This document shows, in pieces, positions 1 through 64,000 of a stretch of DNA of 64,000 nucleotides. How positions within the stretch are numbered: the stretch's first letter is position 1; every line of letters starts with the position of its first letter. Made by a program: the position numbers and the translations under genes. The stretch is from NCBI GenBank assembly GCA_964627035.1, contig CAZVKN010000002.1:11206-75205 (forward strand), written 5' to 3'. The notes beneath the pieces were generated by a model that did not search any database, was not told where the DNA came from, and worked only from the letters and a program-made list of their open reading frames with translations. The stretch is from an uncultured bacterium (GTDB lineage Bacteria > Electryoneota > AABM5-125-24 > Hatepunaeales > Hatepunaeaceae).

Positions 1-2
1 TT

Positions 3-161
3 CTCTCTTCGGATACGTCTGCGCTTGACGATTTCATAAAACGGAAATTTGAAGAAGCCGGAATGGATACTTCCGAAAAGGCGCGCACCAACGCTCGTCT
101 GAATCCCGCGCGGGATACGATCATAGCGAATGATGACCGTGCTATAGTGGTAATGCGGGGT
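3..161 (+). CDS. 3' end (53 aa) of an upstream gene entering the window; product unknown
   Basis: Open frame 3 from the window edge to TGA at 159-161. No recognisable motif. Confidence 0.3.
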
Positions 162-168
162 TGAGCCT

Positions 169-672
169 GTGATAGATATTGAATCATTGAAACGGTTTGC
201 GCTTTTTGACGGATTAGATGACGAGCAGTTGCGCAGTGTTGCCAAGATAATCCGAACCAAGACGATAAAAAGAGAGAGTAACGTCATTGAAGAGGGTGAA
301 CTGGGCGACGAGCTGTTTCTGCTGTTGAAGGGTGAAATTGTTATCACCAAGCAGCTTGTTCTGTTCGATTCCGGTGAGGTTGACCACAAGGAAAAATCGT
401 TGATCACACTGAAAGACAGCTACAACATCTTCATCGGAGAGATGTCCCTTTTTGGTGATGATAAAAGGTCCGCAACTGTCACTGCCTTGACAGAAGTTAC
501 GGTTGGTATCCTGTCGAGGCATCAGGTTGAGAATTTGTCAAAAACCGATCCTGCACTCGGATATCATCTGTTCTACAACATCGGTCAGAAGATAACAGAG
601 AATCTTCGCAAGGCAAACAAGGACATTCTCAAGCTGACGACCGCTTTTTGTATGGCACTCGAAGCGAAGTAA
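169..672 (+). CDS. Cyclic nucleotide-binding (cNMP, Crp-like effector) domain protein without an HTH
   Basis: GTG start. FALFDGLDDEQL...GELGDELFLLLKGEIVI...RSATVTAL is a typical cNMP-binding beta-roll with a phosphate-binding cassette. Confidence 0.75.
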   Translation: MIDIESLKRFALFDGLDDEQLRSVAKIIRTKTIKRESNVIEEGELGDELFLLLKGEIVITKQLVLFDSGEVDHKEKSLITLKDSYNIFIGEMSLFGDDKRSATVTALTEVTVGILSRHQVENLSKTDPALGYHLFYNIGQKITENLRKANKDILKLTTAFCMALEAK

Positions 673-680
673 GGGAGTAA

Positions 681-745
681 GAAAGTGAGAAAGGGGGAAG
701 CTACGATTCGGCTACCATTTCTTTCTCACTTTGTTCCTTTTTAAC
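681..745 (+). terminator. Terminator-like hairpin after the cNMP gene (GAAAGTGAGAAAG/CTTTCTCACTTTC stem, then TTCCTTTTTAAC)
   Basis: 13-bp inverted repeat followed by a T-rich tract. It belongs to the GTAAGAAAGTGAGAAAG repeat family. Confidence 0.35.
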
Positions 746-860
746 TTTCTTACTAAAAACATATTGATTTTGTAGTTGTGGTTGTCTCAACCGCGACGTT
801 GGGCTTGAGACAAGCCCGACTACCGTACTAAAATAAACAATCATTTACATAGAAGAGAAT

Positions 861-1859
861 ATGGATATACCTAAGAAACATATCAACATCGGTGGAGAAG
901 TTTTCGAGATCCCCGATTTTGGGCGAATGTTCGGTGGTGGATTTTGGATTATTCTGATCTTGCTTGCAGGATTCTGGATAGTAACCAGCGGAATCTACAT
1001 CGTTAAAGCGGATCAGCAGGGAGTGATACGAAGATTCGGTAAATTCGTCCGCGTGACCAGTCCCGGTCTCCATTTTAAGTTGCCGTTTCCGTTTGAAGAG
1101 GTTGATAAACCACGCGTAACAGAAGTTAAACGTGCTGAAATCGGTTTTCGCACAGTTGACCCCGGACCACCGGCTCGCTACTCAGACCGCCCCGGAGAAT
1201 CACTGATGTTGACCGGCAACCTGAACATCATAGACTGCGATGTTATCGTTCAGTACCGAATTATTGATCCTGTCAAATATCTGTTTAATGTGCGCGACTT
1301 AAAGCGTACAGTACACGTAGGTGCGGAAGCGGCACTGCGTCAGGTTATCGGTAAGCACGAAATTGACGAGGCTCTCACCACAGGTAAAGGACAGATTCAG
1401 GAAGAGACCGGCAGACAGCTTCAGGAGATACTTGACCAATACGATTCGGGACTACGAGTTGTCGCTGTTCAATTGCAGGATGTGCATCCGCCACAGGCGG
1501 TTATCGCCGCATTTAAGGACGTAGCTTCTGCAAAGGAAGACCTGAACAAAATGATCAATCAGGCGCAGGGTTACCGTGCTGACGTCATCCCCCGCACACG
1601 CGGACAGGCTGCTCAATTAGTTAAGGAAGCCCAGGCGTGGGCGTCTGAGCGGGTTACCAGAGCGGAAGGTGATGCCGAGAATTTCACCCGAATCCTGAAT
1701 GAGTACCGTCGCGCAAAGGATGTAACCCGGAAAAGGATGCTGCTGGAAACTATGGAGGAAATCCTCCCGGGTATCAGGAAGTATATTATTAAGAGCGACG
1801 GCAAAGGAAATCTGATGAACGTGCTCGGTTTCCCCGGAAGCACAGGAGGTGGCAAATGA
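861..1859 (+). CDS. hflK: HflK, SPFH/band-7 membrane protease modulator
   Basis: N-terminal TM, then the SPFH core (GLHFKLPFPFEEV, coiled-coil C-terminus). Directly followed by hflC with an ATGA stop/start overlap. Confidence 0.85.
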   Translation: MDIPKKHINIGGEVFEIPDFGRMFGGGFWIILILLAGFWIVTSGIYIVKADQQGVIRRFGKFVRVTSPGLHFKLPFPFEEVDKPRVTEVKRAEIGFRTVDPGPPARYSDRPGESLMLTGNLNIIDCDVIVQYRIIDPVKYLFNVRDLKRTVHVGAEAALRQVIGKHEIDEALTTGKGQIQEETGRQLQEILDQYDSGLRVVAVQLQDVHPPQAVIAAFKDVASAKEDLNKMINQAQGYRADVIPRTRGQAAQLVKEAQAWASERVTRAEGDAENFTRILNEYRRAKDVTRKRMLLETMEEILPGIRKYIIKSDGKGNLMNVLGFPGSTGGGK

Positions 1860-2707
1860 TGACAGGTAATATCAGAAACATTATAATTGCTGCGATAGCA
1901 TTAATCATTCTCCTGATGGTCACTTTCACCGTTAACGAGACGCATCAGGCGGTAGTGGTGCAATTAGGCAAACCGGTTAGAACGATCACAAACAGCGGGT
2001 TGCATTTCAAACTGCCGTTCCCGATTCAGACGGTTGTTCAGTTTGAGAAACGTATCCTCGATTACGACTCCGCACCTACCGAAATCCTGACTAAGGACAA
2101 GAAGAACCTTGTGTTGGACAATTACGCCAAATGGCGCATCATTGATCCTCTCAAGCTGCTAGTATCAGTGCAGGACGAAAATGGTGCTCAAGCAAGGCTT
2201 GATGACATTATCTATTCCGAGCTGCGTGAAGCGCTTGGATTGCACGATCTTGAAGAGATCGTCACTACCCGCCGCGCTGAGCTGATGGCGATGGTAACGC
2301 AATCGTCAGACTCAAGTGCCCGTGATTACGGCATTGAAGTGATTGATGTACGAATCAAGCGCGCTGACTTGCCTGAAGAGAATGAGCGTTCAGTCTATGA
2401 ACGAATGAGAGCTGAGCGTAGGAGAATTGCCAATAAATATCGCTCTGAGGGTGAAGAAGAATCGCTGAAAATCCGCGCATCGACAGACAGCCTGAAAGTT
2501 GTGTTGATGGCGGATGCTTACAAAGAATCTCGCATCGCTCGCGGTATGGCTGAGGCAAAAGCAATTGACATCTATGCCAAGGCTTTCGGTCGGGATCCGG
2601 GGTTCTATGAGTTTTATCGGACACTTGAATCATATAAGAAGATCATAGACTCAAATACCGTCATACTGCTCCCGCCGGATACGGAGCTGTTGAAGTATTT
2701 GAAGTAG
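1856..2707 (+). CDS. hflC: HflC, SPFH/band-7 protein
   Basis: TM plus LGKPVRTITNSGLHFKLPFPIQTV. Paired with hflK. Confidence 0.85.
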   Translation: MMTGNIRNIIIAAIALIILLMVTFTVNETHQAVVVQLGKPVRTITNSGLHFKLPFPIQTVVQFEKRILDYDSAPTEILTKDKKNLVLDNYAKWRIIDPLKLLVSVQDENGAQARLDDIIYSELREALGLHDLEEIVTTRRAELMAMVTQSSDSSARDYGIEVIDVRIKRADLPEENERSVYERMRAERRRIANKYRSEGEEESLKIRASTDSLKVVLMADAYKESRIARGMAEAKAIDIYAKAFGRDPGFYEFYRTLESYKKIIDSNTVILLPPDTELLKYLK

Positions 2708-2762
2708 GTTTTACTCACGCAAAGGCGCAAAGACGCAAAGCTTTTCTTTTTGTCTTTGTGCC

Positions 2763-5723
2763 TTGGTGGTTGAGTATAGACCTGTCACCGGTTTACTCAA
2801 TCACCAAATCTCTCAATCACCGAATCACATAATCACATTGCATCTCCAATCACTAAATATCAACGGCTTTGGTTGTCTTCGGACTTCAGTAAGTTTTGAC
2901 AGTGATAAGTTAAATCTGATCATCGCTGATAACGAGCAGGGCAAATCCACGCTTGTAGCCGCTCTCCTTGCCGCATTCTATGGAATCGTGGAGGATGCAC
3001 GCGTAAAGTTTGATAAACGACCTAACAAGCAGAATTTCACACCGTGGGAATCTTCCGATCAATTTGGAGTTGTGTTAGAGTTCACCCAAAACAATATTCC
3101 GTTTACTCTTGCAAGAAACTTCAGTAACGGCTCTGTTAAGTTAATTGATGAGGAAACCGGTCGCGACACATCCGATCAATTCTTTCTGAAAAGAAGTAAA
3201 TATAATCTCGGTGAAAAGATGCTCGGACTTTCATTCGCCGATTTTGTCAGAAGCTTTTATCTACAGCAAGCGGATATCCACAAATTCCACGACCAAGGGG
3301 ATCTGACCTCCCATATCCAGCGAATCGCCACCTCAAGTGCTGACCAGACCACTTCCGAAACAGCCATTGAAAATCTTCGGACAGCCTTAAGAAATTATCC
3401 ATACTCAGGAAGCAAAGGGTTGATGGTAGAAACTGCCATTAAACGGTATAATGACAGAAAAAAAGAACTTCAGGGGGAGATAGCAGCGCTGAACCAACAG
3501 AAATTGGATAGTGAACCGCTGTTGAACCGACTGCGCGACATTGATAGAGAATATGCAGAACTCACCAGAGATCAGGAAGCTAACCGATTGATGGGTGATT
3601 GGGCTGAGGAGAGAGAACTCACAGATCTTATCAACGAGCAGGAATCGCTCGATGTACAGTGCAGCGAGATGAGGCATGAGATTGATGAGCTGGTTCAATA
3701 CGCAGAATTTCCGGCATCGCGATTTGAGCAGTTGACAACTTCAGTCGGTAGTATAAAGCAACTGAGCCGTGATGTAGATGATCTGAATGAAAAGCTTCGC
3801 ACGGAGGTTTCGGAACCGCTTGATGAATTGAAAAAGTCTGCTGAACAGGATGGATTTCAGAGTGAAATATCTGGTGAAGAGTTGAAGGAGTTTGAGGATA
3901 TTTATTCTAAGCTGACCGATAGGAATGAAAGATTAACAAACTACTGGAATGAATACAATGACCTATTGGGAAAACAGGTTTCACTAGGCTATAAGGCTGA
4001 TGAATTTGAATCTCTTGAGACACTGTTCCGTGCTTTTAACGATGATGATCTTGCGTTAATAACTGACTATACGAACTCATCGGGATCGCTGAGTGCAAAA
4101 CTTGATGATTTAACCGGTAGATACAACCGATTGGAACGTGAACAGCAGCGAAACGACCGACGGGATAAGAAAGTCACTTCAATCGCACTAATCTCAATGT
4201 TCTTTGCGGTGCTTTCAATTTCTGTCGGTATATTCTTTGTCATTTTATCTGAATTCAACATGATCGGATATTCTCTCATCGGAATCGGAGTTGTGTTGTC
4301 GCTAATCGGCTTGGTTTCAAAGAGAATTATGGGAGGATTAGCAGACAGCGAGCATGACAATTTTCAAACTCGATATGACGACTGCCGAATACAAAAGTAT
4401 AATGCTGAACGAGAATTGGAAGAACTTACGGATCGGATGAATAAATTATGTCAACAATCAGGTCTTGATGAGTTGCAGGAGTTATTGGACTACTATGGAG
4501 AATTTGAAAGGTTATCAAAGCTAAGATCACCGTTACAGAATACAGAATTCAGGTTACAGGATGCAGATCGGTCATTTCAAGAGATTGCTTTTGAAACTCA
4601 CCGATATTATGAAACTGCAGAACTGGAAATTCCTGAATCTGATGAGCTGGTTCAGAGGACTAAGGAACTCTTAGACAATTTCCGTTCCGCATCCTCGCGC
4701 AACGCTCAGATTGACACCTTCCTCAAATCTCACAGTGAGATACAGGAGGTTCTTGAATCCAAGATAAAAGCATTGGAAACTCAGGAAAATATCTGTTCAG
4801 AAATACTGACCGAAGCAGGGATTAGTGACAGTAATGATTGGTCAGTGGCGGTCAATGAGTTTAGTGATCGAATGGAAAAGCATTATCGTTATCATAGAGT
4901 AATAGAAAATTTTAACCAACTCAGCACTCAGCTACTTACATCGGATGAATTGAACAAGAAAACAGAGCAATTGAAATTAATCGAGCAAGCCCTTCCTGCT
5001 GATCAGTCTCCCGACCATATTGAGCATGATAAGGAACATTACCGGAATCTAAATAGCGAAGCGGCAAATCGTAAAGAACAGCTTTCGGAAAAAAAATCGG
5101 ACATTCACCGCAAGATTGCAGCAACCTTCGAGCGAATTCAGTCTGAGTTGCCTCATCTCAGCGACGAGTTAAACCAGATGACCGAGTCCATTGAGAAAGC
5201 TGAGCGGTTCATGCGTGAAGTGCAGACTGCAATTGATGTGATGGATAAAGTATCTAAGAATGTATATCGGTCATGGGCACTGTCGCTGAGTGAATCTACC
5301 AAACCGCTGCTCAAAGCACTGAATCCAAAGTACAGCAGCATAGTGTTCAATGAAGATCTTTCATTTGTGGTGCATGACTCCCAAACTGATCGTGATATAC
5401 CCTCAGACAAAATTGATCAGGTTCTTTCGGGAGGTGCACACGACGAGATTTTTCTTGCGGCACGGCTCGGTGTGGCATCCTACCTGACTTGTGATTCCAA
5501 AGATACTCTGCCCATTGTGCTGGATGAACCGTTTTCGTCTGTGGATGATGACAAGTTTCTATCCGGGATGGAGTTTCTGCTTGACACGCTATCCCGCAAA
5601 CACCAGTTGCTGCTGCTTTCGTGCCATGAACAGAGGCATAGGTATCTTGAGCGGAAGCTGCCAGACCTTTATGCTGATAGGATTAATCTGATTCATTTAA
5701 ATCGCACGGAAGAGGTGACCTGA
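2763..5723 (+). CDS. SbcC/Rad50-like ABC ATPase with a central two-helix transmembrane hairpin (YhaN-like architecture). Likely true start is TTG 2838.
   Basis: N-terminal Walker A LIIADNEQGKSTL. Long coiled coils. The middle segment VTSIALISMFFAVLSISVGIFFVILSEFNMIGYSLIGIGVVLSLIGLV is about 2 TM helices where SbcC has its zinc hook. C-terminal Walker B/D-loop LLDEPFSSVDDDKF and H-loop LLLSCHEQRH. Confidence 0.75.
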   Translation: MVVEYRPVTGLLNHQISQSPNHIITLHLQSLNINGFGCLRTSVSFDSDKLNLIIADNEQGKSTLVAALLAAFYGIVEDARVKFDKRPNKQNFTPWESSDQFGVVLEFTQNNIPFTLARNFSNGSVKLIDEETGRDTSDQFFLKRSKYNLGEKMLGLSFADFVRSFYLQQADIHKFHDQGDLTSHIQRIATSSADQTTSETAIENLRTALRNYPYSGSKGLMVETAIKRYNDRKKELQGEIAALNQQKLDSEPLLNRLRDIDREYAELTRDQEANRLMGDWAEERELTDLINEQESLDVQCSEMRHEIDELVQYAEFPASRFEQLTTSVGSIKQLSRDVDDLNEKLRTEVSEPLDELKKSAEQDGFQSEISGEELKEFEDIYSKLTDRNERLTNYWNEYNDLLGKQVSLGYKADEFESLETLFRAFNDDDLALITDYTNSSGSLSAKLDDLTGRYNRLEREQQRNDRRDKKVTSIALISMFFAVLSISVGIFFVILSEFNMIGYSLIGIGVVLSLIGLVSKRIMGGLADSEHDNFQTRYDDCRIQKYNAERELEELTDRMNKLCQQSGLDELQELLDYYGEFERLSKLRSPLQNTEFRLQDADRSFQEIAFETHRYYETAELEIPESDELVQRTKELLDNFRSASSRNAQIDTFLKSHSEIQEVLESKIKALETQENICSEILTEAGISDSNDWSVAVNEFSDRMEKHYRYHRVIENFNQLSTQLLTSDELNKKTEQLKLIEQALPADQSPDHIEHDKEHYRNLNSEAANRKEQLSEKKSDIHRKIAATFERIQSELPHLSDELNQMTESIEKAERFMREVQTAIDVMDKVSKNVYRSWALSLSESTKPLLKALNPKYSSIVFNEDLSFVVHDSQTDRDIPSDKIDQVLSGGAHDEIFLAARLGVASYLTCDSKDTLPIVLDEPFSSVDDDKFLSGMEFLLDTLSRKHQLLLLSCHEQRHRYLERKLPDLYADRINLIHLNRTEEVT

Positions 5724-6925
5724 TGAGCAGAAATTCACTGAAATTCCTGCAATTTTCCGATCTTCATCTCGACAGATCATTTTCATCAGGGAGGTTAAAG
5801 CTGCCGTTTGAGAAGGCGAGAGAACGGAAACATGAGTTAAAACAGGCGTTGGAAAGGGTTGTACAGCTATCTATTGAGCAAGAGGTTGAGCTAATTCTGC
5901 TTCCCGGTGATCTTTGGGAGGAGGATCAGCTTGACCATGATACAGTGCCCTTTGTGATGGAGCAGCTTGAAAGCATACAAGTGCCTGTTGTTATAGCCCC
6001 TGGTAACCACGATTATTATTCAATCAGCTCTCACTATGCGAATGAAATGGGGAAGTCCAGATTCAGCAGAGAATGGTCTGACAATGTTTACATCTTCCGG
6101 GAATATGACTGGCAGCATATCACGGTACCTGAGCTGGACGGGGTGTCAATCTCCGGATTGGCATGTGGACCTCAGGATAAAATCCATAACAGGCTTTTGC
6201 AGCATCCCATTCAGGTTCCTCCCGCTGACTTAAATATCTTGGTTCTGCACGGTTCGCGCGATGACCATGTCCCACCGGGCAAGAAGATAACACAGCCTTT
6301 CAGCGACCGTGAGCTGCTTGCACAGCCTTTTGATTACATTGCACTGGGGCATTATCATACACATGCAAACATCACAGACGATTCCGGATTGATCAGAGGC
6401 GCATACTCCGGGGCAACATGCTCACTGAGGCTCTCGGAATCCGGTGGACATGGTGTGCTGCTCGGAACAGTTCGAGCGGGTGGTGTTAAGCCGGAAGATT
6501 TGAAATTCCACGAAATTGACCACCGACAGATTCACAAACTGACAATTGATGTAAGTCGTCAGACTAATAGTCGGGCAGTTGAACAACTCATTCATGTGGA
6601 AATCGAAAATAATGAAATTAAACCGGAAGACATCTGTTACATAGAGCTGACCGGGTCGTACATGCACGGCAGGAACATACAGCTATTCGACAAATTGTCA
6701 CACGACCACTATCACCTCGAAATTGACATTTCAAAGATTCGTCCGCGATGGAATCCGGATGATGAAGGCTCAACGAACAGTGCAGAAATTGCGTTCAAAA
6801 AGGAGATGAAGCAGTTGATTGATGCTGCAGAGGCAAATGGTGATCTGAAGCAAGGTGAATCCTATATTAATTCATTAAATTATGGGCTTGATGCGTTGCA
6901 TAATATTAATATTGCGCCACCATAG
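5723..6925 (+). CDS. SbcD/Mre11-like calcineurin-type metallophosphoesterase
   Basis: LQFSDLHLD, LLPGDLWEE, APGNHDYY, LVLHGS and GHYHTH phosphoesterase motifs. ATGA overlap with the upstream ATPase gene. Confidence 0.8.
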   Translation: MSRNSLKFLQFSDLHLDRSFSSGRLKLPFEKARERKHELKQALERVVQLSIEQEVELILLPGDLWEEDQLDHDTVPFVMEQLESIQVPVVIAPGNHDYYSISSHYANEMGKSRFSREWSDNVYIFREYDWQHITVPELDGVSISGLACGPQDKIHNRLLQHPIQVPPADLNILVLHGSRDDHVPPGKKITQPFSDRELLAQPFDYIALGHYHTHANITDDSGLIRGAYSGATCSLRLSESGGHGVLLGTVRAGGVKPEDLKFHEIDHRQIHKLTIDVSRQTNSRAVEQLIHVEIENNEIKPEDICYIELTGSYMHGRNIQLFDKLSHDHYHLEIDISKIRPRWNPDDEGSTNSAEIAFKKEMKQLIDAAEANGDLKQGESYINSLNYGLDALHNINIAPP

Positions 6926-6928
6926 TGA

Positions 6929-7013
6929 ATCCCGCTGTCAGCCCGCCGTGGCTGACAGCATAACTTAAGTAACAATAACAAGTTGGCTGTCAGGTGCGGC
7001 GACCTGACAGCGG
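6929..7013. repeat. Double-hairpin repeat element, copy 1 (CCGCTGTCAGCCCGCCGTGGCTGACAGC ... GCTGTCAGGTGCGGCGACCTGACAGCGG)
   Basis: Near-identical copies at 38752-38835 and 45988-46070. Each has two perfect palindromic stems. Confidence 0.85.
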
Positions 7014-7080
7014 ATAATTCGCATATAGCACGCAACCTTAAATGAATGTAGAATAACGGTACTGCGGAGAAAGTATTAAA

Positions 7081-7749
7081 ATGAAATCGGGAAAATCTAA
7101 GCCAAACGGTATCCTGAGAAACCTTAACCGCAACCTGGTAACAGGTGCACTTGCGGTGGGTCCGATTGCCATCACCATCTTCCTCCTTTGGAAGGGGTTT
7201 ATAATGCTGGACGGCATCCTTGCCACTGGAATTAATTTCATGATCCGGGATATACTCGGCATTGAAATTTTTGGTGGCAAGACTATTCCCGGTCTCGGAT
7301 TTGTCGCTCTGCTGATTATTCTTCTCGTGACCGGATACTCGGCACGAAACATGTTCGGACGGTGGATGCTGATCAGGACACGACGTTTCATCAGCCAGAT
7401 TCCACTCGTCAATCGCATCTACAAGGCTATTGAGCAGATCAGTCAAGCAATATTTTCAGGACAGCGTGAAGTATTCAAAAAAGCTGTCATCATAGAATAT
7501 CCTCGCAAAGGCGTTTACGCCATCGCAATCATGACAGCGGATACAAGCGGTATAATTCAGGATGTGCTGCCCGAAGATTCAATCAGTGTGTTTGTCCCTA
7601 CAACTCCTAATCCTACATCGGGCTTCCTGCTGTTTGTTCCTAAACGAGAGATCATTGAACTCGACATTTCAGTCGAAGATGCGTTAAAGCTGATTATTTC
7701 CGGCGGCACGGTACATGCCCGTGAAAAACTTCCTCAGAAGCAGTCGTGA
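7081..7749 (+). CDS. DUF502-family membrane protein
   Basis: N-terminal TM pair and a conserved C-terminal domain, in the usual DUF502 layout. Confidence 0.6.
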   Translation: MKSGKSKPNGILRNLNRNLVTGALAVGPIAITIFLLWKGFIMLDGILATGINFMIRDILGIEIFGGKTIPGLGFVALLIILLVTGYSARNMFGRWMLIRTRRFISQIPLVNRIYKAIEQISQAIFSGQREVFKKAVIIEYPRKGVYAIAIMTADTSGIIQDVLPEDSISVFVPTTPNPTSGFLLFVPKREIIELDISVEDALKLIISGGTVHAREKLPQKQS

Positions 7750-9650
7750 AACGTGCGGTTTATTCTCTGCCGGTATTGATTATCATTGTATCTTTTGCGT
7801 GTGAAGGCTATGGGGAAGAATCTTCTTCGGATCAATCCGGAATCATGTCGGCGGAATACAGTCAGGGACTCAATTATGAACGGTGGCAGGGACTATTGGA
7901 AATGACAAAGCGATTTGATGAAAATAAAAGCTTTTATCTCAATGAGCAGTTGACGGTGTGGCTGCATGATATACCAGGTTACCATCCACAGTGGAAAGTG
8001 GATCAAAAGTTGGATTATGAGCTGTCGCATAGAGTGACTTCAGGACTGAGCTGGCTGGTAAGCGGCTCGCTGGATCGGTTTCTCGACAGACGAACGGACA
8101 GGATTGGGAATGACATACGAATGATGCCGATGATTCCACTTGAAAACGGATATAGCGAAAATCTACCAACACTGCTCGTATCATCCGGAAACAGCCTCAT
8201 CGAAGGGTTTCTCGGCGTTGGTTTTGAATACTCATTTCAGCGACCGTTAAATGCTAAACTGAATTTCGGACCTCTCCTTGAAACCAAGGATAATATGAAG
8301 CAGGAAGGTTTCCGCATGTCTGCTGAGGTCAGTGGCACTGATGAAATCAGTGATTGGAAAACTTCCGGCTGGAGAGACCATCTTCCAAACGGGAGCGATT
8401 ACGGACTGATGGCGTCTTTCAACGGTAATTATATGTTCTCCGAACAGGCATCAGACAGGTTTTCCGTTGATTACTCACTCATAGACCGTCAACAGCAGTT
8501 TGCAGTCGGCGTGCCGACTGACCACAAGGACGAATCAATCAAGTTGTCCAATCATCTGAAGAGTGGTATAGCTACAAATCTGCCTGTTACGTGGAAGTCT
8601 GTGATGACAAGGCAGCGGATTGAGCATCTTGATCTGTCCGGTAACTTCAACGGTCTCACATACATCTGGAATAATGATGTTGAGATGGATTGGAACGCCG
8701 GCACAACACTGCTCGGCAGATTAAGCGGCGGCATTGATATTCGACAGCAACAATTTACGAGAAGACTTTATCAAGGTGAACAGATTAACCCGAATTCGAC
8801 AATATCGTCGCTGAATAGAGGAAAACGGATCTATTTTGGCTTTTCAACGTCATATCTCACATCAGTTTCAGATTCACTCACAATTTCATCACAAGCTGCC
8901 CGATACAGATTCGACACACCCGATGAAACCGATAAAAACGACCGCGATGAGCTTCGATACATATCGTCGGTTCGTTATTCTAAAATGATACTGCCCAATT
9001 TTGTATGCAGTGTCAATCTTGAAGTTGACTTAAACCACATTGTTTATATCTTCAGACCACGCAGCATTGAGAATCGCTGGACGAGACTGTTCTCGCTGTC
9101 ATCAGAGCTGCCGTGGCAGGGTGAGTTGCTTAACAATTCAGCGCGTTTCAAGGTTGTCAGCAATTACAGCGACTACGACTACTCACCCGCTACCGAGAGC
9201 CAGAGCAGGGTGTACCGATCATTCAGTGCGGAAGACAGCCTGAGTATTAATCTCAGTAAGGTGTTGTCACTTGAGATTGATGTTGCTTTGATTCTGGATG
9301 ATCATGGGCGGTTCAGATGGGATGAATGGGTTCAGGATCTCTCAGAGGACGGCATCAGCACATCAACCTCGATTCAATCTCTCTGGAAGATTGATCAATA
9401 CAGTGCCGGCCTCGGGTGGTTATGGCATAAGCGGCAAACGACTATCCATCTGCCGTCGGATCAGACACAACCGGGTGAATCGGTGCTCTCCTCAGGTCCG
9501 AAGTTCAGCTTTGTCTATCCACACTCTGAGGATGAGGAGATTACCGGATTGCAGGTGAGATTGGAGGGTTCTATCGTGTGGGTGAGTGACAGATTGCGCG
9601 GTGACTACAAATTGCCCGATTTTCGACTCTCCGCAGCATACACGTTTTGA
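7746..9650 (+). CDS. Secreted/outer-membrane protein, probable beta-barrel, hypothetical
   Basis: Signal peptide MKRAVYSLPVLIIIVSFA. C-terminal ...SAAYTF aromatic terminus typical of OM beta-barrels. GTG start overlapping the upstream stop. Confidence 0.5.
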   Translation: MKRAVYSLPVLIIIVSFACEGYGEESSSDQSGIMSAEYSQGLNYERWQGLLEMTKRFDENKSFYLNEQLTVWLHDIPGYHPQWKVDQKLDYELSHRVTSGLSWLVSGSLDRFLDRRTDRIGNDIRMMPMIPLENGYSENLPTLLVSSGNSLIEGFLGVGFEYSFQRPLNAKLNFGPLLETKDNMKQEGFRMSAEVSGTDEISDWKTSGWRDHLPNGSDYGLMASFNGNYMFSEQASDRFSVDYSLIDRQQQFAVGVPTDHKDESIKLSNHLKSGIATNLPVTWKSVMTRQRIEHLDLSGNFNGLTYIWNNDVEMDWNAGTTLLGRLSGGIDIRQQQFTRRLYQGEQINPNSTISSLNRGKRIYFGFSTSYLTSVSDSLTISSQAARYRFDTPDETDKNDRDELRYISSVRYSKMILPNFVCSVNLEVDLNHIVYIFRPRSIENRWTRLFSLSSELPWQGELLNNSARFKVVSNYSDYDYSPATESQSRVYRSFSAEDSLSINLSKVLSLEIDVALILDDHGRFRWDEWVQDLSEDGISTSTSIQSLWKIDQYSAGLGWLWHKRQTTIHLPSDQTQPGESVLSSGPKFSFVYPHSEDEEITGLQVRLEGSIVWVSDRLRGDYKLPDFRLSAAYTF

Positions 9651-9651
9651 C

Positions 9652-10944
9652 ATGATTCTGCGACTCTTTACTGCGGTGTGTGTGATTTTGCTATGTACCG
9701 GTCACAGCTTATTTTGTCAGACAGAGAGCAGCGAAGTCGTGATTTATGCCGTGGAAGTGACCGGAAACCGTGCCACATCAACCGATTTCATCCTGCGGGA
9801 GATGACACTGAAACCGGGGATGAGCGCCAATGCTGAAACCATAGAGTCTGACAGGTTGAGGCTTGAATCGCTGGGTCTGTTCAACCGCGTGGATATGAAG
9901 ACAGTGTCAGATCAGGGGCGGGCACTGCTGATCGTCACGGTTACGGAACCTTGGTATATCTACCTGTTTCCGATTGTCCGCTGGGATCCATATAATCCTG
10001 ACCGCAGACTGTTGGGTGGAGGCTTGTATCATCGTAACTTCCGAGGTTACGGCGAGCAGGTTGGACTGTTCGGATGGAGCGGATATGAGACAGGTCTGTT
10101 CCTGACCCATGATGATCCCTGGTTCCGCTTTGGAGGCAAGTACGGACTGGACGGGAGTTTGTATTACTTAGACAGAGAGTTAACTGCCGAGTCCGGAACG
10201 ATTCACAGGCAAAAAATCCAGTACATGGAAGCCACTGTCCGGAGACGAATTGACTATACTGCGCGCGTGGAGCTTAGCCTGGCATGGGAGGAAAGAACCT
10301 CCGATCTCGATTCTTACACTTTCAGCTCAAACAATAAAGATCAACTGATTGTCGGTAAGCTGTATCTGCGTAACGACAAGCGTGATTATCGCTACTATCC
10401 ATCTGCCGGGTGTCTTCTTCAAGCTACTCTGGAAGGAAACTATCTTATCGGCGAGTCACATAACTTTATCCGTGAGCAGTTGGAGTATAGACGCTATAGA
10501 GCATTTGGCTCGGTTATCCTTGCCGGAAGATTGATGGCTGCATTCTCACACGGTGAAACTCCTTACTATCGGCAGATACTAATATCAAATCAGTATATTA
10601 GATCCGGTTACGATTTTGACGATTACGGTGAGATTGCTGTGACTGCGAATCTTGAACTTCGCTTTCCACTGGTAAAACTCAGATATTTCAGCTTTGATCA
10701 AATTCCGATAGCAGGAAAGTATCTTCACAATCTTAAATTCAGCGTTGAAGGTCTTCTGTTTGCAGATAAAGGATTTGGTCAGCATAAGGATGGAGTAAAA
10801 AGGAATCACGACCTTTGGGCTTACGGCTGCGGTTTACAATTCCAACTTCCTTATGTTATGATCGCACATATAATCTTCGGCTGGAAACCGGATGACGATA
10901 TCTCAAACCCGGCATTTATGCTTAGAAACGGCGTTACGTTTTGA
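9652..10944 (+). CDS. Omp85/BamA-family outer membrane protein (one POTRA domain plus barrel)
   Basis: Signal peptide MILRLFTAVCVILLC. POTRA-like VVIYAVEVTGNRATSTDFILREMTLKPG...LGLFNRVDM. C-terminal ...RNGVTF. The track ORF start 9586 was replaced by ATG 9652. Confidence 0.6.
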   Translation: MILRLFTAVCVILLCTGHSLFCQTESSEVVIYAVEVTGNRATSTDFILREMTLKPGMSANAETIESDRLRLESLGLFNRVDMKTVSDQGRALLIVTVTEPWYIYLFPIVRWDPYNPDRRLLGGGLYHRNFRGYGEQVGLFGWSGYETGLFLTHDDPWFRFGGKYGLDGSLYYLDRELTAESGTIHRQKIQYMEATVRRRIDYTARVELSLAWEERTSDLDSYTFSSNNKDQLIVGKLYLRNDKRDYRYYPSAGCLLQATLEGNYLIGESHNFIREQLEYRRYRAFGSVILAGRLMAAFSHGETPYYRQILISNQYIRSGYDFDDYGEIAVTANLELRFPLVKLRYFSFDQIPIAGKYLHNLKFSVEGLLFADKGFGQHKDGVKRNHDLWAYGCGLQFQLPYVMIAHIIFGWKPDDDISNPAFMLRNGVTF

Positions 10945-10945
10945 C

Positions 10946-11692
10946 ATGCATCGAGAACCTTACATACTGATTGACCGGGCATCAAATCCTCAGGAAGGAA
11001 CTCTTACTGTTTCGGGAGATGAAGCACATCATCTGCATAAGGTTATGCGAGCGAAGGAGGGAGACACTTTCATCGCGTTTGACGGGATCGGTCACGGGTG
11101 GCGTGCGAAAGTCTCCGCAATTGACAAGGAAAGTATTACTGCTCGGATAGTTGAGCCGATTGCTGAGAAATTTTCGATCTCTAAGTTTGACACCACCGTC
11201 GCAGTTGGAATTATCAAGGGCAGCCGGATGGATTGGGCTGTTGAGAAAGCCGCCGAGCTTGGCGCTGTCCGTTTCATTCCGACTCTCTCGCATTTCAGCG
11301 TTGTCACCCCCAAAGAAAACAGAATAAAACGGTGGCAGACGATTGCACTGTCGGCGGCAAAACAATCTCACAGATTCAGGCTGATGCAAGTTGAACATGT
11401 GCAGTCTGTTGATTCGATAATTCGGAATAATGCAATCAGCATAAATAAACTGTGCGCATTGGATGTCGGCAGCGGAACAGAGTCATTGATAACAGTGTGG
11501 AGCGACTGCGTCACGGAGAAGCAGGTACGTCATCTGTTGCTCTTCATCGGACCGGAGGGGGGATTCTCAGCCGAAGAGCTTGCACTGTTCAAGCGTCACA
11601 GCATCCCGTCAGTAACCATAGGTCTATATCCGCTCCGCACCGAGACGGCAGTGGCGGTGGTTCTCGGTACACTCGCCAACTTTTCATTGTGA
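10946..11692 (+). CDS. rsmE: 16S rRNA (uracil1498-N3)-methyltransferase RsmE
   Basis: PUA-like N-terminus and SPOUT domain (IKGSRMDWAVEKAAELGA, LFIGPEGGFSAEELA, YPLRTETA). Start taken at ATG 10946, immediately after the upstream stop. Confidence 0.85.
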   Translation: MHREPYILIDRASNPQEGTLTVSGDEAHHLHKVMRAKEGDTFIAFDGIGHGWRAKVSAIDKESITARIVEPIAEKFSISKFDTTVAVGIIKGSRMDWAVEKAAELGAVRFIPTLSHFSVVTPKENRIKRWQTIALSAAKQSHRFRLMQVEHVQSVDSIIRNNAISINKLCALDVGSGTESLITVWSDCVTEKQVRHLLLFIGPEGGFSAEELALFKRHSIPSVTIGLYPLRTETAVAVVLGTLANFSL

Positions 11693-12534
11693 TGATGTCA
11701 TATTTCAAGGCAGCTTTCGACCTGTCACGTCCGTTAAACAGCATCATCACCGGACTGACAGTGGTTGTCGGTGGATTGATCGCCGCAAATGTGTTAATGC
11801 CTGATGTTACGCTTCTACTCGCCGGTCTGTCAGCAGCATTGATTGCTGCCGGGGGAAATGCGGTCAACGATGTGTATGACGCTGCGATAGATAAAATCAA
11901 CCGGCCGACCCGACCGATTCCGTCCGGAATGATAAGCAAATTTCATGCGGTTATTATGGGGATTGTGTGGATGCTGATCGGTTGCGTGATAGGGATTAGT
12001 TTATCTCTACAGTTAGGATTGATCGCTTTGATTGTGTCACTACTTTTATGGGGATACAGCTCATGGTGGAAGAAGAGACCTCTGATTGGAAATTTGGTCG
12101 TGTCGTTGTGCGGTGGATTAGCTTTCATATATGGAGCGGTGGCAGTTGACAACGTTAAGATGGGATTGATCCCGGCACTGTTTGCCTTTTTAATCCATCT
12201 CGGGCGTGAGATCGTTAAGGACTGTGAGGATGAAGAGGGAGACCGCGGCGATAATGCCCGCACTCTGCCGATACTGTTAGGCAGGGTCTTCTCTTTCCGA
12301 CTATCAGCATCTGTCTTACTGCTGTTGGTGATAACGACATTCATTCCTTATCAACTGAATTGGTATGGGCTCGGCTATCTGATGGTAATCGTGATCGGAG
12401 TGGACATACCTCTTCTAACTATTGCTGTCACTCTCTGGTTCAAATCGGTTTTCACACAATCCGGGCTGAGATTGATCAGCAACTCACTTAAGATAATCAT
12501 GCTCATCGGACTAATCGGGCTCTATATTGGATAA
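11693..12534 (+). CDS. UbiA-family aromatic/polyprenyl transferase (integral membrane)
   Basis: NAVNDVYDAAIDKINRPTRPIPSG (NDxxDxxxD motif) plus multiple TM helices. Start ATG 11693, after the rsmE stop. Confidence 0.7.
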
Positions 12535-13108
12535 ACAAATTCCGCAGATTGTGTTGGCGTCATCCTCTCCGAGACGGAGGATGCTGCTGACTCAGGTTGC
12601 CATCCCGTTTGAAGTGATTTTGCCCAATGTTGATGAATTGTCTCCGACCAATGGTGACTTTGAACGGGTAGTTGTACGAAACGCTGAACTCAAGGCGAGA
12701 TCAGTATCTGGCAGGGCTGATGGAAGGTTGATACTCGGTGCGGACACAATTGTTGACCTTGACGGTCAGCCGCTGGGCAAGCCGCAAGATGAAGCCGATG
12801 CAAATAGGATGCTGCATAGGCTGTCGGGCAGGGCTCACCGGGTGCACAGCGGAATTGCGCTGTACGATCCGACTCGTGATAAGTTGTACAGTGATCATGC
12901 GGCGACTTCTGTGACATTCCGATCCTTGACAGATGCGGAGATTAGTGCCTACATAGAATCCGGTGAGCCGATGGACAAAGCAGGTTCGTACGGCATTCAG
13001 GCAAGAGGAGCTCTGTTCATTGAACGGATAGAAGGCTGTTTCTTCAACGTCATGGGGCTGCCGCTGGCGAAGTTGTGGGAGCTGTTGGGGGCGGTGGTAG
13101 TTGGATGA
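12527..13108 (+). CDS. maf: Maf-family nucleoside triphosphate pyrophosphatase
   Basis: LASSSPRRRMLL, GADTIV and SGIAL motifs. Length is typical. Confidence 0.8.
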   Translation: MDKQIPQIVLASSSPRRRMLLTQVAIPFEVILPNVDELSPTNGDFERVVVRNAELKARSVSGRADGRLILGADTIVDLDGQPLGKPQDEADANRMLHRLSGRAHRVHSGIALYDPTRDKLYSDHAATSVTFRSLTDAEISAYIESGEPMDKAGSYGIQARGALFIERIEGCFFNVMGLPLAKLWELLGAVVVG

Positions 13109-13136
13109 GTCACTTGTCGTTAGCGGGGTATGTTTT

Positions 13137-13218
13137 TTCGTCACTTCGTCACAAAATTGCCTGAATCCCTTTGTGGCAAGGCGTTTGAAGGTGTGACGAA
13201 GTTGTGACGAAGTGTGAC
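13137..13218. repeat. Imperfect long inverted repeat built from GTGACGAAG units (TTCGTCACTTCGTCACA ... TGTGACGAAGTTGTGACGAAGTGTGACGG)
   Basis: Arms read directly. Related to the CACGAAG palindrome family at 45888, 49169 and 58822. Confidence 0.6.
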
Positions 13219-14043
13219 GGAACGGGATTCACAGCAGATGCAGCAGATTAGCAGATTTAGTTTGAGTTCAACCTTTAGGTTGTGATCGTAACATGCTAAA
13301 GAGTCTAACCATAATGTTCTTTAACATTTCAACTCAACAACTTACGCTTTCAAGTTTGGTTCACAAAAAGTAGTAATTGCGCCTTGAGTAATGTGAGAAT
13401 GTCAATATACCAAAGAAATAGGTTAAAATAGTCTCACATGCCGTTTTCAAGGCTGATATCACCCTGATGACTGTTATTTATACTTTGATGGTTCATCATT
13501 ATCTGTTCATTTATCTCTGGTTTGCGGATGTCTGATTTTTGCTGTTTGTAAATTTATAGATCGTAGTCCTACGACGAGTGGATGCCAGATACAAACTGTT
13601 TATCTGTGTACTTCTACTGTCTGTTCTGCGTGTGAATCTTCCGGTAATCATCTTAATCTCCTAATGGTTGTGTTTGTTACGTTCAATCATATAGACTACC
13701 CGAAGATTCAAAAAGTTACAACCTGCTCTAACTTTTCTCTTGATTCTTAAACATTGAAGCGTTGAGTTCTTATTGTGCTCATCATGAATTGTATTTAGGA
13801 TCTGTTTTACTGAATGGGATGAATATATGTGTGAACGTCTTACACTTCAAAAACACCTCAACCTGCTCGATTTCGGTGATACAGCTGCGCAATTTGGTTG
13901 TTAACCCTTTGTTCTTGTGAAAAAAATATTAAATTAATAGAACTGTTAGCAGGTGACAACCCTCCGCGGTTGACACAACGCCATCCACTGTCAAGCACGG
14001 AGGCATGACAGCGATAAACAACGCACGCACCGGAGGCTGAGAA

Positions 14044-15468
14044 ATGAACGTTGACCAAGTTATTACATTTGCACGTAAGGAATCAGTAGAGAATATTGAC
14101 CTGAAATTCACCAACCTGTTCGGTGGAATTCATCATATTACTATGCCACTGAATATGCTGACGGAAAGCCTGTTCAAGCGTGGAGTCGGTATTGACGGCT
14201 CATCCATCCCCGGCTTCAAGATCGAAGGCGCCAGCGATATGGTGCTGATCCCCGATCCTGAAACCGCCACAATTGACCCGTTCTGGCAGAGACGGACGCT
14301 GAGTATGCTCGGCTCCGTTTACAGCAGCGACACGCATGAGCCGTATCCGCTCGATCCGCGTCAGATTATCCGTCACGCTGAGGAATATCTCAAAACAACC
14401 GGAGTGGCTGATAGGAGTATGTGGGGACCTGAGTTTGAGTTTAACATCTTCGACTCCATCAGCTATCGTAATCGGGAGAATACAGCTTTCTACAGGCTTG
14501 AATCCAAGGAAGCCGGTTGGAGTGATGTTGATGTTCAGGAGACTGACTACAGAAACCTGATCCAATCTCAACGAGGCTACCACGCAGCTCCTCCCAACGA
14601 CAAATACTTTCTGATTCGTGACAGGATGAGTGCTACTATTGAGCAGTTTGGCATTCCTGTGAAATACCATCATCACGAAGTCGGCAGAGCCGGACAGTCA
14701 GAGATTGAAACTGCTATGTTATCAGCGGTGGATGCGGGTGATGCTGCTGTCAATATCAAGTATATTCTGCGGAATGTGGCTCATCAGGAGGGTTGCTGTG
14801 TCACGTTCATGGCTAAACCGACATACGGTGAAGCGGGCAACGGGATGCACTTTCATCAGAATTTATTCAATGGGAGTTCGCCTACTTTCTACGATAAAAA
14901 AGGCTACGGTGGGTTGTCAGAAACGGCACTGCATTATATCGGTGGGCTGTTGATACACGGCAGGGCACTGTTAGCATTGACAAATCCTTCAACCAATAGC
15001 TACAAACGGCTACTTCCCGGTTTTGAAGCCCCCGTCAACGCTATCTTTGGACTCGGCAACCGTTCGTGTGCTATCCGCATTCCCAAGTATGCCACTGAAC
15101 CGGACAAGAAGCGCATCGAATTCCGTCCACCTGACGGGACATGCAATGTTTATCTCGCCATTGCAGCTCAACTTATGGCTGGGATTGATGGAATTAAGAA
15201 CAAGATTGATCCGACTGCTGAAGGATTCGGACCTTATGACCACGACGTGACCAAGCTGCCTGCTGAGGAGCAGGCGAACATCCCTCGTCTGCCGTCATCG
15301 CTGACTGAAGCAATTGAAGCTCTCAAAGCCGATCACGATTTCTTGCTCGCGGGTGATGTATTCAGTACGGATTTCCTGAACAACTGGATTGAAAAGTTGC
15401 GGAATGATGTAAGTGAGATCAACAACCGCCCACATCCGTTTGAGATGCAGTTGTATTTTGATAGTTAG
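14044..15468 (+). CDS. glnA: Glutamine synthetase, type I-like
   Basis: DGSSIPGF beta-grasp. KPTYGEAGNGMHFHQNLF and NPSTNSYKRL signatures. 474 aa. Confidence 0.85.
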   Translation: MNVDQVITFARKESVENIDLKFTNLFGGIHHITMPLNMLTESLFKRGVGIDGSSIPGFKIEGASDMVLIPDPETATIDPFWQRRTLSMLGSVYSSDTHEPYPLDPRQIIRHAEEYLKTTGVADRSMWGPEFEFNIFDSISYRNRENTAFYRLESKEAGWSDVDVQETDYRNLIQSQRGYHAAPPNDKYFLIRDRMSATIEQFGIPVKYHHHEVGRAGQSEIETAMLSAVDAGDAAVNIKYILRNVAHQEGCCVTFMAKPTYGEAGNGMHFHQNLFNGSSPTFYDKKGYGGLSETALHYIGGLLIHGRALLALTNPSTNSYKRLLPGFEAPVNAIFGLGNRSCAIRIPKYATEPDKKRIEFRPPDGTCNVYLAIAAQLMAGIDGIKNKIDPTAEGFGPYDHDVTKLPAEEQANIPRLPSSLTEAIEALKADHDFLLAGDVFSTDFLNNWIEKLRNDVSEINNRPHPFEMQLYFDS

Positions 15469-15494
15469 TACTTATCGTACAACGTATATGTGAA

Positions 15495-15540
15495 ATAAAA
15501 AAACGGACACCGAATTAATCATAATCAGTGTCCGTTCTTA
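15495..15540. terminator. Bidirectional Rho-independent terminator between convergent glnA and the receiver gene
   Basis: AAAAAAACGGACAC-loop-GTGTCCGT. On the minus strand the hairpin is followed by TTTTTTTATTT. Confidence 0.6.
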
Positions 15541-15556
15541 GTGTATTGCAGTCAAC

Positions 15557-15940
15557 TCAGATCAGCTTCGCCACCAGTTCCAGCAGCTCATTCTGGTCAA
15601 TAGGCTTGGCGAGGTAGCCGTCGGGAGGCGGGACCTGCTTGCGGGATGATATGAATGTTTTAAAATCCGCTGAAACACCGGTGATGATCACCACCGGGAT
15701 AGACTTCAAGTCCTCATCCTCGCGAACTGTGCGATAGAATTTGACACCGGACATCTCCGGCATCGTGATATCAAGTGTAATAAGATCAGGCTTGGTTTCA
15801 CGCACTTTAACCAGCCCCTCGTCACCGTTCTCGGCGATAATCGTGTTGTAACCGTTGTCTTCCAATAAACTCGAAAAATAGGTCTGGGTATCCGGCTCGT
15901 CGTCAATTATTAATATGGTTTGCTTTTCAGCCATTTGCAA
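15557..15940 (-). CDS. Single-domain response regulator (CheY-like receiver)
   Basis: LIIDDEPD, phospho-acceptor LDITMPEMSG, IITG, and K in LAKP. The C-terminal PPPDGYLAKP motif is shared with the receiver fused to the HdrD-like protein. Confidence 0.85.
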   Translation of the reverse strand: MQMAEKQTILIIDDEPDTQTYFSSLLEDNGYNTIIAENGDEGLVKVRETKPDLITLDITMPEMSGVKFYRTVREDEDLKSIPVVIITGVSADFKTFISSRKQVPPPDGYLAKPIDQNELLELVAKLI

Positions 15941-15980
15941 TTCCTCTAATATTCTATTTGGTATGCTTTTCTATAAGAAT

Positions 15981-16012
15981 GCCTGAGAGTAGCTGCAGTG
16001 CTACCCTCAGGC
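15981..16012. terminator. 12-bp stem hairpin (GCCTGAGAGTAGC-TGCAG-GCTACCCTCAGGC) downstream of the minus-strand T9SS gene
   Basis: Near-perfect palindrome. Weak T tract on the minus strand. Confidence 0.3.
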
Positions 16013-16070
16013 AGGTAAAATACATATTTATGTCCGAACTTGCAACAGTCAAACGGATAAACGATTAGAC

Positions 16071-17351
16071 CTACTTTATCAGAATGCCCTTGATCACATC
16101 CGTCTTACTACCCGAATTCAGCCGTATGATGTACATACCGGAGTTCAGCGCGCGAGTGTCCAGCCTGATGCTGTGACTCCCCGCAGACATCCGCCCACCA
16201 GTAGCTTCCATCACCAAGCTGCCGTTGATGTCGAACAGTGACAGATTGACATCGCTTGCACGATCCAGCCTGAATGAAACGGTTGACATCGGATTGAATG
16301 GATTCGGGTAGAGCGACACAATGCCAAATTCGGATGGAGTATTGTCATCCTCAGCCACATTGAGCAGATCCCTCATTCTGACCTGTACATCCAACTCCAT
16401 CTCACCGTTGAATGTGAACTCCGCCGCTTCAACAGCTTGATAACCGTCAGCAGTTACCGTTAACATGAACTGTTCATGTGGAAAACGGTATAGCTCAAAC
16501 ATACCGTCTTCGTCTGAGACGACTTCGATATTGGCGTCAACTACGGTTATTGTTGCGTTCTCAATCGGAGCATTGGTGTCGTCGTCCACCACCTGACCGT
16601 AAACGCTGCCGCCGTATCCGGCGAGATCTGCGAGGACATCCTCAAGAAACTCTGCACGGTCAAAGTCATGCTCGTTGTTCAACCCAAGGAAACAGATGCT
16701 CTGACTATACGCTCTGTATGCTCCTCCACCGTCGAAGAATACGCTGCGGACATAGTCTTCATTGCAGACGAAAACCGGATGTGATCCATCAAGTCCGCGG
16801 ATTCTGTCCGGCACGCCTCCGACCATCGCCATGTCCTCGTTTGTGTAGTATCCAAAGGCGCGTTCACCCAATTGACCCTCCTCATCGGCGTCAACACGGG
16901 TGATTTCGTTGTCTTCACCTACTTCTACAAATTCGATGTTGAAATAGTCGAACAAATCTGTTTCATGGTGTTGACCGCACCAGTCGTTGCCCTCGATGTA
17001 CAGACCGCGGTTCAATTCAACAAATTCAATTAAGGTCTCTTGGCTCTCCCGGTCAATCTGACCGGCTTCTATTCCGCCACCTCAATCGGGGCAGGAGAAA
17101 CCAAGCAGCACCATGATGACATCGTATTGACTCAAGTCGTCCGGGAGCGCTTCGTCGTGATCGTACTCGATCTCAAGTTGATCGAGCGTCTGCATCACGG
17201 CTGAAGACGAATTCAGCCTTTCTCCCAGGACAGGATCGTCAATCGGTAGTGGGTTATCGTTCACCCAAACGAACAGATCATAAGCGGATACACTCCCTGC
17301 CATGAGCAGAACGCAGAGCAGCAATCCCAAAATATATCCTGTTTTTTTCAT
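16071..17351 (-). CDS. T9SS C-terminal-domain secreted protein (carboxypeptidase-regulatory-like middle) interrupted by one in-frame TGA (17082-17084). Possible Sec/recoding site or a pseudogene.
   Basis: Track ORFs 17082..17351 (signal peptide MKKTGYILGLLLCVLLMAGSVSA) and 16071..17015 (TTG start, no signal peptide, Por_Secre_tail C-terminus) share one frame and are separated only by TGA. Read-through gives ...GFSCPD-U-GGGIEAGQIDRE... Confidence 0.5.
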
Positions 17352-17366
17352 TATACCTCCTGTAAG

Positions 17367-18821
17367 TTAATTGGAAACAGCCATCGTTTGGACATGTTTC
17401 CTTGGAATTCTCACAATAAATCGTGTACCTTTATCTACCTCTGACTCAAGATCTATTGAACCCTTATGAGCCTTTGCAATCTTGTGTGCAATAAACAGTC
17501 CCAAACCTGTACCTTCAGTACCTTTCGACGAAAAGAACAGGCTGAATGCCTTCTCCCGTGTTTCCTGTTCCATTCCGATGCCGTCATCCTGAACCTCAAA
17601 CCGGACATGATCCACTTCACCGACTGCCCTTAACACCACCCGATGAGCCTCCTGTTTGTTGTCAATCCGGCAGGCGTCAAGCGAATTCTCCATCAGATTC
17701 ACTAACAGCGAGCGGATCGCTTTGTCGTCAGCTTCAAACTCACCAATATCCATGTTGATCTCTTTTGTAAGCTCAACTCCAAGTTCATCAGCTTTGTCTT
17801 TCGTTAATGTATATACATCGTTGGCGATGCTGTCACCTGACAGCAGCTCCCAATCCGGTTCTCGGTCTTTGGCATAGTAGAGAATATCGAGCACCATGCT
17901 GCGGACGCGGGTCACGTTGCGTAAGACAATCTCCCACCCCTGCTCGACACGGGCAGGATTATTCTTTTTCAGACCGTTATTGACGAGATAGATACCACCA
18001 TCCAATCCGTTGAGGATGCCCTTGATTCCGTGTGAGATAGTGCTTATCAACAGACCGATAGACGTTAACTGATCCTGCAATTCGCGAATCTGTGTGATGT
18101 CGGTGCTGATCTCAATGACCTGTTCAATCTCACCCTCAGCATTGCGCAACGGAGATGTGTAAACCAGCACATTCATCATCTTGCCATCAATTGAGGAGAC
18201 TACCTCTTCGTGGACATGCATCTCTCCATCCTGAAAAGTCTGACGAACGATGCATGGAACACATTCCTCTGTGCGATGTTTGTATGCCTCATAACATTTA
18301 GCACCATAGTTTGGTCCAAATGCTTCACGGTGGAGCCGATTGGCGTGGACGATCCGCATATCACGATCCTGAATCGAAATAAAACAAGGAACCTCCTCAA
18401 ATAATAGCCGGTATTTCTCCTGACTCTCTTTGTTCTGCTTCTGGAGCTGTTTTATCTCAGTGATGTCGGTTGACATCTCCATGACCGCCGTAATCTCACC
18501 GGCTTTATTGTAAATCGGAGTGGTGTAAACAATGACTGACACTTCACTGCCGTCAAGACAACGGACATGCTCTTCGCTTGAATGCCGTTGACCGTCCCTG
18601 AAAGTCCTCTCTACCGGACAGACTTCACACTTTTCAGGACGATTCTTGTACACCTGATAGCAGTATCGCCCCTCATAAGATCCGAAATCCTCAACAAACC
18701 ACTTGTTTGCACTGATAACTTTCAGGTTGCGATCCTGCACGGTCAAGTAGCAAGGCATTGACTCGAAATATTGTTGGTACGGCAGTTCCATGTCAGTCTC
18801 CCAAAAAGACGATAGGAGCAT
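17367..18821 (-). CDS. Sensor histidine kinase with two duplicated Cys-rich PAS-like domains, HisKA and HATPase_c
   Basis: Two repeats with C-x10-C-x2-C (CYQVYKNRPEKCEVCP; CYEAYKHRTEECVPC). H-box ISTISHGIKGIL. G-boxes GTGLGL. Confidence 0.85.
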   Translation of the reverse strand: MLLSSFWETDMELPYQQYFESMPCYLTVQDRNLKVISANKWFVEDFGSYEGRYCYQVYKNRPEKCEVCPVERTFRDGQRHSSEEHVRCLDGSEVSVIVYTTPIYNKAGEITAVMEMSTDITEIKQLQKQNKESQEKYRLLFEEVPCFISIQDRDMRIVHANRLHREAFGPNYGAKCYEAYKHRTEECVPCIVRQTFQDGEMHVHEEVVSSIDGKMMNVLVYTSPLRNAEGEIEQVIEISTDITQIRELQDQLTSIGLLISTISHGIKGILNGLDGGIYLVNNGLKKNNPARVEQGWEIVLRNVTRVRSMVLDILYYAKDREPDWELLSGDSIANDVYTLTKDKADELGVELTKEINMDIGEFEADDKAIRSLLVNLMENSLDACRIDNKQEAHRVVLRAVGEVDHVRFEVQDDGIGMEQETREKAFSLFFSSKGTEGTGLGLFIAHKIAKAHKGSIDLESEVDKGTRFIVRIPRKHVQTMAVSN

Positions 18822-18845
18822 TTAGCTCCTATCATCTAAGATTAA

Positions 18846-20594
18846 TTATGCCAACTCGAGAATTTTCCGAGCGTTGAGCAGCAGAGTATCTTCATTGACA
18901 GGTTTGTTCAGATATCCCTCCGGTGGTGGTATGGATGTGCGATCATAGATCAATTTACGCAATTCGGGTCTGCCTGTTATGATACAGATTTTGATACTTT
19001 CAGTCTCAGGATTCTTCTTTAACGCTTCATAAACCTTCGTCCCGTCCGTTCCGGGCATTGACAGGTCAAGCGTGATCATATCAGGTATTTCCTTTGACGC
19101 TATTTCAATTGCTGAATCACCGTCCGCTGCTTCAAGCACCGTAGCACCGTTGTCTTCCATTACTGCGGTGAAGAAGGTGCGGATGTCCGGTTCGTCATCA
19201 ACAACCAATATTCTGAATCCGGCGAGTGCTTCTGCAACTGCCTCTTCTTTAATTTCCGGAACGGCAACAACAACCGGTTTCTCAGGAATGACAATTGCAT
19301 TTGCAACCAGATTGACCAATTGAGTAACTTCCATGCCCAGCTCGTAATGTTTTATGCAGTCTGCTAAACCATCCACGCAGTTGTGACATGATGTCACGAC
19401 AATTTCAGCACCTGTCGCCTTCAACTGGTCAGCTTTGACCTTTGCCGATTTCAGACGACGCGGCGTATATTCCGACATTGACATCGCACCACCGCCACCT
19501 GTGCAGCAGTAGTTCTCCGCTCGATTCGGGTACATCTCTGTGAAGTTCTCACAGACAAGGTTTAGTAGTTCACGAGGCTCTTCAAACAAGCCGCAGCTTC
19601 GTGCGTTGTTGCATGAATCGTGAAAGGTGACCGGAATTTTGTTCTTAGATTTATCAACTTTAATCCTGCCTTCTTTAATGTAACGGAGCATCGTATCTAC
19701 GGAACTTTCCATTACAAAATTCACATCAACCTGACCCCAGTTCTGTCCTTCGCAGCGTGTCGAACGGTAACCGTGACCACACTCGGAGATGACCAGCGTC
19801 TTACCTTTCAACTCTTCAACCTTGTCATACAGCCTCTTCGCAACCGCACCACCGAGGTCGTCATCACCGGAGAACAGCCCGAAGTTGGTCATGTCCCAGC
19901 CCTCACTCGGCATCGTCCAGTTCTCGCCTGCAATATGGAAAATCTTTGCTGCATCTGCAATTGTGCGAGGGTCATATTTTGCCTCGCGGGGATTGATTGA
20001 ATATACTATGTCGGCGTTCATCTTATCAATAGGTATTACCGCAGTCTTATCCTCCAAATCCTCCTGCAGCTCTTCGGACATCCAATCAAGTGTATCAAGA
20101 TAATCCTCTTTTAACACACCCATCTGATTGCCGATCTCCCATTGATCCTTACTCACAACCGCCACACCCTCCGGCATGACTCCAACAGACACCAAAAGTC
20201 CGCGAGTCATCCGGTTGTAAGTTGCAAAGTCAACACCCATCGGGCAGTTGATTGAGCAACGTCGGCAGTTGGTGCACTTACCGAAAACCGTATCTTTAAT
20301 TTCTTCAAGTTCTTCATCGGTATAGACACTCTTTGCTTTGACCCACCATGGGATCACCTGCCCGGTCCAGTCGTGATGGCGCTTGAACAGCTTCCGCAGA
20401 ATGTCTCCTTTATATGCCGGGGCGTATGTCGGATCCCCCGGATTTGCCTGAACGTAATGACAAGACTCGGTACACATCCCACAGTGAACACAAGCCAGCA
20501 ATGAACCTGCAATCTGGCGGTTCAGCTTTTTACTCATCCGTTCCAGTACTTTCTCAGCTTTATATGATCTGGCTTTAGCCATTGTTGTCTCCAT
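18846..20594 (-). CDS. HdrD/DsrK/GlpC-like Fe-S oxidoreductase (2x[4Fe-4S] plus 2 CCG domains) fused to a C-terminal response-regulator receiver domain
   Basis: CVHCGMCTESCHY and CTNCRRCSINCPMG ferredoxin motifs. CCG motifs CGHGYRSTRCEG, CCTGGGGAMSM and TSCHNCVDGLADC. C-terminal REC: ILVVDDEPD, ITLDLSMPGTDG, IITG, NKP. Confidence 0.8.
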   Translation of the reverse strand: METTMAKARSYKAEKVLERMSKKLNRQIAGSLLACVHCGMCTESCHYVQANPGDPTYAPAYKGDILRKLFKRHHDWTGQVIPWWVKAKSVYTDEELEEIKDTVFGKCTNCRRCSINCPMGVDFATYNRMTRGLLVSVGVMPEGVAVVSKDQWEIGNQMGVLKEDYLDTLDWMSEELQEDLEDKTAVIPIDKMNADIVYSINPREAKYDPRTIADAAKIFHIAGENWTMPSEGWDMTNFGLFSGDDDLGGAVAKRLYDKVEELKGKTLVISECGHGYRSTRCEGQNWGQVDVNFVMESSVDTMLRYIKEGRIKVDKSKNKIPVTFHDSCNNARSCGLFEEPRELLNLVCENFTEMYPNRAENYCCTGGGGAMSMSEYTPRRLKSAKVKADQLKATGAEIVVTSCHNCVDGLADCIKHYELGMEVTQLVNLVANAIVIPEKPVVVAVPEIKEEAVAEALAGFRILVVDDEPDIRTFFTAVMEDNGATVLEAADGDSAIEIASKEIPDMITLDLSMPGTDGTKVYEALKKNPETESIKICIITGRPELRKLIYDRTSIPPPEGYLNKPVNEDTLLLNARKILELA

Positions 20595-20698
20595 TATATG
20601 TTAAGGAGTGCTGCAATCGGGCTTGTATCGCCCGGCGTCGCGGTTGAGACAACCACGACTACAATTCTGTATTTTTTCAGCAATCTCGAATTTTAATT

Positions 20699-21370
20699 TT
20701 ATCCGCGTACAATAGGAAATACACCTCGATGTCCCATGCTCTTCCCGAAGTAGTAACGGGTAAAGGGATAATATAGATAGTGCGATATTTTGCTGAACGG
20801 GACGTAAACCAGGAAGAATGCGGTCAGCATGAAATATACCATCAACACAGCTTCACCTGCAGCGAGGTTGTTCGGTGTCGCCCAAAAAGCGAACCAGAAC
20901 CAAACTGTCAACAGCAGCAGCGAGAAATAATCATCCGGAGTGCTAATCGCTCTCATGTAAACATCAATAGCACGCCTTATTATTCGATACACACCGACAA
21001 TGAAAGCCGCACCTATAATTATCTGGAAAATCAGACTCAGAAGAGCAGGTAATGGATTCTCTCCATAACCGTACGGTATAACGAATGACAGAAGAATTGC
21101 AGCAGTCACCCCGAGATGAAACAGGACGAATTGAAAATAGATAAAGAAATGCTTGCGGGTGCTCTCCATTGCCCACGGCATCCCGACATTGCCCCAACTA
21201 TACAGTATCCCTTTTCGTGGGGTCGTGTTGCTAAGACCTGTTTTCGCTTGTCGCTCCTTACCGGCTTTGAATCTGGTAAACCAGTAGATTCTAAATATGT
21301 AAACACACGCCATGAAGACCAAAGCAGACTCTTGTAGTATGTGCTCTGAAAATTTCAGAAGGTCACTCAT
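20699..21370 (-). CDS. NarI/HdrE/DsrM-like membrane cytochrome b, probable quinol-interacting partner of the HdrD-like protein
   Basis: About 5 TM helices with conserved His (FVLFHLG, SKISHYLYYPFTRYYF resembling the NarI-family C-terminal PF..H motif). Immediately upstream of the CCG protein. Confidence 0.55.
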   Translation of the reverse strand: MSDLLKFSEHILQESALVFMACVYIFRIYWFTRFKAGKERQAKTGLSNTTPRKGILYSWGNVGMPWAMESTRKHFFIYFQFVLFHLGVTAAILLSFVIPYGYGENPLPALLSLIFQIIIGAAFIVGVYRIIRRAIDVYMRAISTPDDYFSLLLLTVWFWFAFWATPNNLAAGEAVLMVYFMLTAFFLVYVPFSKISHYLYYPFTRYYFGKSMGHRGVFPIVRG

Positions 21371-21400
21371 TATTGTTCCTTATTGTATGGAAATTGTTTT

Positions 21401-21928
21401 CTAAGATTGAAGTTCGGCTTCAAACGGCTTGTACTCCCGGTTGTCCATAGTAGCAATGATAACCTCCTCCAAACCGCTGCCGTTGGTAAGATGTGAGCGA
21501 AACTCTTCGATCATTATTTTTGCACAGGTCGGGAGTGGAATCCCGTAAAATCCGGTACCCATCGGCGGGAAAGCAACTCTTTTAATCCCTTTCTCGTCTG
21601 CTCGTTTCAGGCTGCTTTTGATGGTGCTGTGTAGTTTTAATTCACTGTCCTGTTCCTGAAATTTAGGACCGTTTGCGTGGATGATATAGTCAGCTTTCAA
21701 TTCTCCGGCGGAAGAGACCACCGTTTCTGTGACATTAATCGGATCGAAGGTTGCAAGTTCCTTTTTAATTGAAGGACCTCCCCGCATTGAGATGGCATTT
21801 CCAAATCCACTGCCAAGTTCAAGATTGGATTGAGCATAAAAAACAATTGCCTCGACGTTTAGATTGGTTAAATCTCCCATGATCAGACGGACCGTGCTGT
21901 TTTTTATTTTGATAGATTTTTCCGGCAT
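21401..21928 (-). CDS. Macro-domain protein (ADP-ribose / O-acetyl-ADP-ribose processing)
   Basis: LIMGDLTNLNVEAIVFYAQSNLELGSGFGNAISMRGG matches the macro-domain N-terminal signature. Confidence 0.7.
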   Translation of the reverse strand: MPEKSIKIKNSTVRLIMGDLTNLNVEAIVFYAQSNLELGSGFGNAISMRGGPSIKKELATFDPINVTETVVSSAGELKADYIIHANGPKFQEQDSELKLHSTIKSSLKRADEKGIKRVAFPPMGTGFYGIPLPTCAKIMIEEFRSHLTNGSGLEEVIIATMDNREYKPFEAELQS

Positions 21929-21947
21929 GTATTACCCTTGTGAACAG

Positions 21948-22163
21948 TTAATTTTTTTCATCGTCCCAAATACCGTTTTTTTGATGCTGACGCTTCTCAC
22001 GCTCTGCCATTGAGCGGAGTTTGTAAGCGGCGTCTCGCAGCGTGCCGTAGAGGATACCGCAGCTTTTATCCTGACGAGCGGCATCTCCGGCATCAGCCAA
22101 AACCATCATCTCGCGGGACACCTGCAAGACCTTGGTGATATTTTTGTTATATGGTTTTGACAT
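21948..22163 (-). CDS. Small hypothetical protein (71 aa), first gene after the sigma54 promoter
   Basis: ATG start. No recognisable domain. Confidence 0.4.
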   Translation of the reverse strand: MSKPYNKNITKVLQVSREMMVLADAGDAARQDKSCGILYGTLRDAAYKLRSMAEREKRQHQKNGIWDDEKN

Positions 22164-22186
22164 AGATCAAATGAGTTTGATAGTTC

Positions 22187-22217
22187 TGTTTGAGCAATTA
22201 TGCACAAACCGTGCCAA
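22187..22217 (-). promoter_or_regulatory. Candidate sigma54 (-24/-12) promoter: TGGCAC-GGTTT-GTGCA on the minus strand
   Basis: Plus-strand GCACAAACCGTGCCA at 22202-22216 is the reverse complement of TGGCACGGTTTGTGC. It lies about 25-55 nt upstream of the 71-aa ORF start and downstream of the sigma54 activator gene. Confidence 0.5.
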
Positions 22218-22460
22218 ACAGAGAACAGCACGAGCCATCCAATTATCTTTCTATTATTATAGCACTTAATTAAATTAATAGAATGAGTAAACGGAAGCTT
22301 TCAACTTAATTGTGAAACATAATATTACGAATCAAAATTGATGTAGATCCGTTGCGACAGTAACTATATGGTTATATAAAGAATAGGAGTTGTATCAAAG
22401 ATAGGAAGAGTGAAAAAATGTACTCTTATAATTTCTGTACAGAGATGTATTACGTAACAG

Positions 22461-24191
22461 TTAACGGTTTCCGAGATAACGGTACAGTGTTGTTCTGCTG
22501 ACACCGAGCAGTTTTGCAGCTTTAGCTTTATTGCCACCTGTACGCCGTAATGCGGAAGAGACATCGTCATCTGTAAGTAGCTGTGGACGACCCGGTCTGA
22601 CTTGGGCAGTAGTCAGGGATTCGCACAATTCCGGTGGAAGGTGCTTGATGTCAATGATATTTCCGTGACACTTTATCAAGGCAAACTGAACGGCATTGCT
22701 CAGCTCACGGATGTTGCCGTGCCAGTCGTAACTGATCAGTTGTGAGGTCGCTTCAGGAGTTATCTCAGGAACTATATTCCCACTGTTGGCTGTGTACTTC
22801 TGCAGGAAATGATCAATGAGAAGCGGTATGTCGCTTCGTCTTTCTCGTAGCGGGGGTAGGTTAATAGGAATGACGGCAAGACGGTAGTATAGATCCTCTC
22901 TGAACAGGTTCTGCTGTGTCAACTGCCGCAGGTCACGGTTGGCGGCACAGATAACCCGTACGTCAACCTTTTTGGTTTGCTCACCCCCGACAGGTTCAAA
23001 CGTCTTTTCCTGCAGTACGCGCAGCAGCTTGACTTGCATTGCCGGAGATATTTCTCCAATCTCATCAAGGAAGATAGTACCCTTGTCAGCAAGCTCAAAC
23101 CGACCTTTTTTATCACGGATTGCACCGGTGAAGGCTCCGCGCACATGACCAAACAGCTCACTCTCGAGTGTGCCCTCCGGCAGCGCACCACAGTTGACGG
23201 GGACAAAAGGCTTATTCCTTCTTGCGCTCGATTTGTGCAGGGCGTTTGCCACCATCTCTTTGCCTGTTCCGCTCTCACCCTGAATCAATATCGGCACATT
23301 GACATCCGACAGTTCGCGAATTGCATCGAAAACTTTCCGTATGGAGATGTGACGACCGACGATCCCGTGGGTGTCACGACTCATCTCGAGTTGCCTTCGC
23401 AATCGAGAAACTTCAGTTACATCACGAAACACTACCAATGCGCCCATTACAATGTCATGTGAGTCGTTAATAGTAATCACCGACATCTCCAGCTCACACT
23501 CCTGTCCGTTCCTCTTTGTAAACGTCTGTGGGTAGCGGAGTCTGCTGTGCATCTGTATGTTGTCTATACAAAATGAGCAGTCACCCCCGCAAAACCGACC
23601 AGGAAACACCTCATGGCAGTCGCGCCCAATGACGTCAGATTCACTGAATCCGGTGATTGCCTGAGCAGCCTGATTAAAAAAATATATCTTTCGGTCAAGA
23701 CCGTGAGCCATCACTCCGTCAGTGAGGTTGTTGATCAGAGATTCCAGTGTGATTCGCGTTTGGCGGATAGCATCGAGAAAACCGTGCTCAAACATACTGC
23801 CGACTCTCGACTGTATATCATCACGGATAGCGCAGAACATTGCTTTTATCTGCTCAGGTGGCACGTTCTGTTGTTTACCGGGATCAATCAGTGACCAGTG
23901 AATTCGGGGAGGCGAACCGGGGAATGTGGGACAGATCTCTTTTGCATGGTCGCACAGAGTTATCACAATGTCAAAAGGTACAGACTCAAGCTCCGGTATC
24001 GAGTAATCCACATGTGAGGCGACATCCAGCCCCAGATCGTTCATCACATCATGAACAATCGGATCAAGCTCCTGCTGTTTGTCACCTGCGCAAAACATCT
24101 GCATATCCGGCTTACAAAACTGCCCTGCAAAAGCAGCAGCCATCTGACTCCGACCCGAGTTACCGGTACATGCAAACAGGATTCTGAACAT
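22461..24191 (-). CDS. Sigma54-dependent transcriptional activator with an N-terminal ArsC/LMW-PTP-like domain and a Cys-rich PAS domain
   Basis: N-terminus ILFACTGNSGRSQMA (CX5R P-loop as in Trx-coupled ArsC/LMW-PTP) with LCDHAKEICP. PAS carries CHEVFPGRFCGGDCSFC. AAA+ GESGTGKE, ELFGH and GAFTGA motifs. C-terminal HTH LLGVSRTTLYRYL. Confidence 0.85.
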   Translation of the reverse strand: MFRILFACTGNSGRSQMAAAFAGQFCKPDMQMFCAGDKQQELDPIVHDVMNDLGLDVASHVDYSIPELESVPFDIVITLCDHAKEICPTFPGSPPRIHWSLIDPGKQQNVPPEQIKAMFCAIRDDIQSRVGSMFEHGFLDAIRQTRITLESLINNLTDGVMAHGLDRKIYFFNQAAQAITGFSESDVIGRDCHEVFPGRFCGGDCSFCIDNIQMHSRLRYPQTFTKRNGQECELEMSVITINDSHDIVMGALVVFRDVTEVSRLRRQLEMSRDTHGIVGRHISIRKVFDAIRELSDVNVPILIQGESGTGKEMVANALHKSSARRNKPFVPVNCGALPEGTLESELFGHVRGAFTGAIRDKKGRFELADKGTIFLDEIGEISPAMQVKLLRVLQEKTFEPVGGEQTKKVDVRVICAANRDLRQLTQQNLFREDLYYRLAVIPINLPPLRERRSDIPLLIDHFLQKYTANSGNIVPEITPEATSQLISYDWHGNIRELSNAVQFALIKCHGNIIDIKHLPPELCESLTTAQVRPGRPQLLTDDDVSSALRRTGGNKAKAAKLLGVSRTTLYRYLGNR

Positions 24192-24273
24192 TGCTTTGGA
24201 ATTACTCCGTTTTCAGACTATCTGAGAGTGTAAATTCTCCGCTGTCAGGTTGCCGTTCCAGACAACCAAAAGG

Positions 24274-24324
24274 GGAGCAGTGACATTCCTGTCACTGGAG
24301 GACGGACAGGAATGTCCGTCCTCC
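24274..24324. repeat. Tandem palindromic hairpins with a GACATTCCTGTC / GACAGGAATGTC core
   Basis: GGAGCAGTGACATTCCTGTCACTGGAG plus GACGGACAGGAATGTCCGTCCTCC. Family also at 40005, 51470, 53155, 57205, 57396 and 61744. Confidence 0.8.
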
Positions 24325-24423
24325 AGGTTCAATCACACTGGAATGCCCATGCTCCCCAGCAACTAAAGAGAAGCCCTACAATCGTTGCAGGGCTCCTCAT
24401 TAAATAGAAATCAATTCGTCACA

Positions 24424-25449
24424 TTAAACGTGTGGGCAGGCGACCATTCTGCCGCTGCCGTAATCCTTCAGTGCGGGCATCTCATCAGCGCAGGTAGTTT
24501 TCGCAATCGGACACCTCGTTCTGAATGGACAACCTGACGGCTTGTTAAGCGGTGTCGGCACATCTCCTGTCAGGATGACACGCTCCCGTTTGCCTACGCC
24601 TTTTGGATCAGGAATTGGAACCGCTGACAAAAGGGCATTTGTGTATGGATGCTTCGGATCACTGTAGATCATATCAGACGGTCCTATCTCAACCAGATTG
24701 CCGAGATACATCACCGCAATCCGTGCTGAAATATGCTCAACCACTGACAAATCGTGGGCGATGAACAAAAATGTTAATCCAAGCTCTTCCTGCAGATCCT
24801 GCAACAGATTTATCACCTGAGCCTGAATGGACACGTCAAGTGCGGACACCGGCTCATCGGCGATGATGACTTTCGGATTGGTCGCCAATGCACGTGCGAT
24901 ACCGATCCGTTGGCGCTGACCACCTGAGAACTCATGGGGGTAACGCTGCGCCTGTTCCGGATTCAAACCGACCTTTTCCAGCAGCCAACCGACACGTTCC
25001 TGTCTCTCCGTGTTATCCATCTTCGTGTGAATCAGCAGAGGTTCTTCGACGATTTTGGATACTGTAAGGCGCGGATTGAGCGAAGCAAACGGATCCTGAA
25101 ATATCATCTGAACCAGTGATCGGTACGGTCGCATCGCTTTCTTCTTTAACCGGGTGATGTTGACCGGTTCAACACCTTTGCCGTTGTGATCCACATGGAA
25201 CAGTACGTCTCCTTCGATTATCACATCCGGTGCAATGAATTTCAGGATGTTAATAATCGCTCTGCCAACTGTAGTTTTACCGCAGCCCGACTCACCGACC
25301 AGACCGAGGGTTTCGCCTTCAATCAGATCCAGAGAGACGTTCTCAACAGCACGAACTTCTGCAACTTTTCCCAGAAAAACACCACCAAATATCGGGAATC
25401 TTACCGACAGATCCTTTACCTGAATGACAGGTTTCGTTTTATTTGCCAC
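24424..25449 (-). CDS. Oligopeptide/dipeptide ABC transporter ATP-binding protein (OppF/DppF-like)
   Basis: Walker [18 protein letters not shown], Walker B IIADEP, and a C-terminal oligopeptide C-terminal domain with Cys. Confidence 0.8.
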
Positions 25450-25458
25450 AATCTCCTC

Positions 25459-26490
25459 CTATGTGTACAGGTGACAGCGGGTCCAACGTCCCTGCTTCAC
25501 CTGCGTCAGTTTTGGTTCTTCACGACTGCAAATCGGTTCCGCTTTATCGCAGCGGTTAGAAAATTTGCAGCCGGGTGGCAAATTGATAATACTGGGCACT
25601 GTACCCGGTATGTTATAGAGCCTGTGCTGTTTCTGAATATCCGGTCGAGGCAGCGAATGCAGCAGCCCCTTCGTATATGGGTGCATCGGCTCTTCAAACA
25701 GAGGTCCGACATCCGCCATTTCCTGAATCATCCCGCCATACATCACAATCACTCGTTGACAGGTTTCGGCAATCACAGCCAAGTCGTGGGTGATGAGCAT
25801 GATCGCCGCTTCCTTACGACGATCCTGAAGCTCCATCATCAGGTCGAGAATCTGTGCCTGAATTGTCACATCGAGGGCGGTGGTCGGCTCATCCGCAATC
25901 AACAGCGCAGGATCACATGCCAGTGCCATAGCGATCATTACGCGCTGCCGCATACCACCGGAAAATTGGTGCGGATAGTCTTTCATCCGCTTGGCAGCAT
26001 CCGGTATCCCGACATGCTCGAGCATCTTTACAGCGTGGTCAAAGACCTGATCCTTTTCGACATAATCGTGATGCTTGACTATCTCTTCGACCTGCATACC
26101 TACGGTAAAAACCGGATTGAGGGATGTCATCGGTTCCTGAAAGATCATAGCGATCTCTCGTCCGCGGATCTTGTACATCTCTTCAAGGGGAAGTTTCAGC
26201 AGGTCTCTGCCTTGGAAGATCACCTCTCCGGAAACAATCTCACCTGGAGGGTTGGGAATTAACCGAACCAAAGAGAGCGCCGTGACAGATTTTCCGGAGC
26301 CGGACTCGCCGACAATACCGAGAACCTCGCCTTTCTTAACGTGAAAGTTGACACCGTCAACGGCTTTTGCGGTTCCCGCTTCGGTGTGAAAGTGAGTTTT
26401 TAATTGTTTGACCTCCACCAGCAGATCACCGGACATCGAAATCGCATCAGGATCAGCCGAAGGAGCTTGAACGGTTTTGCTATTAGCCAC
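25459..26490 (-). CDS. Oligopeptide/dipeptide ABC transporter ATP-binding protein (OppD/DppD-like)
   Basis: [22 protein letters not shown], and the C-terminal extension typical of OppD. Confidence 0.8.
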
Positions 26491-26617
26491 TTGTGTACCG
26501 TTTGTTTCGTTTTATTCTCGTGAACAGTGACAATATATAGTCATGGCTATTCATATCAAAGCGGTTAGGCTGAACTTGCTGCAGTAATACGAGTTCCTTG
26601 AAGGATTTTTTCACAAT

Positions 26618-28813
26618 TTAACGATCTTTCAGCGAAACGGTAAACAGGGAGCCATTACCGACTTCACTGGACACTCTTAACCGATACCCTAAAGCATGAC
26701 ACAACGCTTTAGCGGTTGTCAAGCCTAATCCTGCACCATCCGAATTTGCAGATTGTCCGCTGCCTCGATAGAACGGTGAGAATATTGACAACATCTCATC
26801 AGAGCTTATACCACACCCGTTGTCCTGTACTTCTACTCTGATCGGTGTTGATCCCGAGCCTCCGGTGACCACCCGAACCGTGACAGATCCCTGATCTGTG
26901 TAGGACAGAGCATTATCAATTAGTGGCAGCAACAGTTGAAACAGCTTGTCTCTGTCAGTTTCAATTGAATCAATATCATCCGGCAGCTCGACGTTCAGTG
27001 ACACACCTTTGCTGTTTGCTGCCCCTTGAGAATAATCCACCGCTTCTCTGATTAGATCAGTGAGTTGAACAGGTTTGATGTCCAGTTCTATCTCTCCAGA
27101 CTCGATCTCAATGATCTCTGCAATTTCCTTCAAAATGCCAATCGCTCTGCGGTCATTGGCTGACAAACGATTGAGAGCTTGTATATCGTGTCTTGCCAGA
27201 CGAAACAGACAATGTTTCCATAGAATATCACTGTCCGTTACGCTCGATTTTAAGGATGATTGCAGGATAGAAATCAGATCAGTGACCATCTTGAGGTTTG
27301 ATCGGTTGCTGTTAATTGCCGTATCCTTTTCCTTGACCACGCTGTCCATATCCTGTTTTTGCTCAGTAACATCTTCGGAAACAGTTAGCAGGTAGTCAGG
27401 TCCGTCATCATCCTTGATTAATATCTTGCTTGTCTTAAAGATGCGAGAACCTTTGTGCGGAGTTTCGATGATTTCATCCTCAACTTCTACAAGTTCTCCG
27501 GAATTTATAGCTTGCCGGTCAGTGGCTACCGAACACTCTGCTTCCTCCTCGCGGAACAATTGATAATCATTTCTCCCGATGACATCATCACGTTTCAATC
27601 CGAGCAGCTCTTCGCCTCGCTTGTTCAATTGAATATATGACAGATCTTCCACGTCCTTGACGGTTATCAAATAGGGAAATTTATCAACAACTGATTTGAA
27701 GAATCGCTGCGCTTGTTCCTGTTCGGCTGACCTGTATCGTGTCTCGGATATGTCACGAGCCACTGCTATCCGGCTGACAAGCTTCTTGTTTTCAAACTCA
27801 GCAGATTCTTTGACCTCAATCCAGATTGTTTTCCCATCTTTCCCGCTTAATTCGACCTCATATTCGGTGAATTTCTTTCTTGGCTTGTTGAGAAAAATTC
27901 GGTTATCGGTTCGATCTGTCAGGCAATCTCTATAGCTCGCTTTCCATTCATCTATCGAATATCCGGTTATAGTTTCGACTGAAGGTGAGACAAACAACAC
28001 TTCACCGTTGTCATCTCGCTTCATGATCACATCGGTCACGCTGCTCAGAATCCCCTGATACTCATCAACCTTCTTCACCAGCCGTCTGTTTGAGTTATTG
28101 AGGGCTTCATCCATCAGACGCTGTTCGGTCATCTCGCGAGCCACACAGACGATTCTCTCGACCTCGCCTTCTTCGTTTTTAACGGTTGAAGTTGACATCG
28201 AGACGTATATCTTTTTCTGATCCTTGTTGATGAATGTTGTTTCAATTCCATCAAGAGAATTATGCTGAGCAATTCCTGCGACGCCAAAGGCTTCATTGGC
28301 ATCCTCATCAAGCAACACTTCCAGATTCAGTCCGGTCAGCTCACTCTCCTTGTAGCCTAATGCGGCGGTAACCACCTCATTGATCGCAAGGATGGTGCCA
28401 GACTCATTGCAGATGACAACCATGTCGGTCAACGATTTCAGCATATTGTCATTATACCGCATTGACTGAGCGGATGCGGACAGAACGTCCATCACTCCGT
28501 TCAGACCGAGAGCGATTGCATCGAAAATGTAGTCCTGACCCCGCACTTCAACACGCTTGGAGAAATCCATGCTTGACATTGCCATCACAACATCGAGCAG
28601 TTCGATCATGCTCTCCTCAATTCTGAAGCGGTCATTCTTTTGGAGTGACAGGTTTTCAGAGAGGTGGCTCAGCTTTCGCTTGATGCGGCTGAACTTGCTC
28701 TCGTCATCAATCAGATCGCTTCTGACTTTCAGGTTATCAGCGGTCAGGCTGTCAATCATCTGACAGATTTCGTCGAAGTTGCTGCCGGGTTGGGTCGTAT
28801 CAAACTCGTCCAT
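26618..28813 (-). CDS. Multi-PAS sensor histidine kinase
   Basis: Several PAS repeats, a HisKA-like region and a C-terminal HATPase_c (GAGLGL). Confidence 0.75.
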   Translation of the reverse strand: MDEFDTTQPGSNFDEICQMIDSLTADNLKVRSDLIDDESKFSRIKRKLSHLSENLSLQKNDRFRIEESMIELLDVVMAMSSMDFSKRVEVRGQDYIFDAIALGLNGVMDVLSASAQSMRYNDNMLKSLTDMVVICNESGTILAINEVVTAALGYKESELTGLNLEVLLDEDANEAFGVAGIAQHNSLDGIETTFINKDQKKIYVSMSTSTVKNEEGEVERIVCVAREMTEQRLMDEALNNSNRRLVKKVDEYQGILSSVTDVIMKRDDNGEVLFVSPSVETITGYSIDEWKASYRDCLTDRTDNRIFLNKPRKKFTEYEVELSGKDGKTIWIEVKESAEFENKKLVSRIAVARDISETRYRSAEQEQAQRFFKSVVDKFPYLITVKDVEDLSYIQLNKRGEELLGLKRDDVIGRNDYQLFREEEAECSVATDRQAINSGELVEVEDEIIETPHKGSRIFKTSKILIKDDDGPDYLLTVSEDVTEQKQDMDSVVKEKDTAINSNRSNLKMVTDLISILQSSLKSSVTDSDILWKHCLFRLARHDIQALNRLSANDRRAIGILKEIAEIIEIESGEIELDIKPVQLTDLIREAVDYSQGAANSKGVSLNVELPDDIDSIETDRDKLFQLLLPLIDNALSYTDQGSVTVRVVTGGSGSTPIRVEVQDNGCGISSDEMLSIFSPFYRGSGQSANSDGAGLGLTTAKALCHALGYRLRVSSEVGNGSLFTVSLKDR

Positions 28814-28849
28814 TTGAGATGTCCTGTGACATTAAATTGTATTTAACAA

Positions 28850-28960
28850 GTGATAAAGTAAGAAAGTGGGAAAGGAAGCAGGGAAGAATTTGATCAATGC
28901 TTCATCTTTCTTGTTTTTTACCTTCTCACCTTCTCACTTTCTTACTTACTTACTTACTTT
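28850..28960. repeat. Inverted-repeat element (AAAGTAAGAAAGTGGGAAAGGAAG ... CTTCTCACCTTCTCACTTTCTTACTTACTTACTT)
   Basis: Same GTAAGAAAGTGAGAAAG family as 677-754 and 49130-49160. Sits between two minus-strand kinase genes. Confidence 0.6.
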
Positions 28961-28991
28961 ATCAATGTTCGGATGCAATGATCGGTGCAGA

Positions 28992-31900
28992 TCAAATTTG
29001 TTTTCGATCCAATCCTCTTATTACGCTCCTTAACTTCCTTTTAAGGTCGTCATTAAAACAATCATCTTTTGAGAGAACAGCAGAAGTCTGTTCTTTCAGC
29101 CTCAGCATTTCGTCAGTTGTTAAATCTTTGGATGTGACCACCACGACGGGGATGTGCTGGAATTGCTTCTCGTCGTTTCGGATCGTTTTCAGAAAGCTCA
29201 TTCCGTCCATCACCGGCATCATCAGATCCAGAATTATTAAATCGGGAATCTGCTTATACATCGCATCCAGTGCGATCTTACCGTTCAGAGCGGTTGTGAT
29301 TTGCATCTTCTCATCTTCGAGACAAGAGATGATTATCTCCTGTGCATCCGGATCATCATCTATGATCAGCAGTTTATTACGATCACCAGTTAGATTCCGC
29401 CGAAGCACATTTAACAGCTCTTCACGCTGTATCGGTTTGTTCAGAAAATCCACCGCACCGAGAATCATACCACGTTTTTCGGTGGCTACGATACTGACAA
29501 CCACAATAGGTATATGCCGAAGTGTTGGATCAGCCTTTAGTGATTTCAAAGTTTCCCAGCCGCTCACTTCCGGCATTAATAGGTCGAGAGTAATCAGATC
29601 CGGCTTATGTTCTCTGGCGATCTTTAAGCCATGTTTGCCGGACTGCGCCGTTAACGCTTTGCATCCGAATTCTTCAACATAGTGCTTCAATAAGAATCTT
29701 GAATCCGGCTCGTCATCAATGATCAGAATCAAATGATCGGCAGATTGCATTTCACCTCCGACTACCTTTTCTGTGGATTCAAGTTTCAGGACGTGCTCTT
29801 CACCCTCATCCAACTCACTTATTTCGGCATCGTTCAAGTCAAGCACTATGGAAAATGTGGTGCCCTTATTGAATTCGCTGCTGACTTTCAGTCTGTATCC
29901 CATCAATTTGCACAAGGACTTTGATATCGCCAATCCTAAGCCGGTTCCGCCATACTTTCGCGATGTACTGGTGTCAGCCTGCTGAAACGGTGCAAAAATC
30001 GCTTCCATCCGATCCGGGGCGATACCGATACCTGTGTCGGATACCTCTATCCTCATTAATTGACCGTCTGTCGGATCAGTTATCAGTTTGACGGTTATGC
30101 CGCCTTCTTCCGTGAATTTGATTGCATTCCCGATCAGGTTTATCAGCACCTGTTTCAGTTTAGCTTCATCTGTCCCGACAGGCTGAATATTATCCGGCAT
30201 TTTTAGCTTCAGATAGATGTCTTTCGACCTCACCATCTGCTCAAATTGGGGGATGATTCCCTCAAACAATTGATCGGGCTCAATTGTTCCGATTTCCAGC
30301 TCCATCCTGCCGGCTTCAATCTTCGAGATGTCAAGCAGATCGTTGATCAGCTCAAGCAGATGCGTGCCGTTAACAGCTATTCGGTCAAGATAAGTTAAAT
30401 CTTGCTCTCGCAGGTTCTCCGCCTTGTTTTTGAGCAATATATTTGCAAATCCGATCACTGAATTGAGCGGCGTTCTAAGTTCATGACTCATTCGTGCCAG
30501 AAAGTCACTCTTGGCTCGGTTAGCTGCTTCAGCTTCTTCTTTTGCCAGTTCCAACAGATGTTCGGCAACCTTTCGTTCGGTGATGTCGCGCATGACTCCC
30601 TGTACACCGCACGGACGACCGTTCTCATCGAGAAGCATCTTTGCATTTAGTGACGCATCAACGACCGTGCCGTCCTTAAACTCCATAAGAAGCTCATAAT
30701 CTTTGACAACGTGATCCTTAAGCAGCTTGCGCATTAGAACATTTCGGTCGGCAGGGTTGTGATAGAAATCGGTCACCGGACACCCAAGCACCTCTTCCGG
30801 CTCATAGCCGCATACTCGCACCGAAGGGCTGATAATGGTCAGGTAACCTTTCAGATCTGTCTGGTAATAAAGATCCTGAAATGACTCGAAAATGGTTCTA
30901 TATCTCTCCTCATTTTCCTTCAGCGCTTTCTCGGTTCGGTTACGCGCTGTCATGTCTCTGAAAATACCACGCGTTGAAATCGGCTCACCATCTTCAAATC
31001 GGCAGTTAACGCTGCCCTCAACCTCAACAACTTGTCCATTCTTTGTCACAAATTTCGCTTCCAGACGCCTGGTAGCACCCCCGCTAAGGATTTCACCGAA
31101 CGCTTGTCGGCAATGTTCTAAACAAGATCCGTGCAAAATCGAGAATATGGAATTACCGATGACTTCGTTTTCTTCATATCCCAGTGTTTTTAACCAGGTA
31201 CTGTTCACATACTGAATCTCACCGTCGGCTGCAACCGCCTGGATCAAATCACTCGCATTGTCAAAAAAGTCCCTTAACATCTCCTCGCTGTCCCGCAGAG
31301 CGTCCTCAGTTGTTTTCTGTTGGGTGATGTCCCGAAAGACAATCACACTGCCGGTAAAATCGCCTTGTTGCATTGGTGTCACAGTACAGAAGATGCTTAT
31401 CGGTGTGCCGTCTTTGCGAATGAACAGGTCGTTTTTGCTGTAAGTAAATGATCCGGATGCTTTCTGTCCGGAATAAAACCACACGTTGTCATACAGCTCT
31501 TTTCCAATTAACTCATTTTTGTCATAGCCTAACAATTTTTCAGCAGTTGGGTTCATAAAAGTCACATATCCGTCATGATCCAATACACAGATTCCTTCGC
31601 CCATTGAATCGGTAATATTCTGCAGGTAGTTTCGCGTCCGTTCAATCTCTTCCTGGAAGCTTCTCATGTTCATCACCGAGTTCCAGTTCTTCAGCAATGA
31701 ATCTACGAGTGAATAAAACTCTTCCTCGTCCAGCGGTTTTTTAACGTAGTAAATATCCTGCTGAAGACTTTTGCGTATCTCGGTTGAGGCGACATCCTGA
31801 TAAGCCGTTACGATGATAATGATGACTTCCGGATCAATTTTGCGCAGTGCGGATGCAGTCTTTAATCCGTCCATGATCGGCATCCGAAGATCAAGGATGC

Positions 31901-32306
31901 AGAGAGGTACTTTGCTGCCGTTATCATAGAATTCGCAGAATTGCTCAAGCAGGTATTTGCCGTCATCAAAGGTATGGATTTCATAATCAAAAGGATCGGA
32001 AGCTTCAGCGGCGAAACCGAGATCGTCCTTACGCTCAAAGATTATCCGGTAATATTCGCGCAGGCTTTGATCGTCATCCGCTATGAAGATAGTTTTATTC
32101 AACCCATTCCTCAAGGTGTCGTAAAAGGAGCGTTTGCCACCTATTGACAGTTGAATCAATGTGTGGTGAAGCGGAAAGCTTAGATTTTTTAGAGATGCGC
32201 ATGTTGAAAGATAATAAAATATAGTATCATATTGCAAGATATAGTTCTGATTTAGTAATTTTGTGATTGGGTGATTGAGTTCCTTCTTCCTTTCCAAACT
32301 CGTCAA
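28992..32306 (-). CDS. Hybrid sensor histidine kinase (REC-PASx3-HisKA-HATPase-REC-REC)
   Basis: N-terminal REC. PAS repeats. H-box LARMSHELRTPLNSVIGF. GTGLGLAISK. Two C-terminal receivers (LILIIDDEPD; LLIIDDDPD). Confidence 0.85.
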   Translation of the reverse strand: MTSLERKKELNHPITKLLNQNYILQYDTIFYYLSTCASLKNLSFPLHHTLIQLSIGGKRSFYDTLRNGLNKTIFIADDDQSLREYYRIIFERKDDLGFAAEASDPFDYEIHTFDDGKYLLEQFCEFYDNGSKVPLCILDLRMPIMDGLKTASALRKIDPEVIIIIVTAYQDVASTEIRKSLQQDIYYVKKPLDEEEFYSLVDSLLKNWNSVMNMRSFQEEIERTRNYLQNITDSMGEGICVLDHDGYVTFMNPTAEKLLGYDKNELIGKELYDNVWFYSGQKASGSFTYSKNDLFIRKDGTPISIFCTVTPMQQGDFTGSVIVFRDITQQKTTEDALRDSEEMLRDFFDNASDLIQAVAADGEIQYVNSTWLKTLGYEENEVIGNSIFSILHGSCLEHCRQAFGEILSGGATRRLEAKFVTKNGQVVEVEGSVNCRFEDGEPISTRGIFRDMTARNRTEKALKENEERYRTIFESFQDLYYQTDLKGYLTIISPSVRVCGYEPEEVLGCPVTDFYHNPADRNVLMRKLLKDHVVKDYELLMEFKDGTVVDASLNAKMLLDENGRPCGVQGVMRDITERKVAEHLLELAKEEAEAANRAKSDFLARMSHELRTPLNSVIGFANILLKNKAENLREQDLTYLDRIAVNGTHLLELINDLLDISKIEAGRMELEIGTIEPDQLFEGIIPQFEQMVRSKDIYLKLKMPDNIQPVGTDEAKLKQVLINLIGNAIKFTEEGGITVKLITDPTDGQLMRIEVSDTGIGIAPDRMEAIFAPFQQADTSTSRKYGGTGLGLAISKSLCKLMGYRLKVSSEFNKGTTFSIVLDLNDAEISELDEGEEHVLKLESTEKVVGGEMQSADHLILIIDDEPDSRFLLKHYVEEFGCKALTAQSGKHGLKIAREHKPDLITLDLLMPEVSGWETLKSLKADPTLRHIPIVVVSIVATEKRGMILGAVDFLNKPIQREELLNVLRRNLTGDRNKLLIIDDDPDAQEIIISCLEDEKMQITTALNGKIALDAMYKQIPDLIILDLMMPVMDGMSFLKTIRNDEKQFQHIPVVVVTSKDLTTDEMLRLKEQTSAVLSKDDCFNDDLKRKLRSVIRGLDRKQI

Positions 32307-32420
32307 CTTGCAAACTTAAATCGTGCTTTGGCGTGTGACGCAGTTCATTTGGTAGTGATTTATCCAATAGTTAAATTATCAAGTTGGTTGTTGCGCACAC
32401 TCTATTCTAACGGGGCAGTC

Positions 32421-35400
32421 ATGAAAGCTATCGAAAAAGCAATATCATTCGTACCGATACCTCTTCTCAAATGGATCGAACAAGGCAAAGAGGAGATGCG
32501 ATTTGATTCTGTAGTTGCATTTGCCGACGTTTCCGGTTTTACCGCCATGTCGCAAACCCTCTCCGAAATCGGCAAAGAGGGTGCCGAAATCCTTACCACC
32601 ATCCTAAACAGCTACTTCAGCAGCATGATCGCCCGCATTGAGCAAGGTGGTGGGTTCGTCGGAAAGTTCGGCGGGGATGCTATCACAATTTTCTTCCCGA
32701 CTGATGACAAAAACAGGTCGAAAGTCACACGCACAGCAGTTCAAACTTGTTTGGATCTTCAGGCGATGATGCCGCAATTCAGAGACATCGAGACCAAAGC
32801 CGGTAAATTTAGTCTTAATATGAAGATCGGTATCGCAAACGGAAAAGTGCTGTTCCGAGTTGTCGGTGACGATGAAAACGGAAAGGAGTTTCTGCTGGCA
32901 GGCTTGCCGCTTGACCATGCCGCTGATGCGGAACATCTGGGAGAAGCAGGTGAAGTGATTTTATCAGGAGATGTTGTCAAGCTATGCGGGAAACCGAGTC
33001 AGATCGGCACTCAGCTTGAGGATGGCTTCATCCGACTGGAAAAGGATATCGAGAGTGGCTCGACAGATGCCAAGCCAAAAATCACAGCATCTCACCTACA
33101 AGATCTATCGGATGTTCAAGTCGAACGCTACATTGAACTCGCCAAACCGTTCATAGACCGTTCCATCTACCGTAGATTGTCACTCGGTCTCGATTCGGTC
33201 GGTGAGATTCGCCGCGTGTCGGTAATCTTCCTGTCATATACCGGACTCGACTACGACGGTGACAACGAAGCCGGTGAAAAACTCGACTATCTCTACCGAT
33301 GGGTCAACGAGGTTGCCCTCAGATACAACGGCAGCATAAACAAGGTTGACATGGGTGACAAAGGCTCAAAAATCATCATCACCTTTGGAGCACCGACGGC
33401 GCATGAGTTTGACGTGCAACATGCAGTTTATTGCGGGCTTGAACTGACGGCAAGCAACGCACAACTTATGGAATGGGGTGTAAAGAAGAAGATGGGCATC
33501 GCCACCGGAACAGTCTTCGCCGGTGAGGTCGGATCGGCAATCAGGCAGGAATACACGGTGATGGGTCCAACCGTTAACCTGTCCGCACGCATGATGGGGC
33601 ATTCGTCGCACGGTCAGCTTTTGGTTGATGACCCGACTCAGAAAATTTCGGAGTTATCTTTTCACTTCTCATATCCTTCCGAAGTACAGTTCAAAGGATT
33701 GAGCGAAAAAACAGCGGTTTATGAGACACTGGGAGTGCAGACAACCGATGACAGTACAGTACAAAGCGATGTCGAGCCTTTGATCGGTAGAGCAACTGAA
33801 CTGAAGCAGATTAAAAAGGCAATCGAGGATGTTAAGAAAGGGTCTCTACAAACTCTGTTGCTGCGGGGTGATGCGGGCATAGGTAAAAGTCGTCTTGCCG
33901 GTGAAATTGTCCGATTGTCACGGACTGAACAGTTTCAGATAGCAGCGGGTGAAGCGTTAAGTTTCGGCACATATACGCCTTACCTGCCGTGGATCTCGAT
34001 TCTGCGCCGATTGATGGATCTGCCCGCAGTCGGTGGTGGTCAGTCGGCACTGACGAAAATCAGAGAGATTCTGACAAGCATTAATCCTGACCTCGGATAC
34101 AGGCTGCCGATAATTGCTCATTTGCTGGGGATTAAATGCCCTGACAACAACATAACACGTCATTTTGACGGGCAGCTACGACAGGAGAATCTGTTTGACT
34201 TCTTGCTGATGTATCTTCAGCAACTGATGGAAGAACAACCGTTGATGCTGCTGTTTGAGGATTCACAGTGGATTGACCAAAGTTCTCTTGAACTGTTGGT
34301 TTATCTGAAGCGCAATCTGCGTGAAAGTCCATTGTTAATAGTTATGGCTCAACGTCCACAAACTGCTGAAGAGTCACCTCACTTCAATGTCATTACCGGA
34401 AAAGGGGCGGTAACAACTTTTGACCTAAAAGAGTTTACCAAGGATGAAACCGAGCAATTTCTGCTCCAAAAACTGGTGGCTGACTCTATTGACCCCAAAC
34501 TACTCGATTTTATGTTTGATTATGGTCACGGCAATCCATCCTTTACTACTGAGCTGATAAACACTTTGCAGGCTTCCAATCAATTGAAGCATATCCCGTC
34601 CAAGTCAGGATTGCAGGTGGTTGCTGATGAAGATCTCTCCGATATTGACATCCCTGATTCGCTCAACGGTATCATAATGAGTCAATTGGATCGTCTCGAT
34701 GCCCAGACAGGACTGACAGTGAAGCTGGCTGCCGTCATTGGACGTCAGTTTTCGCAGGAGATGGTAAACGAGTCATATCCGGTTGAAGCTGACAGCGGGA
34801 TGATCAATGCAGCACTGGATGATCTTAAGCAGCAAGAGCTTATCATGCCGGGGGATGAAGCGGATCTGTATGACTATATCTTCAAGAATCTTGTGACACG
34901 TGATGTTGCTTATGACAGCCTGCTGTTTGCTCACAGGCGGGAATACCATCGCCGGGTAGGTCTCTGTCTTGAAACACTTCACTTTTCAAACTTGCAGGAA
35001 TGGAGTGAAACTTTGGCGCACCACTTCTACCACTCTGAAGATAGCGACCGGGCAACTCAATATCTTGGATCGTCCGGTGACAAGTCTTTTTACATCTTCG
35101 CAAACGACAGTGCCGAAACATATTACACGCAGGCAATTGACAGGTGTCCAAAACGGAAAGATCCCGAACGGCGGTATGTGCTGTACTCAATGAGGGCAAA
35201 GGTTTTCGCAGTAACAGGAAAACTGGATCTTCAGAAGGATGACCTTGAGAAAGCTCTGAAGCTTGCTAAATCATGCAAAAACAGTGAATGGCAGATTGAT
35301 ACACTCGATGAGATGATCTTCCGCTACTCCCGCATCAATGATCTTGATCAGATGAAGAAAACCATTGACAGCGCGAGGCGGGTGCTGAAGAAAGTGAAAT

Positions 35401-36521
35401 ATCCTATCGGAAGCATCCGAATCACCAGCAAGCTGGGCAGATGGCATTTCCTGAATAATAAGCATCAAAAGGCTTTGGAACAGTGGGAAATCTGTGAGAT
35501 TGAGGCGAAGAAACATAAGGATGAAGCAGGGCTTTCGGCTGCACTGACAAATATCGGTCTGGCGTATCGAACGATGGGTGATGTGGACAATGCCGTGAAC
35601 TTCTACAACCAATCGCTCAGGGTGGATCGGAAGTCGGGCAATAAAAAATCCGAAGCGGTCACGATGGGCAATATCGGTGCACTGTATCACCGTCAGGGTG
35701 ATCCTGAGAAGGCTCTCGCAGCACTACTGCAGGCATACGAACTGGGACGTCAGATTGGCTCTAAGGAGATTCAGCGATTGAATCTTGGGAATATCGCTAC
35801 ACTGTATCTCCGCAAGGGGGAGCGTGAGAAGTCTCTCGATATGCAAAATGAGAAGCTGTCGGTCGAGAAGATGATGGACAACCGTCGTGGTCAGGTTTAC
35901 ACGCTCAGCAACATCGGAATCTGGTACGCCTTTGAGGGTGATAATGACAAGGCACTCGACTATTACAGGCAGTCATTGGATCTGATCCACGAGACCGGAC
36001 TGAAACAGGAAGAGCCGCGACTGACGCTGAATATCGGTCAGGTTCAACACCTTATGGGGAGGCTAATAAAAGCACGCTCAACTTTGGAAAAAGCAGTTGA
36101 GCTGGCTATTGAGAACGACCACAAATTTGCAGAAGACTTCGCCCGACGTTATCTTGGATTCGTGCTTCTCGACCTCGACGAGCTTAAACCGGCTGAGCAG
36201 GAGTTCGCAAAGTCAAAAGAGATAGCGGAAACACTGAAGGACAAAGCCGGTGTCGCTGCAGCCAAAATCGGACTCGGTGCAATAGAGTTAATTAGAACCG
36301 GCAGCAGAACACAGATTGATGCGGGAATAAAGGAGGCTAAGGAAGCGCGTGATGCAGAGACCGCCATTCAGGGAATGATCCTGTTGGCGAAGATTGTGAA
36401 GAAGTATGAACCTTTAAGAATATTAAAGGATGCCAGAGAGATTGCTGTGCAGCACGAACGGAAATGCGACCTGAACCGGATTGATCCTCTGATTGAATCC
36501 ATTGAATCGGATGAGATCTGA
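32421..36521 (+). CDS. Class III adenylate/guanylate cyclase (two CHD domains) - STAND/NB-ARC-like NTPase - TPR repeat protein
   Basis: CHD1 VAFADVSGFTAMSQ...GKFGGDAITIFFP. CHD2 SVIFLSYTGLDYDGD...GDKGSKIIITFGAPT. P-loop LLLRGDAGIGKSRLAG. Many TPR-like repeats (NIGLAYRTMGD, MGNIGALYHRQGD...). Start moved to ATG 32421. Confidence 0.8.
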   Translation: MKAIEKAISFVPIPLLKWIEQGKEEMRFDSVVAFADVSGFTAMSQTLSEIGKEGAEILTTILNSYFSSMIARIEQGGGFVGKFGGDAITIFFPTDDKNRSKVTRTAVQTCLDLQAMMPQFRDIETKAGKFSLNMKIGIANGKVLFRVVGDDENGKEFLLAGLPLDHAADAEHLGEAGEVILSGDVVKLCGKPSQIGTQLEDGFIRLEKDIESGSTDAKPKITASHLQDLSDVQVERYIELAKPFIDRSIYRRLSLGLDSVGEIRRVSVIFLSYTGLDYDGDNEAGEKLDYLYRWVNEVALRYNGSINKVDMGDKGSKIIITFGAPTAHEFDVQHAVYCGLELTASNAQLMEWGVKKKMGIATGTVFAGEVGSAIRQEYTVMGPTVNLSARMMGHSSHGQLLVDDPTQKISELSFHFSYPSEVQFKGLSEKTAVYETLGVQTTDDSTVQSDVEPLIGRATELKQIKKAIEDVKKGSLQTLLLRGDAGIGKSRLAGEIVRLSRTEQFQIAAGEALSFGTYTPYLPWISILRRLMDLPAVGGGQSALTKIREILTSINPDLGYRLPIIAHLLGIKCPDNNITRHFDGQLRQENLFDFLLMYLQQLMEEQPLMLLFEDSQWIDQSSLELLVYLKRNLRESPLLIVMAQRPQTAEESPHFNVITGKGAVTTFDLKEFTKDETEQFLLQKLVADSIDPKLLDFMFDYGHGNPSFTTELINTLQASNQLKHIPSKSGLQVVADEDLSDIDIPDSLNGIIMSQLDRLDAQTGLTVKLAAVIGRQFSQEMVNESYPVEADSGMINAALDDLKQQELIMPGDEADLYDYIFKNLVTRDVAYDSLLFAHRREYHRRVGLCLETLHFSNLQEWSETLAHHFYHSEDSDRATQYLGSSGDKSFYIFANDSAETYYTQAIDRCPKRKDPERRYVLYSMRAKVFAVTGKLDLQKDDLEKALKLAKSCKNSEWQIDTLDEMIFRYSRINDLDQMKKTIDSARRVLKKVKYPIGSIRITSKLGRWHFLNNKHQKALEQWEICEIEAKKHKDEAGLSAALTNIGLAYRTMGDVDNAVNFYNQSLRVDRKSGNKKSEAVTMGNIGALYHRQGDPEKALAALLQAYELGRQIGSKEIQRLNLGNIATLYLRKGEREKSLDMQNEKLSVEKMMDNRRGQVYTLSNIGIWYAFEGDNDKALDYYRQSLDLIHETGLKQEEPRLTLNIGQVQHLMGRLIKARSTLEKAVELAIENDHKFAEDFARRYLGFVLLDLDELKPAEQEFAKSKEIAETLKDKAGVAAAKIGLGAIELIRTGSRTQIDAGIKEAKEARDAETAIQGMILLAKIVKKYEPLRILKDAREIAVQHERKCDLNRIDPLIESIESDEI

Positions 36522-36676
36522 TGATTCAGCTTACTCCTGATTCATTTGTTATTGTGATGTTTGCATTTGGAGCAATTTATTCGTATTATAGCTTTTAGAT
36601 AGCAGTGCTGCCACAGTAACGACATCAGGGCGATCTTCCGGTGATAATTATCACATTAATGTGAAGAGGAGGAACT

Positions 36677-37534
36677 ATGCGTTTGGAAAAGCTCCTGTTA
36701 ATCTTTGTTCTCTTGTCCATTCCCGCTTGTTCAATTGCAGAACAAGAGATAAATGCACCACCTTATCATTGTCGCATCACTCTGACCGACGGTTCGGAGT
36801 TGCTCGGTGAGATAACCGACGATGACAGCAGCAAGGTCTATTTTAAGACTCTGTCAGGTCTTGATATGGAAATTCAGCGAAGTCAGATCGAAAAAATAAC
36901 ACCACTGAAGGGAGCAATAGTCGAAGGGAAATTCCGTCGGATTGATCCGAATCGGAGCAGACTATTGTTCTCTGCGACAGCGAGACCATTGGAAGCAGGA
37001 AAAGGGTACTTCGCAGTGTATGAGCTTTTTTTCGCTACACTGGCAATGGGAATCGGGGATGTCGTCTCATTAGCCGGAGGTATCACCCTCTTCCCCGGTC
37101 CATTTCAAGTTTATCACTTCTCCCCGAAAGTTACATTCTTGAACGCAGACAATATCTGTCTCGCTGCAGGTGTTATGCATATGGGGATAACGGGGTTTGA
37201 CGAAGGTGATGGGTTCGGAATACTGTATGGCGTCAGCACATTCGGATCCGAAACCGCCGGAGTGACAGTTGGGTTTGGCTGGGCATATTCAGGGGAAGAG
37301 GCAGTCAATAAACCCACAGTGATGGTTGGGGGTGAAGTGCAGCTTTCCAATAGTTTCAAGCTAATTTCAGAGAACTGGTTTCCGCCCGGTGCAGAGTCTG
37401 TTTTGAGCATGTTCGGTATGCGATTTTTTGGCGATAAATTAGCTGCAGATCTCGGATTTATATTTCTGACCGAGATGAATGAAGGGTGGCCCTTCTTCCC
37501 TTGGGTAGGATTTGTATATAACTTTGGTAGATAA
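36677..37534 (+). CDS. Hypothetical lipoprotein/secreted protein
   Basis: Signal peptide MRLEKLLLIFVLLSIPACS (lipobox-like). No known domain. Confidence 0.45.
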   Translation: MRLEKLLLIFVLLSIPACSIAEQEINAPPYHCRITLTDGSELLGEITDDDSSKVYFKTLSGLDMEIQRSQIEKITPLKGAIVEGKFRRIDPNRSRLLFSATARPLEAGKGYFAVYELFFATLAMGIGDVVSLAGGITLFPGPFQVYHFSPKVTFLNADNICLAAGVMHMGITGFDEGDGFGILYGVSTFGSETAGVTVGFGWAYSGEEAVNKPTVMVGGEVQLSNSFKLISENWFPPGAESVLSMFGMRFFGDKLAADLGFIFLTEMNEGWPFFPWVGFVYNFGR

Positions 37535-37559
37535 CACCACATCAAGAATAACGATTACT

Positions 37560-38657
37560 ATGAAATTCAAAATTCAACTCCTCTTACTATTTGCATTACC
37601 GGTCGTCTTCACCGGCTGCATTGAGCATACCTACAATCTCCGGGTGATTCAGGATCATTTTAACCTGACCTACGAAGCGCGAGGTGATCGCATGGACCTG
37701 CAGGACGGTCGTGAGCTGTTCCCCGATTCACTGGTGTGGACGTCACACCGGCGCGAAGAACAGCAGGACGACGAGACAGTACATATCCTTGAAGCTTCTC
37801 TGCCGCCTCAACCGCTGGAGCGACTGAATCAGGTTTTGAACTGGAATCGCTCTACATCTGACACTGTTCATCTGACCCGAACTGCCGAATTGAAGAAGAA
37901 AGAGACTCTGTTCGGCAGCAATTGGAGCTTTGAGATGACCTTTTTTTCACGTCGGTTTGATGATTCCTACGGCAGTATCTGGGAACATGTGCCGGAGGAA
38001 TGCGGGGCGCTTGAAGATGATCAGGCAAAGGAAAACCTGACGGCAAAAGAAGTTGAACTGCTCGAAGACAAATTCGCACTCGGTATTCTGCAGTGGAACA
38101 AAGCCAGGTTTGAACGGCGGTTTGACAAGGTTTGGGCGAAGATCAAAGCGGTTCAACCCGACACGGTAATCTTTGACGATTCCATATTTGAAAAATCTAA
38201 AGTCGAATGGGAAAAACATCTTCACAAATTCCTCAGCAATCTTGAGATTAATGATCCGACTGTGGTTGATCTGAATTGGTGGGATGAAACCAGAACTATC
38301 TTCGTGGAAAAAATGACAGAAGCTACGGGTGATCAGTTAAAGAGCGAAATTGCCAACATCAGCGATGCTCTTGAAAATGAGTATCAGATAACAAAAGACC
38401 TCGAAGATGACCGTTTTAACTTTAAGGTTGACCTGCCGGGAAGCGTCACTGAGAGTAGCGGAACTGAGGAAAACGGTTGGCTGGTTTGGAGCTTCAACGG
38501 AAGGGATCTGCTGAACGAAAACCAGACATTGTCTGCAATTTCATTCAAGCCGTCCGTATGGAAGATCGGAGTCGCCGCATTTGTGGCTATTGTCCTGCTG
38601 AACTTCCTGAGACGGGGTTTTAGAGGCAGGAAAAAGGTGGAGCTGAAATTCCATTAG
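37560..38657 (+). CDS. Hypothetical lipoprotein with a C-terminal TM anchor
   Basis: MKFKIQLLLLFALPVVFTGC lipobox. C-terminal hydrophobic helix VAAFVAIVLLNFL. Confidence 0.45.
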   Translation: MKFKIQLLLLFALPVVFTGCIEHTYNLRVIQDHFNLTYEARGDRMDLQDGRELFPDSLVWTSHRREEQQDDETVHILEASLPPQPLERLNQVLNWNRSTSDTVHLTRTAELKKKETLFGSNWSFEMTFFSRRFDDSYGSIWEHVPEECGALEDDQAKENLTAKEVELLEDKFALGILQWNKARFERRFDKVWAKIKAVQPDTVIFDDSIFEKSKVEWEKHLHKFLSNLEINDPTVVDLNWWDETRTIFVEKMTEATGDQLKSEIANISDALENEYQITKDLEDDRFNFKVDLPGSVTESSGTEENGWLVWSFNGRDLLNENQTLSAISFKPSVWKIGVAAFVAIVLLNFLRRGFRGRKKVELKFH

Positions 38658-38751
38658 ATGACACCGTAGTCGGGGTTGAGGACAACCCCGACTACAGTTT
38701 TCACACTCCTAACGACGTCGAGTTTGGAACAACACCGGGTTTTTTGATGTA

Positions 38752-38835
38752 TCCGCTGTCAACCCGTTGTGGTTGACAGCACAACTTTTGTAATATCAAT
38801 ATGATAGCTGTCAGGTGCGGCGACCTGACAGCGGG
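38752..38835. repeat. Double-hairpin repeat element, copy 2
   Basis: CCGCTGTCAACCCGTTGTGGTTGACAGC ... GCTGTCAGGTGCGGCGACCTGACAGCGG. Confidence 0.85.
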
Positions 38836-38861
38836 TTCTTCATATTCAGTAGTTTATCGTC

Positions 38862-39896
38862 TCATTTGGTGTACATTATCCTCTGAACCGCCGTCTCGCC
38901 TCCCCCATTTAGTTGCAGAAAATATGATCCTGCCGGGAAGTTTCCGGCACTGAAATTCATCTCATCAGAACCGTTACCGACTCCTGACTCGATTGTTGAC
39001 ATCAATCTGCCTGTTACATCAAGTAGTGAGATTGAGTACGGCTCACCTTTTTGTACCGAGAAGCTGAAGCGTGTCTGACTGTTGAACGGATTCGGGTAAG
39101 CCGGATTTAGCACAACTGCTGTCGGTATGTATCCCGATGGTGTCAATGTTGTCCGGACACCGAGAGGATCAGCGATCACAACCCGAAATGTGAAGTTGAA
39201 CCCGATGTCCTCTCCGAGGTCACCAAAATTCATATCAATCATCCGCGACCACTCTTCATCCTCGCCGTTCCAGAATATGCTGCGGTTGGTCGGATGCTCC
39301 TGCCCGTCATCAGAAATAATTGCCAGACTGTCTCTCTCATCATCGAGGATTGCGTTTACACCGACATGAAAATCAACCTCGTCATTAAATGAGATCTCCA
39401 GATCGGTAAAATCAATGACATTCCATACCGGGACTATGGTCACCGAATCATCCTGACCTGCTATCTCATCGCTAAACAGAATATCATCAAAAGCGATATT
39501 GATCGAGTCTATCAACTCGCCGGGGTAGCCCTCTTCCCTGTTCTGTTCTCCACTCTGCCAAACATGTACACTCATACCCGGCGTTCCCTGCTCACCGAAC
39601 AGGTAAAAGATGGGAATATGCGCCTCTACAATTGTAAATGGAGCGAACGGAGGTGTATAGCGGACGTTGAAATGGGAGTCCCCCAATTCATCAATGTCAG
39701 GAATTGTCCAAAAGAATGAGGTAATCATCGGATCACCATAGTACAGCGTTGTATCACCTTCATCTATTCCTGTGATTCTGTCGCTTTTCTCGCCTATGTA
39801 ATCTGGATTTTCGACCCGGCGGGCACTCCGCTCTGCCGAAAGTGCGGAAGTTATAAAAAGAGCCAATGATACAAGTATGATAAAAGTTGTTCGCAT
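38862..39896 (-). CDS. T9SS C-terminal-domain (Por_Secre_tail) secreted protein, hypothetical
   Basis: Signal peptide. C-terminus YPNPFNSQTRFSFSV...SYFLQLNGGGETAVQRIMYTK. Confidence 0.7.
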   Translation of the reverse strand: MRTTFIILVSLALFITSALSAERSARRVENPDYIGEKSDRITGIDEGDTTLYYGDPMITSFFWTIPDIDELGDSHFNVRYTPPFAPFTIVEAHIPIFYLFGEQGTPGMSVHVWQSGEQNREEGYPGELIDSINIAFDDILFSDEIAGQDDSVTIVPVWNVIDFTDLEISFNDEVDFHVGVNAILDDERDSLAIISDDGQEHPTNRSIFWNGEDEEWSRMIDMNFGDLGEDIGFNFTFRVVIADPLGVRTTLTPSGYIPTAVVLNPAYPNPFNSQTRFSFSVQKGEPYSISLLDVTGRLMSTIESGVGNGSDEMNFSAGNFPAGSYFLQLNGGGETAVQRIMYTK

Positions 39897-40004
39897 TGAG
39901 ATTACTCCGTTCAGATTTAATTCACGTTTCTACTAAATATAAAACGAAGTGAAGAACCTGTCAATAGAGGATAGATTCTTCACTTCGTTTATCTATACTG
40001 TCGG

Positions 40005-40055
40005 GGAGGATGGACATTCCTGTCCATCCTGCAGTGACAGGAATGTCACTGCTCC
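40005..40055. repeat. Tandem GACATTCCTGTC-core palindromic hairpins
   Basis: GGAGGATGGACATTCCTGTCCATCC-TGCAG-TGACAGGAATGTCACTGCTCC. Confidence 0.8.
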
Positions 40056-40095
40056 AGTTCTCACTGTTGTCAGCTCGCCGCCGCTGACGGCTTAA

Positions 40096-43000
40096 CTAGC
40101 GCAGCAACACTACCTTTCGTGTCAAATGCCTGCCGGATGCGCTGACTCTGATGAGATAGACACCGCTTGCAATGTCAGCAGCCTGAATTGACAGTGTATG
40201 CCTGCCTGCGCTGTAGCGTCCCTCAGCAATCGTGCGAACGGAGCGTCCGGTAAGGTCGTACAGTGCTGCTGTCACAAAGCCACTTTCAGACAAGTTTATC
40301 GGTATGATGGTCACCGCATTGAACGGATTCGGATACGGCTGACCGATTTCAAATGTCTGTGGAATCACGGCTTCATCAGAGACAGACTGCGGATCACCAA
40401 TCGCAAGAATGATCGGTATTTCAACCGTTCCACCCCGTCCATCTGTATTAAAGACAAGTGTTGAATTTAGACTGATGTCATTCTCCAAACCTATACCACT
40501 GAACGACAGCTCAAGACTACTTTCTCCATCCGGCTCAAGGCTGCCTTCTACTGCTGAGACAATGCTGATCCAATCGGTCGGGCTCTCGATGTTACACACG
40601 CGGATCAAGCGTTCATCACCGTTCTGTACCATGCCGATCAGGTTGATTTGCATCGGGCTGTAGCTGTCAGTTACACTGAGCCCGTCACCCAATATCTCGT
40701 TTTCAGCAGCGGCAACCGAGGACACATATTCCACCTCGCCGCTGGTCGGATCCGCGCGGTATATGTCGAGATCCCCCGCCTGCAATCCCGCTGAGATAAT
40801 CAGATCGTAATCACTGTCAGGATCGTCGTACCATGCCAATCCACGTATGGTAATATCCCCGCTGTCAATGACATTGAGCATGTTTCCTTCAGCATCAATC
40901 AGCAAGGGTAACTCATCGTCCTTGCCAACCCAGATATTGCCGTCATTATCAATCGCAAGACATTTGTTCGGGTTAAAGGGACCGTCAATTCGATCAGCAA
41001 TCTCACCTTCGAGGGTCAGTTTGTAGATGGTCGCATTTGAGCTTCCGTATAAATACTCACCGTCCCAGGCGAGGTCATACAGTCCTACACCTGAAATCTC
41101 ATCAGGGAGAACTCTGCTTTCAACTATGTTCCCGTTCCGTGCGATCTTGTAAATATAGTTCGGATCACCGTTGTTGTTGCCTCCGGCAACATAGAAATGA
41201 TCTTCCACAAGCACCACACCCTTCAACCGTCGGTCATCGCTGTTAACGGCATGATCCGCAATGGTTTCAAACAGATCTAAAAAGTCAAGCTCTGCACTCC
41301 AGCGCAGCGGTCCGTTACCGCTGTTGCTGAATGTGAACTCGCGACCGGTAGAATCGTCAACCTCCATCTGCAGGCTCATCCAGGCTGAATCCGAAACGAA
41401 TTGGCTGAATCGCAGTGCAAAGTTAACCTCTGCGGTATCATCCACCGGGACATTGATGACCTGACTCATCGTCAGCCAACCGTCAATTTGGGCGGTCAGA
41501 GTCCGTTCACCAGCCGGAGATGATTCGATCATGAAATTCCCGTCGGCATCGCTGAAGGTGATTATCCGAAAACCGTTGATTGACAGATGCACACCCTCTA
41601 CCGCCTCACCGGAAGCGAAATCTGTGACCTGTCCTCTGATCGCTCCGACATCACCTTCGATTATAAAACTGCCAAAATCGGGAATGGAGTTCCGCTCGTA
41701 AATCCCCCAGAAAAGCTCAATCGGCTCATCGAGCGGACCATCCAGTTCCAGCTCCACCAGCCCGTCAGCGTCACTCTCCCCGACATAGTATATCGCATCA
41801 TCCTCGCTGCGGACGCAAAGCCTTGCACCTTCGACAGGCTCCTCTTCCGCTGAGATCGTTGCTCTGATAACATCCTGTCCGACGGCGATTTCACCGTCAA
41901 AGTCCACCACAAGCTGCTCAGGCTGTTGGATGCGATACTCCAGCGCAGGATCACCGAGCCAGATGTAAGCGCGGGTGTTCATCCGACCGATGACGGGATA
42001 AGCACCGTTCCTATGCACATTATCAAAAAAAGGCACCATCTGAGCCATAGTCCAAACAGCATTATACCCCAGATCGAAATTCCCTTCATCGAACCATCCA
42101 CGAAACAGTGTTGAATCAAAAAAATGATTCCCGCTGGTGTATGTTGATATCACACTTCCATGAGCAGAGACAGAAGCCCCATTCCAATGTTTCTGAAATT
42201 TCTCAATCAGACAGTCGGTGAAATATGTCGCGATGTTTGCGTTCAGACAGGCTGATGAGACGTAGATGAACGGACGATTACGGTTAGCCATTCTGTTAAC
42301 AAGAGCACCGTTGATATTCTGACCCTGTCGCCAACCGACTCCTCCTGCTGCATTACCGTGCCCTCGATAGTTAAAGAACCCAATGCCCGCTTCGTTGATG
42401 TTCTCAATGATGTCATCGTTATCTACGTCATCAATACCGTAAAGCTCAGTCCACTCAGGACGAGGGAAAAGATATTCGTAGGTCGCAACTCTACGCTTGC
42501 ATTCAATATAGTGCCGCTCACCATCTTCAAGCTCTCGATGTCCCACCAGAATTGCTCGTTCCAGCCATTCGCTGTCATCCTGATCTTCAAATGACCACAT
42601 AAGATAGTCCATCAGCTTGTCAACCTGAACCTCCAACTCTCCAAGCTCATCTCGCTCATAGGTCAATCTTCCAACTGCCAGCTCAAGCAGATGATCGTCG
42701 TACCGGTCACCATCGCGAAACTCGACTTGCTCATCGAGACAGCAGTACCAGTTGTCACTGTGTGAGGAGACAGGTACGGGATCTTGCCAGCCGGGATCTT
42801 CCGGATCCCAAAAGAACATCGGGACATGATGATCGTCTTCGTCGCCGTCACCGATGATGAACAGGTACTCAAGCCCATCCTCAAAGCGGTCGCGAATTTC
42901 ATCGCGAATGTCTTCCGGTTCGATTTCGTCATCAACCAGCCACACATCAGCCCGTAAGCCCGTGTTATGATGGAAGTCTATAAGCGGTTGAGCGACTTCC

Positions 43001-43782
43001 TGCGCATCTTCCTGCATGACAAACAGCATCCTCACGGGTTCGATTTCATCGGCATCGAGCTGTCTCGGATCCGGTGGATTGAGCAGTGCGGTTTGATGCA
43101 ACTTGTTCATCCGACTGCTTGGATAGCGTGATCGGACGATGTTTTGGACATTCCCCGGCACAAAGTCAATGCGGACAGTGATGCTGCTCGCAACCTCCAA
43201 CTGCTGATATGCAGGGACATACCGGATCGGTGCTACCGACATTCCGGTGACGTAAACCCCGCCCCACCCCTCGGCTCTGCCTACATAGGAGTTCTCAGAT
43301 GGAGTCGGTTGATTTGACTTATAGGCGTCAAACGATTTCTGAAACGGTGGTGGTGGTGATCCATCATCACGGCGAGGTGTCTGTTTGGGGTATAGATTGA
43401 ACTGTCCTGCATCCACCCAGTTTACGCTGACTATCTCAGCGGTGGCTTGGGTTCCATCAGGTAATCGGATCATCTCACTCAGAAATGGAATTTCCGGCGC
43501 ACCGATAGCTCCGGAACCGTAGAAAGAGGAACCGTTGAACGAAATCCGGTGGAACTTCTCAGCGTCAGCCTGAACAGTCCTGACGAAAAAGCCGCTGATA
43601 TCCCACCTGACCAACAGATGCGACTCATCCTGCTCAAGCAGTGTTAACTGAGGTGTTGCCGGCTTGGGGTCTCCGTTTAAGGGATGCCATGCAGGTGCAG
43701 CCGTAAGAGTAGTAACTGACAAAACTGCCACCACTACAGCGGTTAAAAACACTCTGTGAATAAATAAACTGTTTTCATTCAT
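40096..43782 (-). CDS. Peptidase C25 (gingipain-like) family protein with a T9SS C-terminal sorting domain
   Basis: Signal peptide from MNENSLF... NYRGHGN (catalytic His motif) and VSSACLNAN (Cys). C-terminal YPNPFNAVTIIPINL...SGVYLIRVSASGRHLTRKVVLLR. Confidence 0.6.
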   Translation of the reverse strand: MNENSLFIHRVFLTAVVVAVLSVTTLTAAPAWHPLNGDPKPATPQLTLLEQDESHLLVRWDISGFFVRTVQADAEKFHRISFNGSSFYGSGAIGAPEIPFLSEMIRLPDGTQATAEIVSVNWVDAGQFNLYPKQTPRRDDGSPPPPFQKSFDAYKSNQPTPSENSYVGRAEGWGGVYVTGMSVAPIRYVPAYQQLEVASSITVRIDFVPGNVQNIVRSRYPSSRMNKLHQTALLNPPDPRQLDADEIEPVRMLFVMQEDAQEVAQPLIDFHHNTGLRADVWLVDDEIEPEDIRDEIRDRFEDGLEYLFIIGDGDEDDHHVPMFFWDPEDPGWQDPVPVSSHSDNWYCCLDEQVEFRDGDRYDDHLLELAVGRLTYERDELGELEVQVDKLMDYLMWSFEDQDDSEWLERAILVGHRELEDGERHYIECKRRVATYEYLFPRPEWTELYGIDDVDNDDIIENINEAGIGFFNYRGHGNAAGGVGWRQGQNINGALVNRMANRNRPFIYVSSACLNANIATYFTDCLIEKFQKHWNGASVSAHGSVISTYTSGNHFFDSTLFRGWFDEGNFDLGYNAVWTMAQMVPFFDNVHRNGAYPVIGRMNTRAYIWLGDPALEYRIQQPEQLVVDFDGEIAVGQDVIRATISAEEEPVEGARLCVRSEDDAIYYVGESDADGLVELELDGPLDEPIELFWGIYERNSIPDFGSFIIEGDVGAIRGQVTDFASGEAVEGVHLSINGFRIITFSDADGNFMIESSPAGERTLTAQIDGWLTMSQVINVPVDDTAEVNFALRFSQFVSDSAWMSLQMEVDDSTGREFTFSNSGNGPLRWSAELDFLDLFETIADHAVNSDDRRLKGVVLVEDHFYVAGGNNNGDPNYIYKIARNGNIVESRVLPDEISGVGLYDLAWDGEYLYGSSNATIYKLTLEGEIADRIDGPFNPNKCLAIDNDGNIWVGKDDELPLLIDAEGNMLNVIDSGDITIRGLAWYDDPDSDYDLIISAGLQAGDLDIYRADPTSGEVEYVSSVAAAENEILGDGLSVTDSYSPMQINLIGMVQNGDERLIRVCNIESPTDWISIVSAVEGSLEPDGESSLELSFSGIGLENDISLNSTLVFNTDGRGGTVEIPIILAIGDPQSVSDEAVIPQTFEIGQPYPNPFNAVTIIPINLSESGFVTAALYDLTGRSVRTIAEGRYSAGRHTLSIQAADIASGVYLIRVSASGRHLTRKVVLLR

Positions 43783-43839
43783 GATTAAACCTTTACCTTC
43801 GTCACACTGCTGCAACATGGGTAGATGGACTGAAAATTT

Positions 43840-43905
43840 GTCATTCCGAACTTGATCCGGAATCTCCTATATATCGTTGGAGATTCCTGCTTTCGCAGGA
43901 ATGAC
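43840..43905. repeat. Pair of ATTCCN-N8-NGGAAT palindromes (GTCATTCCGAACTTGATCCGGAATC; GATTCCTGCTTTCGCAGGAATGAC)
   Basis: Same architecture as the motifs at 51541, 54941, 55791, 57273 and 57324. Confidence 0.75.
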
Positions 43906-44025
43906 CGCTTGTTTCCTGCTGTCAACCGCGGCGGGTTGACAACGGAGACTCTGGCAATTGGGACATTAAGAGATACGAACCGTGCTCCTGCTATATTTGT
44001 TACGGTTCAGGGCAGATTTACGCCT

Positions 44026-45756
44026 CTAACCTATCTCAATCTCGTCACCCTTATACAGGAATCGCTTGACCTTGCGGGTTGAGGTTTTCTGGAACTCCTC
44101 TTCAACGATTCTAAACCGTCGTACCCGTTTGTAATCAGCTATGTCCTGCTGAGTTTCGGTGATTTCCCCCTTGATGAGTTCATAAATGTCCTTATCAGAC
44201 GGTTTCTGATCTAGCGCTTCATAGTGCAGATCAACCTGCTCATAATCAGGATTTATCAGTGCGATGATTTCCTCACCATACCCTGACTCGCGCGGTTTGC
44301 CGAGAACCAGCGATTCAGCGATGAATTTGCTCTGATTCAGGTAATGTTCCACTTCCTCAGGATAGACATTCTTCCCACCACCTGTCACCAGCATGTTCTT
44401 TTCTCGACCCATGATCTGCAAGTATCCATCGGGATGAATCATACCAAGATCACCTGTCATGAAAAAGCCATCTTTATCCATCACCTCATCGGTAGCTTCC
44501 TGATTCTGGTAGTAACCCATAAAAATGTTCGGTCCTTTTACGCATACTTCACCGATCCCCTGTTTGTTCTTGTTTATGAGCTTACATTCAACATCGGGAA
44601 TGTTAGGACCAACTGTTATATCGCGGGTTTTCCAAGGAGGGCTAAGATGTGTTATAGGGCTGGTTTCTGTTAGACCGTATCCCTGTAACATTGTAATACC
44701 GAGACGATTGAAGAATCTATATGTAGTCGGATCAAGCGGACCACCACCACTCGCAAATATCTTTACCGTACCAAATCCTGCTTTTTCACGCAGACCCTTG
44801 AATATCTTCTTGCCAAGTTTTAATCCAATCTTTTCAGCAGCAGAAACCACACCATACATAGTGTTGAAAGCTTTCTCTTTACCTTTTTTACGAATACCGC
44901 GAAGAATGCCTGCGTGCATTTTCTCGTATAGCAGCGGAACTCCAACCATCAAGGTTACTTCTGTATCCTTAATGCCACTGACAATATCACTGCTTTTCAA
45001 GCTCTTTGCATATGTGACCGACGCCCCACAATACAAGGGCAGCAAAAATCCACATGTCGCTTCAAAAACGTGGTGCATGGGTAGTACAGAAAGAAACGTG
45101 TCTTCTGTCCCAACTGGAAACACTCTCGAACCTTGAGCTACGTTTGAGATGATATTGCGCTGACTCAGCATGACCCCTTTGCTGTGACCGGTTGTACCTG
45201 ATGTGTATAGAATAGCAGCAAGTTCGTCCAATTCACGCTTGGGGAATTTCACCTCAATATCACGTCCCTGTTGAATGACATTTTCTAAGAGAATAGTGTC
45301 ATTATCATCAGGAACTGCGTCGAAACAGACAATCTTTTCTAAGGTATCAATCTTAGCCATTTCATTAATCACTGACAGATACTGTCCGGAAACAAACAGG
45401 ATTTTTGTGCCGGAATTTGCCAGTATATGTCGAATACCGTTAGGCGGCATAAGCCTGTCAACCGGAACCACAACCGCTCCGGATGTCTGGACTCCGAGAT
45501 AGCAAAACGCCCATTCCGGACGATTCTCTCCAAGAACGGCAACACGGTCGCCTCGTTTGATCTCTTGACCTATTAGCCAGCGAGCAATACTATGAGCATT
45601 GTCTTTCACTTCGTCAAAGGTCAAGACCTCATAATCGTCATTAGCCCATCTACGCATTGCGGGATGAGGACCAAAGTCTTTCGCACTACGCTCTGCGAGT
45701 TCGCTTAACGGGAAAAGCCCTCTATCAGGGCGAAGATGTGATTCGTAATCAGCCAC
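44026..45756 (-). CDS. Long-chain-fatty-acid--CoA ligase (AMP-dependent synthetase)
   Basis: AMP-binding motif ILYTSGTTGHSKGVMLS. GYGLTETSP. TGDLG...GYLQIMGREKNML. Confidence 0.8.
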   Translation of the reverse strand: MADYESHLRPDRGLFPLSELAERSAKDFGPHPAMRRWANDDYEVLTFDEVKDNAHSIARWLIGQEIKRGDRVAVLGENRPEWAFCYLGVQTSGAVVVPVDRLMPPNGIRHILANSGTKILFVSGQYLSVINEMAKIDTLEKIVCFDAVPDDNDTILLENVIQQGRDIEVKFPKRELDELAAILYTSGTTGHSKGVMLSQRNIISNVAQGSRVFPVGTEDTFLSVLPMHHVFEATCGFLLPLYCGASVTYAKSLKSSDIVSGIKDTEVTLMVGVPLLYEKMHAGILRGIRKKGKEKAFNTMYGVVSAAEKIGLKLGKKIFKGLREKAGFGTVKIFASGGGPLDPTTYRFFNRLGITMLQGYGLTETSPITHLSPPWKTRDITVGPNIPDVECKLINKNKQGIGEVCVKGPNIFMGYYQNQEATDEVMDKDGFFMTGDLGMIHPDGYLQIMGREKNMLVTGGGKNVYPEEVEHYLNQSKFIAESLVLGKPRESGYGEEIIALINPDYEQVDLHYEALDQKPSDKDIYELIKGEITETQQDIADYKRVRRFRIVEEEFQKTSTRKVKRFLYKGDEIEIG

Positions 45757-45887
45757 AGGAACCTCACTGTGTTAAAGGATAGTTAGATAAAGTAATACGG
45801 AGGAGCAAGATTGTCAAGAGTGTAAGGGCTATTACGGTTAACAGTAGTATATAGAACCCATCCGTACAATAAAATAGTGCTGTTTCG

Positions 45888-45955
45888 CCACGAAGTACAC
45901 GAAGATCACGAAGAAGAGAAGAGAAAAGGCTTCATGATCTTCGTGGTGAGAGTCT
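45888..45955. repeat. CACGAAG-heptamer palindrome (GCCACGAAGTACACGAAGATCACGAAG ... CTTCGTGG)
   Basis: Related copies at 49169-49240, 58822-58850 and 13137-13218. Confidence 0.7.
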
Positions 45956-45987
45956 TCACTTCAGAGTCTGTCCGATAATGCGGGTAA

Positions 45988-46070
45988 CCGCTGTCAACCC
46001 GCTGCGGTTGACAGCCTAACTTATGGAATATCAATTAGGTGACTGTCAGGTGCGGCGACCTGACAGCGGA
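45988..46070. repeat. Double-hairpin repeat element, copy 3
   Basis: CCGCTGTCAACCCGCTGCGGTTGACAGC ... CTGTCAGGTGCGGCGACCTGACAGCGG. Confidence 0.85.
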
Positions 46071-46089
46071 CTATTGGTATTACAGGACA

Positions 46090-46145
46090 GACTCTTCTGC
46101 GTGTCTTCCTCGCACACAGGCTGAAGCCTGAACTCTGAACACAGA
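46090..46145. repeat. About 45-bp direct repeat (copy A) of GCGTGT..CACAGGCTGAAGCCTGAACTCTGAACACA; partner at 62745-62800
   Basis: The 29-bp core is 27/29 identical between the two copies, in the same orientation, about 16.7 kb apart. Confidence 0.7.
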
Positions 46146-46320
46146 ATAGCGAGGAAACTTAAAATAGTCCTCCCAATCTGGCTAACTCACTTGCAAACTT
46201 GCTAACTTTTTCACTTTATTACTTCTTACTACTGTGACTATGTGAATAAACTTTGAAAATTTTGATATTGGTAACCATATATTTTGGTAAAAGCGAATCA
46301 CTAACTTATGGAGAAGAAAC

Positions 46321-49089
46321 ATGTTACGAGCAACTATCTATGTACTAATCGCACTTTTTCTGACCATCGGCTGCCAGGATGACGACAACCCCGTCGCGCC
46401 GCCTGTGCCGAAGTATGACATTCAAATCACCAACCTGCCGACATCAATCACCTCCCCCGAAGGCGTTAGCCATGAAGTGATCTTTCAGGTCACTGTCATC
46501 AACAACGCAACCAACGAAGTGGTCGAAGGAGCAGCCGTCGCTCTTGCCGTTCCACTCGGTCAGGGATCAATCACACCGCAAACCATGCCCACCGATGTGC
46601 ACGGAACCGTCGAAGCGATGTACAGTTTCGACATGCCGTCCGGTAAATCAACCACACCTATATTTATCACGGCGGAAAAGCAGAGCACTATCGCTATCAT
46701 TGTCCTTGACGGCACGACACGACCTGTTGAGCTGCTGCTGACTGCGGATGAGACGCTGCTGTTTCCTGAAGAGAATGAATCTGTCGAAGTCAACCTGACC
46801 GCTGCGGTGACTGACGAGCGCGGAATGGGGATTGCCGGAGTGAAGCTTTTCTTCGAGCTGATTGAAACGGAAGAAGACAGCACTTACGGAGCGTTAACCC
46901 CGATATCAACGACTGATAAAGAAGGTCTGGCTCAATCCACCTTCCGTTCGATGGGCGGACACGGAACCATACACATCCGCTGTTCGGTGGATGAAGGAGA
47001 AGACTTTCTCGATGTCAAGGATGAGGTGGCGATCAGGATCGTTGAACCCTTGCAGGGAGGAATACTATTTCTCAATGCAAGTGAGAACTACATCTATGCC
47101 GATAACGGTGTAACAGATGCCATTGTTCGCGCGGTATTAAAGGACAGGTCGAATCAAGCCATTGAAGGGGCAGAGATTATCTTCTCATCCAATAACAACG
47201 GCGCGATTAGCTCACCGCATACCACCGATTCACTGGGAATCGCACTCTCAGTATTCACCGACATCGGTATCCCTTCGATGAACGCACTCGGAGAAAGGGA
47301 ACCGTGCACGGTAACAGCCTACTATTACCGCCTTGGTTTGGCAGAATCCATCGAAATTGATATCCGTCCACAGGAACATGTGGACAACATCGTGCTGGCA
47401 GCCGGAAAAGCTACGATGCATGCCGGCAGTCGTGATACAACATGGGTCAGAGCTACGTGTTTCCTTGATCGTTCTCGAACTCAGTTAGCCCCTGAGGGTA
47501 CGATGGTGTACTTCGAGCAGGATAACTGGATGGGGTCATTCACGCAATCACAAGTTCCGGTAGGACGCACCGGTACTGCACAAACCGCATATGTTGCAGG
47601 TACTCAAGTTGGGCAAGCCATAATTAGAGCTATTGTAGTGAATGAAGATTGGGAGTATGTTCACAGCAATGAAGTAATCATTGACCTGATCCCCGGTGCG
47701 CCTGCAAGCATTTATGTTCAATCCAACCCGTCGGTTCTGCGTATCGGTGAAGCGGGTGAGCAGTCAATGATTCTCGCTTCTGTCGTTGATTCATTCGGCA
47801 ACCCGGTCAGGGACGGTTCGGTTCTCGTTCAGTTCTCAACAACTCTCGGAACGGTTGATCCACCGTCAACTCCGACAGATTCGGGTCATGCAATCGCATT
47901 CCTTCGTCCTGGTGTCGAGGCAGGAGTAGCTATTGTCCGTGCAACCGTTTTGGGATTAGAACCTGCTGAAACGGCGGTGTCATTCATCGCCGGAGGAGGG
48001 AGTTCTATTAATCTCGGTGTTGATGATTTACAGATTCCAATTGGTGGATTCACCAGAATCCATGCTACTGTCCGCGATGCTAACGGTAACCTCATTGAAG
48101 TACCGACTAAGGTTGTTATTGTTCTGCTGACAAATGATGTGCCACCGGAAGCTGGCAACATAAATGGGAATGATCCATTCTACTGCGATACCGTTTACAC
48201 CTCAAATGGAATAGCAACATTTACATTCAATGCAGGAACCCGAATAGGACCACAACTGATCCGAATATATACTCTTGATGAGGATGGAAATCCAACCGGA
48301 GTTCGTGCAACCATTAGTACTCTGATGGTCGTCGGCGGACCTCCGGCTATTCTTTCACTTGGCTGGGAAAATGACGTTCGTGATGCCGGAGGAGGAAGCT
48401 GGATACTTCCGGTATCAGCACATATAACGGATCAATACCGTAACCCCGCGAGGGATGAAATCGTCGTAAATTTCAGAGTTGATCCGGTCGGTTCTATCGA
48501 AAGTCATGCATTTACAAACGGTGGACGGGCTGTTGTTGATCTGACATATCACAGCGAGCATGTCTTTGAGGAAGTTACAGTCACCGCTTATCTTCTGACC
48601 GAGGACGACTCACTCGGACAGACGTTGACCTTCCAGTTGCCTTTCCAAGGTGGCGAGCTTGAGCTGCATGTTGATCCGAACAACTGGATGTTTGACAGAG
48701 ACGAGCCGGATAACATTTGTGATATCCGGGTGTGGGCGATCCTGCATGATGGACACGGAGTTTTGATCAACAATGCACCGATACTGTTCACATCTATTCG
48801 AGGTAAGTTTTGGTATGACAATCGCGCCGGAGATCAGGTGGACTTTGAGATCTTTGAACCTCGACCTGTCAGACGACACACCGGACCTGTCAATGACGGT
48901 GGCAATCCCAACGAGCGACAAAATGACGATGATCCGGACGGTCATGCGGTAGTATGGCTGAGAGGAATAATGGACGACTTCTTCCTCGATCCGTTCAGTA
49001 TGGAGGTGACAGTCCAGATCGAGGCGAATGTAGAGGGTTACGACGATGTATTCGCCAATCCTGCATTTGTGGTGATGACGAGGCATTGA
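46321..49089 (+). CDS. Large lipoprotein with repeated bacterial Ig-like (Big) domains
   Basis: Lipobox MLRATIYVLIALFLTIGC. Repeated about 90-aa beta-rich segments (GxxTVTA..., AIVRATV). Confidence 0.55.
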   Translation: MLRATIYVLIALFLTIGCQDDDNPVAPPVPKYDIQITNLPTSITSPEGVSHEVIFQVTVINNATNEVVEGAAVALAVPLGQGSITPQTMPTDVHGTVEAMYSFDMPSGKSTTPIFITAEKQSTIAIIVLDGTTRPVELLLTADETLLFPEENESVEVNLTAAVTDERGMGIAGVKLFFELIETEEDSTYGALTPISTTDKEGLAQSTFRSMGGHGTIHIRCSVDEGEDFLDVKDEVAIRIVEPLQGGILFLNASENYIYADNGVTDAIVRAVLKDRSNQAIEGAEIIFSSNNNGAISSPHTTDSLGIALSVFTDIGIPSMNALGEREPCTVTAYYYRLGLAESIEIDIRPQEHVDNIVLAAGKATMHAGSRDTTWVRATCFLDRSRTQLAPEGTMVYFEQDNWMGSFTQSQVPVGRTGTAQTAYVAGTQVGQAIIRAIVVNEDWEYVHSNEVIIDLIPGAPASIYVQSNPSVLRIGEAGEQSMILASVVDSFGNPVRDGSVLVQFSTTLGTVDPPSTPTDSGHAIAFLRPGVEAGVAIVRATVLGLEPAETAVSFIAGGGSSINLGVDDLQIPIGGFTRIHATVRDANGNLIEVPTKVVIVLLTNDVPPEAGNINGNDPFYCDTVYTSNGIATFTFNAGTRIGPQLIRIYTLDEDGNPTGVRATISTLMVVGGPPAILSLGWENDVRDAGGGSWILPVSAHITDQYRNPARDEIVVNFRVDPVGSIESHAFTNGGRAVVDLTYHSEHVFEEVTVTAYLLTEDDSLGQTLTFQLPFQGGELELHVDPNNWMFDRDEPDNICDIRVWAILHDGHGVLINNAPILFTSIRGKFWYDNRAGDQVDFEIFEPRPVRRHTGPVNDGGNPNERQNDDDPDGHAVVWLRGIMDDFFLDPFSMEVTVQIEANVEGYDDVFANPAFVVMTRH

Positions 49090-49125
49090 GATTCACAACG
49101 GATTGAACGGATGAAGCAGATTATT
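49090..49125 (+). repeat. Post-stop-codon motif GATTCACAACGGATTGAACGGATGAAGCAGATTA
   Basis: Starts at the nucleotide after the TGA stop. The same motif, in the sense orientation, follows the stops of genes ending at 51428, 55071, 55858 and 57493. Confidence 0.8.
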
Positions 49126-49168
49126 AGGGAGCAAGGGAGAAGATGAGAAAGTAAGAAAATCATTTATC

Positions 49169-49240
49169 ACCACGAAGTTCACGAAGCGCACGAAGAAGAA
49201 ACAGATTAAACACTTCGTGTCCTTCGTGCTCTTCGTGGTT
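49169..49240. repeat. CACGAAG-heptamer long palindrome (CCACGAAGTTCACGAAGCGCACGAAGAAG ... CTTCGTGTCCTTCGTGCTCTTCGTGG)
   Basis: Three heptamer units per arm. Confidence 0.8.
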
Positions 49241-49295
49241 AAAACCTTGATTTCAGTTGTGAATCTCTAAAATACATGCAAAAGGACAAGAAACA

Positions 49296-51428
49296 ATGAA
49301 ACTGCTAATTAAATTACTATTGATAGCTGTAGCTCTGCTTGGGTTGTGGTCAGGTGAATCCTTCGCTGAACCACCGACGTATTACACGTGGTTGACCCAC
49401 TTTGAGCGGACTCGCTTCAATGAATACATAAGGTTTTGGGAAAGGGATTCATCATTTGGCACAATCAGATCTAATGATTATATCGCAATTATGGGTAATC
49501 CGCTGTTAGGATTGGTCATTACGTCGCAGGATCGTTTCATTGGGAATAATGAAAACCTGAACTTTGAGCATATCTTCAACGCTCCCCCCTACGAGTTCCC
49601 GGAGTCGTATCCGCATCTGAGGCATCGAGCCAGTCCTCGCATTTCAGATATAAACGGCAGAATGATGACCCGGATAAGAATGTATGGTAATGGAGGAATA
49701 GAATTCTATCAACATCCACTGGGTAATCCTCACGGTGACAGTTTGGTGATGTCAATTGCTGCACCATACAATCGAATTATCTATGTAGATGGTCAGGTGG
49801 AAGTTGAAGGAGTGCTTGCCGGTCGAGTGACAATCTATTCCTCAGGCGAAATGTGGCTGGTTGATGATATCCGTTATGTAGGTGCTGACCAACGAACCGG
49901 ACGTTTCGGCAGGACACGAGAAGAAATGCGGGACTTCCCACACGTGCTGGGTTTGGTGTCGGATCAGAATATTATCATCAAGAACACAACTGCAAACGGT
50001 CGTGAGAATGGATGGGCTTTTGGTGGACAGGTCAACAGAACTGATAGGCATTCCATCGTCATCAATGCTGCATTGATAGCGTTGAATGAGTCGTTCACAT
50101 TCCAGCACCAAAACGATAGATTCAACCGCTATCAGGGACCTACACCGGATGACCGCGGCATAATCCACCTGACCGGAGGTGTAACTCAATATCGGCGCGG
50201 GTATGTGCATCGGTCAAATCATCAGAGTACAGGTTATGGCAAAGATTACATGTACGACTACCGCTTAGAGACAACAGGACCGCCGGGATTTGCACCGGGT
50301 GAGTATCCTGATGTCAGCGGCAACTATGACGTACTTGACCTGTTCGTCGGTCCTTATACACTGCAAAACACTCACGCCCGAAAGGTCATTATCCGCCGTG
50401 GTGTCGAGGTCAACCTGATGGGTGGCAATTCGCTGACCGTGCGCGATAGTTTGATCGTTGAGGGAACGGAGGAAGAACCTGTCACTTTTCGCTCAGTGCT
50501 ACAAAACGGAAGGAGCAGGATTGCGGTCAACGGGCATAACCGCTCGCTGATTGATTTGAACCATGCTACATTTAGCCGGAATGTCACGGTCAGAATGCAG
50601 GCGAATAGCATCGTTGTGAATAACTGCGAATTCGGAACGGATGCCGATTTTGAAGGGAATGTTACACTCAACAGCAGTCGTTTCAATGAACAAGTACGCA
50701 TCATTGCATGGGATGATGTTTCAATCAGCAGGTCATTGTTCATGGATGGGATCACATTGACAGGCAACCTCCGCAACGGTGAACTGATTAACAACACCAT
50801 ATCAGGCGGCAGGTCAGCCGGAGTTGAGATTCATCGCTTTGACAGCCTTCGACTCGTCAATAACATCATCAGTGACAACCGCTACGGCATCGTCAACCGT
50901 CACTGGAACCGACCGACCGTTGAGTATTGCGATGTTTACGGCAACCGCAGTGGTGATTACATAGATTGTGAGCCGGGGGAGGGCTCAATATCGGTCACTC
51001 CTCGCTTCATTGATCCCCGCAATGACAACTATCGTCTTGCATGGAACTCGCCCTGCATTGACGCAGGTGACCCGGCTTCACCGCATGATCCGGACAGCAC
51101 ACGAGCTGACATCGGCGCATTCTACCGTGATCGGAACCTGAGCGTATCGGACGCGCCGACAGTTCCGGATCAGTTCAGAGTAACAGCATCGCCGAATCCG
51201 TTCAACAGCACTGTAACGGTTCAATTCACTCTGACTCACTCAGAGACTGCTCGGTTAACAATCTATGACCTACAAGGACGGAAAATCCAATCACAACGAG
51301 AGACCTTCACAGCAGGGGTCGGAAAGATAACGGTTAGCGGTGAATTGCTGGGCAGTGCGGGTGTCTATTTTGCGCGCCTGTCTGCTGGAGATCAGGTAGG
51401 AACAGTTAAGTTGGTGTATGTGCCGTAG
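49296..51428 (+). CDS. Right-handed parallel beta-helix protein with a T9SS C-terminal sorting domain
   Basis: Signal peptide. Repeated NxxIxxN beta-helix turns (NNIISDNRYGIVN). C-terminus PNPFNSTVTVQFTL...AGVYFARL...VKLVYVP. Confidence 0.65.
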   Translation: MKLLIKLLLIAVALLGLWSGESFAEPPTYYTWLTHFERTRFNEYIRFWERDSSFGTIRSNDYIAIMGNPLLGLVITSQDRFIGNNENLNFEHIFNAPPYEFPESYPHLRHRASPRISDINGRMMTRIRMYGNGGIEFYQHPLGNPHGDSLVMSIAAPYNRIIYVDGQVEVEGVLAGRVTIYSSGEMWLVDDIRYVGADQRTGRFGRTREEMRDFPHVLGLVSDQNIIIKNTTANGRENGWAFGGQVNRTDRHSIVINAALIALNESFTFQHQNDRFNRYQGPTPDDRGIIHLTGGVTQYRRGYVHRSNHQSTGYGKDYMYDYRLETTGPPGFAPGEYPDVSGNYDVLDLFVGPYTLQNTHARKVIIRRGVEVNLMGGNSLTVRDSLIVEGTEEEPVTFRSVLQNGRSRIAVNGHNRSLIDLNHATFSRNVTVRMQANSIVVNNCEFGTDADFEGNVTLNSSRFNEQVRIIAWDDVSISRSLFMDGITLTGNLRNGELINNTISGGRSAGVEIHRFDSLRLVNNIISDNRYGIVNRHWNRPTVEYCDVYGNRSGDYIDCEPGEGSISVTPRFIDPRNDNYRLAWNSPCIDAGDPASPHDPDSTRADIGAFYRDRNLSVSDAPTVPDQFRVTASPNPFNSTVTVQFTLTHSETARLTIYDLQGRKIQSQRETFTAGVGKITVSGELLGSAGVYFARLSAGDQVGTVKLVYVP

Positions 51429-51608
51429 GAAATTCACAACAGATGAAACGGATTAAGCAGATTAAAGCGGGGATGGCGGACATTCTTGTCCGTCTGCATG
51501 GACAGGAATGAGTTCTTTGATTTATTCAGAAAACCTTCGCGTCATTCCCACGAAGGTGGGAATCCAGTCCTACATTGACTTTCTGGATTCCCGTTTACAC
51601 GAGAATGA
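51429..51608. repeat. Composite modular repeat: post-stop motif, GACATTCTTGTC palindrome, AATGAGTTCTTTGATTTAT, then GTCATTCCC-N8-GGGAATCCAG
   Basis: Each module is also present at 53155-53200, 57205-57350 and 54941-54970. Confidence 0.8.
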
Positions 51609-51778
51609 CGAAAGATATCAAACTACTTAATATTTCAGTGAACTCATCCCCGTCCTCTCTTGCAGGAGCAACAATATCCCAACTCACCCGTCAAAAGAAC
51701 GCATGAGACAAGAGTTGCGCTTGTCATCTGTTATTATTAAATTTATACTCTGCTACAATCTGTTACTGTTTTCAACAC

Positions 51779-52318
51779 ATGTTAAACAAAACTATTCTAT
51801 TCCAAGTAAGAAGAGTCTTGGTTGTGGTCAGCATAGTTGCAGCCGGATTTGTTCTGTCAGTACAGAAAGCTGCGGGTTGCTGGGGACCTATTGCAATTGA
51901 GAAATTGATCAGTGAGAGCTCCGTTATAGTAGTTGGAGAAGTAACCAAGATTATTAATTCTCCAAATACTCCATCACCGGAAAATGACGCAATGGTAACG
52001 GGGGAGAAGCGACTAATCCAAAGACCTACAATGCAAGACACTGCATATATTACAGTGTCAAGAGTATTCAAAAACACATTACCGGACACGAAAATCGGAA
52101 TCGGTGACCGAATTCCATTGACGGTAATTGCTTCAGACAGCGCATTTTGGACTTCTATAATAATTTTCGATCACCCAAAGCCAATAGGAACGTTCGGTAT
52201 TTGGATTATTGAGTTCAAAAACAACAAATACTATGCTTTTCATCCTACGACTTTGCAGCCATTAGCAAATGAGGAAGAAATCGTGAATATCATTAACAAT
52301 CAGAAAAATAATCCATAA
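51779..52318 (+). CDS. Hypothetical secreted protein
   Basis: N-terminal hydrophobic segment VLVVVSIVAAGFVLSV. No known domain. Confidence 0.4.
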   Translation: MLNKTILFQVRRVLVVVSIVAAGFVLSVQKAAGCWGPIAIEKLISESSVIVVGEVTKIINSPNTPSPENDAMVTGEKRLIQRPTMQDTAYITVSRVFKNTLPDTKIGIGDRIPLTVIASDSAFWTSIIIFDHPKPIGTFGIWIIEFKNNKYYAFHPTTLQPLANEEEIVNIINNQKNNP

Positions 52319-52355
52319 CATCCTTCTTCCTTTCCCACGTTCTAACATTCTAACT

Positions 52356-52790
52356 TCAGATCAACTCACGTAGCCAGTCCATATCTATATTCGGGCAGGT
52401 GCGGTTGTCGCCGGACAGCTCATAGTGACCGATCAGCTCTGCATCGGGATACTCTTTCCTCAATCGCCGGATCAGATTGGTCACAGTCTCAAATTGATGC
52501 ATCGTGAACTGCTTTTTTCCAATGAGACAGATGCCGATGCTGCTGCTGTTGTATCCTTTCGCATGTGCACCGATTACTTCCATCGGTCTCCCGATCTGCG
52601 CAGTTCCATCCAACCAGAATTGAGGTTGCTTTAATTTGAACACTTCCTCTGTCGGATATCCGTTCATAATCACATAATGATACCCGATCCGGTCGTACCC
52701 ACACTTGCGATGCCACTCGTCGATCAACGCAACGTTCCCGTAAGGTGAGTCGCTGCAATGAAGTATAATTCGATTAATATTTCTCGTCAT
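52356..52790 (-). CDS. N-acetylmuramoyl-L-alanine amidase (Amidase_2/PGRP, T7-lysozyme-like endolysin)
   Basis: ILHCSDSP...GYHYVI...IGAHAKGYNSSSIGICLIG...CPN zinc-ligand pattern. Start taken at MTRNINR (52790). Confidence 0.75.
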   Translation of the reverse strand: MTRNINRIILHCSDSPYGNVALIDEWHRKCGYDRIGYHYVIMNGYPTEEVFKLKQPQFWLDGTAQIGRPMEVIGAHAKGYNSSSIGICLIGKKQFTMHQFETVTNLIRRLRKEYPDAELIGHYELSGDNRTCPNIDMDWLRELI

Positions 52791-52801
52791 GTCGTTGTCC
52801 T

Positions 52802-53065
52802 CTATTGAATAAACAGCTTGAACAGAGCAACCGCGATACCGACCGCAAGGCTCGCCATGACACCCCAAAGCCTGTATTCACGCCGTTCTATCTTGACTCT
52901 GAATGCGCTGTTTCTATCCACCTTGTGAGTCAATCCATCGTGACCGTTGCCGTTGAGCATCCTGTAGATGTTTTTAACATCATCTTTCACCTCTTTGACA
53001 TTATCGTGGATCATCTGTATTAGTTCGTTATTCATGGTTTGTTGATTTGTGTGATTTTCAATCAA
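52802..53065 (-). CDS. Lysis-associated small membrane protein (holin-like, single C-terminal TM)
   Basis: 87 aa. C-terminal LWGVMASLAVGIAVALFKLFI. Immediately upstream of the endolysin. Confidence 0.35.
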   Translation of the reverse strand: MIENHTNQQTMNNELIQMIHDNVKEVKDDVKNIYRMLNGNGHDGLTHKVDRNSAFRVKIERREYRLWGVMASLAVGIAVALFKLFIQ

Positions 53066-53154
53066 GTCATTGCGAATCCACGTAGTGGGTGAAGCAATCT
53101 CTTCGTATTATGTAAGAGATTGCTTCGTCAATCCTTTCCTCGCAATGACAGAAG

Positions 53155-53290
53155 TCCATGCAGAGCGGACAGAAATGAGTTCTTTGATTTATTACTGATT
53201 TCGTTATTCCCGTGCCGTGTGGCATTGGCTACTTGTTGCCAATGTTTCTTTATTAATGAAACACGGGCAATGAATAGCCCGTGCCACCCA
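53155..53290. repeat. Modular repeat plus conserved two-hairpin element A (CATTGGC-TACTTGTT-GCCAATG; CACGGGC-AATGAATA-GCCCGTG)
   Basis: The second copy at 54985-55050 has compensatory stem changes (CATGGGC/GCCCATG) and a conserved TACTTGTT loop. Confidence 0.7.
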
Positions 53291-53293
53291 AAG

Positions 53294-53593
53294 TCACTCC
53301 CCTTCAGACAAAAACCGATACCCATTCACCTCAAGGAATTCATCAAAATCCATCCCACTCCCCGTCGAGCAAGCAATGCAGTACAATCTATCCGAAAGAT
53401 CGTACTCGCCCCAGATTGCGCCGGCGTAAGCTACAACTGTTGTCGTGTCTGCGAGTGTGCATAGTTGAACTGTCGCCACGTCAGCAGGAGCTTCATGCAC
53501 TTCATTGTTCGAATAGATAAAAAACGTCTGCGCATCCTCGGTCAAACCTATTAGTGGCAACATTAAGATCAATATTGTAACTACATATCTCAT
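53294..53593 (-). CDS. Small secreted hypothetical protein
   Basis: Signal peptide MRYVVTILILMLPLIGL. Confidence 0.4.
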   Translation of the reverse strand: MRYVVTILILMLPLIGLTEDAQTFFIYSNNEVHEAPADVATVQLCTLADTTTVVAYAGAIWGEYDLSDRLYCIACSTGSGMDFDEFLEVNGYRFLSEGE

Positions 53594-54405
53594 TGGTATA
53601 ACCTGTATTTTCGGTTCAGATAGCTGCGAATCCGCTTCACATCAGCAGAAGACAGCTTGCTTCCGTCACAAAGGATGTATTCAGCGAGATAACCACCGAT
53701 GTAGTTCGTCCAACTGATTGAGCCGAAGTAATCCATCTTCCACGATTTTCCACTATAACCTGTCGCAACTCCGTCAACAGTCCCGTTCCAAAATCGGTTG
53801 AGGTTGTCGCCTTCAGCCTGAAACTCCAGAAGACCATAAGAAGTAGTCGGTTGAGTAACACCTGTCATCGTTCTGTACACACCTCCGTCGCTTCTCATGT
53901 CCAGCGATCCGGCTCCGGTTTGGCGTATCATCGTGTCGTTCACATCTCCATCCGCAAAAATGAATGCACGCTCATAGGTCGTGCTGGTGAACAGGATCAC
54001 TATGAAGTGATGAGGTGACGACAACGTAACAGCACCGTCTGAAAGTTGATAAGTATCATCAACCTCATCAAACTGCAGAGCAGGACGACCGTTGATTTGG
54101 TTGATGTTGTACAGAGCACGTTTGGAGGCGCTCGGCGGCTGCCCGTCACTTCCGTTGCCGGATCTATCTGTCCACAGCGAACATTGACCGGACGCATCGG
54201 TATAAACTCCGCTTGACGCATCCCACCAGATCTGAACCACATCGCTTCCAAGTTTTGCAGGGGTCCATTCGAGCGCTGTCTCTGTCCCCAAATCCCGTTG
54301 GATTCGACCCCACGAACTATCTCGTCCCCACTTTCCCGAACCTGACAGGACGATCAGGAAGATAAATAGTGTTACTATCTTTACTGTTCGCATATCAACT
54401 TCCAC
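53590..54405 (-). CDS. Secreted hypothetical protein (phage-region)
   Basis: Signal peptide MRTVKIVTLFIFLIVLSG. Beta-rich. Confidence 0.4.
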   Translation of the reverse strand: MEVDMRTVKIVTLFIFLIVLSGSGKWGRDSSWGRIQRDLGTETALEWTPAKLGSDVVQIWWDASSGVYTDASGQCSLWTDRSGNGSDGQPPSASKRALYNINQINGRPALQFDEVDDTYQLSDGAVTLSSPHHFIVILFTSTTYERAFIFADGDVNDTMIRQTGAGSLDMRSDGGVYRTMTGVTQPTTSYGLLEFQAEGDNLNRFWNGTVDGVATGYSGKSWKMDYFGSISWTNYIGGYLAEYILCDGSKLSSADVKRIRSYLNRKYRLYQ

Positions 54406-54911
54406 TCAACTTCAAACGTGTCATCAACAGTGGTTGCGAAAACCATGCGCACATACCCGCCCACAAATAGCCGCAAGGGATACAGGTAGTAACGGTTGGT
54501 GTCTTCCAACGGTTCAAATCGCCAGTTGCCGTACTGGTAATGCGTGAACGTTCCGGAGTCTATGAAGACATTGGATGAGTCCGCATTCCAGAACTCGGTT
54601 GCGGTGGTGTCGTATATCTGCTCAAAGTATGCGTCACTCAACTGTGCTGTATCGCCTTGAACAGAGGTCAACAGCAATGCCAGCGTGAACGACTCCGGAT
54701 TGTACTGACGGATATTATGGTTGTCTCCATCTGATGCGTTCGGCGAATATCCGACCTGCAGCCAAGATGTGGTGTATCCACCTGATGTTCCTTTGACCGT
54801 GTCAACTCCGGTCATGATTTTGGGCATGGTGGTCAGCAGACCGGTAACATCCTGCCCGAATGCCGGTATGACTGCGACAAATATCAGCAATGCTATGATT
54901 AGTTGTTTCAT
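54381..54911 (-). CDS. Secreted hypothetical protein (phage-region)
   Basis: Signal peptide MKQLIIALLIFVAVIPAFG. Confidence 0.4.
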   Translation of the reverse strand: MKQLIIALLIFVAVIPAFGQDVTGLLTTMPKIMTGVDTVKGTSGGYTTSWLQVGYSPNASDGDNHNIRQYNPESFTLALLLTSVQGDTAQLSDAYFEQIYDTTATEFWNADSSNVFIDSGTFTHYQYGNWRFEPLEDTNRYYLYPLRLFVGGYVRMVFATTVDDTFEVEWKLICEQ

Positions 54912-54940
54912 TGATATATCTCCTTGAATAGTTGTATTCC

Positions 54941-55085
54941 GTCATTCCCGCTCAGGCGGGAATCCAGTTATATCGTGTGGCACGGGTTACTTGTTACCTG
55001 TGTATCATTACTTAAAGAAACATGGGCAACGAGTAGCCCATGCCACACGGATTCCATCTGTTTAATTCGTTCAATCCGTTGTGAA
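54941..55085. repeat. GTCATTCCC-N8-GGGAATCCAG, then two-hairpin element B, then post-stop motif (minus sense)
   Basis: GTCATTCCCGCTCAGGCGGGAATCCAG. GTGTGGCACGGGTTACTTGTTACCTGTG...CATGGGCAACGAGTAGCCCATGCCACAC. ...TTCAATCCGTTGTGAATTC overlaps the stop of the 55071 gene. Confidence 0.75.
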
Positions 55086-55769
55086 TTCCCTCTCCTCAGG
55101 AATCCCGCGATAGACAATCCCTCCAAAACGGAAGCGAGGCATATTGTCCTTTTGGTGAATCATCGCTTCAGACAGCTCGAATCCGGTGCCGGGTTGAGCA
55201 CCTCTGTACACAAACGATCCTTCCGTCACCCGGAGCACATCATCGTAATGGAAGTAGCACAGTTGTCCGTCATACTCTCGTCCCGGTATATGTTCACAAC
55301 GACGAATGTCATTGTCACAGATAACACAGGTCGGTTTGCGGAAAGTGAATCCCAATGAAGCTTCGCTGTAGATGCCTCCATCAATTGAAACCCGCAGGTC
55401 TTCCGCATTGGAATGATTCTTCATCCAGTAGAATTTCGGCACTATGTATGTGATGTCGCTGTCAGTGTCATGCTCAAGCTCACCACCGAAGAACCGAGCA
55501 ATTCCAAGCGTGTCCTTTCGATGACCGATCAAAGCCGGAGCACCCTGAACCAGTTCAAGCAGCTTGCTCATGTCTTCGGAGCGGAATCGTCCGAAACCCG
55601 CATCCACAGCATCTCCTGCGAGCCTGCACCGACGAACATAGACGTCCTTTGCCGTGACTTTCATCAGCGGTGGATTTGGCAGGCTGTTGATAGCCTCAAT
55701 ATCCGATTTCAGCACCTGAGTCTGTGCAGGCAGCAACACGCCTGAAAGTTCTCTGTATATCCAGTCCAT
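55071..55769 (-). CDS. Hypothetical phage-region protein (Cys-rich C-terminus)
   Basis: 232 aa. CVICDNDIRRCEH...CYFHYDD. No confident family. Confidence 0.35.
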   Translation of the reverse strand: MDWIYRELSGVLLPAQTQVLKSDIEAINSLPNPPLMKVTAKDVYVRRCRLAGDAVDAGFGRFRSEDMSKLLELVQGAPALIGHRKDTLGIARFFGGELEHDTDSDITYIVPKFYWMKNHSNAEDLRVSIDGGIYSEASLGFTFRKPTCVICDNDIRRCEHIPGREYDGQLCYFHYDDVLRVTEGSFVYRGAQPGTGFELSEAMIHQKDNMPRFRFGGIVYRGIPEEREFTTD

Positions 55770-55790
55770 CTGTTTGTCTCCTTTTAAATT

Positions 55791-55857
55791 GTCATTCCTG
55801 CGAAGGCAGGAATCCAGTCTTAAATCCGTTTAATCCGTTCAATTCGTTGTGAATCTC
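55791..55857. repeat. GTCATTCCTGCGAAGGCAGGAATCCAG plus post-stop motif (minus sense)
   Basis: Directly abuts the stop of the 55858 gene. Confidence 0.75.
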
Positions 55858-57165
55858 TTACCCCGTCGCTCTCTGATAACCCATCTCCCTCGCTCCCTCA
55901 TCTTTCGAGATGTAGCCGTTCTTTACTTTCATATCTATGTTCTGTAGTTCGATACTGTGCGTCTTCGCCCTATCCAACCGGAACGGGTCGGGATGCGAAT
56001 CGAAACTGTGCTTAACTGATGCTTTGACTCCTCGCAGTTGCAGCTCAAGATTGCTGATCCAATTAACCAAATCAGCTCCCGACTTCTGATGCGATGCCAC
56101 AATCTGCATTAACAGGTCGTATTGCGACCGCATCCAATTACGCGCATTCTTGTGAGATCTGCCGAGCACCCAAGGATACAACCGCAGCCCGGTGATGACA
56201 TCCTCGATGACCTGCTCGCGGTTTAGCCTCCATGCAGCCTGATGTCCGGTCTGACCGACAACCGTCACTTCAACATCACTCCAGGTGAATATGTTGTCGT
56301 CCGGTTCAAGGAACTGAAATTCTTTGACCACATCATTGAAATACTGATTCGCTCGTGAAGCATATCCGTTATCTTCTTCCCAGTCAAATTGAGTCGGACG
56401 GGAAACCTTGACTTGAAGTCTGGGGGTGCCCGAATTGTGACTCGAACGCGCCATATCCTCAAGCATCATCTGTTCAACCTCAGTGACAAACGGGATGCAG
56501 GCAAGAGGTTCAACACCGGACGGATTGGACAGATCCGATCCTATCACACCATAAAAGAACAGGTCAGGATCGAATTTCTCCTTGTTGTCATCTTCATCGG
56601 TGACATAAGGAATCCAACCGCGCTTGCTATGCTCCCATGAAACCGTGAAGGGATCAATGTAGCGGAAATGATCCACAGACTTGCCGTCCGCACTCAGTAC
56701 CGCTTCTCCCGCAAATCGCCCGGTTGTGAACAGCTCGAGGAAATAGCCTTCCGTCAATTTAACCAATCCCGAACCGCGTCCATACGGCATTTCGAGTATC
56801 CGACGGTCAAGATCGTTGAGCAGTTTAACGGCTTGCTGCCGTTCCTCGCTGTTGCCCTCAACCGTTTGCGTCATCTTAGTTGCGCACAGCCTGACCCACG
56901 CCCAGATACCGGATGAAAGAATCGGGATATTATCACGCATCCATCGGTAGAAATCACCTTGATTGCTACCGCTATAGTAGAACGGACGCGAACCGTAGCT
57001 TGTCATGGTTCGTCTTAATGCCCTCGGCTGCCAATTCCTTCGCGGTGTGTATGGGGTTGCCTCAGTCGGTGCGACCGTCGGTCCCGATGCGAGGTTCGTT
57101 CCTCCACGCACTTTGATTAGACGATCAAGTACTGCACCTCGTTTACGTTTTTTCCAAAGCTGCAT
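55858..57165 (-). CDS. Putative phage portal protein
   Basis: 435 aa, immediately downstream of the terminase large subunit. Size and position fit a portal. No unambiguous motif. Confidence 0.4.
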   Translation of the reverse strand: MQLWKKRKRGAVLDRLIKVRGGTNLASGPTVAPTEATPYTPRRNWQPRALRRTMTSYGSRPFYYSGSNQGDFYRWMRDNIPILSSGIWAWVRLCATKMTQTVEGNSEERQQAVKLLNDLDRRILEMPYGRGSGLVKLTEGYFLELFTTGRFAGEAVLSADGKSVDHFRYIDPFTVSWEHSKRGWIPYVTDEDDNKEKFDPDLFFYGVIGSDLSNPSGVEPLACIPFVTEVEQMMLEDMARSSHNSGTPRLQVKVSRPTQFDWEEDNGYASRANQYFNDVVKEFQFLEPDDNIFTWSDVEVTVVGQTGHQAAWRLNREQVIEDVITGLRLYPWVLGRSHKNARNWMRSQYDLLMQIVASHQKSGADLVNWISNLELQLRGVKASVKHSFDSHPDPFRLDRAKTHSIELQNIDMKVKNGYISKDEGAREMGYQRATG

Positions 57166-57204
57166 TTATGTCTCCTTGATTTTTTGTTGGTGTAATTATC
57201 CAAT

Positions 57205-57470
57205 GGGGAGCAGCGACATTCCTGTCGCTGTAGCGGGAACAGGAATGAGTTCTTTGATTTATCATCTATTTTGTCATTCTGGTGAAAGCCAGAATCCAGT
57301 AAATAATTGGAATCACTGGATTCCCGCCTGCGCGGGAATGACGTGAATGGGCAAATTTATGAATATTTCAAAGGTCTCATTCTTGTCCATGTTTTGCCGA
57401 CAGGAATGTCGGCACTCCCCGATACATTTGTTTAATCAGTTCAATCCGTTGTGAATCCGGCACGGGAATC
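57205..57470. repeat. Large composite of modular repeats (GACATTCCTGTC palindromes x2, AATGAGTTCTTTGATTTAT, two ATTCYS-N8-GGAAT motifs, post-stop motif)
   Basis: All modules are shared with the elements at 51429, 53155 and 54941. Confidence 0.8.
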
Positions 57471-57492
57471 ACAAAATCACCTAATCACAAAA

Positions 57493-58812
57493 TCACCTCG
57501 GCAATCCCACCACCTGCGCCTTCGACCAGCCGCCTCGTTTCAGTTCAATCAGATTGATTATCAGATACCTGAGCGCATCAACAGCGTGGTCATGTTCACC
57601 GTCCTTGAGTGGTTTATCCTTGCCGCTGTCCCAACGATAGTGTCGGATATGATGCAGGCTTTTGGGTGCTGTCGGTGAAAATCGCAGATTTACACGTCCT
57701 GCAGCATCTTTCAACTGAGATTTCAACAGATCAATGCCGGTCATGATCTCAGATTTGCGATATCTGATCTTGAATTCGCGCTGTTTCAACCGCTCAACTG
57801 CTGATATACCGCTGTCCGTCATCGCAGCACCAGCAGGATCACATCCACTCCACTCTACGTCATCCTCCCTGATTCCGTGCTTCCTGTCAACATTTCTGAT
57901 AGCTACGATCATCTCATCGACAGTCGCATCGTAACCTTCCCATTCGTCGAATAGTGTCAGCGATCCGTCCGGTGACCGATGCACCCACACCACATATGGA
58001 TGGCGGTAGCCGAAATCTATCCCGCGGTAACTCTTGCCCGAATCACGCCTCCACTTGAATGGAATTGACAGAAGGTGCAATTGCGGATCATACTCATCGA
58101 ACACACGATTTGACAGAACATCAAAATCAATCTCATACTCCTGGCGCCAACGGTTTTCCGATAGTCCACGCTTCGCTTCTATCTCCCATGCTTCATCTCT
58201 TTCAGGATGCTCTTTCCAATGGAGCGTCTGTTTCCCAAAGCCGTTATCGTCGTTGAACAGGCTGTAAAAGATATTGTCCGTTCCGTTTGGTGTGGATACA
58301 CCGATAAAACTTCCACCGGAATCAATCGCAGGCTTCAACGCTGTCCAGATTCCTTCCGAGTACGGTGTGAAAGCCATCTCATCCCAGAAAACACAAGTTG
58401 GGCTGTGCATTCGAGGTGCTGATTCGGTAGCAGGCAGCGCAATAATTCTCGTTTGGGACGGAAAAACCACCTCTTCGCTCTTTACTTTTATATCCGTGTG
58501 ATCCGGTAGATTTTTAATCATTATTTTGAGCCGTTTTATCAATTCTCCACTGTCACGCTTTCCTTTTGACAGCAGCAGATATATACCCGGATCATCGTAC
58601 AGCGCACGGAACAGGATATATGCTGACACCGTCCAGGTTGCCATCATTTGGCGCGACTTGGCGACCATTAAAATACGGTGTTCCGCAAGAACATTTACCA
58701 ACTCCCGTGTAAACTGATAATCGGGAAACGGCTTAACACCCCCAACAGCATCCAAAGTGCAGACGCTTGATCTTACCCACTTCCAAACTGTCTCAGCGTC
58801 AATCATAAGCAT
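57493..58812 (-). CDS. Phage terminase large subunit
   Basis: ATPase: deviant Walker A VAKSRQMMAT and Walker B CVFWDEMAF. Nuclease: GIDFGY...DGEHDHAVDALRYLI C-terminal motif. Confidence 0.7.
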   Translation of the reverse strand: MLMIDAETVWKWVRSSVCTLDAVGGVKPFPDYQFTRELVNVLAEHRILMVAKSRQMMATWTVSAYILFRALYDDPGIYLLLSKGKRDSGELIKRLKIMIKNLPDHTDIKVKSEEVVFPSQTRIIALPATESAPRMHSPTCVFWDEMAFTPYSEGIWTALKPAIDSGGSFIGVSTPNGTDNIFYSLFNDDNGFGKQTLHWKEHPERDEAWEIEAKRGLSENRWRQEYEIDFDVLSNRVFDEYDPQLHLLSIPFKWRRDSGKSYRGIDFGYRHPYVVWVHRSPDGSLTLFDEWEGYDATVDEMIVAIRNVDRKHGIREDDVEWSGCDPAGAAMTDSGISAVERLKQREFKIRYRKSEIMTGIDLLKSQLKDAAGRVNLRFSPTAPKSLHHIRHYRWDSGKDKPLKDGEHDHAVDALRYLIINLIELKRGGWSKAQVVGLPR

Positions 58813-58865
58813 TCACAAAAACTTCGTGTTCTTCGCGCCCTTCGTGGTGATATCTCTCTTATTTC

Positions 58866-59711
58866 TTAGAACCATTCCCAGCTTTGATTCGCTTTTTTAG
58901 CACCGGAGTTCATCGCCGGGATCTTCATAAACGGTCTTAATGTGTGCCATGCGGCGGTCTGATATGTCAGAGCCAACTCGCGCCATGCGCGCGCACGCCC
59001 TTCAGCAGACGTTCCGCCGTCAGAAACTGCCCGTGAAGCCAAAGCCCTGCACAGAACAGAGAGTGTCAGCTCAGTAGCCCCGGTGATCAAGCCTTGATCG
59101 CTCGATGAGTCGTTATAGTCATCCTTCAGACGCGCCAGAATTTTATCCTCTGCCTGAGTAATTGCCTGCGAAATCAAGTCATCCACACCGGACGCTGCTG
59201 AAAGCTGATAGTCAACCAATACTGTGGTGTCCGCTTCCAATGATCCGGCTACTTTGACAGTTAGTTCTCCCGTCGCATAGTCAATGGTGTAATCAATATC
59301 TTTGGTCATCACCTCATATCGCTGATAGTACAGTTGCACTGCAGAGCCGTTTGATATTGCCCCACCATCAATTCGACGAATTTTGCCATCTGTCCAGTTG
59401 ATCGCATAGTCAACACCTTCGAGATAGACAGTTTGTAATCCGTCATCCTCTGCCACTACTGCTTGGTTCGGCACGAGGTTGTCATAGGTTAGCTGCACCC
59501 AGGTCTCATCATTAAGTGTCACACCTGACTGTTCTGTCGGCTCAACCGACATTAGTCTCTTAACCGATTCGCTCGATGTAACTATACCACGATGCGGGAG
59601 CTGCGCATTACCGTCATTGTCAAATTGGATTCGAACATCATTAAACTCGGTCAAAACCTGATCCAGATCTATCAGATGTTTCCTGACGCTTGTTGTATCT
59701 GTCCACGACAT
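58866..59711 (-). CDS. Hypothetical phage-region protein
   Basis: 281 aa. No family recognised. Confidence 0.35.
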   Translation of the reverse strand: MSWTDTTSVRKHLIDLDQVLTEFNDVRIQFDNDGNAQLPHRGIVTSSESVKRLMSVEPTEQSGVTLNDETWVQLTYDNLVPNQAVVAEDDGLQTVYLEGVDYAINWTDGKIRRIDGGAISNGSAVQLYYQRYEVMTKDIDYTIDYATGELTVKVAGSLEADTTVLVDYQLSAASGVDDLISQAITQAEDKILARLKDDYNDSSSDQGLITGATELTLSVLCRALASRAVSDGGTSAEGRARAWRELALTYQTAAWHTLRPFMKIPAMNSGAKKANQSWEWF

Positions 59712-59724
59712 TATCTACTCCTCC

Positions 59725-60090
59725 TTAAATCAGTTGTATATGTACGGTTGCATACAGACTCGAATTTTGAGATAGTCCTGCTGCGACAAGAGTTGAGTTA
59801 ACTCCGTTTATCCGTACATAAACGTCGAAATTACCACCGTTCACTTGTGCATAGAGTGAGATTCTGTCTCCCTGTGCTGCAGCTATATTACCGCTGCCGG
59901 ACAGAATTCCCGATCCGTCCCAGCAATCAATCCGGTATATTCTGGCATTCTGAGGTAACGGGAAACCGTCCCCTCCTTGTCCACCTGCTCCTTTGAGATA
60001 GGTGGATGATGTGGTAACTGCATCCGAGAAGCAAAGCAGCATCTTCTGTCGTTTTGACAGCAGGTAGCTGAGTGTTCGGTTTAGTGACAT
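59725..60090 (-). CDS. Hypothetical phage-region protein
   Basis: 121 aa. Gly-rich. Confidence 0.3.
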   Translation of the reverse strand: MSLNRTLSYLLSKRQKMLLCFSDAVTTSSTYLKGAGGQGGDGFPLPQNARIYRIDCWDGSGILSGSGNIAAAQGDRISLYAQVNGGNFDVYVRINGVNSTLVAAGLSQNSSLYATVHIQLI

Positions 60091-60176
60091 GTTTGATCCT
60101 TACGTATCTGTTGTTGCTAACTAATTTATAATAATTCAATTGCACTTTAAACTTCTTCATTTTATATTCATTGCAT

Positions 60177-60259
60177 GCGGAGGGTAAGAAGCTGGGCTTC
60201 GCGTTGCTTGATACACAACTGGACTGAAAAGTTCGGGGTTCGATTCCCCTGCCCTCCGC
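60177..60259 (+). tRNA. Atypical tRNA-like element (83 nt): 7-8 bp acceptor stem, GGGG-TTCGATT-CCCC T-arm, possible GAU anticodon loop
   Basis: GCGGAGG(G)...CGGGGTTCGATTCCCCTG-CCCTCCGC. Stem 27-31/39-43 with loop TTGATAC. The D-arm and variable region are non-canonical. Confidence 0.4.
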
Positions 60260-60640
60260 TTGTTCCGAAGAAAAGTCAAATAATTCCTTTTTTTACTTGA
60301 CAACGGTATTATTTATTATTACGTTATAATCGTATCAAGCAACACCAAGAGGCACCAGCCTTTTGGAATCGAGCTGTCCGTGAGGTTTCAAATGATCACG
60401 GATTATCGTGCGGGACGGAATTTAACCGTCCCGCACTTTTTTTGCCGTTCAGGATCCCGATGCTTCTCTATGCATTCAATCCCGATCCTTCACAGCATCT
60501 GTTCTTCAGGGGAAGCTCAGAGGCTTATTAAAATTTTTCCTCTATATGTCCCCTGAAGAACAGTTTCCTGCGTCAACCCACCCCGGTCAACACAACTCTT
60601 TAACTGCGGTGTCAACACGCCGCGGTTGACACATTTATGC

Positions 60641-61693
60641 TTAGTAATCCGACAGCAACGCAGCGTCATCCACCATGATGGTGTAAACCGACTCCTTCGA
60701 CACCACCGCCTGCTCCAGCTTCTGATTGATCACCTTGTCAACATCAATCATCAGCGGTTGCGTGACCGATTCACGCACCGCAAACCGACTGTCGAGCCCG
60801 ATGACTTTGGTAGCGGTCGCATTCGGAGCAATCACCAGTCTTGCATTCACCGGCAGGAACGAATGGTAGTTACCAGTCTTGGTAAACAGCTCATTTTCCC
60901 GCCACGCCTGAGCATCCTGGAACTGTGACAGATTAATGATGGTCTCGACATCATTCTTGGTGGCGATGATGTGTGTCATCCGTGCCGGAACGTCAAAAGA
61001 CATTGCCAGATGCACCAGATCACTATACGCAAACGTCCCGGCGTTGCCGTCGAATACATCGCTCGCTCCATCCGACGTGCCGTCACCGTCGAGCAGGATG
61101 TTATACATCTCGTCAATCTCGTCATAAGCCATCTGTGCACCGATCCACCACAGGAACACCCGAAATTCGGTCAGCTTCTGATTGCGGACGATCCGATATG
61201 AGAAGTCAAACTCACGACCTCGGTCAATGATGTTCGCCTCCTTGTCCCGATACAGCAACTCAACACGCGGATATGCCGATCCTGCGCTCTTCTTCGCCAG
61301 TGACTCTTTTGCCTTGGTCGTCTTGACATAGATCGGACGAACGGTCGGACCGCTTTCCAGCGAAACGGATGCTACCAGATCTGTCGGATTCTGCACCATT
61401 TTGTAACCACGCTGGATTTCGCGCAGCACGTACTCCGGCAGCAGTATCAATCCACCACCGACGAAAAACTGCTCCATGCTGATGGACTTTGATCCTTCCG
61501 CGAGAATCCCGTTCAGCATGAGCTGTCTTTCAAACGCATCGAGTCTGCTGTCCGATTCGCTTGGATCAATCTGCTCCAGCAATTCACTGAACGTCAGATT
61601 CTGCTCCTGTGCTTCAGCATACAGTGACAGATTCCCTGCTCGGGAATGCTGCACAATCAGCTCGCCCAGTTTATTTGCTTCACTCATAATCAT
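60641..61693 (-). CDS. Putative phage major capsid-like protein
   Basis: 350 aa, in the size range of HK97-fold capsid proteins. No signal peptide. Followed by a palindromic terminator-like repeat. Confidence 0.35.
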   Translation of the reverse strand: MIMSEANKLGELIVQHSRAGNLSLYAEAQEQNLTFSELLEQIDPSESDSRLDAFERQLMLNGILAEGSKSISMEQFFVGGGLILLPEYVLREIQRGYKMVQNPTDLVASVSLESGPTVRPIYVKTTKAKESLAKKSAGSAYPRVELLYRDKEANIIDRGREFDFSYRIVRNQKLTEFRVFLWWIGAQMAYDEIDEMYNILLDGDGTSDGASDVFDGNAGTFAYSDLVHLAMSFDVPARMTHIIATKNDVETIINLSQFQDAQAWRENELFTKTGNYHSFLPVNARLVIAPNATATKVIGLDSRFAVRESVTQPLMIDVDKVINQKLEQAVVSKESVYTIMVDDAALLSDY

Positions 61694-61743
61694 TCCTTAT
61701 TGTTTAGTTGTTTACTTGTCCTCGCGCAAAGTCACCTTCTTTG

Positions 61744-61795
61744 GGAGGACGGACATTCCTGTCCGTCCCGCAGCGACAGGAATGTCGCTGCTCCT
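61744..61795. repeat. Tandem GACATTCCTGTC-core palindromic hairpins
   Basis: GGAGGACGGACATTCCTGTCCGTCC-CGCAG-CGACAGGAATGTCGCTGCTCC. Confidence 0.8.
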
Positions 61796-61841
61796 CAACT
61801 ATAAATACTTTGCGCCTTAGCGTTCTTTGCGTGAGTTCATC

Positions 61842-62282
61842 TTATCCCAGCCACACGTCACATGTAGTGTCAGTCGTGTTGACCGCAATTACCTGCCCGC
61901 GCATCAGATGGCCACCTGCTGCGATATCAACGTCTGCAGCAGCCTGCCTCACTTTACCTGCACCGTCAACCTCGACCATCTGATTGATGACCGGAGTGGT
62001 TGCGGCATATTTGAACCTCGCTACACCGCGAGCCTGAACCGCACACAGCGACGGAACCGTTGTCCCGTCCTGTAGCTGCTGTGACACCCATACAACCTTG
62101 CCGAACAGCTTGTCACCTGCGGCTCCCATCCCGATTTCGTTATCATCGGAGATAACACATGCCGAAAGGTTATTGTCCAGATCATCCTGGATGAAGTCTC
62201 TGTCTGCAGTTGTGTCAACACTGAATGTCAGGAACGGTGTCCCGCCGATTCCACTGTTGTCAATTTGAAACGGACTACTCAT
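61842..62282 (-). CDS. Hypothetical phage-region protein
   Basis: 146 aa. Ala/Gly-rich. Confidence 0.35.
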   Translation of the reverse strand: MSSPFQIDNSGIGGTPFLTFSVDTTADRDFIQDDLDNNLSACVISDDNEIGMGAAGDKLFGKVVWVSQQLQDGTTVPSLCAVQARGVARFKYAATTPVINQMVEVDGAGKVRQAAADVDIAAGGHLMRGQVIAVNTTDTTCDVWLG

Positions 62283-62306
62283 CTATTCTTCCTCCTTACT
62301 GTTTGG

Positions 62307-62558
62307 TCACCGTCCGCAGCGGAAGGTGTCTGCACCTTCATCCGGAACGGTCAATTTGTCTGCTTCGAGTTTACCGCCCCATGACGGACGATTAAGTGAT
62401 TTTGATACCCCCATTAATCGGCTGTTGTCAATCAGATTATCGCCGACCTTACGAACGGTAACGTCCTTATCAGGTTCTTCCTTTGTGCTGCTCTCCATCA
62501 ATTGATCTACATCAATCTCCAATGGATTGCAGTCGAACATTAGATTATGTTTAACCAT
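62307..62558 (-). CDS. Hypothetical phage-region protein
   Basis: 83 aa. Confidence 0.3.
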   Translation of the reverse strand: MVKHNLMFDCNPLEIDVDQLMESSTKEEPDKDVTVRKVGDNLIDNSRLMGVSKSLNRPSWGGKLEADKLTVPDEGADTFRCGR

Positions 62559-62744
62559 ATTTTCTCCAATTGCACTGTTTGATTGTCAATGTACGGAATT
62601 AATTAATTAAAGTCAAGCATATTGCCGTATAATTGCAAAGATAATGCAAATAATTTGTGATTATCAAACAGCATCCAATTGTAATCATGGTAAAGGCAAT
62701 ATTATTATATATTATCCCCATACTTGGGACAGTTTAGAGTTCAC

Positions 62745-62800
62745 GCTTCAGCGTGTTTGCTTCGGGCACAGCCTGAAACCTGAACTCTGAACACATCGTC
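62745..62800. repeat. About 45-bp direct repeat (copy B) GCGTGTTTGCTTCGGGCACAGCCTGAAACCTGAACTCTGAACACA
   Basis: Matches 46090-46145. Confidence 0.7.
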
Positions 62801-63026
62801 TCAGAAAATGACGGACGAAGACATCAACATGGACTTAATCCTAAAATGACACAACCGGACACGATAAAAGAGGATTGAACAATCTTAGAGGAGGTGGGCT
62901 CAATACGGATTGAAACTTGACAACCAACCCGCTAATGTATAAATAGTATGATTGCCGCACGCTTCAGACTGATCAACCTCATCGAGGCAATGCTATTCAA
63001 ATTGAAAATCTAACCGGGAGTCACCC

Positions 63027-64000
63027 ATGCGACTCAAAACCGCTCTTGTTCTTTTACTGTTATTTGGAACTACTCTGCTCTATGCCAAGCCGAAATCAAT
63101 CATCCGTTGGCCCGCAGAACACATTGACCTGAATCTCACCTTCGATGTCGAAAACAACCGCGTTGAAGGAATTGCCAAAATTACCGTTCCGCTAAAAGGA
63201 GCTAAACATGCGGGATTCATGCTGCACAAAAAGTTCAAAGTCAAATGGGCTAAGTTCGCCGGAGAACGTGTTCAATTGGAGCGCGACAACCTGTACGACG
63301 GTCCCGAAGTTTCGCCTCTGTACGGCGCTTACGGCAAATGGGAAAACCGCAACCTTAACCTGTGGTCAGTCAAGATTCCGAAGTTCGCTCAGAAAGCAGC
63401 AAAGAACGCAGGCGAATTTGTCATAACCGCAAAATTCTCAGGCAAGCTGTACGCACCACCCGATAGCAGACAGTTTTCACGCGAGAAGATCGCCGCTGAA
63501 GTGATGGGGACTATCGGACCTGAGGGCATCTATCTATCACCCTCAGCATTCTGGTATCCACAAGTTCCGGATTCACCATGTCCAACCAAAGTCACCGCAA
63601 CGCTGCCGAAAGGATGGAGCTTTGTCACAACCGGAGTCAGTCACGAGCAGAAAAACAGCGACACCTCAACGGAGATGACTTACACATCTAAGTCTCCGGT
63701 TGAAGGGATATATATCGCGGCAGGACCGTATGTCGTCGGGGGTGAGAAATTCAAAGGAGTTGAATTGGTGACCTGCTTCCTCCCTGAGCAGCAGGATCTA
63801 TCGGAAGGCTATCTCGATGCATGTAAAAATTACGTTTCCATGTACGACAAAATCCTCGGATCGTATCCGTTCGAGGCATTCGTCGTGGTTGACAACTTCC
63901 TTCCATCCGGTTATGGTATGCCCGGCTGGACGTTGCTCGGCAGTGAGGTCATCCGGTTACCGTTCATCAAGAGCATCTCGCTTGGACATGAATACGTACA
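63027..64000 (+). CDS. Secreted putative zinc metallopeptidase, 5' portion (runs off the window end)
   Basis: Signal peptide MRLKTALVLLLLFGTTLLYA. The window ends in ...SLGHEYV(H), a possible HExxH. Confidence 0.4.
   Translation, partial: MRLKTALVLLLLFGTTLLYAKPKSIIRWPAEHIDLNLTFDVENNRVEGIAKITVPLKGAKHAGFMLHKKFKVKWAKFAGERVQLERDNLYDGPEVSPLYGAYGKWENRNLNLWSVKIPKFAQKAAKNAGEFVITAKFSGKLYAPPDSRQFSREKIAAEVMGTIGPEGIYLSPSAFWYPQVPDSPCPTKVTATLPKGWSFVTTGVSHEQKNSDTSTEMTYTSKSPVEGIYIAAGPYVVGGEKFKGVELVTCFLPEQQDLSEGYLDACKNYVSMYDKILGSYPFEAFVVVDNFLPSGYGMPGWTLLGSEVIRLPFIKSISLGHEYV

Follow-up and report, generated by a model that had tools for sequence, protein, structure and literature searches.

Few redox-sensing sigma54-dependent activators have been described, and each of them relies on one sensory principle. 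OrpR (DVU2106) of Desulfovibrio vulgaris Hildenborough is a sigma54 activator with a PAS-[4Fe-4S] domain whose ligands are C52, C61 and C65, and either deletion of this domain or Cys-to-Ser mutation yields a constitutive activator, the PAS domain gating the ATPase negatively (PMC8359166). FisR responds to reactive sulfur species (RSS) in a Cys-based manner, PexR responds to H2O2 through a GAF domain with Zn/Fe, AdhR carries a GAF-PAS module with Fe2+ and NorR a GAF domain with non-heme iron. Outside this group, NreB is an oxygen-sensor kinase in which four cysteines of a PAS domain hold an oxygen-labile [4Fe-4S] cluster. Among the respiratory proteins that bear on the present locus, DsrK, TmcB and HmcF share a signature consisting of a Fer4 dicluster, a single CCG motif and a conserved Cys in T/G/S-ECGH (PMC10861901). 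Here we describe a sigma54 activator gene in which a Cys-rich PAS domain is preceded by a domain resembling arsenate reductase (ArsC), followed by genes for a DsrK-like protein and its putative membrane partner.

Results

The activator gene lies at 22461..24191 of the window, by which we mean the whole stretch of 64,000 nucleotides that was analysed; this and all other features given below are on its reverse strand. The open reading frame fits these coordinates exactly and encodes 576 aa, and Pfam and NCBIfam searches divided the product into four parts, with all Pfam matches exceeding their gathering cut-offs: an LMWPc/ArsC-like domain (aa 1-138; LMWPc at 4-130, 40.3 bits, gathering cut-off 23.2), a PAS domain (aa 139-268; PAS, PAS_9 and PAS_4 at 149-262), a sigma54-interaction AAA+ module with its lid (aa 277-528, 22608..23363; Sigma54_activat at 277-443, 233 bits; AAA_lid_14 at 449-528, 89 bits) and a Fis-type HTH_8 DNA-binding domain (aa 547-571, 22479..22553; 40.7 bits). 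The four-domain layout that an earlier note had read from this DNA is thus borne out. The AAA+ module contains the Walker A motif GESGTGKE (305-312), GAFTGA (352-357) and the Walker B residues DE (376-377), all of them invariant in the family, and on the strength of these motifs the protein is a bacterial enhancer-binding protein. The AF2 model of the full-length protein had a pTM of 0.42, at which the interdomain geometry is unreliable, and it was therefore not used for interdomain contacts.

The start codon deserved attention because the public gene calls of the two closest relatives (P0001 and P0002; n=2) start at M17, so that the P-loop is lost from them. In the translation from the window, the motifs ILFACTGNSGRSQMA and LCDHAKEICP are both found. 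Furthermore, in-frame MFRILFACTGNAGRSQ is encoded upstream of the P0002 call, directly 3' of a stop codon, and compared with the window its DNA has three synonymous substitutions and one change of S to A. Judged from this comparison the long start is real, and the public starts of the closest relatives are 16 codons late, so that domain searches miss the P-loop. On its 5' side, the gene is separated from upstream oligopeptide ABC ATPase genes by a terminator-like hairpin (24368..24398), which consists of a 14-bp stem followed by a T-rich tail.

The activator belongs to a conserved family; its arrangement recurs among the best 120 protein clusters and at 60 GTDB species loci. The family members all carry generic names and are widespread in MAGs; they cover no fewer than eight phylum-level lineages of uncultured anaerobes, Acidobacteriota, Zixibacteria, Calditrichota and LCP-89 among them. 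In the earlier note the domain arrangement had not been recognised as a known one, and this holds in the sense that the literature searched contained no description of the combination of ArsC-like domain, Cys-PAS and sigma54 activator and that no curated family for it was found; the arrangement is not rare, however, as it defines a conserved family under generic names.

The N-terminal domain (aa 1-138, 23778..24191) carries a CX5R(S) P-loop (C8...R14-S15) together with C80, C87 and D103, and it aligns over its full length with Bacillus subtilis ArsC (PDB 1JL3; E 5.6e-19). In this alignment the P-loop C8-TGNSG-R14-S15 is matched to C10...R16-S17 of 1JL3, and C10, C82, C89 and D105 of the reductase fall on C8, C80, C87 and D103 of the activator; the complete thioredoxin-type catalytic set (C8, R14, C80, C87 and D103) is present. 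The proposal that this domain is ArsC-like, resolving Cys pair included, is upheld by residues that stand in register. The top 15 matches of a PDB search with the domain were arsenate reductases or an LMWP-family protein, and its AF2 pLDDT was ~90. Its NCBIfam score for TIGR02691 was 88.2 bits, below the cut-off of 174.3. Among family members with 54-86% overall identity and ~66% mean column identity, C8 and R14 are each conserved in 91 of 92, C80 in 119 of 120 and C87 in all 121, and D103 is kept in 108 of 121, with N in the remaining 13. At a level of at least 98%, 17 of the 135 positions of the domain are conserved, among them C8, G13, R14, C80 and C87. As far as these alignments tell, the conserved cysteine and motif pattern of the activator is not due to chance, and the near-invariance of C8, R14, C80 and C87 across several phyla is hard to explain without selection on chemistry. 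We infer that C8, C80 and C87 carry out thiol-switch chemistry.

LMW-PTP has the same catalytic set of a CX5R(S) loop and a DP-type Asp, Pfam assigns the domain to LMWPc, and the operon beside the activator (see below) is rich in kinase and receiver proteins. All this would suit a phosphatase input, in which the domain removes phosphate from a partner of the kinase and receiver proteins of the cassette, or else from a phospho-Tyr or phospho-Arg protein, and thereby couples phosphorylation state to transcription. We consider such a function highly improbable, since the best PDB matches are arsenate reductases, the arginine phosphatase YwlE reaching an E value of 0.004 only, the C80/C87 pair is strictly conserved and no Tyr kinase was seen near the activator. 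A pair of this type is a feature of ArsC and has no known role in LMW-PTP catalysis.

The PAS domain (aa 139-268, 23388..23777; Pfam PAS_9, PAS and PAS_4) contains the cysteine cluster C192-x8-C201-x3-C205-x2-C208 with E194 (23568..23618), a set of putative [4Fe-4S] ligands; the earlier note had given the first spacing as C-x9-C, which the translation corrects. C192, C201, C205 and C208 are kept in 113-121 of 121 family members, no full-length locus of either clade departs from any of the four, and it is this cluster that is the invariant element of the family. The loop that bears the cysteines has a low pLDDT in the cofactor-free AF2 model. The earlier note had likened the Cys-rich PAS domain to the [4Fe-4S]-binding PAS of NreB. 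The NreB cysteines are spaced C-x2-C-x11-C-x2-C, and NreB was rejected as the best analogue because this differs from the C-x8-C-x3-C-x2-C observed here; NreB was also absent from the PDB sequence matches of the activator. OrpR is closer, as it has the same C-x8-C-x3-C spacing and an acidic residue at +2. By analogy, C192, C201 and C205 together with C208 would hold a redox-labile [4Fe-4S] cluster, and the four cysteines may alternatively bind Zn rather than Fe-S.

Variation within the family and beyond it separates the contributions of the two domains. In a sister clade, 26 of 27 loci are without C8, R14, C80 and C87 and keep the fold, and three further loci (L030, L041 and L061) have lost the ArsC catalytic residues and retain the full cassette of downstream genes described below; loci with a degenerate ArsC-like domain thus keep the same kind of regulon. 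These losses point to the ArsC chemistry as an accessory input rather than the core sensor, and the degenerate loci indicate that thiol chemistry is not needed for the basic function of the family. The idea that the ArsC-like domain provides sensory input therefore fits the clade of the window, where the catalytic residues are near-invariant, but does not extend to a role as core sensor, given their loss in the sister clade.

Additionally, residues 139-573 align with an activator that begins with the PAS domain (PAS-first) at 50% identity with 2 gaps, C192, C201 and C205 being aligned to C59, C68 and C72, and this homology suggests that the ArsC-like domain is an N-terminal add-on. The PAS domain by itself has ~40% identity to the PAS domains of PAS-first activators, as counted by eye on the alignment. 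PAS-first activators occur in Desulfobacteraceae and Syntrophobacteraceae (for example at L066 and L067) and are uncharacterised. At two of the four PAS-first loci examined, the activator precedes operons for rubrerythrin, rubredoxin, AhpC, desulfoferrodoxin and ferritin, headed in both cases by a homologue of the small hairpin protein found in the window; this context favours a redox or oxidant signal for PAS domains of this lineage. No orp genes were seen beside the four relatives examined, the contexts being oxidative-stress or unrelated genes, and for this reason the PAS-first activators are not demonstrably OrpR orthologues. A homology search with the most OrpR-like of them returned only generically named deltaproteobacterial proteins, with no named match.

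The 26 sister-clade loci and the three full-cassette loci, together with the PAS-first relatives that do without the domain altogether, would also agree with an inert scaffold, that is, an ArsC-like pseudoenzyme that serves dimerisation or packing of the PAS and AAA+ domains and leaves all sensing to the PAS cluster. We regard this as unlikely for the window protein, because the 17 best-conserved of its 135 ArsC-like positions include the catalytic residues, in a clade that spans several phyla at about 55-60% overall identity.

Directly downstream of the activator gene lies a putative target operon. Its first gene (21948..22163) encodes a small protein of 71 aa, modelled by AF2 as a two-helix hairpin (pLDDT 92) with an invariant Cys35. 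This protein had no Pfam or NCBIfam match, no PDB sequence match and no significant fold match in Foldseek/PDB; its resemblance to an encapsulated-ferritin hairpin was not significant. Next to the activator, the small protein is conserved not only in both clades but also at two of the four PAS-first loci examined. A sigma54 -24/-12 promoter, TGGCACGGTTTGTGC (22202..22216), is located 38 nt 5' of the small ORF. By a strict score, for which the background rate is 0.065 per kb, 27 of 39 related loci have an equivalent element 31-44 nt ahead of the start codon, and most of the others carry variants of it. A count of half-site palindromes in 30 core-clade intergenic regions, aimed at the binding site of the activator, was no better than in shuffled sequence, and a GTAAC-N-GTTAC candidate seen by eye in a few loci was rejected as it did not generalise.

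The second gene (21401..21928) codes for a Macro-domain protein (Pfam Macro, 87 bits; also NCBIfam), a predicted ADP-ribose binding protein or hydrolase that is conserved in the core-clade cassette. It is followed by a polytopic membrane protein of 223 aa (20699..21370), which by hydropathy and NCBIfam resembles the anchors TmcC (47 bits) and HmcE (35 bits), both scores being below cut-off, and which is also conserved in the cassette. The next protein (18846..20594) joins Fer4 and CCG domains of the HmcF/TmcB/DsrK type (Pfam, NCBIfam) to a receiver that matches the DVU0259 family in NCBIfam. Its NCBIfam scores stay below the cut-offs for HmcF (342 vs 750), TmcB (314 vs 735) and DsrK (245 vs 400). 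It has a Fer4 dicluster (C35/38/41/45 and C107/110/113/117), an SECGH motif with C272, the pair CC363-364 and C403xxC406, and so matches the ECGH and single-CCG signature of the thiol/disulfide-reducing proteins DsrK, TmcB and HmcF; across phyla it is 76-90% identical. A PAS-PAS histidine kinase with Cys-rich PAS domains (17367..18821; Pfam), likewise conserved in the cassette, comes next, and a stand-alone receiver (15557..15940; Pfam Response_reg) is the last in the cassette, with the same position in the relatives L001-L004. Among the core-clade loci with enough flanking DNA, 26 of 29 have the cassette of small Cys hairpin protein, Macro, TmcC-like, TmcB/DsrK-like CCG-REC and PAS kinase. 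We infer that this adjacent operon, with its presumed role in membrane thiol/quinone redox chemistry, is the direct target of the activator.

The nature of this operon bears on what the ArsC-like domain could sense. All residues of thioredoxin-coupled reduction are conserved in the domain (P-loop Cys and Arg, C80, C87 and D103), as would be needed for an arsenate or oxyanion sensor in which arsenate is bound and reduced, the C80-C87 disulfide that forms switches on the AAA+ module and the operon serves an arsenic response. No ars genes (ArsB/Acr3, ArsR, ArsA/D or ArsM) were seen, however, among the annotated genes of the window and of five relatives (L001-L005), and arsenic resistance was therefore rejected as the regulon. 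Arsenate, one of the signals that the earlier note had entertained, is in our view very unlikely, as the conserved regulon consists of a TmcBC/DsrMK-like module together with two-component proteins, the loci with a degenerate ArsC-like domain have the same kind of regulon and the TIGR02691 score reaches half of the cut-off. Near the activator, no thioredoxin gene was seen.

The DsrK-like protein also raises the possibility of an RSS sensor, in which the Cys triad would be persulfidated or cross-linked by polysulfide or sulfane sulfur in a FisR-like manner, inducing an enzyme that reduces protein trisulfides or persulfides. In this regard, FisR is a sigma54 activator that detects RSS via three cysteines, the small protein of the operon with its one invariant Cys could carry sulfur, and DsrK-type enzymes reduce protein trisulfide (PMC10861901). 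We nevertheless hold this sensor to be quite unlikely: among the annotated genes around the activators of L001-L005, none for sulfur oxidation and no dsrAB/dsrC was seen, and the lineages with a degenerate domain count against it, as they do for the dual-sensor model set out below. In silico, it looks the same as a plain disulfide switch.

Discussion

Our preferred interpretation, to which we give a probability of roughly 0.6, is that the protein is a dual redox sensor: a sigma54 activator with both an Fe-S PAS domain and an ArsC-derived thiol switch, in control of a DsrMK-type module. According to this model, two redox inputs would be integrated by one sigma54-dependent activator. The core sensor would be the PAS domain, in which a redox-labile [4Fe-4S] cluster would gate the AAA+ ATPase, by analogy with OrpR. 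The N-terminal domain is derived from a thioredoxin-coupled arsenate reductase, and its C8-C80-C87 relay would most likely function as a thiol/disulfide or thiol/sulfane-sulfur switch, adding a second, cytoplasmic thiol-redox signal; in ArsC, the Cys relay drives a large conformational change. The activator would then control the operon directly downstream, which comprises the small Cys hairpin, Macro, TmcC-like and CCG-receiver proteins, the PAS kinase and the receiver.

A more specific version of this model, which we find attractive but doubtful, is that the ArsC-like domain, instead of sensing on its own, could receive the output of a thiol relay dedicated to it, with a C80-C87 disulfide or persulfide being written or erased by the TmcB/DsrK-like CCG enzyme or by the small single-Cys hairpin protein, either of which the activator itself would induce. 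If this were true, the redox state of the menaquinone pool or of cytoplasmic thiols would be reported straight to sigma54 transcription, and the cassette, in which a DsrK-like subunit is fused to a receiver and accompanied by a Cys-rich PAS kinase and a Macro protein, would represent an unrecognised signal-transducing DsrMK-type respiratory module.

Under the dual-sensor model, this would be the first known case of a complete arsenate-reductase-type Cys relay that serves a family of proteins as a regulatory domain, placed on top of an Fe-S PAS sensor. The family and its relatives contain natural controls, namely clades with an intact, a degenerate or no ArsC-like domain. In addition, the activators would offer a regulatory handle on an orphan DsrMK/TmcBC-type module and on a conserved small Cys protein that is linked to this activator class.

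Comparison with known systems

NreB shares with the window protein a PAS domain with four cysteines and differs in its output, which is a histidine kinase. FisR, PexR, AdhR and NorR are alike in that a redox-active species is detected by an N-terminal module, which then frees the ATPase; by their descriptions, they differ in being without an ArsC/LMWP-derived domain and in not combining two separate redox modules. Thioredoxin-coupled ArsC (Staphylococcus aureus pI258 and B. subtilis; PDB 1JL3 and 1LJL) has an LMWP fold that can be aligned over its full length, with the CX5R(S) P-loop, the nucleophile Cys, the resolving pair equivalent to C82/C89 and an Asp as general acid. ArsC is a free enzyme, whereas the domain of the window is part of a transcription factor, scores below the TIGR02691 cut-off, is without ars context and has Gly at the second P-loop Cys (C15 of ArsC).

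The putative target operon resembles DsrMK, TmcBC and HmcEF in pairing a membrane anchor with a cytoplasmic Fer4 protein that has a single CCG and an ECGH catalytic Cys. It differs from them in being without a cytochrome c subunit and without dsrAB/dsrC nearby, in NCBIfam scores below the cut-offs and in a catalytic subunit that carries a fused receiver and lies within a signalling cassette. Compared with the window protein, the PAS-first Cys-PAS activators are without the ArsC-like domain, and their cargo is oxidative-stress defence instead of a TmcBC-like module.

The likeness to OrpR, which we set beside the window protein by its description, rests on motif spacing, architecture and context. 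Both come from anaerobes and have the PAS domain directly N-terminal to the sigma54 AAA+ and HTH domains, and C192, E194, C201 and C205 of the window protein correspond to C52, D/E54, C61 and C65 of OrpR. The window protein differs by its additional 138-aa ArsC-like domain and by a fourth invariant cysteine, C208, and its adjacent operon is a TmcBC-like cassette, whereas OrpR is associated with the divergent orp operons.

The activator gene and its ArsC-like domain

The ORF 22461..24191 (minus strand) is a real gene, and its product of 576 aa carries LMWPc (aa 4-130; 40.3 bits, cut-off 23.2), PAS-type models (aa 149-262), Sigma54_activat (aa 277-443; 233 bits), AAA_lid_14 (aa 449-528) and HTH_8 (aa 547-571), all scoring over their Pfam gathering cut-offs. 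These matches include each of the four domains (LMWPc, PAS, Sigma54_activat, HTH_8) expected by an earlier note made from the sequence, whose motifs were also all found in the translation, with the sole correction that the first spacing of the PAS cysteines is x8 and not x9 (C192-x8-C201-x3-C205-x2-C208). In NCBIfam, TIGR02691 (arsC_pI258_fam) matched residues 4-131 with 88 bits (cut-off 174), and no full-length equivalog reached its cut-off, PrdR being the best (360 vs 795 bits). The public gene calls of the two closest relatives, P0001 and P0002 (100% and 86% identical), begin at M17, which removes the CX5R loop and explains why LMWPc is missing from their precomputed Pfam lists. The DNA 5' of the called P0002 start nevertheless reads stop-LNT-MFRILFACTGNAGRSQ-MAAAF in frame (the loop is encoded at 2953-3000 of locus L070), with three synonymous changes relative to the window and a single S-to-A at a variable position, and all more distant relatives (54-72% identity) have the P-loop at their start. 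Both observations show that the long form is the true product.

A PDB sequence search returned Bacillus subtilis ArsC (1JL3) as first match to the N-terminal domain (E 5.6e-19), followed by the ArsC proteins of S. aureus pI258, Synechocystis and Corynebacterium, and the arginine phosphatase YwlE reached only E 0.004. The alignment (activator 4-136, ArsC 6-137) places C10, C82, C89 and D105 of 1JL3 opposite C8, C80, C87 and D103, so that the ArsC/LMW-PTP-like domain of the earlier note is borne out with all catalytic residues in register. Among 121 family members this set is retained almost completely (C8 91/92, R14 91/92, C80 119/120, C87 121/121; D103 in 108/121, with N in the other 13), and just 17 of the 135 domain positions, among them C8, G13, R14, C80 and C87, are conserved at 98% or more. 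Together with an AlphaFold2 model at pLDDT ~90, the alignment and the conservation thus identify a structurally intact relative of thioredoxin-type ArsC, whose chemistry is under selection.

Distribution and the conserved cassette

The architecture is common to the best 120 protein clusters, and scanning one genome per GTDB species with the sensory-region alignment gave 60 loci, all in MAGs, which span Acidobacteriota, LCP-89, Calditrichota, Zixibacteria, Kapaibacteria, Tariuqbacter, Phycisphaerales, Desulfobacterales, Myxococcota and SAR324. In the window the activator is followed, on the same minus strand, by genes for a 71-aa protein without family match (21948-22163, first in the operon), a Macro-domain protein (ADP-ribose binding or hydrolase; Pfam Macro; 21401-21928), a 223-aa polytopic TmcC/HmcE-like membrane protein (20699-21370), an HmcF/TmcB/DsrK-like protein with Fer4 and CCG parts and a fused receiver that matches the DVU0259 family (18846-20594), a PAS-PAS histidine kinase with Cys-rich PAS domains (17367-18821), a T9SS-tail protein that is an apparent insertion (16071-17015) and a receiver (Response_reg; 15557-15940). 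The small, Macro, TmcC-like and TmcB-like genes had the same order and strand in 26 of 29 non-redundant core-clade loci (the window's clade, with an activator identity of 54% or more; loci with 4 kb or more of downstream sequence were counted). The TmcB-like CCG protein is 76-90% identical between phyla as against 54-72% for the activator, pointing either to very strong constraint or to a cassette that spread horizontally in recent times.

The 297-nt gap 3' of the activator gene holds the sigma54 promoter element TGGCACGGTTTGTGC (22202-22216), whose distance to the following ORF is 38 nt, and an equivalent element was present in 6/6 loci first examined (background 0.065 per kb). A strong promoter match preceded the small ORF in 27 of 39 loci, at 31-44 nt and in a few cases 60-86 nt, and most of the remaining loci had recognisable variants, for example with a TTGT -12 element. 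From this conserved promoter and the synteny we infer that the adjoining operon is a direct target of the activator.

The CCG protein contains SECGH (C272), CC363-364 and C403xxC406, and thereby shares the single CCG + ECGH signature that a study of DsrMKJOP ascribes to DsrK, TmcB and HmcF as thiol/disulfide-reducing subunits (PMC10861901). Some relatives (L002, L005) have its DVU0259-type receiver as a gene of its own. A repeated C-x10-C-x2-C occurs in each of the kinase's two PAS domains (C54/C65/C68 and C176/C187/C190) and could form a further metal or Fe-S site that differs from the activator motif. The Macro gene, placed between small protein and membrane anchor, is fixed in the core-clade cassette, a probable thiol/quinone redox operon. 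The small protein belongs to a family of 66-75 aa found beside Cys-PAS sigma54 activators of each of the three architectures, including L066 (7107-7307) and L067 (7299-7502), two loci whose activators lack the ArsC-like domain. It has the motif AD.GD..R.D..CG..YG.LRD.AYK.R.LAE with one near-invariant Cys, invariant E56 and H60, and a predicted two-helix hairpin (AF2, pLDDT 92); no relative was found in Pfam, NCBIfam or PDB, nor a name in any source.

In three relatives, L002 (15425-16687), L003 (15348-17671) and L004 (2553-3695), the cassette has flanking genes for the synthesis of heme or the maturation of cytochrome c, namely GlutR (hemA); Aminotran_3 (hemL-like) with ALAD (hemB); and Cytochrom_C_asm, which would fit a heme-b-containing membrane anchor. 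In addition, L003, an Acidobacteria MAG, has a second cluster divergently transcribed from the activator (322-7472; Fer4/CCG, a 246-aa unknown protein, Fer4_11, an NrfD-multiheme cytochrome c fusion, PAS, PAS-HK, REC, REC) that resembles a DsrMKJOP complex with its own two-component set. One Vicinamibacterales MAG has two activator copies on different contigs (L009, L010); the L010 copy, apparently truncated, precedes a CCG protein of greater divergence (34% identity) and may be a paralogue or pseudogene.

Another part of the window has an unusual density of signalling genes: a 1416-aa protein (32271-36521, plus strand), in which AAA_16 and TPR repeats accompany a pair of adenylate/guanylate cyclase domains, is encoded next to large hybrid PAS histidine kinases (26618-28813 and 28992-32306). 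Por_Secre_tail, the T9SS C-terminal sorting domain, ends the proteins at 16071-17015, 40096-43818 and 49296-51428, and a C25 gingipain-like peptidase is among the T9SS-tail proteins, which points to an FCB-group organism. The first of these genes separates cassette kinase and receiver, as also in the related locus L001.

Role and origin of the ArsC-like domain

Of 36 core loci, 33 keep the ArsC catalytic set complete, as against a single locus out of 27 in the second clade, in which the residues have become G/S, L, G and R. Loci of this second clade still encode a NarI/DsrM-like membrane protein besides the small protein, together with a Fer4/CCG protein and kinase/receiver genes, and their version of the cassette has no Macro gene. 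At three loci (L030, L041, L061) a degenerate ArsC-like domain occurs with the full cassette. By comparison of sequences, the domain appears to be an accessory input, chemically competent in the window's clade only. In ArsC, the pair of the C82/C89 type shuttles the disulfide outward for thioredoxin, with large local unfolding. The ArsC-like domain probably acts as a thiol/disulfide or sulfane-sulfur switch, which is the most economical mechanism because C80 and C87 are strictly retained, no ars genes were seen in the annotated neighbourhoods of the window and five relatives, and a thiol-reducing enzyme of the DsrK type is part of the regulon. Of the inputs suggested in the earlier note, redox is favoured. 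The absence of ars genes there makes sensing of arsenate less likely, the preference for arsenate reductases over YwlE in the PDB search speaks against a phosphatase activity, and the near-complete retention of the catalytic residues in the window's clade makes a purely structural role for the domain less likely.

The signature CH[ED].F....FCG..C.F also occurs in PAS-first proteins, which came up in an exhaustive representative search using residues 1-270, and the homologues of one such protein form a large ~445-aa family in Desulfobacteraceae and Syntrophobacteraceae. Aligned over its residues 139-573, the activator shares 50% identity with positions 6-438 of one member of this family (two gaps; E 1e-154), C59, C68 and C72 falling on C192, C201 and C205, and the distance from the first PAS Cys to GAFTGA is 160 residues in both. 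This shows the activator to be a pre-existing Cys-PAS activator, to which an ArsC-like module of 138 residues was joined at the N-terminus.

Comparison with known redox-sensing activators

The four PAS cysteines were invariant across both clades in every full-length locus examined, and this cluster is the invariant sensor of the family. In the cofactor-free AlphaFold model, whose interdomain geometry is unreliable (pTM 0.42), the Cys loop 200-212 is the lowest-confidence stretch of the PAS. OrpR of Desulfovibrio vulgaris, a PAS-AAA+-HTH sigma54 activator, binds a redox-labile [4Fe-4S]2+ cluster in its PAS that requires C52, C61 and C65, with a conserved Asp/Glu nearby at position 54, and becomes constitutive upon PAS deletion or Cys-to-Ser change at all three (PMC8359166). 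The activator has the same C-x8-C-x3-C and acidic residue at +2 (C192, E194, C201, C205), and the proposed likeness rests on motif, architecture and context. At 2 of 4 PAS-first loci examined, operons for rubrerythrin, rubredoxin, ferritin, AhpC, desulfoferrodoxin and flavodoxin lie 3' of the activator and the small protein is found inside such oxidative-stress operons, whereas the other two had unrelated neighbours; no orp genes adjoined the activators in the four loci. The OrpR-like motif and this oxidative-stress cargo point to redox or oxidant sensing through a putative Fe-S cluster. As to polarity, OrpR is active when reduced, whereas the PAS-first relatives appear to drive oxidative-stress genes.

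The earlier note did not recognise this as a known arrangement; NCBIfam has no curated model for the family, source names are generic, and no description of the domain combination was found in the literature searched. Interest is raised by the natural occurrence of intact, degenerate and absent variants of the ArsC-like domain and by the inferred regulation of an orphan DsrMK-type module. A December 2025 paper names OrpR, AdhR, PexR, FisR and RtcR as redox-sensing sigma54 activators (PMC12754779), none of which, unlike the activator, has an ArsC/LMWP module. By analogy with OrpR, we rate the activator as a putative member of the Fe-S PAS sigma54 type with an enzyme-derived thiol module as the addition.

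Follow-up and report, generated by a model that had tools for sequence, protein, structure and literature searches.

A purine-rich, stop-proximal motif and its mosaic repeat neighbours in an uncultured FCB-group bacterium

The window described here is the whole 64,000-nt stretch of DNA that was analysed, taken from the metagenome-assembled genome (MAG) of an FCB-group bacterium. It belongs to ENA ERZ23499079 scaffold_32 (187 kb), and its sequence recurs in JGI assemblies, the scaffold being identical to 3300009374 Ga0118720_1000050 across 21 kb of compared DNA. It carries a 922-aa Big_1/Invasin_D3 gene, a 710-aa beta-helix gene with a Por_Secre_tail domain, and a phage-like cluster on the minus strand (52356-62282) that encodes a major head protein, large terminase, portal, virion structural protein and amidase, together with a 232-aa protein. 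Assignments by Pfam and PHROGs (Big_1/Invasin_D3, Por_Secre_tail beta-helix, TerL and portal) uphold the labels given in an earlier note on this DNA (Big-domain, beta-helix T9SS, portal and terminase), which had drawn attention to a motif recurring behind five of the genes. The gene order of the phage-like cluster is kept in at least six related genomes (the window and the relatives L109, L111, L129, L130 and L131), homologues of its 232-aa protein lie on contigs of up to 5 Mb, and its spacers are colonised by host repeat families; rather than a recent prophage, the cluster may represent a GTA-like particle locus that has been domesticated. The terminase of L111 is divided between two ORFs (186 and 207 aa). 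Just upstream of the cluster lies an 81-nt tRNA-Ile(GAT)-like gene (60179-60259), with a tRNA-like sequence at the equivalent place in L109; Rfam gave no tRNA at gathering score across the window. Neither the motif nor any relative of the portal protein is present among IMG/VR viral contigs, and the motif is therefore not regarded as phage-borne.

The motif occurs in the window as five diverged copies, about 83-90% alike (c1-c5; Table 1), and since no further copies were found in the 14 kb examined outside the window, all five lie within 8.4 kb of the 78 kb of the source genome covered by this census. Three 9-nt words (NRATKRARC) follow an initial ATTCAC, and the sense strand is purine-rich. 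When the five copies are aligned with three from a relative, the start reads (G/A)ATTCAC, with TTCAC invariant, and is followed by invariant C..AT..A. columns every 9 nt. The consensus written in the earlier note, with one degenerate base, was too strict, because it matches only 49090-49123 even with 3 mismatches allowed; the core ATTCACAAC has 7 occurrences versus 0.9 expected. All five copies are in sense orientation relative to the upstream ORF, as had been described. They had also been placed, without exception, at or just after a stop codon, which holds for c1, c2 and c4 (0-2 nt past the stop) and for c3, which donates the stop, but not for c5, 35 nt past that of the terminase. The reported overlap of the 232-aa ORF with the motif is confirmed: c3 supplies its final five codons (EFTTD) and the TGA stop (55071-55073), so that the protein ends in ...PEEREFTTD*. 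If the copies were placed uniformly in the five spacers, the observed positions would have a joint chance of ~3e-9, a value that overstates the significance because the copies are not fully independent. A sixth, variant copy lies 117 nt past the stop of the gene at 12527-13108, behind another palindrome. A replication-linked strand bias of the IS200/IS605 type is ruled out, as copies occur on both strands within 8.4 kb and track gene direction.

Table 1. Motif copies and associated repeat modules in the window (positions are those of the window).
Feature	Position	Strand	Remarks
Motif copy c1	49090-49123	+	GATTCACAACGGATTGAACGGATGAAGCAGATTA; 0 nt past TGA (49087-49089) of 922-aa Big_1/Invasin_D3 gene (46321-49089)
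Motif copy c2	51431-51464	+	2 nt past TAG (51426-51428) of 710-aa beta-helix Por_Secre_tail gene (49296-51428)
Motif copy c3	55087-55053	-	ORF of 232-aa gene (55071-55769) reads through motif
Motif copy c4	55855-55821	-	2 nt past TAA (55858-55860) of portal gene (55858-57165)
Motif copy c5	57457-57423	-	35 nt past TGA (57493-57495) of large terminase gene (57493-58812)
GTGATTTT/GTGATTAG 8-nt word array	57467-57498	-	Overlaps terminase stop; fills gap before c5
Sixth, variant copy (GATTCACAGCAGATGCAGCAGATTAGCAGATTTAG; ATTCACAGC + AGATGCAGC words)	13226-13260	+	Sense to gene 12527-13108
CACGAAG/CTTCGTG hairpin	49165-49241	+	Three 9-nt words per arm; nested in c1 palindrome
Module B, REPIN-like hairpin (GGGGA..GGACATTCTTGTCC..GGACAGGAATGAGTTCTTTGATTTATT)	51472-51527	+	After c2
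Head-to-head CGTC-1/dRS3-type REP dimer	51538-51611	+	CGTC ATTCCCAC GAAG GTGGGAAT CCA ... TGG ATTCCCGT..ACGAGAAT GACG
CGTC-1/dRS3-type REP (CGTC ATTCCCGC TCAG GCGGGAAT CCA)	54939-54967	+	Distal end of c3 spacer
Long hairpin module (CCGTGTGGCATGGGC...GCCCGTGCCACACG)	54973-55050	-	Between c3 and REP; related copy at 53215-53252
CGTC-type REP variant (GTCATTCCTGCGAAGGCAGGAATCCAGT)	55791-55818	+	After c4; junction AAGAYTGGATTCC also in relative L109
Palindromic composite B - CGTC-REP dimer - B'	57205-57420	-	After c5; collinear with modules after c2
Distal inverted remnant of c1 (TTCAGTTGTGAATCTC)	49252-49267	+	Pairs with first 12 nt of c1; p=0.003
Possible degenerate distal arm of c2	51745-51775	+	Far end of spacer, just before next start codon; p=0.023, weak
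Exact CGTC-1/dRS3 hairpins (CGTC + ATTCCCNN + 4-nt loop + NNGGGAAT + CCA)	43850-43905, 51538-51611, 54939-54967, 55791-55818, 57272-57343		Often head-to-head dimers
REPIN-like doublet family (GGGAG-stem-ACATTCCTGTC-stem...GACAGGAATGT...)	24273-24324, 40004-40055, 51472-51510, 57205-57262, 57363-57420, 61743-61794		Loops conserved
Tandem-word modules AAGTAAG, CGCAAAG, CACGAAG	667-694, 2714-2762, 28848-28962, 45889-45950, 58817-58851, 61797-61835		(A/C)TCAC prefix in common with motif

The whole window is rich in repeat modules, many of them hairpins of tandem 8-9-nt words (AAGTAAG, CACGAAG, CGCAAAG and GTGATTTT), and the repeat clusters are especially dense in the conserved phage-like head and packaging operon. 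The sequences at c2 and c5 are collinear over ~190 nt, comprising the motif, a REPIN-like hairpin (GACATTCCTGTC loop, with compensating stem changes) and a head-to-head CGTC-REP dimer, and a CGTC-type REP also lies downstream of c3 and of c4; the earlier description of a different set of downstream modules for each copy does not hold. The dimer takes the hairpin form CGTC-ATTCCCGC-loop-GCGGGAAT-CCA, which fits the published definition of a CGTC-1 REP (CGTC tag, 8-bp stem starting with AT, 4-nt loop and CCA tail; PMC3733652). The dRS3 form ATTCCCN8GGGAAT has 4 matches versus 0.19 expected, all in motif spacers (51544, 51587, 54944 and 57320) and downstream of the motif only, with the stop codon on the upstream side. 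The relatives L109, L111 and L130 contain CGTC-1/dRS3 variants with other stems (GTCATTGCGA... and GTCATTCTGG...).

Among the REPIN-like doublets, stems vary by compensating changes (e.g. GGATGGAC/GTCCATCC versus GGACGGAC/GTCCGTCC), and GACATTCCTGTC, found in this family, has 9 matches versus 0.46 expected. The AAGTAAG, CGCAAAG and CACGAAG modules usually form hairpins in which the purine-rich arm leads (about 6 to 1 in the window); several contain a stop or begin within 10 nt of one, the TAA of ORF 169-672 lying inside the first AAGTAAG word. The long ORF 2763-5723 starts within a AATCACNN word array (2795-2839), its true start codon probably lying downstream of the repeat, and the JGI and ENA gene calls for it disagree (961 versus 985 aa). 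A tRNA-Asp with the unusual anticodon ATC, called by ARAGORN at 38762-38838, falls inside repeat family D1 (copies at 6928, 38749 and 45984) and was probably called in error from a palindromic repeat.

The predicted RNA folds of the four long spacers are very stable compared with shuffled sequence (z = -3.6 to -7.7), and yet they leave the motif essentially unpaired at c2, c3 and c5; at c1 no more than its first 12 nt are predicted to pair. The partner of c1 is its distal inverted remnant, making the spacer 49088-49267 one large palindrome that encloses other modules. No target-site duplication (TNA included) and no clear terminal repeats were found around the window copies. Scanning of the window with Rfam 15 gave 0 matches at gathering thresholds, and at a relaxed E-value chance matches to miRNA hairpins only. 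No convincing sense-strand T-tract terminator was found in the motif spacers, their sole sense-strand terminator-like match being weak and part of the B module behind c2 (51481-51510, tail AGTTCTTTGA); a terminator of canonical form is present at 60408-60445. DnaA boxes, CRP/IHF sites, CsrA GGA, Hfq ARN, RNase E RNWUU and Shine-Dalgarno-like sequences were compared by eye, and no one of them suits every copy or the sister word modules.

Calditrichota-like genomes contain many homologues of the 232-aa protein, and five syntenic loci were compared with the window. A profile search of 150 kb (the source genome and the five syntenic relatives) returned 9 motif-like copies, 9/9 sense and 0 antisense (p=0.004, or p=0.016 with orthologous pairs counted once), 8 of them within 35 nt of a stop. 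Periodic purine-rich segments lie within 50 nt of 11/70 gene 3' ends versus 1/72 gene 5' ends, whereas a strict periodicity threshold (>=0.8) alone gives no separation (6/70 versus 4/72); the difference appears only when purine-richness is required, partly because palindromes look alike from both ends.

The comparison with related genomes, a check that the earlier note had proposed, showed that the same post-stop sites carry variant or different modules in L109 and L111. In L109, motif variants (ATTCACAGC) lie 6-9 nt past the stops of a 281-aa gene, the terminase and the portal gene; the portal copy is likely orthologous to c4, given the same downstream junction, and the terminase copy occupies a position equivalent to that of c5. 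As c2 and c5 are moreover copies of one composite, the five insertions, previously taken to be independent, number fewer than five independent events. The 232-aa gene has an L109 orthologue that terminates in PEER* and is not followed by a module. L111 contains a different word module (GAAGAGG-CTCACGCAAAG-ATCGCAAAG-GTGCAAAG-GTGTTTTAAG, then the same B hairpin) after the terminase, the portal gene, a 97-aa gene and a 146-aa gene, and this module is fused to the 232-aa orthologue too, whose C-terminus is ...PEEAHAKIAKGQRCF*. The module after the 146-aa gene has an orthologue in the window at 61797-61835; the L111 module makes up the outer arms of a palindrome around B. More distant relatives carry other purine-rich words directly after stops (GGATGAA, TTTTCAAGTT and CTCACCACGAAG), or GTAG-headed REPs instead. 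The window, L111 and L109 therefore differ in the modules that follow the same genes at 81-85% amino-acid identity in the 232-aa orthologue, and the variant or unrelated word modules at the same post-stop positions indicate local turnover of the repeats; within the cluster of each genome, the word modules are locally homogenised. The contigs of strains L107, L108 and L126 are 99.99-100% identical and show no presence/absence polymorphism.

The distribution of the family at large was surveyed with a degenerate 27-mer fitting c1-c5, searched against 185,579 species-representative genomes. It was found in 105 DNA stretches in about 14 species-level MAGs, nearly all Calditrichota/Electryoneota-like; outside these, there were single matches in Zixibacteria and Ignavibacteria, and a further one, probably fortuitous, inside an ORF. 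The usual form in other MAGs is the 5' arm of a long near-perfect palindrome (70-100 nt) or part of a larger repeat unit, and of all 115 copies, the five of the window among them, 44 are matched by a reverse-complement partner no more than 300 nt away. Of the 110 copies in other MAGs, those that are unpaired and flanked by co-directional genes divide, on crude ORF calls, into 17 sense versus 18 antisense, and, on the same calls, 3/87 have a co-oriented stop within 20 nt. A scan of JGI metagenomes with a TTGAAC variant gave 13 matches, none from the source genome, which behave in the same way. The non-random placement argued for in the earlier note thus stands in the lineage of the window (9/9 sense, 8/9 within 35 nt of a stop) but not in the other MAGs, where position and orientation are as indifferent as its author had said would count against a link to stop codons. 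Its argument against MITE-like spread fails for the family as a whole in the face of the 17:18 orientation, the 3/87 stop-adjacent copies, the 44/115 palindromic copies and a MITE found in one of these genomes.

In this MAG, VGIO01 (Calditrichaeota K_DeepCast; L003-L099), a 163-bp unit (TACCAAGTCGCAA...TTGCAAATTGGTA) built around the motif and its inverted partner is present in at least 26 copies at 92-99% identity. The unit is bounded by terminal inverted repeats (TACCAAnTnGCA) and flanked, in 19/19 copies examined, by a 3-bp duplication of its TNA target (TAA 8, TTA 6, TGA 3 and TCA 2), and is on these grounds a bona fide IS5/Tourist-type MITE. At L045, the end of the upstream ORF, from crude ORF calls, falls at about the left TGA duplication of the MITE, which suggests insertion at a stop codon. 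The MAG JADHWD01 (BS750m-G18; L009, L026, L041, L064 and L082) contains the motif in head-to-tail arrays of 35-nt units, which start ATTCACA(A/G)(C/G) and continue with differing sets of 9-nt words (GAATTAAAC, GGATTAAGC and GTAATGAAG), with AAAAGGCAAAAGT words ahead of the arrays; this is a hierarchical repeat structure. The motif strings had no match in the searchable literature.

Mosaics of extragenic repeats are known from other bacteria. The CGTC-1/dRS3 REP super-family has been described from five phyla, alpha-Proteobacteria providing most cases (Di Nocera et al. 2013; PMC3733652), and in Neisseria the CGTC-1 REPs are the dRS3 repeats of NIME arrays (PMC3733652, PMC1797815), which vary between strains and are defined by dRS3 (ATTCCCN8GGGAAT) on both sides of an RS module (PMC1797815). 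As in NIME and BIME arrays, the spacers considered here mix short REP-type hairpins with other repeat families, the motif behaving as an RS or extrapalindromic module; exact dRS3-form sequences lie beside it, array content differs between close relatives at syntenic sites as it does in NIMEs (PMC1797815), and a module order recurs (motif, B and CGTC dimer at c2 and c5; motif and CGTC REP at c3 and c4). They differ in that the host is an FCB-group MAG and not a proteobacterium, that dRS3-form sequences lie on one side of the motif, downstream, and that it has 9-nt tandem words and, in this lineage, a strict sense, stop-proximal polarity, which has not been described for RS elements.

REPs between co-directional ORFs lie <20 bp from the end of the upstream ORF, often donating its stop codon (PMC3733652). 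GTAG/CGTC REPs and REPINs in general (PMC3733652; Bertels and Rainey 2011, PMC3116915) resemble the present elements in being high-copy and extragenic, mostly 3' of co-directional or convergent ORFs, at times stop-donating and often nested in longer palindromes, and modules C (CGTC-1) and B (doublet hairpins) of the motif spacers fit their definitions. The motif is likewise multi-copy, extragenic, close to the upstream 3' end and stop-donating, but in the window it is not a 20-40 bp stem-loop palindrome and has no unpaired GTAG/CGTC tag, the CGTC being carried by the neighbouring module C. REPs are associated with a RAYT (Y1 transposase) gene; in the 78 kb covered, none was linked to the motif. 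The likeness to IS5/Tourist-type MITEs is that of the VGIO01 163-bp element, with its terminal inverted repeats and TNA duplications in 19/19 copies; the window copies lack such termini and duplications, only c1 having an inverted remnant (p=0.003), and in the window the motif is a sub-module of larger mosaics and not a transposing unit.

The motif is probably the purine-rich head module of REP/BIME/NIME-type mosaic repeat clusters, which in this Calditrichota/Electryoneota-like genome occupy the gaps separating co-directional genes; on this reading it represents a new family within a type of element already known, rather than a novel signal for regulation. That the DNA of this family multiplies and is turned over follows from its occurrence elsewhere as a palindrome arm and as the core of a TNA-duplicating MITE, from the duplicated ~190-nt composite found here, and from the module differences between sister genomes. 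Spread would proceed through MITE transposition, duplication of composites and local gene conversion, and repeats would accumulate where they are tolerated, from the stop codon to the next ribosome-binding site. From the inverted remnants of c1 and perhaps of c2, we infer that palindromes as long as the spacer, with further modules nested in them, may once have existed in this lineage, the present copies being their outer arms on the stop side; the start-side arms would mostly have decayed because they would sequester the initiation region of the next gene. Only the purine-rich orientation would be tolerated inside operons, the pyrimidine-rich orientation being counter-selected. On the mRNA, the motif would form an unstructured leader of ~35 nt between the terminating ribosome and the very stable hairpins behind it, which probably resemble REP/BIME elements in blocking 3' exonucleases or marking sites of processing. 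REP hairpins of E. coli are reportedly such exonuclease barriers, and those within about 15 nt of a stop are said to lower expression of the upstream gene via ribosome stalling and tmRNA. The elements described here may resemble the latter in that translation of the gene ahead depends on how far the repeat lies from the stop codon; unlike in them, an unstructured 35-nt module parts the stop from the hairpins and, if anything, would prevent stalling. The motif itself probably has no specific signalling role, and any role at the RNA level is one that we purely infer.

The stop-proximal position might alternatively be a product of insertion chemistry and not of selection, the motif being the end of a mobile module that prefers stop codons via a TNA target (TAA/TGA) or purine-rich microhomology. 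The VGIO01 MITE, which duplicates TNA (TAA 8 and TGA 3 of 19) and has the L045 ORF ending at about its left TGA duplication, agrees with this, as do c1, lying directly after TGA, c4, beginning by TAA, the loss of the ancestral stop at the junction in c3 and in the L111 orthologue, and the GAAGAGG common to the L111 junction and the 5' end of the element. We nevertheless consider it unlikely. The window copies have no far-end duplication, TNA or other, and lack any convincing terminal repeat; the TAG ahead of c2 does not conform to TNA; distances of 20 to >100 nt separate the stop from c5, from two of the L111 composites and from the majority of copies in other genomes; and no transposase is linked to the window copies. 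A same-orientation repeat after several consecutive genes, starting at the stop as attC sites do and accompanied by strong hairpins, also recalls integron attC-like sites marking cassette boundaries, or intrinsic terminators behind each gene. Both proposals fail their defining tests and are rejected as next to impossible: the motif ends TCACAAC and GTTGTGA depart from RYYYAAC and GTTRRRY, the core sites of attC, the genes are not cassettes, as their order is conserved in at least five related genomes, and the hairpins are without sense-strand T-tracts, the canonical terminator (60408-60445) being elsewhere.

Two further proposals would give the motif a function of its own. According to one, the motif and its sister word modules are a stop-anchored, single-stranded cis-acting RNA element with 9-nt-periodic contacts, whose reader would be an oligomeric RNA-binding protein or an sRNA controlling termination, processing or stability of polycistronic transcripts, the words co-evolving with the factor. 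It is quite unlikely to be correct, although the motif is predicted to be unpaired in four spacers, its invariant columns recur at a 9-nt period across 8 copies, the lineage copies are 9/9 sense, purine-rich periodic segments are enriched at gene 3' ends (11/70 versus 1/72), the 27-mer is common to several phyla, and one slot is filled by differing word modules at orthologous sites (stop, AAGAG, xTCAC + words, TTWAAG, B hairpin). Against it are the 17:18 orientation and 3/87 stop proximity in other genomes, the common occurrence of the motif as a palindrome arm and MITE core, and the unrelated words at the same sites in the sister species, by which the motif sequence itself is not conserved; orthologous copies are, on a reading of the alignment, conserved no better than flanking coding DNA, there is no Rfam match, and no candidate binding protein was identified. 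The other and broader proposal, which we hold to be improbable, is that the purine-rich tandem-word modules (the motif, CACGAAG, CGCAAAG, AAGTAAG, GTGATTTT, CAAGTT and GGATGAA) are an undescribed class of stop-anchored 3' elements in Calditrichota/Electryoneota-like bacteria, with an xTCAC prefix and lineage-specific 8-9-nt words, read periodically by an oligomeric RNA- or DNA-binding factor, interchangeable at the post-stop slot and forming one device with the REP hairpins.

The reading as a head module of mosaic repeat clusters has points against it as well. The polarity in the lineage (9/9 sense; 11/70 versus 1/72) is stronger than neutral decay of palindromes predicts and is unseen elsewhere, the window copies are without target duplication or clear terminal repeats, and the 27-nt core, conserved across several FCB-group phyla with invariant positions recurring every 9 nt, could reflect a binding partner.

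These observations extend REP/BIME/NIME-type mosaics, textbook CGTC-1/dRS3 hairpins included, to a poorly studied FCB-group lineage, and document a repeat family of 9-nt words common to about 14 MAGs. They are also of use in annotation, as the modules extend or end ORFs (...EFTTD* and ...AHAKIAKGQRCF*) and produce spurious tRNA and ORF calls. The polarity in this lineage, where modules are sense-only and stop-proximal and sister genomes fill the same slot with different words, makes it tractable to ask whether the places in which selfish repeats survive are shaped by selection on operon mRNAs, and if a binding factor for the word modules exists, the case would be considerably more interesting.

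Follow-up and report, generated by a model that had tools for sequence, protein, structure and literature searches.

All gene transfer agents (GTAs) described so far are, to our knowledge, tailed. The GTA of Rhodobacter capsulatus (Alphaproteobacteria), RcGTA, is encoded by a phage-derived structural cluster without integrase or replication genes that specifies an HK97-type capsid, portal, protease, large terminase (TerL) and adaptor as well as a full siphovirus-like tail, and its particles are released by lysis; agents of this type stay at one fixed site in the chromosome, pass down vertically with the host lineage and evolve under purifying selection (compare PMC10883770). Phage satellites such as the cf-PICIs are compact (~10-15 kb) and tail-less, with their own capsid, portal, protease, terminase and head-tail connector; satellites are mobile and carry an integrase, att sites, and replication and repressor modules. 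PBSX-like defective prophages and tailocins derive from phages and reside in the chromosome, where they direct particle production and lysis of the producing cell, and they cannot propagate; they are tail-centred or fully tailed and confined to narrow taxa.

In this work we analyzed a 64 kb stretch of DNA (the window) that carries a phage-derived module of ~10 kb. Like RcGTA, the module is a structural cluster at a fixed locus, without integrase or replication genes, that encodes the same set of head proteins, is under purifying selection, appears to have been inherited with the host, and is predicted from its genes to be released by lysis. Unlike RcGTA it has no tail genes, its genes stand in a permuted order in which the capsid precedes the terminase, its lysis genes lie inside the cluster, and it embeds secreted proteins and an antisense tRNA-like/small-RNA unit. 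Since it has no sequence relationship with RcGTA beyond phage fold families, it would represent an independent domestication in bacteria of the FCB group. The module resembles the cf-PICIs in its compactness, its own head genes and the lack of a tail; in contrast to satellites, no integrase, att, replication or repressor function was found and the module has co-diverged with its flanks, and unlike the cf-PICIs it has its own holin and endolysin. Its genes suggest a non-propagating particle producer that lyses the cell, as PBSX-like prophages and tailocins do; unlike these, it is head-only and spans deep lineages. The reading that we favour, with moderate confidence, is that an HK97-type tailed phage has left a domesticated remnant fixed in the chromosome, GTA-like and vertically inherited in Calditrichota-like bacteria (FCB group). 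If true, the module may be a new gene-transfer-agent-like device and not a dead prophage.

Organization of the locus

The module (52356-62558) comprises 13 genes, all on the minus strand, in agreement with an earlier note that had called them co-oriented. They encode a major capsid protein (MCP), TerL, a portal, a prohead protease, a portal-adaptor-like protein, three secreted proteins, a holin-like protein and an Amidase_2 endolysin. The same note had described a compact prophage-like module with a lysis cassette, terminase and portal; this was confirmed by annotation with PHROGs, which it had proposed as a check, and with Pfam, in which the gene calls held at their coordinates and the terminase, portal and capsid calls were supported by phage families. 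Chromosomal genes of ordinary type adjoin the module on either side, an M1-like peptidase gene that starts at 63028 and a gene of 179 aa that ends at 52318, both on the plus strand. The remainder of the window is ordinary chromosome (GlnA, Maf, UbiA, RsmE, an Omp85-family protein, histidine kinases and T9SS cargo proteins), and its GC content matches that of the module. As had been noted, genes for an integrase, for replication or for tails are not recognisable in the module; tail, tail-fibre and baseplate genes are absent from the cluster and the window alike, and none is conserved beside any of the 61 loci of the family. The search for att sites, also proposed earlier, found that direct repeats shared by the two flanks are no longer than expected by chance (at most an 11-mer; shuffled mean 9.7, maximum 14). 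No small terminase was recognised in the module, and no cos or pac site is evident in it. A weak candidate sigma-70-like promoter, TTGACT-17-TACATT (62588-62616, minus strand), was located by consensus scan alone ~30 nt upstream of the first gene.

The module had been described as saturated with repeats, and indeed repeat modules occur in seven of its nine intergenic gaps. Inside it lie four of the window's seven CATTCCTGTC...GACAGGAATG hairpin units (the other copies are at 24273, 40004 and 51481), three of the five GTCATTCC..GGAATC units and three of the four ATTCACAACGGATTGAAC units. The gap between g146 and the MCP gene contains a host-type CATTCCTGTC...GACAGGAATG pair (61743-61794), and the gap at 57204-57457 is packed with two CATTCCTGTC hairpin pairs, one GTCATTCC..GGAATC unit and one ATTCACAACGGATTGAAC unit. 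Directly past the MCP stop codon there are two GTCAAC...GTTGAC hairpin repeats (60569-60633; family D4, inverted repeat I22), one of which is terminator-like. Host intergenic repeats have colonised the gaps of the module, which behaves as resident host DNA.

Head and packaging genes

The first gene of the operon, g83 (62307-62558), encodes a small, weakly conserved protein with no family matches and a dN/dS of 0.40 against the sister species described below. In relatives, too, a small gene occupies this position; members of cluster c30 have the same C-terminal FRCGR motif, and for clusters c9 and c13 no similarity to g83 was demonstrated. The next gene, g146 (61842-62282; phrog_4588 "virion structural protein", 2.5e-7), is the most conserved of the module (mean column identity 74% in 24 loci; dN/dS 0.038) and, because it adjoins the MCP gene, probably encodes a capsid decoration or cement protein. 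The "capsid-sized protein" of the earlier note (60641-61693) is an MCP of the HK97-type family (phrog_3922, 4e-47; dN/dS 0.075) with 409 relatives found, its match to Pfam Phage_capsid_4 being borderline (7e-6, 26.9 bits against a 27-bit cut-off). Both g146 and MCP are more conserved than TerL or the portal.

The small core protein g121 (59725-60090; dN/dS 0.064) is present in 57 of the 61 loci; family and PDB searches gave nothing significant (the best was a lipoyl-domain-like match, E 0.006), and it possibly acts in head completion or decoration. The product of g281 (58866-59711) has an N-terminal beta/Ig-like domain and is a probable head-to-tail (portal) adaptor, given that in structure comparison its adaptor-like fold matches portal adaptors. 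TerL (57493-58812; phrog_2, 5e-36; Terminase_6N/6C) had been recognised from its WDE and nuclease motifs, and the motifs KSRQ, WDE, STPNG and DHxxDALRY proved invariant in 25 loci. Likewise, the "portal-sized protein" (55858-57165) matches phrog_3753 portals (1.7e-32; dN/dS 0.045). Structure and conservation identify the product of g232 (55071-55769), with its C-terminal Cys3His motif, as a prohead protease that acts in capsid maturation: the top Foldseek PDB match of its AlphaFold model (pLDDT 84) is the T4 prohead protease gp21 (5jbl, probability 1.0; TM-score 0.58, normalised by target length), residues H83, S138, C148, C151, C158 and H160 are invariant across 40 sequences, and in the nearest phage contigs its homologue lies between portal and MCP.

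Secreted proteins and lysis genes

The several small secreted proteins noticed earlier correspond to three genes whose products have signal-peptide-like N-terminal segments. The product of g176 (54381-54911; dN/dS 0.078), in which this segment was read from the sequence, occurs only in the clade of the window and matched no family in PHROGs or Pfam. That of g271 (53590-54393; dN/dS 0.096) is a secreted or anchored, ConA/LamG lectin-like protein (phrog_10356 "virion structural protein", 4.5e-13), and the protein at its position in relatives (cluster c29) matches Pfam Laminin_G_3 at 3e-17. The small g99 product (53294-53593; dN/dS 0.096) is kept within the clade as cluster c24. Secretion of the products of these three conserved genes is at odds with the assembly of virions in the cytoplasm.

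Directly upstream of the endolysin gene lies a gene for an 87 aa holin-like protein (52802-53065; dN/dS 0.038); the single C-terminal membrane helix reported for it stands, and its holin match is weak (phrog_689, 1.1e-3). The endolysin itself (52356-52790; dN/dS 0.048) is, as proposed, an Amidase_2 N-acetylmuramoyl-L-alanine amidase (PF01510, 6e-13; phrog_822, 8e-34) that has no signal peptide and shows the His/His/Cys zinc-ligand positions.

Distribution and divergence of the family

The core g146-MCP-g121-g281-TerL-portal-protease occurs in 56 genomes, each representing a species and each with a single locus, on contigs of up to 4.5 Mb; the genomes are labelled Calditrichota, Electryoneota, LCP-89 or KSB1, the NCBI labels being unreliable on several MAGs. 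MCP identity to the window is 49-77% across these genomes and reaches 89% and 85% in two closer metagenome contigs, L061 and L063. The position of the capsid upstream of the terminase, previously called atypical, is unusual but not peculiar to this locus, since the derived order is conserved family-wide. In contrast, the canonical order TerL-portal-protease-MCP is kept in the nearest bona fide phages, the uncultured human-gut contigs MT835508.1 and MT835952.1 (one of them 46.7 kb), which have homologous MCP (~30% identity), protease, portal and TerL.

Virus collections contain next to nothing of the module family: IMG/VR yielded one 8.4 kb contig, and five gut-phage contigs match the module at no more than 30% identity. 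In a library of representatives at 50% identity the whole family forms one cluster and the next full-length relatives reach at most 42%; a wide identity gap (at least 49% within, at most 42% outside) separates the Calditrichota-type family from phage contigs. In other lineages host genes, apparently for T9SS cargo proteins, are inserted between the module genes, which remain intact, and in deeper lineages an XRE repressor and ImmA/IrrE protease pair adjoins the module.

In the sister species represented by L061 the module lies between the same host genes as in the window. Nucleotide identity between the two is 74-78% for the module and 77-81% for well-aligned flanking genes, dS is 0.9-2.4 for module and flanks alike, and dN/dS falls within 0.04-0.10 in all module genes except g83 (12 of 13) and within 0.03-0.10 in the flanks. 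The module has therefore co-diverged with the chromosome under purifying selection as strong as that on the flanking host genes, and recent horizontal spread is hard to reconcile with a divergence that is the same in module and flanks. L063 has the upstream flank in common with the window, and other clades each retain their own conserved flanks; from synteny and these clade-specific flanks we infer deep vertical inheritance across phyla.

Possible functions of the module

Among the origins proposed earlier, a GTA-like packaging module fits best: the evolutionary signature matches, although the cluster has no tail genes. According to this reading, all that is left of a tailed-phage ancestor would be an operon for heads, DNA packaging and lysis. 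A fraction of the population would switch it on, and in deeper lineages the adjacent XRE and ImmA/IrrE pair would probably control it. Procapsids would be built and matured by MCP, portal and the g232 protease and decorated by g146, and TerL would then pump DNA into them; as no small terminase is recognisable, packaging would probably not be sequence-specific and would take host DNA. The portal would be closed by g281, perhaps also by g121, and the holin-like protein and amidase would lyse the producer cell and release the particles. DNA might be delivered with tails encoded elsewhere in the genome, with borrowed tails, or through uptake by competent recipients.

The earlier note had also offered a satellite or PICI-like element. 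A head module of the cf-PICI type would make its own DNA-filled heads with a portal adaptor and take tails from a superinfecting or resident tailed phage, with the result that it would interfere with the phage, transduce host DNA or do both. The cluster does consist of head and adaptor genes, with the adaptor-like fold of g281 and no tail genes nearby; infection could trigger the module's own lysis cassette and regulation, and the XRE and ImmA pair of deep lineages is a typical switch for sensing stress or induction. We nevertheless regard tail hijacking as unlikely: described PICIs and cf-PICIs are mobile islands, whereas this module is immobile and has no integrase, excision, replication or att function, neither a cos/pac site nor a small terminase is evident, and a helper phage is not known. 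Rather improbable, in our opinion, is a domesticated capsid whose role lies outside gene transfer, be it controlled lysis releasing protected extracellular DNA (for biofilm or nutrition), an anti-phage decoy or packaging interference, or a DNA-containing compartment. The conservation of the shell proteins (MCP and g146) above TerL and portal, which is unusual for phages, the lack of a tail, and the co-conservation of secreted lectin-like proteins with the lysis cassette in the window's clade would agree with such a role; on the other hand, portal, portal adaptor and a TerL with invariant ATPase and nuclease motifs favour genuine DNA packaging and sealing, and no cargo or enzyme genes of the encapsulin-system type are present. 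DNA packaging and sealing are a hallmark of transducing particles.

The degraded prophage of the earlier note, that is, a cryptic, functionless remnant kept by chance, is rejected as very improbable. The majority of phage functions are indeed absent, the cluster is cluttered by repeats and insertions, and core genes carry a nonsense codon in three of the 61 loci (TAG in TerL of L061; TGA and TAA in MCP of L015 and L051, respectively), which reflects either occasional loss of the element or MAG errors. However, core genes are intact in ~95% of the loci, the seven-gene core persists in dozens of species at MCP identities of 49-94%, the TerL motifs do not vary, and the low dN/dS of 12 genes, like that of the flanks, is observed at saturated dS; a neutral remnant would have been erased over such divergence.

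Antisense tRNA-like gene and small RNA

Between the capsid gene and the downstream genes, a tRNA-like gene adjoins a conserved small RNA. The tRNA-like element of the earlier note (60177-60261; tRNA-Ile, anticodon GAU, by ARAGORN) lies on the plus strand, antisense to the module genes and not co-oriented with them. It has a 9-bp acceptor stem, a 4-bp T stem, a canonical GGTTCGATTCC T-loop and a long variable arm with a tetraloop cap; it fails the Rfam tRNA model and gives only a weak tRNA-Sec match (28.8 bits). Copies are found in L063 (anticodon GAU) and L053 (anticodon CAC), and in their alignment 95% of the cells are paired, versus at most 57% when the partners are slid, with compensatory changes at seven pairs, which marks the element as a genuine, non-canonical cloverleaf RNA. 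With its extended acceptor stem, reduced T stem and long variable arm, its differing anticodons and its association with accessory elements, it recalls the allo-tRNAs and tRNA-Sec-like tRNAs described by Mukai et al. 2017 (PMC5389517). Unlike allo-tRNAs, defined by 8/4 or 9/3 acceptor/T stems, this RNA reads as 9/4 with one base unpaired.

The adjoining unit (60296-60443, plus strand) consists of a TTGACA box, a structured RNA of ~110 nt and an intrinsic terminator (60408-60436, followed by T7) that is strong and the best of the region. Its sole database signal in Rfam is a weak L20_leader match (29 bits, below threshold). The unit is conserved at the equivalent place in L063, L053 and L005, and its consensus fold contains seven covarying pairs.

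Gene content of the module

Thirteen co-oriented open reading frames were called on the minus strand between positions 52356 and 62558, where they form a cluster of 10.2 kb (the module), and their products were annotated by PHROGs and Pfam searches. The major capsid protein (MCP; 60641-61693, −) matched phrog_3922 (4e-47) and was borderline for Pfam Phage_capsid_4 (26.9 bits, against a cut-off of 27 bits); the large terminase (TerL; 57493-58812, −) matched phrog_2 (5e-36) together with Terminase_6N/6C, and the portal (55858-57165, −) matched phrog_3753 (2e-32). The same searches returned g146 (61842-62282, −) as a virion structural protein and g271 (−) as a lectin-like protein, also labelled 'virion structural'. 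At the distal end of the cluster an Amidase_2 endolysin (52356-52790, −), devoid of a signal peptide, adjoins a holin-like protein (52802-53065, −) with a weak holin match (E 1e-3). The phage module with capsid, terminase, portal and lysis cassette that an earlier note had read from the nucleotide sequence is therefore real, and its capsid, terminase and portal calls are upheld by the PHROG annotation.

Profiles of g281 (a probable portal adaptor; 58866-59711, −), g121 (a small core protein; 59725-60090, −), g146 and g232 gave no significant match against PDB sequences, and with relaxed Pfam thresholds only the capsid family came up among the unassigned proteins. The structure of two proteins of initially unassigned role, g232 among them, was predicted from an alignment of 40 sequences each. 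The g232 model (pLDDT 84) had as its best PDB match the T4 prohead protease gp21 (probability 1.0, TM-score 0.58 normalised by target length), and in the 40-sequence alignment His83 and Ser138 are invariant, along with a Cys3His motif; we call g232 the prohead protease. A tailed-phage-type MCP, portal and TerL, as judged by their sequences, and a protease, as judged by its modelled fold, together constitute an HK97-type (Duplodnaviria) head module, and the endolysin and holin-like pair would provide a route of release by lysis of the producer cell. Signal-peptide-like N-terminal segments were read in g176, g271 and g99.

Relatives, gene order and distance from viruses

The MCP has 409 relatives in a set of 5.8 billion proteins; among the matches listed these show 58-100% identity, many of them lie on contigs of 0.4-4.5 Mb, and their labels are Calditrichaeota, LCP-89 and Electryonea. 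With each GTDB species represented by one genome, 56 loci were recovered, one per genome. When the 13 module proteins were mapped onto all loci, the core order g146-MCP-g121-g281-TerL-portal-g232 was found to be kept nearly everywhere, and the distal genes (g176, g271 or a larger Laminin_G_3 protein, g99, a small membrane protein and the amidase) were present only in the clade of the window. In an LCP-89-type subgroup (L013, L015, L019, L023, L025, L029, L030 and L055) g146 is found directly after g121 (MCP-g121-g146...g281), a rearrangement of the module peculiar to this clade.

Host genes, often on the opposite strand, are inserted between intact module genes in many lineages (L020, L026, L029, L037, L038, L045, L046 and L048), with the MCP-g121 and TerL-portal gaps as apparent hot spots of insertion. 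The inserted genes of protein clusters c10, c15 and c17 appear to encode secreted proteins with a T9SS C-terminal domain, judging by eye from their C-terminal ends. In deeper lineages an XRE (HTH_3) regulator lies divergently upstream of the module (L012, L014, L015, L018, L020, L027, L029, L031, L033, L039, L044, L055, L057 and L058), accompanied at several loci by an ImmA/IrrE (Peptidase_M78) protease; beside the copy in the window this pair is missing. Several module-bearing metagenome-assembled genomes (MAGs) carry the NCBI labels Alphaproteobacteria, Puniceispirillum or Zixibacteria (L016, L019, L024, L028, L036-L038 and L046-L048); the apparent T9SS-type cargo genes beside the module in L036-L038, L046 and L048 suggest that the labels of these five are wrong.

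The family lies far from known viruses. Against 50,697 phage records the MCP gave only five matches, all to uncultured gut contigs and at no more than 30% identity, and TerL shares 23-26% identity with T5-like terminases. Among 2.9 million viral contigs of IMG/VR there was a single match, on a contig of 8.4 kb. In a library of representatives at 50% identity a single entry stands for the whole family, and its next full-length relatives reach at most 42%. The module family is not a circulating virus. The canonical order TerL-portal-protease-MCP is retained in the nearest phage contigs, so that the members of the family share the permuted order of the module as a derived character, which speaks for a single origin.

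Boundaries of the module

On its right side the module is bounded by a plus-strand gene that starts at 63028 and encodes an M1-like peptidase (741 aa in the full contig), and on its left side by a plus-strand gene for a 179-aa protein followed by T9SS cargo genes. The rest of the window is ordinary chromosome, with genes for glutamine synthetase, Maf, UbiA, RsmE, an Omp85-family protein, SbcCD-like proteins and two-component systems, and the GC content of the module equals that of its surroundings. No integrase, recombinase or replication gene was found by PHROGs and Pfam among the 13 module genes, and no small terminase was recognised in the module, an absence that is only suggestive with respect to the packaging of random host DNA. 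Tail, tape-measure, baseplate and fibre genes were found neither in the cluster nor in the 64-kb window, nor conserved beside the related loci. The search for att sites that the earlier note had proposed yielded none: direct repeats common to the two boundary zones do not exceed what chance would give. Since host genes bound it on both sides, these functions are missing and there is no att-type repeat, the 10.2 kb of the module are complete in themselves, rather than the part of a larger prophage that happens to be in view.

A 53-nt direct repeat (46091-46143 and 62743-62795, 83% identity) was considered as an att site and rejected, given that both copies lie upstream of plus-strand genes, at about 180-285 nt, and the element looks like an intergenic repeat. 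The gene downstream of the first copy encodes a 922-aa Big_1/invasin-like protein and that downstream of the second the M1-like peptidase; the repeat could be a promoter or regulatory element common to both genes.

Co-divergence with the host and selection

In the locus of the sister species (L061, MCP 89% identical) the module sits between the same host genes as in the window: on one side those for an OPT transporter, a 213-aa protein and the M1-like peptidase, and on the other those for a 164-aa protein and a T9SS beta-helix protein. Nucleotide identity between the two is 74-78% for the module and 77-81% for well-aligned flanking genes, and dS lies between 0.9 and 2.4 for module and flanks alike. 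For 12 of the 13 module genes dN/dS is 0.04-0.10, against 0.03-0.10 for the flanking genes; the remaining one is g83, the first gene of the operon (62307-62558, −), with 0.40. An apparent excess of conservation of the module over its flanks (48% for the M1-like gene versus 89% for the MCP) was an artefact of the N-terminal fragment contained in the window: at full length the peptidase is about 79% identical to its L061 counterpart, and its nucleotide divergence equals that of the module.

Conserved flanks are not confined to this pair. L063 (MCP 85%) has the upstream flank in common with the window, and other clades have conserved flanks of their own: in L042, L046 and L047 a gene of cluster c37 (TrpF-like by eye) is 83-84% identical, and the MCPs of these loci and of L049, which has other flanks in common, are 91-94% identical. 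The flanks and the matching divergence thus point to vertical inheritance of the module together with its host.

The structural genes have been under long-term purifying selection. The ATPase and nuclease motifs of TerL are invariant in 25 loci, and of the core-gene copies in 61 non-redundant loci about 95% are full-length. Genuine nonsense codons number three, a TAG in TerL of L061 (9971-9973, also in L062), a TGA in MCP of L015 and a TAA in MCP of L051, and may represent sporadic inactivation or MAG errors; two further apparent in-frame stops are alignment artefacts.

Origin and possible function

The earlier note had offered three readings of this region: a degraded prophage, a satellite or PICI-like element, and a packaging module resembling a gene transfer agent (GTA). 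The 10.2 kb hold head, packaging and lysis genes only, far from a near-complete phage gene set, and no neutral decay was seen; the reading as a prophage, functional or recently inactivated, is not sustained. Nor is that as a satellite: the module has no integrase, att site or replication module, occupies a fixed locus that co-diverges with its flanks, and has a single match among the 2.9 million viral contigs. Co-divergence, purifying selection and intact genes indicate that the element is maintained by the host and functional, rather than a decaying prophage or a mobile satellite. It is the third reading that survives, given the lack of mobility genes, the co-divergence and the purifying selection: the module is a phage-derived structural cluster without genes for integration, excision or replication, and is best read as a domesticated phage module for head formation, DNA packaging and lysis that works like a GTA.

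Under the GTA-like reading, part of the population would express the module; capsids would be assembled and then matured, DNA would be loaded through TerL and the portal, the adaptor would seal the filled capsids, and the holin-like protein and the amidase would lyse the producer cell. The chief problem of this reading is the lack of tail genes nearby: a tail or other DNA-delivery apparatus was recognised neither in the cluster, nor in the window, nor conserved beside the related loci. Tail genes may lie elsewhere in the genome, tails may be borrowed from phages, by analogy with cf-PICIs, or the particles may have another purpose. The conserved secreted proteins are so far unexplained by the GTA-like account.

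Only a handful of independent domestications of phages into GTAs are known (RcGTA, BaGTA, VSH-1, Dd1 and VTA), and to our knowledge all of them have tails. The candidate described here has a tail-less architecture and is conserved under strong selection in dozens of uncultured species of the FCB group. Neither this element nor any GTA or prophage of Calditrichota or Electryoneota was found described in the searchable literature. We judge the candidate to be a GTA-like domestication, tail-less and independent of the others, in bacteria of the FCB group. In its most complete form the proposal is tentative, and we hold it somewhat less probable than its negation: a new, independently domesticated GTA-like system, ancestral to many FCB lineages (Calditrichota, Electryoneota, LCP-89 and KSB1) and the first head-only one, which would produce sealed DNA-filled capsids without a dedicated tail, and in whose control an antisense tRNA-like RNA and a small RNA might take part in some members of the family. 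Another domestication would broaden the known range of virus domestication and, if true, would suggest that as yet unculturable bacteria of sediment and soil exchange genes by a route so far overlooked, or put capsids to another use. Virus-detection pipelines will call such loci prophages, as the copy already present in IMG/VR illustrates; they are better handled as host genes.

RNA genes between the MCP and g121 genes

A tRNA-like gene (60177-60261, +) lies antisense to the operon in the MCP-g121 gap; ARAGORN calls it tRNA-Ile at 60179-60259, and its anticodon is GAU. A canonical tRNA was rejected: the Rfam tRNA model RF00005 gave no match to 60177-60261 at either the gathering or the E-value threshold, and the acceptor and T stems are 9/4 instead of 7/5. 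The tRNA-Sec model scored 28.8 bits, below its cut-off of 47. Homologues are found in the same place and orientation in L063 (11377-11457, −; anticodon GAU) and L053 (11421-11502, −; CAC), and L005 retains only the 3' part (about 11353-11378). A cloverleaf accommodates all three complete copies, with a 9-bp acceptor stem that includes a U-G pair, a 4-bp T stem, a canonical T-loop and a long variable arm whose cap is GAAA, GCAA or UUCG; 95% of the cells are paired, versus at most 57% with the partners slid, and seven pairs show compensatory changes among the three sequences. Allo-tRNAs (8/4 or 9/3) have a 12-bp acceptor branch, with a longer acceptor stem, a shorter T stem and a long variable arm (PMC5389517). 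The tRNA-like gene resembles these and tRNA-Sec in its long variable arm and lengthened acceptor, with a fit that is approximate, as acceptor and T stems here add up to 13 with one unpaired base, in three sequences.

Directly downstream on the same strand is a small-RNA unit (60296-60443, +), with counterparts in L063 (11186-11349, −), L053 (11265-11400, −) and L005 (11198-11335, −). It comprises a structured RNA of about 110 nt with three hairpins, whose consensus fold has seven covarying pairs, and closes with an intrinsic terminator (60408-60436, followed by T7) that is stronger than any other in the region. In the relatives its promoter is TTGACA-N17-TATATT; the spacer is 22 nt in the window, and given this length the copy in the window may be weakened. 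Both RNAs are patchy in distribution, and the closest relative, L061, has neither. Operon transcripts running from MCP to g121 would be antisense to both. The two RNAs may have a regulatory role and are testable candidates for regulators. A connection of the tRNA-like gene with stop-codon recoding has no support and is disfavoured because the stop codons in the relatives differ, with TAG, TGA and TAA mixed over three genomes.

ARAGORN also calls a 'tRNA-Asp (anticodon atc)' at 38762-38838, which is almost certainly false, as it coincides with one of the three copies of a 98-nt double-hairpin repeat (6928-7025, 38749-38846 and 45984-46081) and has no Rfam support. Rfam at gathering threshold gave no match over the whole window, and so neither of the two ARAGORN "tRNAs" is canonical.

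Intergenic repeats

The gaps of the module had been described in the earlier note as filled with repeat modules, and this holds for seven of the nine. The repeats are host-wide hairpin elements; the module, with 16% of the window, has 4 of 7, 3 of 5 and 3 of 4 copies of three counted families, and short blastn matches indicate that the module of the sister species has been colonised likewise. Copies of the repeat ATTCACAACGGATTGAAC... (49088-49122, +; 55055-55086, 55823-55857 and 57425-57457, −) lie at or shortly past the stop codons of the 922-aa gene, g232, the portal gene and TerL, in the orientation of the gene; instead of having inserted at random, the repeat may be an element of 3' ends or of mRNA processing. 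Three intergenic sites carry purine-rich AAGTAAG/GAAAG repeats (667-703, 28848-28955 and 52322-52356), the last of which, between the 179-aa gene and the stop codon of the amidase gene, coincides exactly with the left edge of the module.
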